From the IMG/VR virus record IMGVR_UViG_3300027969_000177, positions 1-42,426 of that record: 42,426 bases of DNA; one strand, written 5' to 3'. Shown in pieces: positions 1 to 42,426 of the stretch. Positions within the stretch are counted from its first letter, which is position 1. Each line of letters starts with the position of its first letter. The DNA is from a virus (lineage: Duplodnaviria > Caudoviricetes). The position numbers were made by a program, and so were the translations under genes. Under the pieces are notes generated by a model that made no database searches, was not told the origin of the DNA, and saw only the letters and a program-made list of their open reading frames with translations.

Positions 1-103
1 GACAGCAAGGATCCAGCGTTTGGAATGATTGCTGACGTGGTAGATGCTGAAACAGACAAGTTGGCTAAAAAGACATCAAACAAAAAGTAGTAAAAATAAA
101 GTT

Positions 104-143
104 CAACCGTCAGCGTGTCGTGCGTTGGCGGTTGTTTCTTTTT
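104..143 (+). terminator. Intrinsic terminator after the lysis genes
   Basis: CAACCGTCAGCG / CGTTGGCGGTTG stem followed by TTTCTTTTT; the second copy has C for T at 110, turning a U-G pair into C-G. Confidence 0.75.
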
Positions 144-171
144 GCGTTACTATTTTCTCAGGGGGCAAACC

Positions 172-396
172 ATGACGCTAAAAGACCGATTTGCGCAGGC
201 TGACGTTCATCAACCTTGCGCCTATATGATTACCGTAAACGCAATGACGCCAGAAGATCAAAAGGCGCTTGCTGAGGCTTGGGATAAAGGAATGTCACAG
301 CGCACCATTTTGCGGGTTTTGCGCGCTGAGGGTTACAAAACAAGCAATGAAGCAATCATGGCTCACAGAAAAGGTGAGTGCAAATGCGTCAAGTAG
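172..396 (+). CDS. Hypothetical small protein (possible HTH with Cys/His metal site)
   Basis: ATG 172 follows AGGGGG RBS; C-terminal HRKGECKC; differences in the repeat copy are synonymous. Confidence 0.7.
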   Translation: MTLKDRFAQADVHQPCAYMITVNAMTPEDQKALAEAWDKGMSQRTILRVLRAEGYKTSNEAIMAHRKGECKCVK

Positions 397-638
397 ACAA
401 AGTGTTGAGTGACAGGGAGTTAGAATACGGCTCAGCCCACAGAAACTTTGCGCAAGCAGGCAGAGGTTGGGGTGCTTTACTCGGTATTGACGACATACCT
501 GCTTGGAAGGTTGCACTGATGTTGGATTTTTTTAAGTCAATACGTTGTTCAGTAAACCCAGCACACGAAGACAGTTGGATTGACAAACAGGGATACACCC
601 AACACGGGCTAGAGATTGCGATGACAGATGAGCCTTGA
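384..638 (+). CDS. DUF6378-like small phage protein
   Basis: Pattern R..EYG..H.NF...W...VALML...K..R...HEDSWID..GY; synonymous-only differences in the repeat copy. Confidence 0.7.
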   Translation: MRQVDKVLSDRELEYGSAHRNFAQAGRGWGALLGIDDIPAWKVALMLDFFKSIRCSVNPAHEDSWIDKQGYTQHGLEIAMTDEP

Positions 639-1662
639 AGAGCAATTTAAGAATTTGCCTGAAGAGATTGAAAGTCAAGACGTAAAAGAATTACGCCAAG
701 CCTTAATGCGTGTTCAAAAACAATTGCGCCAAGCAAAAGAGCGCACCCAAGATCTAGTTGAAACAACACAGCAAGCCGCATACGACGCAATGCTGACAAT
801 GGGCAAGATCCAACCTGTTGCTGCACCTTTGGTGGACAAGCGCAAAACAAAAGGTGAAGTGGCTTTGTGGCACATGACCGATTGGCAAGGCGCTAAACAG
901 ACCACTTCATACAATAGCGAGATTATGCGCAAACGTGTTTTGGAGTTTTGTGACAAGGCTGTGCGCATTACAGAGATCCAGAGAGCAGATCACCCAGTCA
1001 AAGATGTGACAATATGTTTTGGCGGGGACATGGTTGAAGGTCTATTCAATTTTCCAACACAGGCATTTGAAGTTGATGCAACTTTGTTTGAGCAGTATGT
1101 AAACGTATCCCGCCTGTGCGTTGATGTTGTTCGACACGCACTGGCTAATTACGAAAAGGTCACAGTGATTGCAGAGTGGGGCAATCACGGCAGAATTGGA
1201 TCCAAACGCGACAATGTCCCGCGCTCAGACAATTTTGACCGTATGTGCTACGAACTTGCCCGTCAGTTACTTCAAGAAGAAAAGCGACTGACGTGGCAGG
1301 ACTGTCCTGAAGACATACAGCGTGTTGAAATCGGAAATTACCGCGCATTGCTTATTCACGGAGATGAGGTTGGCAGAAATGGATTTGCTTCACCAGGTGC
1401 AATCGTGCAACACGCAAACAAGTGGCGCTCAGGATCTTATCCGTGGGAGTTTAGAGACGTATACATTGGTCACTACCACACGCACTCAGAGTGGGCAATG
1501 GCGAATGGTCAAGGTAGTGTCTACCAAACGGGTAGTACGGAAAGTGACAATAGATACGCAGGTGTAATGCTTGCTGCAAGTGCAACACCGTCTCAGCGTC
1601 TACATTTTATTGACCCAAACAAGGGACGCGTTACTGCTGTTTACAAGGTGTGGCTGGATTAA
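628..1662 (+). CDS. Calcineurin-like metallophosphoesterase with N-terminal coiled coil
   Basis: Motifs TDWQ, GGDMVEG, GNHGR, IHGD, GHYH. Confidence 0.85.
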   Translation: MSLEEQFKNLPEEIESQDVKELRQALMRVQKQLRQAKERTQDLVETTQQAAYDAMLTMGKIQPVAAPLVDKRKTKGEVALWHMTDWQGAKQTTSYNSEIMRKRVLEFCDKAVRITEIQRADHPVKDVTICFGGDMVEGLFNFPTQAFEVDATLFEQYVNVSRLCVDVVRHALANYEKVTVIAEWGNHGRIGSKRDNVPRSDNFDRMCYELARQLLQEEKRLTWQDCPEDIQRVEIGNYRALLIHGDEVGRNGFASPGAIVQHANKWRSGSYPWEFRDVYIGHYHTHSEWAMANGQGSVYQTGSTESDNRYAGVMLAASATPSQRLHFIDPNKGRVTAVYKVWLD

Positions 1663-1745
1663 ATAGGGCTATCAATGACAGCGTCTACAGCGTCATCTAT
1701 TGTGCGCTGGTGTTCAGACGCGCAGTTGCCGCAAGACAGGCACAT
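1659..1745 (-). CDS. Putative 28-aa Cys-rich peptide (MCLSCGNCASEH...)
   Basis: Own translation; ATG overlaps the TGA of the 1745-1972 gene. Confidence 0.4.
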   Translation of the reverse strand: MCLSCGNCASEHQRTIDDAVDAVIDSPI

Positions 1746-1972
1746 CAGTCATCATCTTCGTCATCACCGTCAAAAATAAACGGATCAACAGAGCGAATGT
1801 CCATGCCAACCTCTTTGCAATGATCCAAAGCAGCCTTAAACAATTCAAGAACACGGTTGCCTAGATCTGTCATTTGATCTGGATACGAAGCCTCATGCTC
1901 AACCTCAACAAACAATTGATGCAGGCTAATAACGATCTTGCCACTTGGCACAATTTCAGGGTTTTTGGACAT
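1745..1972 (-). CDS. Hypothetical acidic protein
   Basis: Fills the gap between + strand genes; acidic tail DGDDEDDD. Confidence 0.65.
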   Translation of the reverse strand: MSKNPEIVPSGKIVISLHQLFVEVEHEASYPDQMTDLGNRVLELFKAALDHCKEVGMDIRSVDPFIFDGDDEDDD

Positions 1973-2105
1973 ACCTTAAGTCTGGCATTGGTTACAAAAA
2001 AAATCACGCGACGCGCCAGAGTCAATCCCCAAAAACTGTAATTCAAGCCTCATACTTATCGGGACAGGGCAGACAACTGCCCCCCAAACAGAAAGAAGGC
2101 ACATT

Positions 2106-2657
2106 ATGGCTAAGTTTGACCTTAGCGATTACGAGACGGTAGAGCAGCGCTTGACCCGTTTTTGGAAGGCGCACCCTGAAGGTAGAGTGCTAACAGATCT
2201 AGTGTTTCACGATGAGCGCAGGTTCATTATCAAGGCTGAGATCTATTTTGACCGCGATGACATGACTGGCGTTGCCAGTGGATACGCTGAGGAAATCGTA
2301 GGTGCATCACCTGTAAACCGCACATCAGCATTGGAAAATGGAGAGACAAGCGCAATTGGTCGTGCTTTAGCCAACTGCGGGTTTGCATCAGAGGGCAAGC
2401 GCCCAAGCAGAACTGAAATGGAGAAGGTTGAGCGCTACAGCAAAGAGCCACGCATGGCTGCAACTAAGCCAAAGACCTATTCAGAGTCAGAGGTAAAACA
2501 GGCTGAAGACTTAATGACATTGCTTCCAACCGTCACAGACATTACAGTGTTGCGTGATCTGTTTCAGGTACACGCAAGCGTGTTAGACCTACCTCTCAAC
2601 GGCACAACACTAAAGGATCTGTTTAACACTCGCGCTCAGGAGTTAAAAGGTGAGTAA
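2106..2657 (+). CDS. Putative single-strand annealing/recombination protein (Rad52/Sak-like)
   Basis: YETVEQRL..FW...PEGR and ENGETSAIGRALANCG motifs; early-region context. Confidence 0.55.
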   Translation: MAKFDLSDYETVEQRLTRFWKAHPEGRVLTDLVFHDERRFIIKAEIYFDRDDMTGVASGYAEEIVGASPVNRTSALENGETSAIGRALANCGFASEGKRPSRTEMEKVERYSKEPRMAATKPKTYSESEVKQAEDLMTLLPTVTDITVLRDLFQVHASVLDLPLNGTTLKDLFNTRAQELKGE

Positions 2658-3102
2658 GTTTGTGACTGACGCAAATGATCTGCAACTATCTTTCAAGCCA
2701 TACGCTGGCACAATGGGCTGGAACGGTGAAGGCGCTACAAGCCTTAATCAGTCTTTGACCCTCAATCACATTAGACATCAAGGTGAGCGCGGTTTGACTT
2801 GGTTTGAACTTGCAGAAATCACCAACTGGCATCACGGCACTGCATCAGGTCAATTGTCGGTTTTGGACAAGGTGGGCTTGATCAGACGCCTGAAAGAGAA
2901 GCGCGGCAGATCCTCAGTGTATGTGCTGGCGCAATTTGTGAACGGCAGAGAACTTGCCAAGCGCAAACAGGGCAAACTGACTTTGGTGATAGATCTTGCT
3001 GACGGTATTGACCGCCAAGTAATCATTGATTACCTTAACTGCGTTGCACTATGCAAACTTGAAGAGGACAACAAAGAGATTATTGGTTGGGAGTGGAAAT
3101 GA
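2650..3102 (+). CDS. Winged-helix DNA-binding protein
   Basis: GLTWFELAEITNWHHGTASGQLSVLDKVGLI wHTH pattern. Confidence 0.65.
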   Translation: MSKFVTDANDLQLSFKPYAGTMGWNGEGATSLNQSLTLNHIRHQGERGLTWFELAEITNWHHGTASGQLSVLDKVGLIRRLKEKRGRSSVYVLAQFVNGRELAKRKQGKLTLVIDLADGIDRQVIIDYLNCVALCKLEEDNKEIIGWEWK

Positions 3103-3296
3103 ACAAGATAGATCTACTAAGCACAATGGCAAAGGTCAATAAGGCGCTCAAGACAAACGATTACGGGCAACTTGCACTGGCGCTAGGCATGACCAAAGCA
3201 ATGGTTGAAGAAATGGATCTACAAGACATATTCGACGCAATGACGGTTCGCATGGCGGATCTGAATGCAGAACTGGAGAAGGTACTAAACAAATGA
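3099..3296 (+). CDS. Hypothetical protein
   Basis: ATGA overlaps at both ends. Confidence 0.6.
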   Translation: MNKIDLLSTMAKVNKALKTNDYGQLALALGMTKAMVEEMDLQDIFDAMTVRMADLNAELEKVLNK

Positions 3297-3577
3297 GCAA
3301 TCAAAAAAAATTCAAAGCACCGCAGGGCTGGGTTACAGCAGTTCACATTAACGCTATTGGCATTTCTGAAGTTGCCAAGCATTTGGGTATAGCACCAAGC
3401 ACGCTGGCTCAAGCAATGGAAGAAAGCGGGTTTCAGATGACACCTGACCCAATGGACATAAGCGCAGACACAGCAAAGGTCATGCGTATTGAAGAAGGTA
3501 AAAAAGAGACGAAGTTGGAGGTAGTGCCTGATGAGTCAGATAGTGACGCCACAGATGATCGAACAGAGACTGCGTGA
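3293..3577 (+). CDS. Hypothetical protein, possible HTH
   Basis: GISEVAKHLGIAPSTLAQAM resembles an HTH. Confidence 0.55.
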   Translation: MSNQKKFKAPQGWVTAVHINAIGISEVAKHLGIAPSTLAQAMEESGFQMTPDPMDISADTAKVMRIEEGKKETKLEVVPDESDSDATDDRTETA

Positions 3578-3890
3578 CCTATCAAAAGAGGTAGACCAGT
3601 CACACAAAGATCTTGCAGACGCAGAACACGCATACTTCACTACAAAGGCAAAGTATGAATTGGCGCTGGCTCACGGGCGTTTGTCGCTTGCAGGGAAGCA
3701 AGATACAAAACTGACAGTGTCGGACAAAGCAGACATGGCACTGGTATCGGCTGAGGATCTTCATTTGCAGATGAGCATTGCTGAGGCAATGGTTCGTGCT
3801 GCAAGATCTAACGCAGCGCGCATTCGCACCCAAGTGGACATTGCAAGATCTGTTGGCACATCAGTGCGAACAAGTATGGAGTTGTCATGA
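3531..3890 (+). CDS. Hypothetical helical/coiled-coil phage protein
   Basis: GGAGG RBS; amphipathic helical sequence. Confidence 0.65.
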   Translation: MSQIVTPQMIEQRLRDLSKEVDQSHKDLADAEHAYFTTKAKYELALAHGRLSLAGKQDTKLTVSDKADMALVSAEDLHLQMSIAEAMVRAARSNAARIRTQVDIARSVGTSVRTSMELS

Positions 3891-4033
3891 ACCCTGATGA
3901 GCCAGTTCCATTTACGATTACACCGCTTGGTGAGTCGGTTTTCTTTGCTTACGTTGAAGCGTATGCCAAGAAGCACAGCATTACCCGCGATGAGGCAATC
4001 ATTCGCCTGAGCAATGGAGAAGACGTTGATTGA
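3887..4033 (+). CDS. Small hypothetical protein (48 aa, MNPDEPVPFTITPLG...)
   Basis: Own translation; ATGA overlap with the upstream stop; fills the gap. Confidence 0.5.
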   Translation: MNPDEPVPFTITPLGESVFFAYVEAYAKKHSITRDEAIIRLSNGEDVD

Positions 4034-4697
4034 TCTAAACGAAATGCTTGTAAAATCTCTCAACGCATTTGACGCCAGCAGGTCAAGATCTCAGCAGGTT
4101 GAGGTTGGACCAAGCAGCATTGGCGGTTGCCGCAGGCGCGTCTGGCATGAGTTGAAGCAGACCCCTGAAACTAATCCCAGCACTGAGTCTCTTGCTGCAA
4201 TCTTGGGCACTTTTATTCACTCAGGAATTGAAAAGTCAATTAGGCGTGAAGATCCTTTTGGCGACAATTTCATCATTGAAGGTGAGTTCAAGTCAGGCGA
4301 TCTCAAAGGTCACGTGGATCTATTCATCAAAGATCAAGGGCTGGTTGTTGATTGGAAGACAACAAAGGTCAAGTCACTGCGCTACTTCCCGTCAAAACAA
4401 CAGCGTTGGCAGGTGCAGATTTACGGCTGGTTGCTTGAACAGAACGGTCACAAGGTCAATGAGGTTGCACTGGTTGCGATCCCGCGTGACGGTGAAATGG
4501 CTGACATTCGTGTTCACAGAGAAGACTATGACGCAGCAACAGCATTGGCTGGTATTGAGTGGCTTGAAGCAATTAAGTCAGGGATTAAGGAAGATCAACC
4601 TGCACCCGCGCCTGAAGAGTCACCGTTCTTTTGTACCAAGTATTGCTCGTTCTACGATCAGACAGGAGAAGTCGGTTGCCCAAGTACGGCGAAATAA
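4014..4697 (+). CDS. Cas4-like PD-(D/E)XK exonuclease
   Basis: PSSIGGCRR, LGTFIH, GHVD, VVDWKT, QVQIY, plus C-terminal CTKYC...C Fe-S ligands. Confidence 0.85.
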   Translation: MEKTLIDLNEMLVKSLNAFDASRSRSQQVEVGPSSIGGCRRRVWHELKQTPETNPSTESLAAILGTFIHSGIEKSIRREDPFGDNFIIEGEFKSGDLKGHVDLFIKDQGLVVDWKTTKVKSLRYFPSKQQRWQVQIYGWLLEQNGHKVNEVALVAIPRDGEMADIRVHREDYDAATALAGIEWLEAIKSGIKEDQPAPAPEESPFFCTKYCSFYDQTGEVGCPSTAK

Positions 4698-5050
4698 ATT
4701 GGGATCTGGCTGCCTGCCACGGTATGTACACCGATCTGTTCTACCGTGTTGAAGAAGAGCGCAACGTGGACGCATACCCGTACATCAACGCTGTACGAGA
4801 AGTATGCGCACGTTGCCCTCTTTGGCAGCAGTGTTTTCAATACGCATACGAAAATGAAAGATACGGCGTGTGGGGTGGAATGACATCTCTTGAGCGCGCA
4901 TCTTTTTACAAACCCGAAAAGTATCCAATTCAAAAACAACGTGCGCTCAAGTCACTGTCTGGTTTTGGAATTACATTAGAAAACATTAGGAGTGCAATTG
5001 AGCATACGCGTTATGTCGGAAGTGTGGCTGACGAAATTACCACTAACTGA
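4676..5050 (+). CDS. whiB: WhiB-family transcription regulator
   Basis: AAC...DLFY...AREVCARCP...C...YGVWGG; TTG start at 4676 behind AGGAG. Confidence 0.9.
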   Translation: MPKYGEINWDLAACHGMYTDLFYRVEEERNVDAYPYINAVREVCARCPLWQQCFQYAYENERYGVWGGMTSLERASFYKPEKYPIQKQRALKSLSGFGITLENIRSAIEHTRYVGSVADEITTN

Positions 5051-5801
5051 AAAAATGGTTTTGCTTGTCATTGCAGATCACGCAAGCGATGACGGGACAG
5101 AGGCATGGCCAAGCCAAGCCACAATAGCCAAGAAAGCCAGTGTGAGCATCAGGACAGTGCAGCGATCAGTCAATACATTGGTTGATAAGGGTTTTGTCAT
5201 TATGCAAAAGGGCGCTGGTGGATCTGCAACTTGCAGAGAAGACCGCAGACCGCATAAGTACACGATCAATCTTGCAGTGTTACGGGGCGACGCTGAGACC
5301 ACTCGTAAGAGACGGGGCGACGCTGAAGACCTTGACGGGGCGACTTTCGCGCCTGACACGGGGCGACTTTCACGACCTATGAACCTTCCTATAGAACCGT
5401 CCAAAGAAACACCCTTCGATTTGTTTTGGAAGGTATATCCATTGAAGGTAGGAAAGGCAGCAGCAAAAAAGGTTTTTGACAAAGCGATGAGTTGCGGGAT
5501 TGACGAGCAATCAATCATTGAAGGCGCTCAGAGATACGCCAAGGATCCAAACCGTCACCCTTCGTATACGGCTCACCCGTCTACTTGGTTGAATGCTGGA
5601 CGCTGGGCAGATGACCCGTTGCCTCAACGTGAGGTTAGCCCTGACGAAAAGAAGGCATTAGAAGCCACTGCAGCCCGTCTGAAGGCTGAGCGAGACAGGG
5701 CTGACAGTCAGGCTTGGCTCGCTGAGATTGAGACCCAGAGAGCCAAAGCAGTGCCAATGCCTGAGTCTTTGAAGCGATTAGTGAGACAAAGGACACTGTA
5801 A
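4992..5801 (+). CDS. Replication initiator protein (N-terminal HTH, lambda O-like organisation)
   Basis: EKMVLLVIADHA...AWPSQATIAKKASVSIRTVQR HTH; FDLFWKVYP.KVGK..A and HPSTWLN..RW C-terminal motifs; internal iterons. Confidence 0.85.
   Translation: MQLSIRVMSEVWLTKLPLTEKMVLLVIADHASDDGTEAWPSQATIAKKASVSIRTVQRSVNTLVDKGFVIMQKGAGGSATCREDRRPHKYTINLAVLRGDAETTRKRRGDAEDLDGATFAPDTGRLSRPMNLPIEPSKETPFDLFWKVYPLKVGKAAAKKVFDKAMSCGIDEQSIIEGAQRYAKDPNRHPSYTAHPSTWLNAGRWADDPLPQREVSPDEKKALEATAARLKAERDRADSQAWLAEIETQRAKAVPMPESLKRLVRQRTL
5282..5367 (+). repeat. Four iteron-like direct repeats (ACGGGGCGAC), probable replication origin
   Basis: Exact 10-mers at 5282, 5312, 5335 and 5358 inside the initiator gene. 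Confidence 0.75.
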
Positions 5802-5842
5802 GCATTACAATTTATGTAACCATTACAGACAGGGAGAGACGA

Positions 5843-6034
5843 TTGCCAAAAACAACCGTTGTTCAACCAACACAATTAAACATGGGCGACCACATACTGA
5901 TCAATAATCAAGAACTCACAGTCAAATATGTTGATGCACCTGATCGAATTGGCACCTGCGATTTGTACGCAATAGATCAACAGGGACGCGATCAACACGC
6001 GATTGTTACGGGTCTGGTTACAATAGTGGTGTGA
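5843..6034 (+). CDS. Hypothetical small beta-rich protein
   Basis: AGGGAG RBS; GTGA overlap with rusA. Confidence 0.55.
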   Translation: MPKTTVVQPTQLNMGDHILINNQELTVKYVDAPDRIGTCDLYAIDQQGRDQHAIVTGLVTIVV

Positions 6035-6402
6035 TCCAGTTCAGAGTAGACGGCAAACCCGTGCCGCAAGGGTCAATGTCGTCAGTCAATGGACATATCT
6101 TCCATTCGCAAGGCTCAGCCCTAGCGACTTGGCGCGCTGCAATCGCAATTGCAGGAAGACACGCTGGCGCTCAACCGTCGGCAAAATCAATCTCAATGAC
6201 AATGGTATTTATTTTTCAAAAACCTAAGACCGTTACAAGATCCGAACCGACTGTACCGCCTGATTTGGATAAGTTGATACGCGCTGTATTAGACGGATTG
6301 ACGGCGGTGGCGTACAAAGATGACGCCCAAGTTACAGAAATTAGGGCATTGAAGATCTACGGCGAAAGACCTGGAGTTGAGATCCAGATTGTTGAAAAAT
6401 AA
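6031..6402 (+). CDS. rusA: RusA-family Holliday junction resolvase
   Basis: G.PVPQGS start; PDLDKLIRAVLDGLT..AYKDDAQV catalytic motif. Confidence 0.9.
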   Translation: MIQFRVDGKPVPQGSMSSVNGHIFHSQGSALATWRAAIAIAGRHAGAQPSAKSISMTMVFIFQKPKTVTRSEPTVPPDLDKLIRAVLDGLTAVAYKDDAQVTEIRALKIYGERPGVEIQIVEK

Positions 6403-6553
6403 ATAAAAAAATAAATAAAAAAACTTTGAAATAGTCTCGACTTTTTTTGTTTTGTCCCAGAAGATTATCTTATTGAGATCAAATTGATTTCTACTAAATC
6501 GCTGGAGGCAAAAATGCTAGATCAAAAAGAGACAGTAAATACAAGAGAATTTG
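6395..6553 (+). promoter_or_regulatory. Promoter-hairpin-RBS cassette, copy 1
   Basis: A-tracts, AAACTTTGAAATAGTCTCGACTTTT, hairpin 6475-6491, RBS and first 13 codons; paralog at 8112-8270. Confidence 0.7.
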
Positions 6554-7377
6554 CTGTAAAAGTTGATACTGAATTATCTGAACTTTACGATCAGATCTGG
6601 ACAATCAATTCAAAAATTCAAATCATTAGAGACGACATCAAGTACGCCGCAAAGTACAATTCAAGTGAAGCAACAATCAAATCTTACAACGACAAGATTG
6701 ATGAGTTACTTATTCAGCGCGCACCATTGAAAGACCGCGTACGCGAATTGAACTTGATTTACATTGCAAACCCTTGGACACGCGCATTCCTTGTTAAAGG
6801 TTCAGACGGTCACGTACACTCTTCAATGGAGTGTTCAACCTGTTTTGACACCACTCAGTTTTTCTGGCTAACTCAATACAGCGCACACAATGAGGATCTC
6901 ATTGTTGCTGACGCTGGTGAGACTGCTTGCACGATTTGCTACCCTTCAGCGCCAGCAGATGTGCTAAACCGCCCATCAAAGATTGTCACAGCAGACTCAG
7001 AAGCAAAGGCAAAAGCAAAGGCTGAGCGCGACGCAAAGAAGGCTGAGCGCATTGCCAAAGAAAAAGCAAACGCACCAACAGCGTCAGGTGAGTTTTTGAC
7101 TTACAAAGAAGGCAAATACACACGCGAGATCCGCACAGAGCGCACAGCAGTAACAGAGTGGCTTAACACTTACCAATACGCAAACAATCCAGTTGTCACT
7201 GTTTTTTACGACGGCACACCGCACACACAAGAGTCAATAGACCACCAGTTGGCACTGCGCGCTGAAAAGCAAGAAGTTTGCAAAATTATTGCTCAGGCGC
7301 TTGCTGGAAAACACGGTGTTTCATTTGAGACAAAATGGGCAGAACTTGTTGCCAAATCAAACAAAAGGGGGTACTAA
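6514..7377 (+). CDS. Hypothetical protein with His/Cys metal-binding motif
   Basis: GHVHSSMECSTC...ACTICYPSAP; ATG 6514 behind GGAGG. Confidence 0.75.
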   Translation: MLDQKETVNTREFAVKVDTELSELYDQIWTINSKIQIIRDDIKYAAKYNSSEATIKSYNDKIDELLIQRAPLKDRVRELNLIYIANPWTRAFLVKGSDGHVHSSMECSTCFDTTQFFWLTQYSAHNEDLIVADAGETACTICYPSAPADVLNRPSKIVTADSEAKAKAKAERDAKKAERIAKEKANAPTASGEFLTYKEGKYTREIRTERTAVTEWLNTYQYANNPVVTVFYDGTPHTQESIDHQLALRAEKQEVCKIIAQALAGKHGVSFETKWAELVAKSNKRGY

Positions 7378-7379
7378 AC

Positions 7380-7715
7380 ATGGCAAGCAATGTTGTTAAA
7401 AAACTTCAAATTGAATTGGACGGGTACAGTTTTTCTGACCTTGCAGGTTTGATTGAAGAGAAGGTCATTGAAAAGATCCAAGAACTTATTGAGACCGAAT
7501 GCTCAGAACTATCAGGAATGGGAGATGACGGCAACACTGATCTTTCATTGGAAGATACAGATGTTTCAGTAACAGGCGACGGCTTAGAAGCCACGATCTA
7601 TTTCAACCGTGAGTCAGGCAAATTTGCTGCAACTAGCGACGTGGAAGACGAAGTCGTTAGCCGTCTACAAAATCAAGACATTGAAGTGTCTTTCAATTTT
7701 TCACTTACAATCTAA
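7380..7715 (+). CDS. Highly acidic hypothetical protein
   Basis: AGGGGG RBS; about 25 D/E versus 7 K/R in 111 aa. Confidence 0.7.
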   Translation: MASNVVKKLQIELDGYSFSDLAGLIEEKVIEKIQELIETECSELSGMGDDGNTDLSLEDTDVSVTGDGLEATIYFNRESGKFAATSDVEDEVVSRLQNQDIEVSFNFSLTI

Positions 7716-7727
7716 AGGGGTCAAACA

Positions 7728-7844
7728 ATGTGTGAAATGTGTCAGCGCAAAACAAATTTATTTAGGGTTCAACTCAAAGACAGACAAATTATGGCTTGCA
7801 ACGATTGCATTACTGAAAATCTTTTAACAGGTTGGAGCAGGTAA
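7728..7844 (+). CDS. 38-aa zinc-ribbon-like protein
   Basis: Own translation MCEMC...ACNDC; AGGGG RBS; TAATG overlap with the next gene. Confidence 0.6.
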   Translation: MCEMCQRKTNLFRVQLKDRQIMACNDCITENLLTGWSR

Positions 7845-8113
7845 TGAACTTAGATGAGTCTGATTTCGAAATGCTGTGGGACACCTCAATGAGTTGGGGT
7901 GTTCAATGGTTGTTGCAGCAAACCCGATTTACAAGCAAGCAACCAATTCACTATGACCATAAATGGGCTTATTGGTTTAGGGATTATTCGTCATACCTAA
8001 TGGCGCGCAATTTTCTTGACAACATCAAAACCGACTATCAAGAATTGATTGATGAGTCCACGGGCGACTTTGTGTTGCTATCTAATTACACGTCGCTGAC
8101 TTGGCGCTCATAA
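7844..8113 (+). CDS. Hypothetical protein
   Basis: TAATG coupling; ends at the second promoter cassette. Confidence 0.6.
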   Translation: MNLDESDFEMLWDTSMSWGVQWLLQQTRFTSKQPIHYDHKWAYWFRDYSSYLMARNFLDNIKTDYQELIDESTGDFVLLSNYTSLTWRS

Positions 8114-8270
8114 AAATAAATAAAAAATAATTAAAAAAACTTTGAAAATAGTCTCGACTTTTCGTAATTTATCCAATAGGTTTTCTTTATTGAGTTCAGA
8201 TCGGACTCTATTAGATCGAAAGGCAAACAAATGTTAGATCAAAAAAAGACAGTAAATACAAGCGAATTTG
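8112..8270 (+). promoter_or_regulatory. Promoter-hairpin-RBS cassette, copy 2
   Basis: TCGACT-N17-TAGGTT, upstream A-tracts, hairpin 8192-8208; paralog of 6395-6553. Confidence 0.7.
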
Positions 8271-8440
8271 GGTTAGAAATCGGCGGATACCGCGTTGCAT
8301 TTACAAACTGGAATGGAAATGGGCGCGAGACATTTTTCCAAAACAAGTTTGACGCTATTGAATACCTAAACAAATTTGAGGCTTACGGATACAAAGGCTC
8401 AGTTGAAACAATTTGGTTTCACGTTAAGGCAGGTAAGTAA
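8231..8440 (+). CDS. Hypothetical protein sharing its N-terminus with the 6514 gene
   Basis: MLDQKKTVNTSEF versus MLDQKETVNTREF. Confidence 0.7.
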   Translation: MLDQKKTVNTSEFGLEIGGYRVAFTNWNGNGRETFFQNKFDAIEYLNKFEAYGYKGSVETIWFHVKAGK

Positions 8441-8442
8441 TT

Positions 8443-8637
8443 ATGTCCACAACACAAGTCAATTTGGAAGATTTTATGATTGAAGCGCACAAAGCATCAG
8501 GTATGCACTTCAAAACATTTCACATTGCTTTTGGCACTGTAAATCAGCGCAGAGGGCGCACCTTGTATCAGGAAATTAAAAACGGTGAAATAACCGTACC
8601 TCAGTTGGTAATTCTACTTAAAAAGTTTGGAGCATAA
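8443..8637 (+). CDS. Hypothetical protein
   Basis: Tightly packed + strand ORF. Confidence 0.6.
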   Translation: MSTTQVNLEDFMIEAHKASGMHFKTFHIAFGTVNQRRGRTLYQEIKNGEITVPQLVILLKKFGA

Positions 8638-8639
8638 TT

Positions 8640-8798
8640 ATGAGCAACAAAGCATTTATTTGCACAGGTTGCAGCAAAACCGAAGATGTGTTGGCAATGT
8701 TTCCTAACAATCTTTGCTTGGTGTGCTACGCAATGACGCCTGAAGCCAATGCGCCTATGACTGCGCGCCAGTTGTCTCAGATGTGGGGTGGCAAATGA
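8640..8798 (+). CDS. 52-aa zinc-finger-like protein
   Basis: Own translation MSNKAFICTGC...LCLVC; GGAG RBS; ATGA overlap with the next gene. Confidence 0.6.
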   Translation: MSNKAFICTGCSKTEDVLAMFPNNLCLVCYAMTPEANAPMTARQLSQMWGGK

Positions 8799-8959
8799 TT
8801 ACCAAGCGTGGCAAGCGCGTACGCGCAGTAGCAATTGTTGTTGGCTTGTTTTTGCTGTGGCAGGTTGCAGCAAACGTGTGGTGGGTTGGTATTGACTCAC
8901 CTCAAGCAGACTTTCTTGGCTGGTGCTTTGACAGCATGACCGAATGCGTGGTGCTGTAA
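8795..8959 (+). CDS. 54-aa membrane protein
   Basis: Own translation MITKRGKRVRAVAIVVGLFLLWQVAANVWW...; basic N-terminus then hydrophobic helix; coupled at both ends. Confidence 0.6.
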   Translation: MITKRGKRVRAVAIVVGLFLLWQVAANVWWVGIDSPQADFLGWCFDSMTECVVL

Positions 8960-9153
8960 TGACTAAGTTCAGAGTTGAAGTTGAAGTTGAGATTGAAACA
9001 GAATTGACGCAATACATTGGACGCAAGACAACCACAAGCAAGTCACTGTTGGTCGGTTTGGCTAAAGATCAGATTTGGTTAGACGTCAATGACGCAATAC
9101 GCCTGTACGGGATCCAAGGGCGTGTTTCTAACGTTGCCAAGGTGCAGTCATGA
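8959..9153 (+). CDS. Hypothetical protein
   Basis: TAATG and ATGA overlaps. Confidence 0.6.
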   Translation: MTKFRVEVEVEIETELTQYIGRKTTTSKSLLVGLAKDQIWLDVNDAIRLYGIQGRVSNVAKVQS

Positions 9154-9296
9154 TTGCCTGCGAGATGTGCGGTAAACCCGCAAGAGTGCTTGTGTATCGC
9201 TGGTTCAAATACGACAATGGAGAACAAGTGCGCTCACTGATCTGCACAAAGTGTGTAGACATTCACGATATGAGTTTGAAGGGACAGACAGCATGA
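9150..9296 (+). CDS. 48-aa zinc-ribbon-like protein
   Basis: Own translation MIACEMC...ICTKC; ATGA overlaps at both ends. Confidence 0.6.
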   Translation: MIACEMCGKPARVLVYRWFKYDNGEQVRSLICTKCVDIHDMSLKGQTA

Positions 9297-9592
9297 AATT
9301 ATCAGACCCGCAAGCAAACGGAAATGGCACAACAGGTTACGATCCAAAAGGTTACGAAGGCTGGAAGAACCGCCAGACATGGAATGTTGCATTGTGGTTA
9401 AACAATACTTATGACATTTACATTGCAGCAGTGCGATTTATGGAAATCAACCCAAACTTAAAGCGACCATACACGCAATTTATTCTTAGCGCGGGTTTAG
9501 AAAGCGAGCGCACAGACGACAACATTGCTTGGGTAAGCACACGTTTGGATTACAAGGCACTGGACGACATGATGAGAGAGTTGGTGGCGTAA
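9293..9592 (+). CDS. Conserved phage hypothetical protein (YxGWxNxxTWNVALW family)
   Basis: YEGWKNRQTWNVALWLNN motif. Confidence 0.7.
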   Translation: MKLSDPQANGNGTTGYDPKGYEGWKNRQTWNVALWLNNTYDIYIAAVRFMEINPNLKRPYTQFILSAGLESERTDDNIAWVSTRLDYKALDDMMRELVA

Positions 9593-9960
9593 TGGAGTAC
9601 GAATACACAATTAACAAAATTGTGGCTCAAGGATCGAAAGAGTTTGACACTGACCAAGAGGCGCGATTAGAGGCAGCAAGGATCAAGAACATTTATCAGG
9701 CTGAGGATCCAAACCACGAATACTGGTTTGATTACAAAGTTGAAGCCACTGAGCCTGATGTGTTTTTACTTCAAATTATTACTGACGGTGTAGTGTGGAG
9801 CAAGAAGTATGACTGCGGTTTAGACGCGGTTCACGCTTACGATAAGGTTGATGATTACGGATTTGCCCGTCACTGGCGCGAAGCAGTCCTGATTGAACCT
9901 AACGGAAAGGCGCACAGTAAGACCTTTCAAACGCCTAGCGGCACATATTTATTACAGTAA
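9592..9960 (+). CDS. Hypothetical protein
   Basis: TAATG coupling to the upstream gene. Confidence 0.6.
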   Translation: MEYEYTINKIVAQGSKEFDTDQEARLEAARIKNIYQAEDPNHEYWFDYKVEATEPDVFLLQIITDGVVWSKKYDCGLDAVHAYDKVDDYGFARHWREAVLIEPNGKAHSKTFQTPSGTYLLQ

Positions 9961-9998
9961 AATAAACCCTGTCCCAAAACCAACCGAAAGGCGAAGAC

Positions 9999-10088
9999 AT
10001 GGACACAACAATTAAGCGCTGCACCTGTGGCAGTTGGATTTACGGTAACAATGCTTGCGAAGTGTGCAGAAAGTTGGCGATTGGCTGA
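9999..10088 (+). CDS. 29-aa Cys-rich peptide (MDTTIKRCTCG...CEVC)
   Basis: Own translation; GAAAGG RBS in a leader shared with the capsid gene. Confidence 0.5.
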   Translation: MDTTIKRCTCGSWIYGNNACEVCRKLAIG

Positions 10089-10091
10089 GGG

Positions 10092-10481
10092 CTGAAGCGT
10101 TTTGCACAGATCCTTTTAAGCGCCGCATTAGCGGTAGGAATTGTGTTTGCTTCTCAGGCTCAGGCTCAGGCTCCAGGAAATTACGTTGAACTGCTGGCAC
10201 CAAAGCAATACGCCAAGCACAAAGTTACAGCAATTTGGGGCGACTCAAAGCAGTATAGTTGTCTGACGTCATTGTGGGGCAAAGAGTCAGGGTGGAACCC
10301 AAAGGCTCAAAACCACGTTAAAGTGAACGGCAAGCGCGCAGGCGGCATACCGCAGATCTTGGGTTTATCCCCAAAACTGCACCCTCATGTGCAAATAGAT
10401 CTTGGCATTAAATACATTATCCACAGATACAACACACCTTGCAGGGCGTGGGCATTTTGGCAGAAAGGTAAATGGTACTGA
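10092..10481 (+). CDS. Secreted lytic transglycosylase (SLT/Rpf-like, actinobacterial type); start uncertain
   Basis: CL..LW.KESGWNPKA.N, GIPQ, QI..G.KYI..RY..PC.AW, C-terminal WY; signal-peptide-like frame opens at CTG 10092. Confidence 0.8.
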   Translation: MKRFAQILLSAALAVGIVFASQAQAQAPGNYVELLAPKQYAKHKVTAIWGDSKQYSCLTSLWGKESGWNPKAQNHVKVNGKRAGGIPQILGLSPKLHPHVQIDLGIKYIIHRYNTPCRAWAFWQKGKWY

Positions 10482-10570
10482 TGAGTATTAATTTTCCACA
10501 ACCTAACTGGACTCCAAGCAGCGATCCAACACACATTCCCTACGAAGACGATGACGAAGACGATGATTGA
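10481..10570 (+). CDS. 29-aa acidic-tailed peptide
   Basis: Own translation MSINFPQPNW...EDDDEDDD; TGATG overlap. Confidence 0.4.
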   Translation: MSINFPQPNWTPSSDPTHIPYEDDDEDDD

Positions 10571-10940
10571 CAAAAAGATTGTTACGCTGGTTGAACAGCG
10601 CGCTCAGGGGTATTGCGAAGCCTGCGGTCAGCCAGAGAAGGCGACAATGGCGTTGCACCACCGACAATTGAAATCACGCGGGGGCAAAGACAGCGCCAGC
10701 AACCTTATGCGCGTTCATCATTCTTGCCACAACATGAGTACGGGCAGCATTCACGCTAACCCGCAGTGGGCTGAAGATATGGGGTTTATGGTTCCTTCTT
10801 GGAGAGATCCGACTGAACACCCAATGCATACGCCTGACGGCTCAATTGTTTTATTACAAAATGACGGTACAATAATTACACTACAGGAAGGCAACGAAAA
10901 TGGACATAACAATCAAAGGCAATTTGGGGACAGATCCTGA
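10563..10940 (+). CDS. HNH endonuclease
   Basis: CEACG...LHHR..KSRGG...SNLM.VHHSCHN. Confidence 0.85.
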   Translation: MIDKKIVTLVEQRAQGYCEACGQPEKATMALHHRQLKSRGGKDSASNLMRVHHSCHNMSTGSIHANPQWAEDMGFMVPSWRDPTEHPMHTPDGSIVLLQNDGTIITLQEGNENGHNNQRQFGDRS

Positions 10941-11259
10941 ACTCAAGTTTACAAAGAACAACAAGGCATACGTCAGTTTCAGTTTGGCTTACACCCCACG
11001 CGTAAAGCAAGGTGAAATTTGGATTGACGGCGAAACAATTTGGTTTAGAGCAATACAGTGGGGCGAGAAGTCAGAAGCCCTAATAGACAATCTTTCTAAG
11101 GGCGATAGTGTTTTGATACAGGGATCTTGGAAGCCAAGCGCCTACACCACTAAGGAAGGCGTAGAAAAGACAGGTCTGGAGTTGAACATTAGCGAGATCG
11201 GTAAAGTTATCAAGGCTGTTAGCGCTCGCAAGCAAAGCAATGAAGCACCCTCATGGTAA
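10900..11259 (+). CDS. ssb: Single-stranded DNA-binding protein
   Basis: ITIKGNLGTDPELKFT...FSLAYTPR...WIDGETIWF...LSKGDSV; C-terminal APSW. Confidence 0.9.
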   Translation: MDITIKGNLGTDPELKFTKNNKAYVSFSLAYTPRVKQGEIWIDGETIWFRAIQWGEKSEALIDNLSKGDSVLIQGSWKPSAYTTKEGVEKTGLELNISEIGKVIKAVSARKQSNEAPSW

Positions 11260-11474
11260 TAGATCCTGTCTGGCTAACGGCGGATCAGACCGCTAAGCAA
11301 TTAAACATTACACTCAATCACCTGCGTCAATTGCAATTTCGTAAGCAGTTGGTGTGGAAAAGCAAAAAGGGCAAATCAGTGTTTTATCTTGAACATGAGG
11401 TGCTGGACTTTGAAACCGCCAGGAAGGTGAAACATGAAGTTAGACAAAGAAAGAGTGCAGCACGCGCTCAATAG
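11253..11474 (+). CDS. Excisionase-like HTH DNA-binding protein
   Basis: WLTADQTAKQLNIT..HLRQL...GKSVFY. Confidence 0.65.
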   Translation: MVIDPVWLTADQTAKQLNITLNHLRQLQFRKQLVWKSKKGKSVFYLEHEVLDFETARKVKHEVRQRKSAARAQ

Positions 11475-11610
11475 ATTTGCAGACAGTTTGCGCTCAAGGG
11501 GTCACGAAGATCTTGCGTTCATGATTGAAAATTACGACGTGCTGTTAAAAGAAGAATGGCAAGCAGAGCAACCTGAGCCGAAGAAGCGCGCACCCCGTAA
11601 TAAATTGTAG
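11434..11610 (+). CDS. Small hypothetical protein (58 aa)
   Basis: Own translation MKLDKERVQHAL...; GGAAGG RBS. Confidence 0.55.
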   Translation: MKLDKERVQHALNRFADSLRSRGHEDLAFMIENYDVLLKEEWQAEQPEPKKRAPRNKL

Positions 11611-11619
11611 TATCGGGGA

Positions 11620-11799
11620 ATGTCACTAACCATTGAGCAAGACCTCACAATTGAAGAGATTGATGAGGCTATTGCCCATGTCAGCAAAATGCTTAAAACT
11701 GACGAGTATGGCAACCGCATGGATTGGCGCAAGCGGGAATTATTGACAGCAAGCATTGATGATCTACTTGACGCAAGATTACAACTCAGCGTAAACTGA
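11620..11799 (+). CDS. Small hypothetical protein (59 aa)
   Basis: Own translation MSLTIEQDLTIEEIDEAI...; TAGTAT lies 6 nt before the ATG (possibly leaderless). Confidence 0.55.
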   Translation: MSLTIEQDLTIEEIDEAIAHVSKMLKTDEYGNRMDWRKRELLTASIDDLLDARLQLSVN

Positions 11800-11806
11800 C
11801 TTTATG
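11768..11806 (+). promoter_or_regulatory. Sigma70/SigA-type promoter, probably leaderless, for the DNA-modification operon
   Basis: TTGACG (11768) - N18 - TAAACT (11792) - N6 - ATG (11804); no Shine-Dalgarno sequence. Confidence 0.65.
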
Positions 11807-12475
11807 GAAATCACAAAGGCACAGATCGCAGAATTAAACGAATACGCCAAGAACCCGCGCAAAGGCAACGTGGATCTCATTGCTGAGTCATTGTCCAAAT
11901 ACGGGCAATACAAACCAATCACAGTAAACAAAGACAACAACGAGATCCTTGCAGGCAATCACACTTTTCGTGCAGCAAAGCAACTTGGCTGGGACACAAT
12001 TGACGTGGTGTACGTTGATGTTGATAGCGCCACAGCAGCAAAGATTGTAGCAATTGACAACAAAGCATCAGATATGGGCGGATACGACAACAAGGTGTTG
12101 GCTGAATTACTTGACAGCATGGGCAACCTTGAAGGATCTGGATACACGTTTGACGAATACGATGACCTCAAGGCTGAGATCCAAGAGAAAGATCTGCCAA
12201 CACTTGAACACAAAACCCTTTTTGCTGCACTTGAAGTCGGAGAGAGTGGACAATCAGGTACGCAATTCATACCTACGCTTAGCGATTACGCAGAGCGATA
12301 CACCAACAAGGCTACGCGTATGCTGATGCTGGACTATCACAATGACATTTATGTTTGGATCGTAGACGCGCTGATTGAATACCGCACTGCAAACGGATTG
12401 GTAAGCAACGGTGAAGCAATTTTGAAGTTAGTGGAAGACGCAGTAGAAAGGAAATGCCCGCATGAACTTATCTGA
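11804..12475 (+). CDS. ParB/sulfiredoxin-like N-terminal domain protein
   Basis: Y.KNPR...IAESLSKYGQYKPITV...ILAGNHTFRAAKQLGW...AIDNK. Confidence 0.88.
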   Translation: MEITKAQIAELNEYAKNPRKGNVDLIAESLSKYGQYKPITVNKDNNEILAGNHTFRAAKQLGWDTIDVVYVDVDSATAAKIVAIDNKASDMGGYDNKVLAELLDSMGNLEGSGYTFDEYDDLKAEIQEKDLPTLEHKTLFAALEVGESGQSGTQFIPTLSDYAERYTNKATRMLMLDYHNDIYVWIVDALIEYRTANGLVSNGEAILKLVEDAVERKCPHELI

Positions 12476-13343
12476 GTTGCCCGTACACCGCATCAAGCGT
12501 GTTATGTCTGAAGAAGATGCAAGCGCGCTGGTAGGTACTGTTGTTCCCGATTATGAACCGACTTGCACTGAAGCAGGTATTTGGATTGACGACGATACTG
12601 AGGAAGTCATTTTTGTTTACTTCCCAATGGAAGAAGAAGTTGATTTGTTGCGCGCGTCTGTGCTAAACATTAACTACGGCACAACAATTAGACAATCAAC
12701 AGGCTTGAAAAATCAATCACGCACCTTTGGTATGGCGCCACGCAAGATCTTTCAGAAGCGAGAAAGTTGCAGAGCAACATCATTGGCGCACGAACAACCA
12801 AATGAACACGCAGTGCTAATTGCATTTGCTGAAAAGTTTGCACAGATGTACAAAGAATTTGCGCCTGAACTTTACGCAGCAGACGCAAAAGCGCTTGCTG
12901 ACAACAACGTGGCTGACGAATGGCGTATGACTGATGATGCACTTTGGACATCAGGCGTTGTCAATAAGGCTTCAACATTGCCTTATCACCGTGACGGTTT
13001 CAACTTTGCCACTTGGTCTGCAATGCCTGTGATCCGCAGAAAAATGAAGGGCGGATACCTAACGCTGCCTGAATACAATTTCACTTGTTCTTGTCGTGAC
13101 GGCTGGGTGACATTCTTTGCAGGATACAAATACGTTCACGGCGTAACACCAATGACACCTACCGCTGAAGACTCATACCGCTATTCAATCGTTTACTATG
13201 CCTTGAGAGGTATGAAAGATTGTTTTACGTTTGCAGTAGAGACATCAAAAGCGCGCGTAAGCAGAACCAATCGTGAAGACAACATGGCAAAGGCGCTCAA
13301 GGGCGAAATACCTATGCCTCAAATTGGCGGCAAAAATAAGTGA
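12462..13343 (+). CDS. TET/JBP-family 2OG-Fe(II) nucleic acid dioxygenase
   Basis: TSGVVN..., YHRD (HxD), GGYLTLPEY, VHGVTP (distal His), RYSIVYY (2OG-binding Arg). Confidence 0.85.
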   Translation: MNLSELPVHRIKRVMSEEDASALVGTVVPDYEPTCTEAGIWIDDDTEEVIFVYFPMEEEVDLLRASVLNINYGTTIRQSTGLKNQSRTFGMAPRKIFQKRESCRATSLAHEQPNEHAVLIAFAEKFAQMYKEFAPELYAADAKALADNNVADEWRMTDDALWTSGVVNKASTLPYHRDGFNFATWSAMPVIRRKMKGGYLTLPEYNFTCSCRDGWVTFFAGYKYVHGVTPMTPTAEDSYRYSIVYYALRGMKDCFTFAVETSKARVSRTNREDNMAKALKGEIPMPQIGGKNK

Positions 13344-14224
13344 GCCTTTGGGCTGATTACGCTCAATTTCACGAAGCACAAACCCAATCGCGTGACATGG
13401 ATCCTGCTTACCCAGTATTGAAATGGTTTGCTGACTCAATGGACAGGGACAGTGGATTGTGGCTGACGTTCTTGTTTGTTGGTTATTATCAAATAGGCTC
13501 AGCACTTAAAGCATTTAGCCTGTATCCAACACCGACTGTTCCAGATCAAGACACGCTCAAATTCCCAATTGCACAACCACGCAGATCTCACAGAGCAACA
13601 TTGCGCTTTGCACAACACCTTGACTCATTATGTGCCAAAGCACATAAACACGGCGGATTAGGCGCTTGGTTGGACACGGCGGTTACGTCGCAGGATCCAA
13701 TTGAGAATTGGAAAACACTCAACAATGAATTGGCAACGGTGTTTGGTAATGGACGCTGGGCAGCATACAAAACAGCAGAAATCCTTATGAAGTCTCACGG
13801 GTTTAACCTTGAAGTGCCTGACATGGGCAACGCCAATTCAAGTGGACCACGCAAAGGGCTGGGGCTGTTCTTTCCTGGTCTACCGCAAGGCAATTCACCT
13901 GCTGAGGTTGCACGCTTAGACGATTTGAGCGCAGAGGTGGTTGAGCATTTGCAAGGCAAAGTATCGCAAGTCAGCATGGAGACTGCTGAAACATCACTTT
14001 GCGATTTTTATGCAATGACCAAAGGGCGTTACTACGTCGGTATTGACATTGATGAAATGCAAGAACAATTGTTGCGTGTCCCGTCAGATTTGACACACCT
14101 AGCCTTCAAAGCACGACACGACACCTTGCCTCATCAATACTTAGGTGAATTGAACGGTTGGGAAGGCATAGACAAAAACCGCAAAACAATTTACCGCGAC
14201 ACAAAACAGATTGCACTGAGATGA
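13340..14224 (+). CDS. Amino acid:DNA transferase (aGPT-Pplase2, HhH-glycosylase-related fold)
   Basis: DMDP.Y, FGNGRWAAYKTAE, SSGPRKGL, ETSLCDF, GRYYVGIDIDE; neighbours fit. Confidence 0.8.
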   Translation: MSLWADYAQFHEAQTQSRDMDPAYPVLKWFADSMDRDSGLWLTFLFVGYYQIGSALKAFSLYPTPTVPDQDTLKFPIAQPRRSHRATLRFAQHLDSLCAKAHKHGGLGAWLDTAVTSQDPIENWKTLNNELATVFGNGRWAAYKTAEILMKSHGFNLEVPDMGNANSSGPRKGLGLFFPGLPQGNSPAEVARLDDLSAEVVEHLQGKVSQVSMETAETSLCDFYAMTKGRYYVGIDIDEMQEQLLRVPSDLTHLAFKARHDTLPHQYLGELNGWEGIDKNRKTIYRDTKQIALR

Positions 14225-15036
14225 AACTAATTGTTATTGGCGCTGGCATTGCAGGATCCTCAGCCACTCGTATCGCACGTTCTAAAGGTTGGGACGTAAC
14301 TTTGATTGACCACGCGCCAGATCAGTCTGCGTCCAGATCTGCGCTCGCAACAATTAGACCAACGTGGTTCGACAAATCTGAGCGCACTGATCTTGAAAGA
14401 TCTTGGGAATGGTACAGCGCTTGGGGCGCAGCAGGATCCAGAGAAGCGTATGTATCAAATTGGCGCAACAAAGAAGTGAACAAACAAAAAGACTGGTGGC
14501 TGGTAGATCCGATTGTGCCATTGTTAAAACCCGACACAATTGAACGGGTTGTGCGCATTTCTGACAAAAATGTTGAATTAAGCAGTGGATTGTCAATAAA
14601 TGCTGACGCTATCTTGAATTGTACGGGTGCATACGGGGCGGATCTAGCACGTGACGTGACGCTGTTTGCAGGGGTTACTTGGATCTCGCATGACGCTGAA
14701 CTGGACTATTCACCGTACCGCGTTCATCACATACGACCATACAAATCACTCTCAGCAGCACAAATCAACGGCGTAACGCGTGTCGGATCCTCAATCAACG
14801 CAAACGCTGATAAAGCAATACAAGAGGCTGAAGAATTGTTAGAACAGGCTCACTTGTTGGGAATTGTTAAAGCAGGCGCAACTTGGGAGATGTCATTAGG
14901 CTGGAGAGCAAAGGGCAAAGGCGGTCTACCAATTTACCCAGAGTTAGGTCAGCGCAATGCCTACTTTTCAGGATTAGCCAGAAGCGGGTACGGGCTATCA
15001 CCTGCTATTGCAGAAAAGTGGCTTGACAGTTTATAG
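14221..15036 (+). CDS. FAD-dependent oxidoreductase (D-amino acid/glycine oxidase-like)
   Basis: VIGAGIAG Rossmann motif, ASRSA, NCTGAY, GWR, GLARSGYGLSPA; ATGA overlap. Confidence 0.85.
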   Translation: MKLIVIGAGIAGSSATRIARSKGWDVTLIDHAPDQSASRSALATIRPTWFDKSERTDLERSWEWYSAWGAAGSREAYVSNWRNKEVNKQKDWWLVDPIVPLLKPDTIERVVRISDKNVELSSGLSINADAILNCTGAYGADLARDVTLFAGVTWISHDAELDYSPYRVHHIRPYKSLSAAQINGVTRVGSSINANADKAIQEAEELLEQAHLLGIVKAGATWEMSLGWRAKGKGGLPIYPELGQRNAYFSGLARSGYGLSPAIAEKWLDSL

Positions 15037-15060
15037 TTGCTAGATTACAAAGGGGGCAAA

Positions 15061-15594
15061 ATGAAGATTATTTATTTGATAGGCGCACCAGGATCAGGAA
15101 AAACCACGCTGACTGAGGCATTCACAAAGGATTGGAAGGACACGGCAAAGCATGAACAACCAATCAAATTCAGAACACATCACACTCAACATGGGGACGC
15201 ACTCTCACTCGGTTGGCTCAGACCAGCATTTGGTGGAACAGACACGCTTGGCAATACGGCGATACTTGGTATTGAACCGTGGCTACCCAACATCGCCAAA
15301 GACTATTCAATCATCTACGGAGAAGGCGACAGATTAGCCAATTCACGTTTCTTTGATTTGTGTAAGAGCGTTGCAGACTTTCATTTGTTTTACCTCAACA
15401 CTGAGCCTGCAATTTGCGCTGAGCGTCGCGCACAAAGATCCTTATTGACAGGCAAGACACAAAACCCTACTTGGGTTAAAGGCAGAGAGACTAAGCACCG
15501 CAACCTTGCTGCAACCTACAAAGCATTTGAAATCCCGTCAGGGCTAACACCGCAGGCTGGCGCAGATCTCATGCATAATGTAATCTTTTCCTGA
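15061..15594 (+). CDS. P-loop kinase, 5-hydroxymethyluracil DNA kinase-like
   Basis: GAPGSGKTT, FGGTDTL, EGDRL, RR..R...QNPTWVKGRETK. Confidence 0.8.
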   Translation: MKIIYLIGAPGSGKTTLTEAFTKDWKDTAKHEQPIKFRTHHTQHGDALSLGWLRPAFGGTDTLGNTAILGIEPWLPNIAKDYSIIYGEGDRLANSRFFDLCKSVADFHLFYLNTEPAICAERRAQRSLLTGKTQNPTWVKGRETKHRNLAATYKAFEIPSGLTPQAGADLMHNVIFS

Positions 15595-15610
15595 TGAACG
15601 GGAAACGTAG

Positions 15611-16093
15611 ATGAGAAAAACACCTAAGCCTGAACAAATTGACAAAGAGCGACAGGTGCTTGAGTTAAAGCGCTCAGGGGCTACTTGGGACGCGATTGCA
15701 CAGGTGGTTGGGTATTCCAACGGCTCAGGCGCGTTCAAGGCTTATCAAAGGGCAATGGTACGCACGTTGCAGCAACCAGCAGATGAACTGCGTGATGCTG
15801 AGATTGATCGCTTAGACCGATTGCAAAGGGCGTATTGGTTTGAGGCTATTGGAGATAAGAACAACCCGCCAGTGCATAAATCAGCAGAGATTGTTTTGAA
15901 GATAATTGACAGGCGCGCAAAGTTATTAGGGCTAGATGCCCCAACAAAGATCCAAGCAGAGGTGATCACGTATGACGCAAGCGGAATTGATGCCGATATT
16001 GAAAGAATTGCCCGTGAACTCAGAAGAATGGATCAGGGCGTCACGCTGGCGCTGGAAGCAGGAACAGGCGAGACAGGAACAATTACCACCTGA
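15611..16093 (+). CDS. terS: Terminase small subunit
   Basis: LELKRSGATWDAIAQVVGY HTH; RRAKLLGLDAP; directly precedes terL. Confidence 0.8.
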   Translation: MRKTPKPEQIDKERQVLELKRSGATWDAIAQVVGYSNGSGAFKAYQRAMVRTLQQPADELRDAEIDRLDRLQRAYWFEAIGDKNNPPVHKSAEIVLKIIDRRAKLLGLDAPTKIQAEVITYDASGIDADIERIARELRRMDQGVTLALEAGTGETGTITT

Positions 16094-17333
16094 CGGTGAT
16101 TGGAATGTCTGGCTGTACATGGCTGGACGCGGTGCAGGAAAGACACGCACAGCAGCAGAGTGGCTTGCTTGGGAAGCAATCAGTCAGCCTGAAACACGCT
16201 GGGCGATAGTTGCACCTACTTACGGCGACGCAAGAGACACTTGTGTTGAGGGTGAGTCAGGTGTTTTGAATGTCCTGAGACGATACAAAGTGCTAAAAGA
16301 CTGGAACAGATCTCTTGGCGAGATCCTTTTGACCAACGGATCGCAAATAAAGTTATTTTCAGCAGACAAGCCTGATCGCTTTCGTGGTCCACAGCATCAC
16401 GGTGCTTGGTGCGATGAGTTAGCGGCATACCGTTATTCAGATGCTTGGGATCAGTTGCAGTTTGGTATGCGCTTGGGAGATAAACCACGCATTGTTGTTA
16501 CAACAACACCTAGACCAACAGCGCTGATTAGATCTTTGGCGTTGCGCAATGACGGATCAGTTGCAGTGACTAGGGGATCTACTTTTGATAACGCAAAAAA
16601 CCTAGCACCTTCAGCACTGCTTGAACTTGAAGCACGATACGCTGGAACAAGGCTTGGCAGACAAGAGTTGTACGGTGAGATCCTAGATGACGTTGAAGGC
16701 GCACTGTGGACTAGGGGACTAATTGAACGCAACAGGCTTCAGAAAGCACCTCAGTTGGCGAGAATTGTGGTGTCTGTGGATCCTGCGGTGACAAATACTA
16801 AAGATAGCGACGAAACAGGAATTGTTGTTGTTGGATCTGATGCAACTGGACAAGGGTATGTGCTGGGTGATTACTCGTTCAAGGGTTCACCATTGGAGTG
16901 GGCAAGCAAAGCGGTTGCAGTGTTTGACGAATGGAAAGCAGACAGCATTCTGGTTGAAGTCAATCAGGGCGGTGACATGGTTTCAGCAGTGTTGAAGCAG
17001 ATCCGACTTGGCTTGCCTATTAGAGAAGTGCGAGCGCACGTTGGCAAAAGACTTAGGGCTGAGCCAGTTGCAGCAATGTACGAACAGGGACGCATTCACC
17101 ACGTTGGAGAGTTTGCCAAACTTGAAGACCAGATGACCGTGTGGACGCCAGATGAGCCAGAGTCGCCAGACCGCATTGACGCAATGGTGCAGGGCTTTCA
17201 GGATCTTTTAGGCACGCAGAACGTGATGAATTACTTTAACGCTATAGCCAATTTTTGCCCTGCCTGTAACCTGCCCAATCCAAAGTCATCTCCAGTATGC
17301 TTGAAGTGCGGAACCGCTATTATTAGCAACTAA
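15972..17333 (+). CDS. terL: Terminase large subunit
   Basis: AGRGAGKTR Walker A, WCDELA Walker B, TTTP, VSVDPA and PDRIDA nuclease motifs; C-terminal CxxC..CxxC; exact start uncertain. Confidence 0.95.
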   Translation: MTQAELMPILKELPVNSEEWIRASRWRWKQEQARQEQLPPDGDWNVWLYMAGRGAGKTRTAAEWLAWEAISQPETRWAIVAPTYGDARDTCVEGESGVLNVLRRYKVLKDWNRSLGEILLTNGSQIKLFSADKPDRFRGPQHHGAWCDELAAYRYSDAWDQLQFGMRLGDKPRIVVTTTPRPTALIRSLALRNDGSVAVTRGSTFDNAKNLAPSALLELEARYAGTRLGRQELYGEILDDVEGALWTRGLIERNRLQKAPQLARIVVSVDPAVTNTKDSDETGIVVVGSDATGQGYVLGDYSFKGSPLEWASKAVAVFDEWKADSILVEVNQGGDMVSAVLKQIRLGLPIREVRAHVGKRLRAEPVAAMYEQGRIHHVGEFAKLEDQMTVWTPDEPESPDRIDAMVQGFQDLLGTQNVMNYFNAIANFCPACNLPNPKSSPVCLKCGTAIISN

Positions 17334-17348
17334 TCCAAGGGGGTAAAA

Positions 17349-17699
17349 ATGTCGTTGGCAGTGTATGACAGTGCGATAGCCCAAGGATCCGATTGGTACA
17401 TAAACTATCAATACGAAGACTCAAACGGCGTTCCAATTAACCTCACTGGATACACTGCAAAGATGCAATTTCGCTCACTGCCGAATGATCCAATTGTTGC
17501 TTTGACATTAGATAGCGCAAATGGAATTGAGATTTTGGGCGTTTATGGACTTATCAAAGTTCACGCCACTGCAAATCAAACAGGCTCAATGAGTGCAGGG
17601 TATTATTACTATGATTTAGAGGTCACTGCACCTAGCACAAACATAGTGACTCGTATTATTCAAGGACAATTTCAAATCAACCCACAGGTGACACGATGA
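17349..17699 (+). CDS. Probable virion structural/adaptor protein (beta-sandwich)
   Basis: QGSDW...PINLTGYTAKMQFR...YYYDLEV...RIIQGQF pattern typical of fiber-associated proteins. Confidence 0.6.
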   Translation: MSLAVYDSAIAQGSDWYINYQYEDSNGVPINLTGYTAKMQFRSLPNDPIVALTLDSANGIEILGVYGLIKVHATANQTGSMSAGYYYYDLEVTAPSTNIVTRIIQGQFQINPQVTR

Positions 17700-20600
17700 G
17701 CGAAACAACAGTAATAGTTACTTCTCCTGGTCCACAAGGCACACCAGGTATTCAGGGCGTTCAAGGCACTCAAGGTCGCACTGGCGCACAAGGCACTCAA
17801 GGTGTTCAAGGTCAAGTGGGCGCAAGCGGTTCATCATCATCTTATTTTGATTATCAGATTACTACAGCAAATCTTTCTGGAGATCCGACAACAGGCAAAA
17901 TCGGATACAACAACGCTACTCAAATAAGTTCAACTCAACTAAGAATTAGCGATACAACAGACATGGGCGTGAACATAGACGCGCTGCTTTCGTCTCTTAA
18001 AATAAACGACACTGTGATTGTTCAAGATAAATCCAATCAAAACATATTTCAAAAATGGCTAATCACTGCAAACCCTGTTGATACTGGAACTTATTGGAGT
18101 GCTGCTACTTCTCTTGTTTCAGGCACGGCTCAATTTGCTAACAATGCTGACGTTATTCTTATTTCTCAGACTTTAGGTGTGCAAGGCGTTCAGGGAAGAA
18201 CAGGCGCACAAGGCGCTGCTGGTTTTCAAGGCATTCAAGGCGCAGTTGGAATTCAAGGATCAGTTGGAACACAAGGTTTAACAGGTATTCAGGGTTCAAC
18301 TGGCGCGCAAGGTTCAGTTGGCATTCAAGGTAATACAGGCGCTCAAGGTTCAACAGGTTCAACAGGTGCGCAGGGCATTATTGGATCACAAGGCACTCAA
18401 GGCACATTAGGTATTCAAGGCGCTATTGGACAAACAGGTATTCAAGGCGTTGTCGGTTTGCAGGGTGCGCAAGGATCTATTGGAATTCAAGGCGTAACTG
18501 GTTCTCAGGGATCTCAAGGCATTACAGGCATTCAGGGCGTTGTCGGTATGCAAGGCGTTCAAGGCGTAACAGGATCTCAGGGCGCACAAGGTTTGCTTGG
18601 CGTGCAAGGTGTTGTTGGATCGCAAGGCGTTACAGGATCTACAGGTAACACTGGCGCGCAGGGACTTATCGGTGTGCAGGGTATTCAAGGATTGCTTGGT
18701 AATACTGGTTCTCAAGGTATTCAAGGTGTGCAAGGTGTCCAAGGTCTAGTTGGCGTACAAGGATCTGTTGGAAATCAGGGCGTACAAGGTGTTCAAGGTG
18801 TTTTGGGTATTCAGGGAAACAATGGTTCACAAGGCACACAAGGCGTTTTGGGACTTCAGGGCATTCAGGGTGCAGCAATTCAAGGCACTGTTGGTAATAC
18901 AGGCTCACAAGGCTTAACAGGTATTCAAGGTGCGGTTGGTTCACAAGGCACTGTTGGCGCTCAGGGCTTAATTGGTCTGGTTGGCGCACAAGGCACTGAC
19001 GGTTTAACGGGTATTCAAGGTATTGAGGGTATTCAGGGTCACGAAGGCGCTCAGGGAACAACTGGCATTCAAGGTTTGACTGGCATTCAAGGCAACATTG
19101 GCTCACAGGGCTTGATCGGGTTGCAAGGTGTTCAAGGCAGCATTGGTCTTCAGGGTACAACAGGCACTCAAGGCACAACTGGCGCACAGGGTATTCAAGG
19201 TCTTCAAGGCATTATTGGCGCTCAGGGTTTAACTGGATCGCAGGGTGTTCAAGGCACTCAAGGTATTCAGGGTCAATTTGGATCTCAAGGCGTACAAGGT
19301 CTAACAGGTGCAGGTGGATCACTTGCCTATTACGGTTCATTCTACGATAACACTGTACAAACACCTGCTGCTATCAATACTGCTTATCAAGTTGCTATTG
19401 GGTACACAACAAGCCACTACGGCGTAAATCTCTCTGGCAACAACATGACATTTACTGCCAGCGGTACATACAGCATCACTTTCTCATTGCAGATTAAATC
19501 AACCTCTGCTTCAACCAAGAACATTCAAGTGTGGGCTGGCGTTAACGGTTCTTATGTCCAAGAGTCAAACAGCGACATAACACTGACTCAATCTGGCGAA
19601 ATGGACGTTCTGACAGTCAATCTGGTTTTGCCTCTTAATGCTGGCGATCAGTTGGCATTGTTCTACGCATCAGACAGCACAGCAGTTCAGATTGCAACAC
19701 CAGCACCTCTTAACTCTGCTCCAAATGTGCCTTCTGTTATTGTCACAGCAACTCAGGTTGCTTATTCAATTCAAGGCGCTATCGGTGCAACTGGCGCGCA
19801 GGGTGCTATTGGAACAACAGGCTTAGCGGGTGCGCAGGGAACAAACGGCACTCAAGGCTTAACTGGAATTCAAGGTCAAGCAGGTCTAAATGGTGCGCAA
19901 GGCACAATCGGATCTCAAGGCACTATTGGTTCAACTGGTTTGCAGGGTATTACTGGCTCACAAGGCACTACTGGTACTCAAGGCACTCTTGGAATTCAAG
20001 GTCACACTGGTGCTCAGGGTATTTTGGGCGCACAAGGGGCTGAAGGTGCGCAAGGTATTGCTGGTATTCAGGGACAGACTGGCGCTCAAGGTACTACTGG
20101 GTTGCAGGGAACAATTGGCGACACTGGTATTCAAGGTGCGACAGGTACTCAGGGCTTAAACGGCACTCAAGGCGCAGTTGGTGCGCAGGGAACTAATGGA
20201 ACTCAAGGCACGGTAGGTGCTCAAGGCTCAGTAGGTCTTCAGGGATTGACTGGAATTGGCGCTCAGGGCGCAACTGGTTCACAAGGCACAATTGGAACAA
20301 CTGGTTCTAACGGATCTCAGGGAACCACGGGAACTCAAGGTGCTAACGGCACAAACGGCACAAATGGATCTCAGGGCTTAACTGGTCTTCAGGGCGTAAC
20401 TGGATCTCAGGGCTTGCTTGGTATTCAAGGCGCAACGGGCGCACAAGGTCTAATTGGTCTTCAGGGTGTAGTTGGATCTCAAGGCTCAACTGGTACGACT
20501 GGAAATCAAGGCGTGCAGGGTGTTATTGGCGCTCAAGGCAACACTGGATCTCAAGGTGTTGTCGGATCTCAAGGCTCAACAGGGTTGCAGGGAACTCAAG

Positions 20601-22072
20601 GCATTCAAGGTGTCATTGGATCGCAGGGAACGCTGGGCGCTACTGGATCTCAAGGAACAATTGGTAATACTGGTTCACAAGGTCTTATCGGATCTCAAGG
20701 CAACACGGGTATTCAAGGTGCTTTGGGAACTCAAGGCACTGTTGGATCTCAGGGTGTTCAAGGTCTTATCGGTACTCAAGGTTTAACAGGCTCAGGAACT
20801 CAGGGAACGCAAGGTATTTCAAGTTCTGCACCTGTTTATTCAATTTACAAAGGTGTCACTGCTAGCGATGGAGTTGCTGCTGTATCCATTCCAACAGGAA
20901 CTTATTTATACGAGACACCCAGCACGGTTGCTACAAGTTTTACGTTAAATTCTCAAACCAAAAGCGGCACTTTTGGAACAATAACAACAACAGCGCCTTC
21001 TTCGTCAATTACCATTAGTTCTGTATTAGCATACGCATTTACTCAAGCGCCAGGTGTTAGTCTTGTTAGAGATTTTGTTTATGATTCAGCCAATTCCAAG
21101 TATGTTGCAACGACAAATTACGGAATTTTTTACTCAACAAATGCCGTTGATTGGAGTGAGTCTTCAAACTGGCAGAGCGCAATGGGTGGTTACGGGCAGG
21201 TTATGCAACTTGCTTACGGAGCAGGTGTGGTAGTTGGATTGTGTCTGTATTCTGGAAACTCTTATGCAACAATTTACTCCACAAACGGTGGCGTAACTTG
21301 GAATGCTGGAACTAATGGTTTTTTTGATGGTTTTGGGTCAGGTCAATCTTCGCATCGCATAACTTTTGACGGAACTTATTTTGCTGTCTTAAATAACAAC
21401 AGTGGCAGTTCAGTTGCATATTCAAGCGACGGTGTATATTGGAGTTACAACGCCATAGGTATTGGAACGATAGATAACGGCGGTTATTGCAATATGACTT
21501 ATGTAAACGGTAGATATTTTATTTACAATAAACTTAATAATGGACTTTTGACATCTACATCTGTTCCAACTTCAATTAATTTATCGGCTTGCAGTTTTGA
21601 CTCTAACACGCCGCAAAGTTACCGTAGACCTTCAATGGTAGGTTTTGCTAACGGTAAATACTGGTTTGCAATAAACAACTTAGGCGACAACGGTATTGAT
21701 ATCTTTTCTTCAACAAACGGTACAAGTTGGAATTACATATACACTGCAACAGGCGGAACTGTTTATGGCGGATCTGACATTGTTCTTGGTGCTCAAGGAA
21801 CGCAAATTGTAGTTATTGATCTTTACGAGAACGGTATTGTTTCATTAGATAGCGGTGCGAACTGGACAGTGACCCCTAAATACTTACCCAATGGTCCAAT
21901 GAACGGAAGCGGAACTTCGTTTTTCAGAAAAGAAAATGGAGTATGGTATTTGGCAAATGAATTTATGGACGCTACTTACACTTACAAAGATTATCTATAC
22001 AATTCATTAACACCTGCTAAAAGTCAAATGGCAACTTATGTGACTTTATCGCAGACAAGTATTGCTACTTAA
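17696..22072 (+). CDS. Giant collagen-like fiber protein (two G-X-Q-G-X-X arrays, internal C1q-like domain, C-terminal Asp-box propeller)
   Basis: Gly at every third residue over about 18176-19315 and 19770-20815; S(T/S/L)(N/D)..W Asp-box motifs near the C-terminus. Confidence 0.85.
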   Translation: MSETTVIVTSPGPQGTPGIQGVQGTQGRTGAQGTQGVQGQVGASGSSSSYFDYQITTANLSGDPTTGKIGYNNATQISSTQLRISDTTDMGVNIDALLSSLKINDTVIVQDKSNQNIFQKWLITANPVDTGTYWSAATSLVSGTAQFANNADVILISQTLGVQGVQGRTGAQGAAGFQGIQGAVGIQGSVGTQGLTGIQGSTGAQGSVGIQGNTGAQGSTGSTGAQGIIGSQGTQGTLGIQGAIGQTGIQGVVGLQGAQGSIGIQGVTGSQGSQGITGIQGVVGMQGVQGVTGSQGAQGLLGVQGVVGSQGVTGSTGNTGAQGLIGVQGIQGLLGNTGSQGIQGVQGVQGLVGVQGSVGNQGVQGVQGVLGIQGNNGSQGTQGVLGLQGIQGAAIQGTVGNTGSQGLTGIQGAVGSQGTVGAQGLIGLVGAQGTDGLTGIQGIEGIQGHEGAQGTTGIQGLTGIQGNIGSQGLIGLQGVQGSIGLQGTTGTQGTTGAQGIQGLQGIIGAQGLTGSQGVQGTQGIQGQFGSQGVQGLTGAGGSLAYYGSFYDNTVQTPAAINTAYQVAIGYTTSHYGVNLSGNNMTFTASGTYSITFSLQIKSTSASTKNIQVWAGVNGSYVQESNSDITLTQSGEMDVLTVNLVLPLNAGDQLALFYASDSTAVQIATPAPLNSAPNVPSVIVTATQVAYSIQGAIGATGAQGAIGTTGLAGAQGTNGTQGLTGIQGQAGLNGAQGTIGSQGTIGSTGLQGITGSQGTTGTQGTLGIQGHTGAQGILGAQGAEGAQGIAGIQGQTGAQGTTGLQGTIGDTGIQGATGTQGLNGTQGAVGAQGTNGTQGTVGAQGSVGLQGLTGIGAQGATGSQGTIGTTGSNGSQGTTGTQGANGTNGTNGSQGLTGLQGVTGSQGLLGIQGATGAQGLIGLQGVVGSQGSTGTTGNQGVQGVIGAQGNTGSQGVVGSQGSTGLQGTQGIQGVIGSQGTLGATGSQGTIGNTGSQGLIGSQGNTGIQGALGTQGTVGSQGVQGLIGTQGLTGSGTQGTQGISSSAPVYSIYKGVTASDGVAAVSIPTGTYLYETPSTVATSFTLNSQTKSGTFGTITTTAPSSSITISSVLAYAFTQAPGVSLVRDFVYDSANSKYVATTNYGIFYSTNAVDWSESSNWQSAMGGYGQVMQLAYGAGVVVGLCLYSGNSYATIYSTNGGVTWNAGTNGFFDGFGSGQSSHRITFDGTYFAVLNNNSGSSVAYSSDGVYWSYNAIGIGTIDNGGYCNMTYVNGRYFIYNKLNNGLLTSTSVPTSINLSACSFDSNTPQSYRRPSMVGFANGKYWFAINNLGDNGIDIFSSTNGTSWNYIYTATGGTVYGGSDIVLGAQGTQIVVIDLYENGIVSLDSGANWTVTPKYLPNGPMNGSGTSFFRKENGVWYLANEFMDATYTYKDYLYNSLTPAKSQMATYVTLSQTSIAT

Positions 22073-22731
22073 CGCACCCACAGCATTCCAACGTCTGCTG
22101 TGGGGCGTAAGCCAGATTTGCGCCAATAGCCTTCTTCCCAAAGGGTTTTGTTTTTATCGCGCCAAGCGCTTAGGTCAAAAGTCTTGAGGTTGAACCAAGT
22201 GTCAGGTTGCAGGCAATGATGCTCAATAAACTGAGGCGCTACCTCTTTGTATCCGCCAACAGCAAGGTATTCAAGTTGCAGTTGGTGTTCAGGTATTGTC
22301 ACGTCTGTCCACTCAAAGGCGATTGTTCCCATTTTGCTTGATAGACCTTTGAACACTGACCATTCTGCACCTTCAACGTCAATTTTGATTAGATCGGGTT
22401 TGCCGTAGATCTCTGCAAGGGTGTCCAGAGTGATTGTCGTGGCTTTGATTGTGCGATAAGGCTTACCCGCATACGGCATTGACTCACTCGTTAGCCATTC
22501 TAGGTTGAGCGTTGATAGCCCGTCTTCCTCAGCCTCAAAGAATTCAATTGCTTGATAGTCGGATCCACTTACAGCGTATTTGAGGGGGGTTACTTTTGGA
22601 TTGTAGACAAAGTTACCAACCAACTCTGCAAACACGCGCGGGGCTGGTTCTAGGGCTATTACGGTGTATCCCTGAGCCAGTGCAGCAACAGTAAAGTCGC
22701 CACGATTGGCTCCAACGTCAAAGCACAGCAT
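22069..22731 (-). CDS. FkbM-family SAM-dependent methyltransferase
   Basis: FDVGANRG, ALEP, ITLDTL, DLIKIDVEGAE. Confidence 0.9.
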   Translation of the reverse strand: MLCFDVGANRGDFTVAALAQGYTVIALEPAPRVFAELVGNFVYNPKVTPLKYAVSGSDYQAIEFFEAEEDGLSTLNLEWLTSESMPYAGKPYRTIKATTITLDTLAEIYGKPDLIKIDVEGAEWSVFKGLSSKMGTIAFEWTDVTIPEHQLQLEYLAVGGYKEVAPQFIEHHCLQPDTWFNLKTFDLSAWRDKNKTLWEEGYWRKSGLRPTADVGMLWVR

Positions 22732-23278
22732 CTAAATTCTCCAAATTATAGGCAACAGCATCTTTGTACATCTGGTTTAAGTCCATTTCAGAGAGTTCAC
22801 GCAAGCCTTGCAGTGACTCTTGCTTTCTGCCTATCCACCAAGCCGCAATGTATTGTTGAAACAGCAAGCAATACTTGTCGTAGTAACCAATGTCAGCAGG
22901 TAAAGGTTCAGCCTGATTAGCCCAGCCCAGTCCAATCACAGCAAAGGTGTATGCCTCTTGCCAGTTGCCTAACTTTTCATAGTATTGCGAAAGTTTGAAA
23001 TAAGCCTCTGGGCGCGTATCGTCGTAGGCAAGGGCTTGCAGCAAACAGTTGCTCACTGAATACTCTCTGCCTGTCTGATCCTCAAAACATTGAGCCATAC
23101 GCAGCAAAGACGTGTATGCCTTTGGATTGACTTTGCCGCTGTATTCAGCGCAGCGCAGATAAAAAGACACAGCACTGGCGGTCTGATTGAGTGACAAGTA
23201 TTCCTCAGCCAGATCAAAGTTAAGATCAGGGTTGAAAGGATCTTTGGACAGGTCAATGACTAGGTTTTCAATGTTCAT
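22718..23278 (-). CDS. TPR-like repeat protein
   Basis: Helical repeats; RPEAYFKLSQYYE. Confidence 0.75.
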   Translation of the reverse strand: MNIENLVIDLSKDPFNPDLNFDLAEEYLSLNQTASAVSFYLRCAEYSGKVNPKAYTSLLRMAQCFEDQTGREYSVSNCLLQALAYDDTRPEAYFKLSQYYEKLGNWQEAYTFAVIGLGWANQAEPLPADIGYYDKYCLLFQQYIAAWWIGRKQESLQGLRELSEMDLNQMYKDAVAYNLENLDAVL

Positions 23279-24266
23279 ATTGCAGTGCCTCCATAAGTAG
23301 ATCTTCTACGACCACTTTGGGTACACGCAACACAAAAGCGGCATTGTCCTGAAACCCAAAACTGATGAGCAAATCTTCTCCCTGCTTTGCTGCACCTACG
23401 GCAAACTCAACGCGAGCATCTAGGAATGAGAATGGCTTACTCATACCCGCAAAATTGAATTCACTGTCCCAGACCATTATGCGGTGACGGTAAATAGCAT
23501 CTTTCTGCACAAGGTAGTTTTTGAACAGGCTTACTTCGTGGGTTACGCAAATGTACATATTGCCCCATTTGATAATCTGAGATCCGCCACGCTGGTCTGC
23601 TGGCGAAGGTGGTGTTTGTCGCAGTATTGCTTGGGTGGACTCTGGCTCATCTGGGTGCGAGTAAACAACCTCAGTCGGCATACACCACTTAACAAAGTGA
23701 TACGGCTTATCTACGACTGGCATCCAGTTCTTCTCGCAGTAGGACTCGTCAGGGGCGGGTGCAGCAATGCGCTTGCGGTGGATCTCTTTGGCTGTCCACT
23801 CGGTTTTGTCCAATTCAATTTTGGTGTATTCCATGCGCCCAACACCGTTGGTAGTGGTGTCACGCCTAACGCCAATTAGGTAATAATCACCTTCCCACTG
23901 AACAATACGCGCGTCTTCCAGCCCAACAAATTCCCAAATAGGCTCATGGAGTGTTTGCATCTCCACTTTGGTAAACCGCGTCATTGTTAGGTCTTGATCT
24001 AATTGACACAAGTAGTTTTCAGTGACTAATCGCTGATCCTTCTCAGGGTGCAGGTAAGACAGTGGACCAAATCGGCTGGAAAACTTTTGCTCATTCTCAG
24101 CGTGGTAGAGGGTGTAATTGACGTGACGCAGATTGACAAGAATGTCACCTTCATTGTCAATAAAAATAGACGGGTTCATCAACCCTGTACCTGATGTCAA
24201 ACCATTGGGTATAACAAGTGGTGCTAATCTGCCACCGTTTGAGACTGCCTTCTCAACTAAGTTCAT
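23268..24266 (-). CDS. GH130/GH43-like five-bladed beta-propeller glycosidase, phosphorylase or transferase
   Basis: MNPSI, GLEDARI, EKNWMP, RGGSQ, VEFAVG; likely ATG at 24266. Confidence 0.65.
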   Translation of the reverse strand: MNLVEKAVSNGGRLAPLVIPNGLTSGTGLMNPSIFIDNEGDILVNLRHVNYTLYHAENEQKFSSRFGPLSYLHPEKDQRLVTENYLCQLDQDLTMTRFTKVEMQTLHEPIWEFVGLEDARIVQWEGDYYLIGVRRDTTTNGVGRMEYTKIELDKTEWTAKEIHRKRIAAPAPDESYCEKNWMPVVDKPYHFVKWCMPTEVVYSHPDEPESTQAILRQTPPSPADQRGGSQIIKWGNMYICVTHEVSLFKNYLVQKDAIYRHRIMVWDSEFNFAGMSKPFSFLDARVEFAVGAAKQGEDLLISFGFQDNAAFVLRVPKVVVEDLLMEALQYEH

Positions 24267-24339
24267 ACAGATTACAATACACATACTGCTACTATTACTC
24301 AAGCCTGAGTTACAAGGGGCGCTAACATGGGAGATACAA

Positions 24340-26142
24340 ATGGGTCTATTTGACCGTATCGCAGATCAACTAGCAGCAGCAATTGAAAAACGCGCACTGC
24401 CAGCAGGCACAGTAACTATGACAGAGCAAGATATGCGCAATGGATCTATTGGGCAGTCATACGGCAACAATGTACCTTTGGGACGTCAAGCATTCACGCC
24501 AGTTGCGTTTGGTCCAGGTGTGCCTATCACACCAGGGGCTATCAACCCATTACGAGAAGACGGCAGACCAGATCCGCGCAGATACGAATTCCAAGTTGCG
24601 CAAAACATCAACATTACAGAAACACGTCTCATACCTTTTAAGACTTTGCGCGCAGCAGCAGATCAGATTGACATTCTTCGTCGCTGTATTGAAGTAACCA
24701 AAAGCAAATTGGTTGGACTTGATTGGGACATTACTCTTGCAGCAGATGCTTCAGAAAAGATTGTTGCCGCTTCAGGTGGTGACCATGTTCGTGCAATGGC
24801 AAAAGCGCGAGAAGAATACACAGATGAGATCAACCGCTTGCGTCAGTTTTGGGAAAACCCAGACCGCAGCAACGGTTTAACTTTTACTGACTGGCTAATG
24901 ATTGCAGCAGAAGAGATCCTTGTTATTGACGCGTTAGCAATTTGGCCTCAGATGACAGTTGGTGGCGAACTGTACGGGTTCCAAGTATTAGACGGCACAA
25001 CAATCAAACCAATGCTTGATGACCGTGGTATGCGACCACAAGCACCTAACGTTGCTTACCAACAGATCCTTTACGGGTTCCCACGCGCTGAGTTCACTGC
25101 AAATGACGATGATCCTGCTGCTGACGGTGAATTTACCTCTGATGATTTAACTTATTTAGTGCGCAACCGTCGTGCAATGTCCACTTACGGATACTCACCG
25201 ACAGAGCGCGCACTACCTTTGGCTGACATTTATCTACGCAGACAGCAATGGATCCGCGCTGAATACACTGACGGCGTAGTACCAGATCTAATGTTCACAA
25301 CAACAGCAGACTGGGGTAATAACCCTGATCTATTGCGCGCATACGAGAACATTCTTAATGATGATCTTTCAGGACAGACAGAGCAGCGCAAGCGCGCAAG
25401 ACTTTTGCCAACTGGACTTGTCCCGATTACCAATGAAGGCTACGGGGAAAAGTTCAAAGACACGCTTGATGACTACCTTGTGACCTCAATTTGCGGTCAC
25501 TTTGGAGTGCAACCAAGTGAAATCGGATTTTCACCAAAGGCTGGATTGGGTGGCGCTGGATTTGCTGAAGGTCAAGCAGAGAACGGTGAGGCGTTAGGCG
25601 TTGCACCGCTTGCCAACTGGATCGCAAAAGCAATCACAAATCTTTCATACACATACTTAGATATGCCACGCGAACTTGAATTCAAACTTATGATAAGCAA
25701 GCGCATGGACACTGAAGCCAATGCCCGCAAAAACCAAATTGAAATTACTTCAGGCGGAAAGACAATCAACGAGCGCAGAGCAGAAATGGGCTTACCGCTA
25801 TTGGATACACCAGAAGCAGATATGCCAATTCTTGTTGGCGGATCGGGAATGTATCTATTCAGCCCAGAAGGAATTATCAGTGCTGCAACCGTCACCGCAC
25901 CGCCAACACCTGAACCGCTTGAAGCAAAACCAGGTGAAGAAGAACCAATTGAAGAAAAGCCACCAACCGTGGAGACAGTCAAAGAGGTTCAAGCCTTTAT
26001 GAAATGGGCAAAGAAAGGTGATCGTGGTCGTGACTTTGAGTTTAAGACCATTGAACCTATTGTTGCTGAGGCGCTTAACCAATGCGTGTATGACGGGGAT
26101 TTGGATACAGCCAAAGCGTTGGCAAAGGCGTATCTAGCATGA
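24340..26142 (+). CDS. Portal protein
   Basis: LDGTTIKP, YGYSPTE, ICGHFGVQPSEIG, TINERRAEMGLP; GGGAG RBS before ATG 24340. Confidence 0.9.
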   Translation: MGLFDRIADQLAAAIEKRALPAGTVTMTEQDMRNGSIGQSYGNNVPLGRQAFTPVAFGPGVPITPGAINPLREDGRPDPRRYEFQVAQNINITETRLIPFKTLRAAADQIDILRRCIEVTKSKLVGLDWDITLAADASEKIVAASGGDHVRAMAKAREEYTDEINRLRQFWENPDRSNGLTFTDWLMIAAEEILVIDALAIWPQMTVGGELYGFQVLDGTTIKPMLDDRGMRPQAPNVAYQQILYGFPRAEFTANDDDPAADGEFTSDDLTYLVRNRRAMSTYGYSPTERALPLADIYLRRQQWIRAEYTDGVVPDLMFTTTADWGNNPDLLRAYENILNDDLSGQTEQRKRARLLPTGLVPITNEGYGEKFKDTLDDYLVTSICGHFGVQPSEIGFSPKAGLGGAGFAEGQAENGEALGVAPLANWIAKAITNLSYTYLDMPRELEFKLMISKRMDTEANARKNQIEITSGGKTINERRAEMGLPLLDTPEADMPILVGGSGMYLFSPEGIISAATVTAPPTPEPLEAKPGEEEPIEEKPPTVETVKEVQAFMKWAKKGDRGRDFEFKTIEPIVAEALNQCVYDGDLDTAKALAKAYLA

Positions 26143-27587
26143 ACTCAGGCGCACACAATGCAGATGTGCGCATAGCAACGACAAACGCGCGCAAGATCCA
26201 AGCGGCACTGCGCTTAGGTATTGACGCCAAGCGCGTTATTGCTGCCTATCGTCGCACCAACCCTCATTCATCTAACAAGCCTGCTCAAGATCGCGCCAGA
26301 GCCAGATCATGGGCTTTGCTTAATATGAGAATAAACAATGAGCCATTGCTTGAGGTGCTGCAAAAGACTTGGGCAGACGGTTTTGTGTTGGGTGAGGCGT
26401 TTGGAGATGACCAAATAACACGCGCGCGCGAAGCAAAAAAGGCTGCTCAGGATTATGTTGATTGGGATAACTGGAAGCCTGGTGATGCTGCAACCGCAAC
26501 ACTACTCAGACCGCCAAGAGCATTCCAAGATCTATTAAGCAGAGCAAGAGTCACAATTAAGGATCTTGACCAGACAGGGTACGACAGAGTAGGCACTGCG
26601 CTGGCTGACAGTATTGAACAGGGACTATCTGACACGCGTGCTGCAAGACTTATTAATGATGCGATTGGATCTCCCAGCAGAGCGCTATCTATCGCTATCA
26701 CTGAAACTAACCGCGCAATGTCCTACGGGGCTATCAGCCGATACAAAGCAGGCAACCTTGAGCAAATGGAATGGGAGACTTCAGACCCTTGCCCGCAGTG
26801 TGCAATGAACAGCAACGCGGTAGTGAACATAGGCTCAACATTCCCGTCAGGTGCAGAAATGCCACCTGCTCACCCTCATTGTCGCTGCGCACTCTTGCCT
26901 GTCATTCCTGAGTTTGAAACAGATGAAAATGGCGTGGTGGATGTTGCACCTAAGCCTGTGAATTATCGTGAATTCCCTGAAAGAGAAGAACGTAAAGAGT
27001 TCCAAAAATTCCAACTTGAAGATCAAAAGTTTATTGACCTTGCCTTCAAACCTGACAGCGCGCGCCTTAGAACAGAGGAATTTTACGCTTTAACTGAATA
27101 CAAAGGTTTTGGTTACAGCAAAATAAATCAATTTGCTCGCACAGGCGAACTTACAGGGGTGCTTGACCCTGCCCCATTGATAGCGCAAACTAAAAAGCAC
27201 ATTGCAGCAATAGACAGGGTAATGAAGGTTGCGCCACCTTTGCCTGAGCCAATTACGACTTACAGGGTGGTTGGTCAAGGCAAATTATCTACTCAAATAG
27301 ATGACCTGTTTATGGATCTAAAGCCAGGTGACGTTTGGATGGACACAGGTTACTCATCTACAAGCCTAAGCAAAGAATTTGTTGAAAACTTTAGACCAGA
27401 CGGAAAAGGCTGGATGATTAAGGTTGAAAACCCAGCAGGCACAAGAGGTGTAATGTTAGACGGTCTGCTGGGCAAAGCGGAACAAGCCAACTTTGAAGAC
27501 GAATGGTTGTTGCCAAGGGGTACCAAATTTGAGGTAATACAGACTGATGCAAGCAGCAGAACTATGAGAGTAAGGGTGAAGCAATGA
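26139..27587 (+). CDS. MuF/SPP1 gp7-like head protein fused to a VIP2/C3-type ADP-ribosyltransferase domain
   Basis: RA..IAITE..RA, CPQC, PPAHPHCRC; then Y..IN...R, YRVV, YSSTS, EDEWLLPRG. Confidence 0.9.
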   Translation: MNSGAHNADVRIATTNARKIQAALRLGIDAKRVIAAYRRTNPHSSNKPAQDRARARSWALLNMRINNEPLLEVLQKTWADGFVLGEAFGDDQITRAREAKKAAQDYVDWDNWKPGDAATATLLRPPRAFQDLLSRARVTIKDLDQTGYDRVGTALADSIEQGLSDTRAARLINDAIGSPSRALSIAITETNRAMSYGAISRYKAGNLEQMEWETSDPCPQCAMNSNAVVNIGSTFPSGAEMPPAHPHCRCALLPVIPEFETDENGVVDVAPKPVNYREFPEREERKEFQKFQLEDQKFIDLAFKPDSARLRTEEFYALTEYKGFGYSKINQFARTGELTGVLDPAPLIAQTKKHIAAIDRVMKVAPPLPEPITTYRVVGQGKLSTQIDDLFMDLKPGDVWMDTGYSSTSLSKEFVENFRPDGKGWMIKVENPAGTRGVMLDGLLGKAEQANFEDEWLLPRGTKFEVIQTDASSRTMRVRVKQ

Positions 27588-27730
27588 GCAAAAAGAACTT
27601 CATAATGAACGATGTCAAAGGCATCATTGTGATAAAAAAGGGCGGCAAGGCAACCCCTGAGTCTGCTAAAGTTACGAAGAGCCTTGAGGAAGCATTGGCT
27701 GACGTCAAGTTAGAATGGATTGAGGAATAA
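27584..27730 (+). CDS. 48-aa hypothetical protein after MuF-ART
   Basis: Own translation MSKKNFIMNDVKGII...; ATGA overlap. Confidence 0.5.
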   Translation: MSKKNFIMNDVKGIIVIKKGGKATPESAKVTKSLEEALADVKLEWIEE

Positions 27731-27731
27731 C

Positions 27732-28013
27732 ATGGCATTCAAGCACATCAACGCAAGCACACTAACGACAGTGTCAATTCTGCATCAAGTGGATCAAAAT
27801 GCTAGACCGCAAACCCCAATCACAGTGTACAACGGTCACAGTGCAGCAATCTTTATTGGAGACGCAAGCATTGCTACGTCAGGTGCAACTATTGGGCGCA
27901 CGATCCCAACGGCAACATCACAAACATTTTATGCAAGCGCTGGCGAGACTATCTACGCAATTTCAGCAGCAGCATCAGCAGCAGGCGCAATCGTTCTAAC
28001 CTACTCAGCGTAA
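27732..28013 (+). CDS. Small probable virion protein
   Basis: GAGG RBS; Ala/Thr-rich beta-type sequence in the head module. Confidence 0.6.
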   Translation: MAFKHINASTLTTVSILHQVDQNARPQTPITVYNGHSAAIFIGDASIATSGATIGRTIPTATSQTFYASAGETIYAISAAASAAGAIVLTYSA

Positions 28014-28023
28014 CGGAGAAATC

Positions 28024-29472
28024 ATGTCTAACTTAACAACAGCATTTTTTGGTATTGAAAAGGCTGACCGCAACGCAGACGGAACAATGACTGTGTACGG
28101 CAAGGCAACCGATGACAGCATTGACATTGATCAACAGATCTGTGACGGTGATTGGTTAGACCGCGCAATGCCACACTGGTTCAAATCAGGCGGCAACATC
28201 AGAGAACAGCACAGCAACATTGCAGCAGGCGTGGCTACAGATTACGAAGCAAAATCAGACGGGCATTACATTTCTGCACTTGTGGTAGATCCTGTATCAG
28301 TCAAAAAGGTTGAGACAGGCGTACTCAAGGGCTTCAGTATCGGGATTAAGAACCCGCGCGTTACACGCGACAAATCAGCAATGAACGGGCGTATTGTTGA
28401 CGGTCAAATCGTTGAAGTTAGCCTTGTGGATCGTCCAGCAAATCCAAACTGCCAGTTGGTTCTGGCTAAGTCTGCATCAGGCGATGAGACAGTGGTTCAA
28501 GTTGAAGACCTGATTGAAGCAGAAGTATTACAATCAGACATGACCGCAGAAAAGGAAACTCCAATGGCAGACACAATCTCAGTACCAAAGTCCATTGTGG
28601 GCGACATTTTGAAGTTTGACAAAGTTCAATTTGAAGCAGCGCGCGACGCACTCGCAAATCTTGTTCAAGTTGAAGCAGGCGAAATGAAAGAAGGAAGCAA
28701 TGAGATCCAATCTATTGCTCACCTACTTGAAGCAATTAGCCACTTACACGCTTGGTATGAGGGCGAAGAAGCAGAGGGAGAAGTCATGGAAGAGTCAATC
28801 GAATTAGCAGCAGCACCAGAAGAAGAAATGTGCGCAAATTGCAACAAGTCTGAAAAAATGTGCAAATGCGAAGGCGGATACAAAGCCACAAAGAAAAACG
28901 TCACACAGGACACAGCAGCAGAAGGCGCTGAGAGCCTAATTGTTGAAGAAAAGTCAGCAACAATGGACAAGTGCCTTGAGTGCGGTTGCCACCGTCCAGA
29001 AGAAACACACGGACAGGTAGACGTTTCAACAGCCGACATGGTTGCACCGACTGAAACACCTAAATCTGCTGAAGCAGAAGAGGTAGTTGCAGAAGAAGCA
29101 ACTGAAGAAGAAGCAACAGATAATTCTGCTGACGATAAGCCAGCAGATCTTAATGCCATAGTAGAGCAAGTGGTAGAAAGCGCAACAAAAGCACTCAAAT
29201 CGGAGATTGCTTCGCTTGTCGCTGCAAAAGAGGCAGCACAGGAGAAAGCAGTGGGGTTGGAGACTGAGTTAGCACAAGCCAAATCTCTCGCAGTGGCGGG
29301 TGGTCCAAAGCGCACAGCACGTCCATTAGGTGGAACATCTAATGAACTTGTGCTCAAAGCGGCAACCTACAAAGCGAAAGCAAATGCAGCAACAGACCCA
29401 GACCTTGCGAAAGGTTACAAGGCATTAGCGGATAAGTTTTACGCTGAAGCCACTGAAACCTTAAACAAGTAA
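28024..29472 (+). CDS. Prohead protease with fused scaffold-like region
   Basis: VYGKAT...D.DQQ, IREQH, LKGFSIG, EVSLVDRPANP; acidic and coiled-coil C-terminus. Confidence 0.88.
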   Translation: MSNLTTAFFGIEKADRNADGTMTVYGKATDDSIDIDQQICDGDWLDRAMPHWFKSGGNIREQHSNIAAGVATDYEAKSDGHYISALVVDPVSVKKVETGVLKGFSIGIKNPRVTRDKSAMNGRIVDGQIVEVSLVDRPANPNCQLVLAKSASGDETVVQVEDLIEAEVLQSDMTAEKETPMADTISVPKSIVGDILKFDKVQFEAARDALANLVQVEAGEMKEGSNEIQSIAHLLEAISHLHAWYEGEEAEGEVMEESIELAAAPEEEMCANCNKSEKMCKCEGGYKATKKNVTQDTAAEGAESLIVEEKSATMDKCLECGCHRPEETHGQVDVSTADMVAPTETPKSAEAEEVVAEEATEEEATDNSADDKPADLNAIVEQVVESATKALKSEIASLVAAKEAAQEKAVGLETELAQAKSLAVAGGPKRTARPLGGTSNELVLKAATYKAKANAATDPDLAKGYKALADKFYAEATETLNK

Positions 29473-29500
29473 ACCAAACCAACCGAAAGGAACCACAACT

Positions 29501-31162
29501 ATGGCTGAAATGCCACGCGCTAAAGATCTGTTTGACGGATCTAGCCCTGTTGAGGCTGCTGAACGTATGGACTCATACACTGCTGAACTCGGCAAGGCAT
29601 TGAGCAATGCGTCATCAGTTCCAGGACAGGCACCAACACCAGACGCTACTTCACAGTTAGAGGCACTTGCATCAAACAAGTCACTCTCACCTGAAGCAGC
29701 AGCAGGACTTCAGAATGCGCTATCAGCACAGCGTCTCGCTATGCAGGACATTCAGAAGGACATCACACTTACAAATCCACTTTCAACATCATTCGCAGCG
29801 TTTGACTTGGAAGCACCTTCAAAGTTGCTTACACCACGTCCAACACCTTTGCGTAACCGTATTCCACGCAAAAAGGGCGTAGGCACATCACACCGTGTCA
29901 AGCGTATTCTTGGATACACAGGTACAGGTACAGGCGGAGTCGGAAACACATGGCCAGGTATCACTGAAACCACAACAACTGCGTTTGGTTCAATCAACTA
30001 TGAGCGTGGTCCAAAGATCTCGTACTCAGCAGATGATTTAGTACTGCCTTACAACTCATACTCACTATCTGACTCAGTATCATTCGATGCTAATTTCTCA
30101 GGTATGGGTTATCAGGATCTACGCCAGTTGTCATCAACTTCAACTCTATACGCAACAATGCTTATGGAAGAGCGCATGATGCTTATGGCTCGCGGTACAG
30201 CAAGCGGATACTCAGGCGCACTTGCTGCACCTGTATTCACAAAGGCTTCACCAGCAGCGTCAGGTTCACAGGTTGCACTTGCCGCAAACACTTACTACAT
30301 CAACCTCACAACTGATGCTGGTATTTCTGCTAACGGCTTTGGTGAGTCAATCCTTACTGCTCAGGTGTCAGAGACAGTTGCTTCAGGCGATGTTCTTACA
30401 ATCACTGTTTCAACACCAGTCACAGGCGCACTTGGTTACAACATCTACGTTGGAACTGCATCTGGAAACGTCACATATCAGGGAACACTCAAGGGAACAG
30501 GTACATTCACCATTCAGGGTGCAGGTACAACTGGTCTTACAGGTAACAACGCGGCATACAGCACAACAGGTGCATCTGCTGCGCGCGCTACAGCAGATAC
30601 TTCTGCTTACGCAACTGGTTATGACGGTATCTTGCCTACAGTTCTTGGTCCAAACACAGGCTTCAACAACGCAATCAACTCTGCTTTCTCTACCTCTAAC
30701 CCAGGTGTGGAATTCCAGTCAGTGTTTGCTGGTCTGTACCAGAACGTAAAGGCTGATCCAGATATGGTTCTAATGAACGGAAATGACCGCAAGCAACTCT
30801 CAGACGCGATCAAGAACGGTTCAACAGCGAACTACCGTCTAACAATTGATAACCCAGGAACAGGCGGAACCACATACGGTTCAATCGTGACTGGTCTTCA
30901 GAACGAAGTAACAGGCAAGTCTGTTGAGATCGTGGTTCACCCATGGCTCAACTCAGGCGTTGCTCCAGTGCTTTCATTCACACTTCCAATCCCTGATACT
31001 GAGGTATCAGATGTTTGGTCAAACTTCTTGGTACAGGACTACATGGGTATCCAGTGGCCAGTAACTCAGTTTGCGTATGAATTCAGCACATACTTCCGTG
31101 GCACATTCTTCTGTACTGCTCCAGCATGGAACGGTGCAGTATCAGGAATTGTCTCTGCTTAA
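29501..31162 (+). CDS. Major capsid protein
   Basis: Follows the protease; FDLEAP...TPLRNRIPR; strong GAAAGGA RBS; biased codon usage; downstream hairpin. Confidence 0.85.
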   Translation: MAEMPRAKDLFDGSSPVEAAERMDSYTAELGKALSNASSVPGQAPTPDATSQLEALASNKSLSPEAAAGLQNALSAQRLAMQDIQKDITLTNPLSTSFAAFDLEAPSKLLTPRPTPLRNRIPRKKGVGTSHRVKRILGYTGTGTGGVGNTWPGITETTTTAFGSINYERGPKISYSADDLVLPYNSYSLSDSVSFDANFSGMGYQDLRQLSSTSTLYATMLMEERMMLMARGTASGYSGALAAPVFTKASPAASGSQVALAANTYYINLTTDAGISANGFGESILTAQVSETVASGDVLTITVSTPVTGALGYNIYVGTASGNVTYQGTLKGTGTFTIQGAGTTGLTGNNAAYSTTGASAARATADTSAYATGYDGILPTVLGPNTGFNNAINSAFSTSNPGVEFQSVFAGLYQNVKADPDMVLMNGNDRKQLSDAIKNGSTANYRLTIDNPGTGGTTYGSIVTGLQNEVTGKSVEIVVHPWLNSGVAPVLSFTLPIPDTEVSDVWSNFLVQDYMGIQWPVTQFAYEFSTYFRGTFFCTAPAWNGAVSGIVSA

Positions 31163-31182
31163 TAACTGAATAAATAGGGCAA

Positions 31183-31216
31183 TGAGGGGATCGTTCGCAC
31201 GTGGACGATCCCCTCA
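31183..31216 (+). terminator. Hairpin after the capsid gene (terminator/stabiliser)
   Basis: TGAGGGGATCGT / ACGATCCCCTCA perfect 12-bp stem; weak U-tract. Confidence 0.7.
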
Positions 31217-31237
31217 CTTAATTAGAGAGGGCGAACA

Positions 31238-31513
31238 ATGGCAAGAATGGTCGCACCTGATAAGGGTGTAAGAGAAACTGAAGTCAATGGGCGTTTATAC
31301 AAGCCTGATCGCAGCGGGATCTACAACGTAGACAGCCCAAGTGCAGCAAGAGCAATGAAGGCTGAAGGATTTTTTGAAGCAGCGCTCAATCCAGTGGACT
31401 CAAGAGACAGCGCACGTGGATTTAACTGCGTAGAATGTGGCTTTGGATCTTGGTTTCGTAAATGTTCGCGTTGCGGGCATGAAAATGGAACGCCAGAGCG
31501 AGACGGAGAATAA
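31238..31513 (+). CDS. Hypothetical protein with C-terminal zinc ribbon
   Basis: CVECG...CSRCG. Confidence 0.7.
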   Translation: MARMVAPDKGVRETEVNGRLYKPDRSGIYNVDSPSAARAMKAEGFFEAALNPVDSRDSARGFNCVECGFGSWFRKCSRCGHENGTPERDGE

Positions 31514-31515
31514 CA

Positions 31516-32403
31516 ATGGCTGTCGGTATTACTTCTGATACGACTGACGAGAATGCGTATATAACGGTTGCTGAATTTAAGAACGCACCAACTTCATTAG
31601 ACATAAACAGCCTAGTGGTTGGCGGTAATCAAATCGCTCAAGACGCTGAATTGGCAAACGTAATTACGCGCGCCTGTTCGTATATGAACGAATACCTCAA
31701 TCAAAATCTTGTTGCCAACCGATACACTGAAACACAGCGAGTGCGCGTAAATAATCAGGGCTATCTTGCGCTGCACCCAAACAATAATCCAATCATTGCT
31801 TTGGAGTCTCTGTTGTACGGTGCAACCCCAAATAATCTTCAAACCCTTACGGATCCTTCTCAGTGCTGGTTTGAGCCTCAGCAAGTGCTTGTGCCGCTAG
31901 GTCAAATGGCTAACACCTATTCAAGCGCTGGTCCACTCTCATTTGGCGGGTGGGCAACACGCCAGCAACTATTTACTAAATACACTTATGTTTCAGGCTA
32001 CGTCAATACAACAATCCTCACGGCAACGGCTGCTGCAACCTCACTTACCGTTGCCAGTGGAATTGGAATTTTGGCTGGTCAATCACTTCACATTTACGAC
32101 GGCGGATTGTCGGAGACTGTGACTGTTGCTTCAACCTACGTTTACGGATCCACTACTGTTCCTTTGACCTCAGCGCTGCTTTACAGCCACCTTGCGGGGG
32201 TTGCCATAGGAAATCTACCAACAGCAATCAAACAGGCTGCAATCCTTGTTACAACGGCTTTCTTGCGTATTCGTGGAGACAAGTCCAACACAATGCAGAT
32301 TACATCACGCGCTCAAGGCAGCGAGATCAACGGTATGTCTCGCTACGGGTCTGACGTTCAACTTGCCCTTGACATGGTCAATCTGTACCGCAGGGTTCGC
32401 TAA
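31516..32403 (+). CDS. Head-tail adaptor/connector
   Basis: AYITVAEFK...; LP.AIKQAAIL; position after the capsid gene. Confidence 0.7.
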   Translation: MAVGITSDTTDENAYITVAEFKNAPTSLDINSLVVGGNQIAQDAELANVITRACSYMNEYLNQNLVANRYTETQRVRVNNQGYLALHPNNNPIIALESLLYGATPNNLQTLTDPSQCWFEPQQVLVPLGQMANTYSSAGPLSFGGWATRQQLFTKYTYVSGYVNTTILTATAAATSLTVASGIGILAGQSLHIYDGGLSETVTVASTYVYGSTTVPLTSALLYSHLAGVAIGNLPTAIKQAAILVTTAFLRIRGDKSNTMQITSRAQGSEINGMSRYGSDVQLALDMVNLYRRVR

Positions 32404-32891
32404 TGGCGGGGCGCACAGGCGTACGCGCTACTTTGTACAATTTTTTGATGACGCCACCTATCCAAAATTTGAACCAACTGTTTGTGTCTTTTCCTAAGCG
32501 AATTGACTTCAACGTAAACACAGTGGCAGGTGAATTGGATCGGGCTGCTGGCATTATTTTTATTGCTTCAGAAAAAGAAAGCCGCATTGCTATTGGCGGG
32601 GCTACCAACGGTATCAAGCGCGTTGATTACACAATTATTCTTCAGATCTATCAGCATTCATTTGGTCGTGAGGCTCAAGACGCAATGACCAGTTTTGACA
32701 CGTTGATTGACAACATCAAAACACGTCTGCGCTCAGATCACAGATTTGGCGACACAAACGGAACTCTTGTTTGGCAAGGCGCAGAACCAGCGATCACAAC
32801 CCGCTACGGTGAGCCTTCCACGGCTGAAGAAGGCATGACGGAGACGTATGCTGAGGTAGAATTTGAAGTCACAGAAATGATCCACGCTTAG
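32403..32891 (+). CDS. Tail terminator/completion protein
   Basis: Size and position before the tail tube gene. Confidence 0.6.
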   Translation: MAGRTGVRATLYNFLMTPPIQNLNQLFVSFPKRIDFNVNTVAGELDRAAGIIFIASEKESRIAIGGATNGIKRVDYTIILQIYQHSFGREAQDAMTSFDTLIDNIKTRLRSDHRFGDTNGTLVWQGAEPAITTRYGEPSTAEEGMTETYAEVEFEVTEMIHA

Positions 32892-32899
32892 GGAGAACC

Positions 32900-33079
32900 A
32901 TGAAGTACAAATACGAAGGTACAGATGTGCGCGTGTTCCCTACGCTGGGGATCACTGTGGCACCAGGCGATGAGTTTGAAGCACCTGAAAACTTTGACGT
33001 GCCTAACGTTGTACCGACAGGCGCAAAAAAATCAACAACAGCAACGTCTGCCGCGTCAGACACAACATTAGGAGAGTGA
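32900..33079 (+). CDS. Small hypothetical protein (59 aa)
   Basis: Own translation MKYKYEGTDVRVFPTLG...; GGGAG RBS. Confidence 0.6.
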   Translation: MKYKYEGTDVRVFPTLGITVAPGDEFEAPENFDVPNVVPTGAKKSTTATSAASDTTLGE

Positions 33080-33080
33080 A

Positions 33081-34067
33081 ATGTCAGTACAAAATAGCGT
33101 ACGCAGTTTTATAGGAATTGCGAAAGAGACAACAAAGGGAACTGCTGTTGCCCCAACAGATTACCTGCTTGTTCAAGCAGATAGCCTCAAACCAGCAGAC
33201 ATCATTGATCCACTGTACGACAACGGACTTCGTGGTTCGCTTGTTGAAAATTACAATTACATTCCAGGGCGCAGTCGTTCTACTTTTGACTTCAGTTCAT
33301 CAGCCTTTCCTGACGGAATTGGTTATGCGCTGACTGGCATTCTCGGATCTGTTTCAACAACAGGATCTTCTGCACCTTACACGCACACCATTTCTCTAAA
33401 GAACAGCCTAACTGCAGCAGCAGACGCTCAGCCACTCTCGTACACGCTTACTGACTTTTACGCAGCAGCAGTGCGCGCCTATCCAGGTGTTCAATTCACG
33501 GACTTTTCATTAAAGTTCAATGCTGACGGTCTACTTGAATATGATGCAAAGACAACAGGCTGGCTTTCAACAGCAGCCTCAACCCCAACACCTTCATTCA
33601 GCACAGTGCTTCCAACTCCAGTCTGGGCAGGCACAGTTTCAATCGGCGGTTCAACGGTAAGCAATGCTGTTGAGGGCGAAATTACTATGAAGCGACCAGT
33701 CACACCTGTTTACGGTATTGCCAACACGCAAAACCCTTACCAAGTATTTTTGGGCGCTTTGGAAACAGAAGGTAAGTTTACTTTCGCAATGGAAGACAAC
33801 ACAGAACTTACCCGCTACCTTTCAAACACTCAGCCAGCAATTGTGCTGAACTGGACACAGGGTTCAGGTGCATCACTAACTCAAATCCAAGCCACACTTA
33901 CAAAGGGTGCTTACACAGCAGCAGTGGTTGAGCGTGGAGATGACTACGTGCAGGTGTCTATTGAGTTAAACGCTCAAGGAAACACTACTGATGCAGGTTC
34001 ATCAGGCGGGTTCAGCAACATCAAGTGGGTACTTCAGAACGCTAAGGCGTCAGGTACTTACGCATAG
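33081..34067 (+). CDS. Major tail tube protein
   Basis: IGIAKETTKGTAVAPT N-terminus; followed by the chaperone and tape measure genes. Confidence 0.85.
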   Translation: MSVQNSVRSFIGIAKETTKGTAVAPTDYLLVQADSLKPADIIDPLYDNGLRGSLVENYNYIPGRSRSTFDFSSSAFPDGIGYALTGILGSVSTTGSSAPYTHTISLKNSLTAAADAQPLSYTLTDFYAAAVRAYPGVQFTDFSLKFNADGLLEYDAKTTGWLSTAASTPTPSFSTVLPTPVWAGTVSIGGSTVSNAVEGEITMKRPVTPVYGIANTQNPYQVFLGALETEGKFTFAMEDNTELTRYLSNTQPAIVLNWTQGSGASLTQIQATLTKGAYTAAVVERGDDYVQVSIELNAQGNTTDAGSSGGFSNIKWVLQNAKASGTYA

Positions 34068-34073
34068 ATCCAA

Positions 34074-34130
34074 GCATTGGGGTGGTCAGGTTGATTGTGA
34101 ATTGCCTTCCACAATCCCGCACCCCAATGC
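34074..34130 (+). terminator. Long bipartite hairpin after the tail tube gene
   Basis: GCATTGGGGTG / CACCCCAATGC outer stem; GATTGTG / CACAATC inner stem. Confidence 0.6.
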
Positions 34131-34169
34131 CCTATCTAGTATGATTTAACAAACGAATTAGGGGGCAAA

Positions 34170-34526
34170 ATGTCTAAAAAAATAACACTACCTTCAGGTG
34201 CAACTGTAACCCTGAAAGATCCTTCAACACTGCGCGTCAAAGATCGCAAGCGCATTATGCACGTCACAGATGAAACTACAGGTGGAGATCTGTCCAAAGC
34301 AATGGCGCTAACAGATGCTTTTCTTGCAATGCTGATTGAGGATTGGTCATTTGACCTTTTGATACCTTCAATCAAGATTGACACGCTTGGCGAATTGACT
34401 ATGAACGATTACGACACACTTGTTGATTTGACTCAAGACGCACAGCAATCCTTATTCCCAAAATTGGGGCAAAGTGAGGAAACAGAAAAAGACCCAAAAG
34501 CCCATACCGACAACTTGAACGCCTAA
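34170..34526 (+). CDS. Tail assembly chaperone (G)
   Basis: Position; slippery site near the 3' end. Confidence 0.8.
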   Translation: MSKKITLPSGATVTLKDPSTLRVKDRKRIMHVTDETTGGDLSKAMALTDAFLAMLIEDWSFDLLIPSIKIDTLGELTMNDYDTLVDLTQDAQQSLFPKLGQSEETEKDPKAHTDNLNA

Positions 34527-34720
34527 AATGGGTGCTTGCAGGGGGTCAAAGGCATGAAGATTTTGTTTACCCAGATGAACAGTTTTATTACTTTCAATTT
34601 GCCAGTCGGTTCGGGTGGACACCTGACCAAGTAGATGACCTACCTGCTGCAATGGCTGAATGGCTGTTAGCAATAGGATCTGTCGTTGATAGAGTGCAAG
34701 CAGAAAGATCGGAGATGTAA
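34493..34720 (+). CDS. Frameshifted extension of the tail chaperone (GT) via -1 slip at C CCA AAA
   Basis: CCCAAAA at 34493-34499; -1 frame open to 34720 with FGWTPDQVDDLP. Confidence 0.75.
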   Translation, partial: PKSPYRQLERLKWVLAGGQRHEDFVYPDEQFYYFQFASRFGWTPDQVDDLPAAMAEWLLAIGSVVDRVQAERSEM

Positions 34721-35154
34721 TGGGCGCAGTAGTTGTACGCAATCTCGCTCAGGTACTCGCTGGACTTGAAGTGCAGGAAGACAGACTTGAACGCGCTGCT
34801 CAAACCGCTATTGCAACTGCTGGTTTTGCTATTCAACGTGAAGCGCAAAAAAATGCTAACACGGGAACGCACAAAAAAGGTCAAGGTCACATTCCTGGGA
34901 CTGGTCCAGGTCCAAACGTAGTCACGGGCGCACTGCGAAGATCCATTAGGACTGACGTAAAATACGGGTTTGGGAATTACATTGCAGTTGTCGGGGCAAG
35001 CACAGAGTACGCAAGGGCTGTTGAATTAGGCTCACCAGTCTGGAAGAGTGGAGTAAAATACCCTTACCTAGCGCCTGCCGCTGAACAACTGATCCGCAAT
35101 GGATCTTTGAACAGAATTTTTACGGCAGCATTTCTTAAAGCAGTGAGGGGTTAG
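34720..35154 (+). CDS. HK97 gp10-like neck/tail component
   Basis: PNVVTGALRRSI, YARAVELG, YPYLAPA. Confidence 0.75.
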   Translation: MGAVVVRNLAQVLAGLEVQEDRLERAAQTAIATAGFAIQREAQKNANTGTHKKGQGHIPGTGPGPNVVTGALRRSIRTDVKYGFGNYIAVVGASTEYARAVELGSPVWKSGVKYPYLAPAAEQLIRNGSLNRIFTAAFLKAVRG

Positions 35155-35156
35155 CA

Positions 35157-36737
35157 ATGAGCAACGCAATCCCGCCAATAATGGTGCAAATCGCCGCAGA
35201 CGTATCTCAACTCAAGGCTGGTTTGGCTCAGGCTGAAGCAAGCATAAAAGGAATGAACAGCAGTGTTGCTACCGCAAATACAGGTATGCAAAATATGATG
35301 GCAAGCGCTAAGCGCATGGCAGCAACAATGGGTGTGGCGTTTGCTGCAACTCAAGTTGTTCAATTTGGCAAAGATGTAATTATGTCTGCCAGCAGTATGA
35401 ATGAGTCTATTTCCAAAGTAAATGTTGTGTTTGGTGAGGGCGCAGGCGCGGTTTTGAAATTTGGCGAAGGTGCAGCAAAAGCAATGGGTATGTCTAATCA
35501 ACAGGCTATTGAGGCAGCAGGAACTTACGGCAACCTGTTTCAAGCATTTGGTATTGGTCAAGGCAAGTCTCAAGAGATGTCTACAAGCCTTGTTCAACTT
35601 GCTGCTGACTTAGGATCTTTCAACAACACGTCTACTGATGAAGCGCTGAATGCTTTGCGGTCTGGTTTGTCTGGAGAGACTGAGCCACTGAAGCGCTTTG
35701 GTGTGGCGCTAAATGAAACAACATTGAAAAATAAAGCATTTGAAATGGGCTTTGGCAAGATCAAGGGCGCAATGGATCCTGCAATCAAGGCTCAGGTCAC
35801 ATACGCATTGGTAATGGAACAAACCAAACTTGCTCAGGGCGATTACGCGCGTACAGCAAGCGGTACGGCAAACACAATGAAGACTCTTGGCGCTCAGTTT
35901 GCTGATGCAAAAGTTGCAATTGGTGACGTGCTTCTACCCGCTTTTAACGGGTTGCTGTCGGTGACTGGAATGCTTATTCCAATTATTCAAGGAATGGCTG
36001 ATTATTTCAAAGAGAATTCAGACGCAATCAAAATTTACGCAATTATTATCGGTGGCGCGGTTGCTGCACTTTATTTATACAGAGGCGCTTTGATCGTGGT
36101 AAAAACCACTCAGCAATTGTTTACTTTGGTTATGGCGCTCGCGCGGGGTGCAACCCTTGCTTCTATTGCTTCAACGAATGGATTGGCTGCTTCAATGCTA
36201 TTACTCAATGCCGCAATGCGGGCTAACCCTGTCGGTGTAATTATCACTGCACTTGTCGTACTCGGTGCAGCGTTTGTTTGGGCGTGGAACAAATCTGAAA
36301 CCTTTAGAGGCGTAGTTATTAAAGGCGCTCAGATGATCCTTAAAGCGTTTGCGTTCTTGGTTGAGGGAGTGGGCAAACTATTTGGATTACTGGGCAAAGT
36401 TCCAGGTATGGGTTGGGCAAAATCAATTGCTGGTGGCGCTCAAAAAGCGGCAGATGCTATTAAAAAGACTTCAGACGGTCTATCAAGTCTTAAAGACAAG
36501 AACATCAAGGTTGGCGCTGACGCTAAATTTGGCGGTGGTGGCGGTTTTGATGCAAACAACAAAAACGGGACAAACAATAAAAACGGCACAGGTGGCAACC
36601 TCAACACGGCTGGCAACACAGGCGGATCTAAGAGCGACACTATTCAGTATGTGACTGTCTACGCTTCAAACACAAACGACATTGCCAACAAACTGGCTAA
36701 AGCAGCAAAAAATGGAAAGCCCATAGGTAATAAATAA
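35157..36737 (+). CDS. Tape measure protein (short)
   Basis: LAADLGSFNN...ALRSGLSGETEPLKRFG; ANPVG...WNKSETFR. Confidence 0.88.
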   Translation: MSNAIPPIMVQIAADVSQLKAGLAQAEASIKGMNSSVATANTGMQNMMASAKRMAATMGVAFAATQVVQFGKDVIMSASSMNESISKVNVVFGEGAGAVLKFGEGAAKAMGMSNQQAIEAAGTYGNLFQAFGIGQGKSQEMSTSLVQLAADLGSFNNTSTDEALNALRSGLSGETEPLKRFGVALNETTLKNKAFEMGFGKIKGAMDPAIKAQVTYALVMEQTKLAQGDYARTASGTANTMKTLGAQFADAKVAIGDVLLPAFNGLLSVTGMLIPIIQGMADYFKENSDAIKIYAIIIGGAVAALYLYRGALIVVKTTQQLFTLVMALARGATLASIASTNGLAASMLLLNAAMRANPVGVIITALVVLGAAFVWAWNKSETFRGVVIKGAQMILKAFAFLVEGVGKLFGLLGKVPGMGWAKSIAGGAQKAADAIKKTSDGLSSLKDKNIKVGADAKFGGGGGFDANNKNGTNNKNGTGGNLNTAGNTGGSKSDTIQYVTVYASNTNDIANKLAKAAKNGKPIGNK

Positions 36738-37552
36738 TGAATGACTATTCAGTTACTTTTAACGGGCTAACCATAGGCGCAAACACTTCATACCCTATTG
36801 TTGCTATTGAAGGTTTGGGTGGCACTGCACCTTTGCGTATTCAAGATGACAACCGTGGATACATTGACGGATCGTACACTGGACGCGATTTTTACGATGA
36901 GCGCACTGTGTACATTGACGTGATTGTATTGGGAAATAACAGCACCACAGCGCAGGCTAACTACAAAACCTTGCAGCAAGCATTTGCGCCTCAGTCAATT
37001 GGGTATTACAACGATCCAACAGGGTATACGTCTTCCAGCGAGCAGTTGCAGTTGTTTCAATTTCGTTTGAACGCCAATACAGGCGACAAGCGTATGTACG
37101 GGCGCTCACGCGGTTTGGTTACACCTATCACCCCTGATTTTACTTACGGTTTTATCCGCACTCGCATTCAAATGTCATTTCCAGATCCGCGTTATTACGA
37201 TGACGCAGGAACCACAGTCACAGGCACAATTGCAGGTTTCACTAACAACGGTTGGGCAATCAGTTGCCCTACTATCAACGTGACTACTTCAGCCACAAGC
37301 GGTGAAATAACCAATGGAACGCTCGGATCACCCAATGACGGTTTTACGCACATGTACTTTTCTAACGTTGCTTCAGGACAATTGATGAACGTGGATCTGC
37401 TTTCACGCATTGTTTATTATCAAGGATCTCCAGCGCGCAACGTATTGACGGCTGCATCTAATGGCTGGTTGCAACTCAACCCTTTGACCAGTTCAACATG
37501 GCGTAGTTCAATTGGATCTATGAGTGTGACTTATAGAAACGCGTATGTGTAA
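36737..37552 (+). CDS. Distal tail protein (Dit)
   Basis: Follows the tape measure gene; PDPRYY; ends YRNAYV. Confidence 0.75.
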   Translation: MNDYSVTFNGLTIGANTSYPIVAIEGLGGTAPLRIQDDNRGYIDGSYTGRDFYDERTVYIDVIVLGNNSTTAQANYKTLQQAFAPQSIGYYNDPTGYTSSSEQLQLFQFRLNANTGDKRMYGRSRGLVTPITPDFTYGFIRTRIQMSFPDPRYYDDAGTTVTGTIAGFTNNGWAISCPTINVTTSATSGEITNGTLGSPNDGFTHMYFSNVASGQLMNVDLLSRIVYYQGSPARNVLTAASNGWLQLNPLTSSTWRSSIGSMSVTYRNAYV

Positions 37553-38724
37553 TGGCGCAAGAAGAGTTTAGGTATGTAACCACTAACCTGTATCAGTCAG
37601 GATCCACGCCAAATCCGATTATTTCTGAATTGCCTTTTACTGGCGTAAGTTTTACTCAGCAGTTAAACTCAGTCGGCACTTTTCAAGGTCACGTGCTTTT
37701 GTCAGGCATCAATCCAAGTGCAGCAAACGCCTATAACGGCACAATTCCTGGTAAAACAATTCTTTGGGTGCTTTACACAGATCCAGTGCAAGGCGTAAGT
37801 ATTCCTGTTTGGTCTGGCGTGATTTGGCAACGAGAATACGACTCAGCCTCACAGACTTTAAGTATCACGGCTCAGGAAATGCTAAGCCTGTATAACCGTC
37901 GTCGCATTAGCAGTACCAAAGATTATTCAGTCAATCCTTCAAACGCTAACGGCTACGATCCAATGTACATTGCCTATCAGTTGATGCAATACGCTGAAAG
38001 TTTAACTCACGGCAAAACGGGATTAACTTACAACTCAGACACAAGCCTTTTCAAAACAAAAAAGTTATACGAAGGCTACGAATTGAAGTCTGTTTATCAA
38101 GCAGTCAAAGATCTTGCTGCTTCATTTTTTGATTTTAAGATCTCGCCATTGGTTGATGGCAATGGTCGCCTCATCAACAAGTTCTATTTAGGGGATCCGC
38201 TTGGCGTGACCTATAGTTCTACAAACAGGTATTCCACGGTGTTTCAATTCCCTGGCAATCTAATTGAGTATAAATTCCCAGAAGATGCTTCAGGTGCAGC
38301 AAACAAATTGTACGGGTTGGGCTACGGATCTAACAACACAAAGATTGTTGCAACAGCAATTGACTCAAGCAAAATTGGCTCATCAGGGGATTGGCCATTG
38401 TTGGAAGACTCGGCAAACTACACTGACACGCGCGGTCTTCAATTACTCAAAGACATGACACTGGGGCAACTCAACGCCATTTCCTACCCACCCACTACTG
38501 TTGAAATTGTTATACCAACGTACGTGGATCCAGTGTTCACTTCATACAACATTGGCGATCAGGTGCAGTTGAGAATTCAAGATGACTACTTCCCAAGCAC
38601 TACCAGCCCGTATTACGAAACAATGCGTATTGTTGCAATCAGCGTGTCACCTGGTGAAAATGGTCCATCGCGGGTTACACTCACCCTTACAAGGTTGCTG
38701 TCTACGTTTGGAGTGGTTACATAA
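37552..38724 (+). CDS. Baseplate hub/minor tail protein
   Basis: ELPFTGVSFTQQLN..G; PVWSGVIW; YNIGD; position. Confidence 0.75.
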   Translation: MAQEEFRYVTTNLYQSGSTPNPIISELPFTGVSFTQQLNSVGTFQGHVLLSGINPSAANAYNGTIPGKTILWVLYTDPVQGVSIPVWSGVIWQREYDSASQTLSITAQEMLSLYNRRRISSTKDYSVNPSNANGYDPMYIAYQLMQYAESLTHGKTGLTYNSDTSLFKTKKLYEGYELKSVYQAVKDLAASFFDFKISPLVDGNGRLINKFYLGDPLGVTYSSTNRYSTVFQFPGNLIEYKFPEDASGAANKLYGLGYGSNNTKIVATAIDSSKIGSSGDWPLLEDSANYTDTRGLQLLKDMTLGQLNAISYPPTTVEIVIPTYVDPVFTSYNIGDQVQLRIQDDYFPSTTSPYYETMRIVAISVSPGENGPSRVTLTLTRLLSTFGVVT

Positions 38725-40382
38725 TGGCATTTGTAAATCTTCCACCTAACCTGCAAGACATTTTTTATAGTATTACTGACCGTGTTGCCAAATTGGAGAC
38801 TGGTCCAAATGAGGCTATGTACACGGCGGAATACGCTCAGACAATTGCTTACAGTGCCGCAGATCTTGCGTTGTATTCTCAATCAGTTGCAACCACCGCA
38901 CAAATCCAAGCAATCAACGCTGGAGTTGCAGCAAACGCGGCAGCATCTCAAGCCACCATTGCTCAAACCCAAGCCACTATTGCCTCAACTCAGGCTACAA
39001 CAGCGCAAACATCGGCTAACGGCAAAAGCAGGGTTTGGTATTCAACAGGCACTCCAGGAACTACTGCAAACAATGCTGGTGACATTTGGTATCAATATGG
39101 AACTTCAGGCACTTACGCAAACAAAGTTATAGCGCAGTGGTCAGGCGCAGGCGGTAATTCTTGGACTTCAGTAACAGTATCGGGTCTAATCATAGCCAAC
39201 ATTGACGCGGGTTCAATTACAACAGGAACATTAGACGCAATTGAAATTACAGCGGGTACTGGATCTCAAAAATTTACAGTCAGTTCAACTGGGTATATGT
39301 CTGCTCAAGGTTGCTACATTAAAGGCAACATCACAGCAGACTCAGGAACGTTTACGGGAACTATTAGAGCCAATGCAGGTTATTTTGGTACAGGTACAGG
39401 TGCAACTTTAACTGACGGTTGGTCTATTGGTTCTCAAGGTTTGACTGGCGTTGGCGCTGCCGAAATTACTGGTGGCAAAATTAACGGTTCTGCCATTTCT
39501 ATCGGTTCAAGCGGATCCACTCCATTTACGGTTAGCACCGCTGGAATTATGTCTTGTTCTGGTGCAATCGTCACGGGTCAAATCAATGCCACTTCAGGTT
39601 ACGTTGGATCTGCAACAGCAGGTTGGAACTTTAGATCCAGTGGAGTAATCTCTAACACCGATAACACAACAATTCTTTACCCAACAACAGCAAGCAACGC
39701 ATACGCCTTAATTACCAATCGTTCTATTTCAGCCAATAAATTGCAAGCAAATGCAACTGGAACAGACTCTATTGTCGCAGGTGGAGCCAATTTTGCTGGA
39801 ACTGTAATTATCAATACGACAGAAATGACAAGCACGGCTGAAATTTATAGCGGGTACGGGGTTGTTTCTAGTTGGTCTCCAAACGTAGACAACACATATG
39901 ATTTGGGAAAACTTAATGGAGTGGACGGGGCATCAGTAAATCGTCGCTGGCGTAAAATTTATTCAAACAGCACCACAATCAGTTCATCTGACGCAAGATT
40001 GAAAACTGACGTTGCTGACTCGCCTTTGGGACTTGATTTTATCAATACGCTTAGACCTGTAAATTATCGCTGGATTAACGGCGGAAACACAATTGAAAAA
40101 GATGAAAACGGCGATTACATTATTGAAGGCAAAGACGAAAACGGTAAACCTATTTTCAAAATTACATCAGTGTCAGGAAAACGTTTACATTACGGATTTT
40201 TGGCGCAAGAAGTAAAACAAGCGCTGGACGCTTCAGGGGTTGAGGACTTTGGCGGCTGGGTTCAAGATGATTTGTCAAACCCTGACTCAACTCAGTCTTT
40301 GTCGTATGAGCAATTTATTGCGCCATTGGTCAAAGCGGTGCAAGAACTTTCAAACAGAGTCAAACAACTGGAAGGCAAATAA
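38724..40382 (+). CDS. Tail fiber/spike with C-terminal peptidase S74 intramolecular chaperone
   Basis: SSDARLKTD, LRPVNYRW, HYGFLAQEV, LVKAVQELS. Confidence 0.88.
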   Translation: MAFVNLPPNLQDIFYSITDRVAKLETGPNEAMYTAEYAQTIAYSAADLALYSQSVATTAQIQAINAGVAANAAASQATIAQTQATIASTQATTAQTSANGKSRVWYSTGTPGTTANNAGDIWYQYGTSGTYANKVIAQWSGAGGNSWTSVTVSGLIIANIDAGSITTGTLDAIEITAGTGSQKFTVSSTGYMSAQGCYIKGNITADSGTFTGTIRANAGYFGTGTGATLTDGWSIGSQGLTGVGAAEITGGKINGSAISIGSSGSTPFTVSTAGIMSCSGAIVTGQINATSGYVGSATAGWNFRSSGVISNTDNTTILYPTTASNAYALITNRSISANKLQANATGTDSIVAGGANFAGTVIINTTEMTSTAEIYSGYGVVSSWSPNVDNTYDLGKLNGVDGASVNRRWRKIYSNSTTISSSDARLKTDVADSPLGLDFINTLRPVNYRWINGGNTIEKDENGDYIIEGKDENGKPIFKITSVSGKRLHYGFLAQEVKQALDASGVEDFGGWVQDDLSNPDSTQSLSYEQFIAPLVKAVQELSNRVKQLEGK

Positions 40383-40513
40383 TGGAAAATCAAGTAAACG
40401 TAGATGAGGTACTTGCAGCAATGAGGCAGATAATCGGTAATTTGTCTCAGGAAAATGCCATACTTATGGCTAGAATAAAGGCATTGGATGAAGATTGGAA
40501 GCCAGTGGAGTGA
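40382..40513 (+). CDS. Small coiled-coil protein (43 aa)
   Basis: Own translation MENQVNVDEVL...; TAATG and GTGA overlaps. Confidence 0.55.
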   Translation: MENQVNVDEVLAAMRQIIGNLSQENAILMARIKALDEDWKPVE

Positions 40514-40728
40514 GCGTTAACGAATGGATTGGGTTTGCCGTAGGGGTTTCAACCCTAATTGGCGCAGTTGCGATTGGCGTAAGGCATCTTGTCAAAGGAT
40601 ACTTGGCTGAACTCAAACCCAATTCAGGATCTAGTATGCGAGATGAACAAAACCGACAAGGTGAAATGATCCGCAAACTGGAGTCACGCATTGACGACAT
40701 CTACAGACTATTGGTGGAAAAAGCATGA
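40510..40728 (+). CDS. Membrane protein of the lysis module
   Basis: N-terminal TM helix, PNSGSSMRD, coiled-coil tail. Confidence 0.7.
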   Translation: MSVNEWIGFAVGVSTLIGAVAIGVRHLVKGYLAELKPNSGSSMRDEQNRQGEMIRKLESRIDDIYRLLVEKA

Positions 40729-41177
40729 TTGTTATTGACGCAGCCAAAGGCGAACTTGGCTATCAGGAGACAGGCAACAACGACACAAAGTACGGCAAAT
40801 GGTACGGGCTGAACAATCAGCCTTGGTGCGCAATGTTTGTATCTTGGTGCTTTGCTCAGGCGGATCTATCTGAACTGGTTGCAGCATCAAGCAAAAAGGG
40901 ATTTGCCTCTTGCGACGCAGGCTTGAAGTGGTTTAGCAAAAAAGGCAAGATTGTTCCAGTGGGTCAGGCTCAAGCAGGAGACATTGTGTTCTTCCAATTT
41001 GATACAGACGCGCAGGCAGATCACGTTGGCATTGTGATTAAGAATGACGGCAAAAAGTATCTTTGGTGCATTGAGGGTAATACTTCAGGAGACACCAAAG
41101 GCTCGCAATCCAACGGGGACGGCGTGTACACAAAGAAACGTGCATACTCATTGGTAATGGGCGTAGCACGACCATAG
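40725..41177 (+). CDS. CHAP-domain endolysin
   Basis: QPWCAMFVSW, AGDIVFF, DHVGIV, IEGNT. Confidence 0.9.
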   Translation: MIVIDAAKGELGYQETGNNDTKYGKWYGLNNQPWCAMFVSWCFAQADLSELVAASSKKGFASCDAGLKWFSKKGKIVPVGQAQAGDIVFFQFDTDAQADHVGIVIKNDGKKYLWCIEGNTSGDTKGSQSNGDGVYTKKRAYSLVMGVARP

Positions 41178-41189
41178 AGAGGGCAGGAC

Positions 41190-41429
41190 ATGGACTCAGT
41201 AATGAAATCAGTAATTAAATCTTATTTGCGTGGCGTGTTGGTTGCGATTATCCCGCTTGTGACAATTCATAACACAGACATCTGGGCATACGCGGTTGCA
41301 GTTTTGGCAGGCGTGGTTAGCCCTGCTTTGCGCGCTATGGACAGCAAGGATCCAGCGTTTGGAATGATTGCTGACGTGGTAGACGCAGAAACAGACAAGT
41401 TGGCTAAGAAGACAACAAACAAGAAGTAG
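41190..41429 (+). CDS. Putative holin
   Basis: Two hydrophobic segments, basic C-terminus, follows the endolysin; its 3' end is repeated at 1-90. Confidence 0.65.
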   Translation: MDSVMKSVIKSYLRGVLVAIIPLVTIHNTDIWAYAVAVLAGVVSPALRAMDSKDPAFGMIADVVDAETDKLAKKTTNKK

Positions 41430-42426
41430 CAAAAATAAAGTTCAACCGCCAGCGTGTCGTGCGTTGGCGGTTGTTTCTTTTTGCGTTACTATTTTCTCAG
41501 GGGGCAAACCATGACGCTGAAAGACCGATTTGCGCAGGCTGACGTTCATCAACCTTGCGCCTATATGATTACCGTAAACGCAATGACGCCAGAAGATCAA
41601 AAGGCGCTCGCTGAGGCTTGGGATAAAGGAATGTCACAGCGCACCATTTTGCGGGTTTTGCGCGCTGAGGGTTACAAAACAAGCAATGAAGCGATCATGG
41701 CTCACAGAAAAGGTGAGTGCAAATGCGTCAAGTAGACAAAGTGTTGAGTGACAGGGAGTTAGAATACGGCTCAGCCCACAGGAACTTTGCGCAAGCAGGC
41801 AGAGGTTGGGGTGCTTTACTTGGTATTGACGACATACCTGCTTGGAAAGTTGCACTGATGTTGGATTTTTTTAAGTCAATACGTTGTTCAGTAAACCCAG
41901 CACATGAGGATAGTTGGATAGACAAACAGGGTTACACTCAGCATGGATTAGAGATTGCGATGACAGATGAGCCTTGAAGAACAGTTTAAGAATATGCCTG
42001 AAGAAATTGAAAGTCAGGACGTAAAAGAATTACGCCAAGCCCTAATGCGGTTGCAGAAACAGTTGCGTCAATCCAAAGAGCGCACTCAAGATCTAGTTGA
42101 AGCATCACATCAAGCAGCCTACGACGCCATGCTAACAATGGGCAAAATCCAACCCGTTGCCGCACCTGCCGTAGACAAACGCAAAGCCAAAGGTGAAGTT
42201 GCTTTGTGGCACATGACGGATTGGCAAGGCGCTAAACGAACCACTTCATACAATAGCGAGATTATGCGCAAACGTGTTTTGGAGTTTTGCGAGAAGGCTG
42301 TGCGCATTACAGAAATCCAGAGAGCAGATCACCCAGTCAAAGATGTGACAATATGTTTTGGCGGGGACATGGTTGAAGGTCTATTCAATTTTCCAACACA
42401 GGCATTTGAAGTTGATGCAACTTTGT
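41340..42426 (+). repeat. Terminal direct repeat, copy 2 (allelic copies of the 172 and 384 genes and the 5' part of the 628 gene)
   Basis: Gap-free match to 1-1087, about 94% identical by hand count. Confidence 0.97.

Follow-up and report, generated by a model that had tools for sequence, protein, structure and literature searches.

Five genes ahead of the terminase of an uncultured phage form a candidate route for thymine hypermodification on finished DNA

Phage dioxygenases that act on thymine (T) and are activated by ParB proteins have been shown experimentally, and the assays described in that study concern only the oxidation step (O'Toole et al. 2026, PMC13229309). Downstream chemistry has been described for phage PaMx11 (PMC8989533, PMC11472151), where gp46-gp49 belong to a 5-AcNmdU pathway, 5hmdU is supplied from the nucleotide pool by a gene of the thymidylate synthase family, and the genome encodes a polymerase of its own as well as the acetyltransferase gp48 and gp50, a helical protein. 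Lee et al. 2021 (PMC8989533) proposed TET_JBP-primed T-hypermodification clusters in metaviromes (Fig. 2, sequences 22-25). These clusters, which we liken to our locus from the figure legend alone, share its stated logic, with TET_JBP making 5hmU in DNA for adjacent enzymes and dUMP hydroxymethylase absent; they are a prediction and not a reconstitution. Oxidation of T has thus been demonstrated on relatives of the proteins described here (PMC13229309), as have phosphorylation, amino acid transfer and oxidation of the adduct (PMC8989533, PMC11472151). Our literature search found no report of these steps chained together, nor of the resulting base in a virion.

The window analysed is the whole 42,426-nucleotide record of an uncultured phage (IMGVR_UViG_3300027969_000177; 46% GC, ~41 kb). 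Its last 1087 nt match its first 1087 nt at 94.3% identity, which leaves a unit of ~41.3 kb; with CheckV rating completeness at 100, the genome is essentially whole, as the original prediction had held. The end repeat is only ~94% identical, which suggests a strain-mixed assembly. A WhiB gene suggests that the host is an actinobacterium. Genes for ParB, TET/JBP, an amino acid:DNA transferase (ADDT), an FAD oxidase and a P-loop kinase, in that order, immediately precede the terminase (Table 1). All five ORFs are located where the original prediction had placed them, with every motif that it quoted; the first four overlap by 14, 4, and 4 nt, and 24 nt separate the fourth from the kinase. Two starts were chosen from the sequence: ATG 14221 for the flavoprotein (an ATGA overlap; the ORF program lists upstream TTG starts) and ATG 15061 for the kinase (behind a GGGGG tract; the program lists an upstream TTG start). 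The putative small terminase gene, which has no Pfam match over the cut-off, is kept at the same place in related loci.

Table 1. Genes of the candidate modification cassette and the adjoining terminase genes.
Feature	Coordinates	Strand	Basis
ParB-like protein, 223 aa	11804..12475	+	PF02195 above cut-off; phrog_723 full length
TET/JBP Fe(II)/2-oxoglutarate dioxygenase, 293 aa, Nigel gp2-like actinophage subfamily	12462..13343	+	PF12851
Amino acid:DNA transferase (aGPT-Pplase2, ADDT), 294 aa, glycine-type signature	13340..14224	+	PF18724, PHROG 6364
FAD-dependent oxidase, 271 aa, gp47/NGTO-like	14221..15036	+	DAO, PHROG 16743
P-loop kinase (Ploopntkinase3), 177 aa, predicted 5hmU-DNA kinase	15061..15594	+	PF18751, PHROG 800
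Putative small terminase subunit (context only)	15611..16093	+	Position: 16 nt past kinase, overlaps large-subunit ORF
Terminase large subunit (context)	15972..17333	+	Terminase_6N 98.7 bits, Terminase_6C 58.6 bits

A post-replicative route of this general kind is, in our assessment, very probable. Its full form, which we favour with less assurance, would run T > 5hmU > 5-phosphomethyl-U > glycinyl-T > unacetylated 5-aminomethyl-U on finished DNA, at a subset of thymines. The TET/JBP enzyme, switched on by its ParB partner, would hydroxylate the thymine methyl group in DNA to 5hmU, and the P-loop kinase would phosphorylate the new hydroxyl. The amino group of glycine would then displace the phosphate through a covalent intermediate on Cys221 of the transferase, giving N-alpha-glycinylthymine. 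Finally, the flavoenzyme would oxidise the N-C-alpha bond of the glycine, releasing glyoxylate and leaving 5-aminomethyl-U. The amine would remain free because the genome has no acetyltransferase, and nucleotide-pool enzymes would be unnecessary because the host polymerase copies ordinary T. The position of the cassette directly ahead of the terminase suggests that modification is late, near packaging. For the cassette proteins, all steps are assigned by homology; gene content, family and fold, residue conservation, and co-occurrence are what we computed. The route, through the adduct to 5-aminomethyl-U or another oxidised product, had been anticipated by the original prediction and is still the best fit: transferase, flavoprotein, and kinase align over their full length with PaMx11 enzymes, and two of them match crystal structures.

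Six-frame searches of the whole record gave no match to thymidylate synthase/dUMP hydroxymethylase, C5-methyltransferase, GNAT, or DNA polymerase A and B. Among 14 known genomes used as positive controls, each of these searches gave matches in 5 to 14; a search for PF18723 found nothing even in the control genomes and carries no information. The earlier reading that dUMP hydroxymethylase, DNA polymerase, C5-methyltransferase, and acetyltransferase are missing is therefore upheld. No dUMP hydroxymethylase was found in 47 related records either (13 of them ≥90% complete), and GNAT was missing from 24 FAD-type records (5 near complete), Phelemich and Kozie, while PaMx11 matches. The cassette has homologues of the PaMx11 transferase, oxidase, and kinase, arranged as in that phage, with matching folds and most key residues of transferase and oxidase, but it has ParB-TET in place of any match to the pool enzyme, polymerase, or gp48. 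Pfam searches of the phage ORFs found no counterpart of gp50.

The ParB_N domain scores 30.6 bits (cut-off 26.3) and spans residues 4-86 of 223. ParB stands upstream of TET in each of the 70 complete related loci whose sequence extends that far, and it is probably a working part of the system, an activator of the dioxygenase rather than a bystander. The original prediction had given it no role and had missed the published ParB-activated T-dioxygenases (PMC13229309). The TET protein itself (Tet_JBP, 44.6 bits; cut-off 34.9) is 41-48% identical to TETs from cultured actinophages, and its iron triad and RxS 2-oxoglutarate motif (H176, D178, H226, R240, S242) are invariant in 18/18 sequences. Its C-terminal extension of 39 residues past C254, in which E260, R268, R271, and E272 are invariant, resembles by eye that of ParB-dependent 5mYOXs such as 5mYOX176. 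Further likenesses to 5mYOX clade C1, as that clade is presented in PMC13229309, are ParB directly upstream of Tet_JBP with terminase nearby, ADDT and PF18751 kinase neighbours (both named by O'Toole et al.), and the lack of an adjacent C5-methyltransferase. Neither the SI of that paper nor the preprint mentions a flavoenzyme. The phage TET differs in belonging to the Nigel gp2-like actinophage subfamily. The motifs WTSGV, YHRD, and SRTFG of this group are absent from all 12 supplementary files, which suggests a separate subfamily that seems to lie outside the enzymes assayed there.

We predict that the TET hydroxylates T to 5hmU on DNA. A competing account, in which it acts mainly on 5-methylcytosine that a host or phage methyltransferase has made, with 5hmC then carrying the adduct built by the downstream enzymes, draws on the seemingly unassayed subfamily and on C5-methyltransferase matches in 5 of the 47 related records; one of these is weak, and they lie upstream of TET at a distance of 2 to 5 kb. 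It is nevertheless very improbable: the phage has no such gene, nor do 10 of 13 near-complete relatives, and the downstream enzymes match 5hmU-specific ones. CCGG, GGCC, and AGCT, typical C5-methylation sites, are moreover nearly absent from the genome, so a host C5-methyltransferase for those sites would lack substrate. Since AGCT is avoided completely (0 seen, 148 expected), restriction protection by any modification would be partial. Also in favour of 5-methylcytosine, assayed phage 5mYOXs oxidise it about as well as T in vitro (PMC13229309). Weighing against the favoured route more generally, several ParB pairs yielded <5% 5hmU in that study.

Tet_JBP, ADDT (70.3 bits; cut-off 26.2), and DAO (54.5 bits; cut-off 27.9), families that the original prediction had named for these enzymes, exceed their Pfam cut-offs; the kinase departs from it, scoring with PF18751 (87.8 bits; cut-off 27) and not with the "5-hmdU DNA kinase" family PF18748. 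Transferase, flavoprotein, and kinase share PHROGs with PaMx11 gp46 (6364), gp47 (16743), and gp49 (800, which also includes M6 gp54). Their profile alignments to these counterparts reach P 97.7% and E ~2e-12, and nine mismatched control pairs score <2%. Identity of the cassette enzymes to characterised enzymes is 16-25%. Transferase and kinase both align full length with the PaMx11 enzymes; neither fell into an unrelated family, the outcome named beforehand as counting against the scheme.

The transferase aligns with gp46 over 249 columns (hhalign, 97.7%), and the only Foldseek matches of its model with E <0.001 are the gp46 structures 8z2n/8z2m (TM 0.63-0.66). Residues D21, W140, K144, E217, T218, and C221 correspond to D24, W146, K150 (glycine ligands), E243, T244 (metal ligands), and C247 (nucleophile) of gp46. 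K144 is replaced by R in 2 of 19 aligned sequences, both from FAD-less loci. The W+K pair that binds glycine occurs in 24/24 FAD-linked and 0/14 PLP-linked transferases, the latter resembling the ViI-like phage protein. In the gp46 wedge and phosphate-pocket set, aligned at 19% identity, R94, R97, D262, and E265 are matched; E92 corresponds to P80, H95 to S83 (the next position is an invariant His), and F173 to S167, and D175 is also without a match.

The flavoprotein is a compact two-domain GR2 fold with GxGxxG, modelled at pLDDT 94.3, and its predicted role is to cut the glycine adduct back to an aminomethyl group. It matches 8z2o/8z79 at E 1e-14 (TM 0.75/0.72), with 8z2o the best two-way fit among the matches listed; CmiS2 and glycine oxidases are nearly equal to gp47 by E-value, and glycine oxidases reach TMt 0.55-0.59. 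Of the flipped-base cage and DNA wedge, W49 (57/57), F50 (52/57), P173 (55/57), Y174 (53/57), and R229 (57/57) are conserved and correspond to gp47 W51, F52, P179, Y180, and R242, R229 being the carboxylate arginine. Q182 and Y244 of gp47 are S176 and K231 here and are not matched. Among the backbone contacts of gp47, K202, N205, and R210 were considered; the K268 region aligns differently in two alignments, and R254 of the flavoprotein is invariant.

These residues bear on whether the same route through 5hmU and 5-phosphomethyl-U ends elsewhere, through a different amine donor, a different flavoenzyme oxidation, or an enzyme, either from the host or unrecognised in the phage, that caps the amine. 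That outcome is unlikely, though well short of negligible: identity to gp46 and gp47 is just 16-20%, the phosphate-pocket glutamate is P80 in this subgroup and the wedge phenylalanine S167, and the free aminomethyl base appears solely as an intermediate in the literature we found, as far as those sources describe it. All three gp46 glycine ligands and the gp47 carboxylate arginine are kept, however, and no GNAT is in the genome. An FkbM methyltransferase gene at 22069-22731, together with the fusion of FkbM domains to TETs in other homologues, also speaks for a different end product, but in this phage the gene lies 6.5 kb from the cassette on the opposite strand.

The kinase keeps the Walker A, G-x-D-T, and E-G motifs and is 25% identical to gp49 over 163 aa (hhalign 97.7%, 157 columns). 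PF18751 is a sister family of PF18748 for which we found no published biochemistry; M6 gp54 matches PF18748, and PaMx11 gp49 does not, so PF18748 is an incomplete test for such kinases. We predict that the protein works like a 5hmU-DNA kinase, without assigning it to PF18748. Kinases of this type also occur apart from TET. Mycobacterium phage records number 376 with the kinase and 64 with TET; cluster B1 phages keep it without TET; Orion, which has neither TET nor dUMP hydroxymethylase, encodes a gp1 with intact kinase motifs; and Acadian retains it beside a glycosyltransferase (TAGT). Together with the 7 of 78 related loci that hold TET and kinase only, these cases would fit a separate job beside the terminase, such as packaging, or a relic, leaving the cassette partly decoupled and the DNA with only 5hmU or little modification. 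We regard this as improbable, given the full-length homology to characterised 5hmU-DNA kinases and the TET-kinase fusions (P0154 and P0183; n = 2 among 19 long homologues scanned, which also include TET-ADDT fusions, n = 3). Since the kinase is furthermore lost from 24/24 glycosyltransferase-type loci with an intact terminase, packaging in this family does not depend on it.

Seven different gene sets occupy the stretch from TET to terminase across the 78 related loci. The kinase is present in 47/47 transferase loci and 0/24 glycosyltransferase-type loci, counts that rest on near-copies and come down to only 4 independent pairs placed on well-supported branches (p 0.125 and 0.5 by sign test). 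This is as expected if phosphate activation is needed solely for amino acid transfer. We tentatively propose, with doubt slightly outweighing confidence, that these phages package free, positively charged 5-aminomethyluracil as the final base, made wholly post-replicatively by a terminase-linked cassette. In the same proposal, the slot downstream of ParB-TET is hot-swappable among at least seven gene sets that probably yield several T derivatives (aminomethyl, glycinyl or related, serine-derived, phosphomethyl, base-J-like sugars) on one small-actinophage chassis.

The original prediction overrated its novelty: phage T-dioxygenases have been demonstrated (PMC13229309), the TET-primed route is in print (PMC8989533), and the five-gene set already exists in mycobacteriophages. 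Because the concept has been published, surprise is limited; the survey of seven gene sets over 78 loci and the kinase co-occurrence are new. In mycobacteriophage Phelemich, gp1-gp5 are these five genes in unchanged order ahead of the terminase (30-44% identity), and Reprobate gp1-gp5 give matching hits at the same positions. Microbacterium phage Kozie encodes TET, ADDT, FAD enzyme, and kinase as gp1-gp4, with a ParB gene on the other side of the genome join, three genes upstream; Rhodococcus phage Tonitrus (PMC11955845) and Gordonia phages have no recognisable FAD enzyme. Phelemich, Reprobate, Kozie, and Tonitrus are soil phages of cultured hosts, whereas the present phage is uncultured and has no polymerase match. 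No report of the modified base of these cultured actinophages was found in the literature.

If the proposed route is correct, a small polymerase-less phage hypermodifies thymine with five short genes, a compact and portable way to introduce a primary amine at selected thymines of any DNA, and a base can be named for the cultured, easily grown Phelemich, Reprobate, Kozie, and MO526. The series of swapped gene sets would also form a panel for studying what purpose post-replicative T modification serves, a question left by the 2026 paper (PMC13229309). The first genes of Phelemich, Reprobate, Kozie, and MO526 currently carry the wrong annotations tRNA-ribosyltransferase, adenylate kinase, or small terminase.

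The five-gene cassette is real and coherent and very probably serves post-replicative thymine hypermodification, a reading that is well supported by protein families, PHROGs, profile alignments, and structure matches to PaMx11 gp46 and gp47. The five ORFs, their overlaps, and all motifs quoted in the original prediction are present in the window sequence, and every product scores above the Pfam threshold for its family (ParB_N, Tet_JBP, ADDT, DAO, and Ploopntkinase3). These enzyme families were reportedly defined by Iyer et al. in 2013. A putative small terminase gene and then the large terminase gene lie directly 3' of the cassette. The view that the whole genome had been captured holds: it is near-whole (CheckV = 100) and circularly permuted, with a 1087-nt end overlap that is only 94.3% identical, so two strains were probably joined in one assembly. 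The predicted absences also stand, as six-frame searches of the window, run alongside controls that worked, did not turn up any thymidylate synthase family member, C5-methyltransferase, family A or B DNA polymerase, or GNAT acetyltransferase, and Pfam scans of 48 window ORFs concur. A WhiB gene suggests an actinobacterial host. We rejected a promoter-like site at 11768-11797, which lies within the coding end of a small ORF (11620-11799) and has a -10 part not kept in relatives; the region holds three such sites versus 9.0 expected.

The transferase, flavoprotein, and kinase have low pairwise identity to the characterised enzymes of phages PaMx11 and M6. Each shares a PHROG with its PaMx11 counterpart (gp46, gp47, and gp49, respectively), and profile alignments to these, with three or four sequences in each PaMx11-side profile, span 249, 245, and 157 columns, each at 97.7% probability, versus less than 2% for all nine mismatched control pairs. 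Modelled with AlphaFold, the transferase (pLDDT 93.4) matched only gp46 structures at E < 0.001, and the flavoprotein model (pLDDT 94.3) matched the gp47 structure at E 1e-14 (TM 0.75/0.72); CmiS2 equals gp47 on E-value but fits more poorly in the other direction. The flavoprotein sequence had no match among solved structures, and no solved structure of a 5hmU-DNA kinase was found for comparison. For the residues named in PMC11472151, the glycine- and metal-binding residues of gp46 and the Cys proposed as its nucleophile all have counterparts in the window transferase (D21, W140, K144, E217, T218, and C221), and gp46 E92, H95, F173, and D175 are unmatched. The base-stacking Trp, Pro-Tyr wedge, and carboxylate Arg of gp47 are matched in the window oxidase and nearly invariant across 57 homologues; gp47 Q182 and Y244 are unmatched.

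The family assignments expected of the enzymes were borne out for Tet_JBP, ADDT, and DAO, but the kinase scores with PF18751 and not with PF18748, the "5-hmdU DNA kinase" family. PF18748 is matched by the 5hmU-DNA kinase M6 gp54, and gp49 matches neither family. Because the window kinase scored with PF18751 and missed PF18748, and gp49 falls outside both, we say that, judged by sequence, it would work like a 5hmU-DNA kinase, and we leave it unassigned to PF18748. PHROG annotates the TET as "queuine tRNA-ribosyltransferase" and the kinase as "terminase small subunit"; both labels were rejected as propagated mis-annotations, the latter because M6 gp54 and PaMx11 gp49 bear it too.

For the first step, O'Toole et al. 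2026 (PMC13229309) report hydroxylation of T in DNA by phage Tet_JBP enzymes whose genes adjoin that of a short ParB, reaching up to 25-35% in E. coli in a largely ParB-dependent manner, with PF18751 kinases and ADDTs among the neighbours. The same paper states that the tested enzymes (5mYOX) oxidise 5mC too, in vitro, and that no stable complex was seen for the ParB-5mYOX pair. The window fits this architecture, including, by eye, the C-terminal extension of its TET. This TET belongs to a subfamily resembling gp2 of the actinophage Nigel (45% to Nigel), whose motifs are absent from all 12 supplementary files of PMC13229309, and we therefore infer its T specificity from context. Two TET homologues (P0073 and P0099) match an intein-splicing domain below cut-off.

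We compared 86 related IMG/VR loci, one of them (L006) a near copy of the window, from two TET scans, the second of which comprised the best 80 of 388, so the sample represents the close end of the TET family; eight loci stop before the terminase and were left out. Among the remaining 78, seven gene sets occur between TET and terminase: a glycine-type ADDT with an FAD enzyme and a kinase (24 loci) or with a kinase (9), a second ADDT type, likened to proteins of ViI-like phages, with a PLP-like enzyme and a kinase (14), a kinase by itself (7), and three sets of glycosyltransferase type, all without a kinase (15, 6, and 3). The 15- and 6-member sets resemble T4 beta- and alpha-glucosyltransferase-type GT-B proteins, respectively (Atlas), with no Pfam match; in the 3-member set, the L109/L110 protein scores above the threshold for TAGT, and no match was obtained for the L101 pair. 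The kinase is present in all 47 transferase loci versus none of the 24 glycosyltransferase-type loci, as checked by tblastn. Such a distribution would be expected were 5hmU the intermediate that the sets have in common. A quick tree of 42 TETs (after 95% identity reduction) and those of six cultured phages needs 22 module changes, and modules therefore swap often. Counted with kinship in mind, the kinase co-occurrence provides only four independent pairs on well-supported branches, which is too few for significance (sign tests, p 0.125 and 0.5). ParB is upstream of TET in all 70 loci having upstream DNA. Of 19 long TET homologues (from the best 150 of 876), three are TET-ADDT, two TET-kinase, five TET-TAGT (one also with FkbM), and one TET-FkbM fusions.

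The W..K glycine signature is found in 24/24 FAD-linked versus 0/14 PLP-linked transferases, and four of the nine FAD-less transferases have Arg for Lys. Thymidylate synthase is matched in none of the 47 transferase records and a C5-methyltransferase in five, three of which are among the 13 near-complete records. No GNAT match occurs in the 24 FAD-type records, although just five of these are near complete. The end product that we favour, with moderate confidence, is unacetylated 5-aminomethyl-U.

The distribution of the kinase is wider than this route. Mycobacterium phage records include 376 with the kinase and 64 with TET, and about 300 have the kinase without a TET match. Gene 1 of mycobacteriophage Orion is an intact-looking orphan Ploopntkinase3 ahead of the terminase, in a genome with no TET and no dUMP hydroxymethylase, and in phage Acadian the kinase is retained next to genes for TAGT and for a deacetylase of the PIG-L type. 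It is thus possible that the kinase serves another function as well or simply persists.

A TET-primed route was stated as a prediction by Lee et al. 2021 (PMC8989533). Among cultured actinophages, Phelemich gp1-5 form the same five-gene cassette as the window, Reprobate matches this type, Kozie has the four enzymes with ParB nearby, and Tonitrus has been described as a five-gene system (PMC11955845). Nigel carries TET and kinase only, and the Gordonia DR phages have no recognisable FAD enzyme. The literature covered, largely outside subscription journals, yielded no reconstitution of the chained pathway or virion analysis of such a phage, and has 5-NmdU, the 5-aminomethyl-U nucleoside, as an intermediate only; the Gordonia cluster DR paper does not mention modification. 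The cassette is of a published kind, and the cultured phages make its product directly testable.

Several palindromes are depleted in the window (observed/expected: AGCT 0/148, CCGG 0/47, and GGCC 5/101), and GATC is enriched 1.54-fold. The genome is still shaped by restriction, at a T-containing site included, and the modification is therefore not blanket protection. The set of avoided palindromes varies between close relatives, which suggests that their hosts differ in restriction systems. Across 23 loci, palindrome avoidance followed no pattern with respect to module type, and it was discarded as an indicator of modification context.

Coordinates of features in the window and in related loci (L-numbers)
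Feature	Position	Strand	Details
ParB	11804-12475	+	
TET/JBP	12462-13343	+	
Transferase (ADDT)	13340-14224	+	
Flavoprotein	14221-15036	+	
Kinase	15061-15594	+	
Terminal overlap	1-1087 and 41340-42426		94.3% identical, ungapped
Collagen-repeat protein	17696-22072	+	1458 aa; 8 Pfam stretches; directly after terminase
Three opposite-strand genes	22069-24302	-	FkbM methyltransferase; TPR protein; 344-aa protein without Pfam match
MuF minor head protein fused to ADP-ribosyltransferase domain	26139-27587	+	PF04233 42.5 bits, PF03496 65.5 bits
Beta-glucosyltransferase-like and small HAD-like proteins	L050:6791-8244		same slot
Alpha-glucosyltransferase-like protein	L068:3719-4672		same slot
TAGT	L109:6879-7679		same slot
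ViI-like transferase and PLP-like enzyme	L046:5200-7285		behind TET
FAD-less transferases	L077:449-1333, L040:6876-7760		glycine-binding Lys to Arg; N-terminal Asp motif altered
Tandem ParB-like genes	L059:2138-3378		upstream of TET; also L060, L061, L068, L070, L079
Phage_VG64-family gene	L031:8685-9095		lipoprotein-like N-terminus; between FAD enzyme and kinase; also L073, L076
Orion gene 1 (kinase)	L081:1-567		

The same-slot modules of L050, L068, and L109 are sister modules and candidates for base-J-like sugars on thymine, and the L046 pair may build a serine-derived base after replication. The L077 and L040 transferases possibly use a different amine donor. Elsewhere in the window, the collagen-repeat protein is probably a fibre, and the MuF-ADP-ribosyltransferase protein presumably resembles the MuF-toxin fusions of phages. 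The three opposite-strand genes are flanked by the collagen-like fibre on one side and the portal on the other, and their FkbM gene may be linked to base tailoring, since FkbM domains are fused to the TETs P0149 and P0203.
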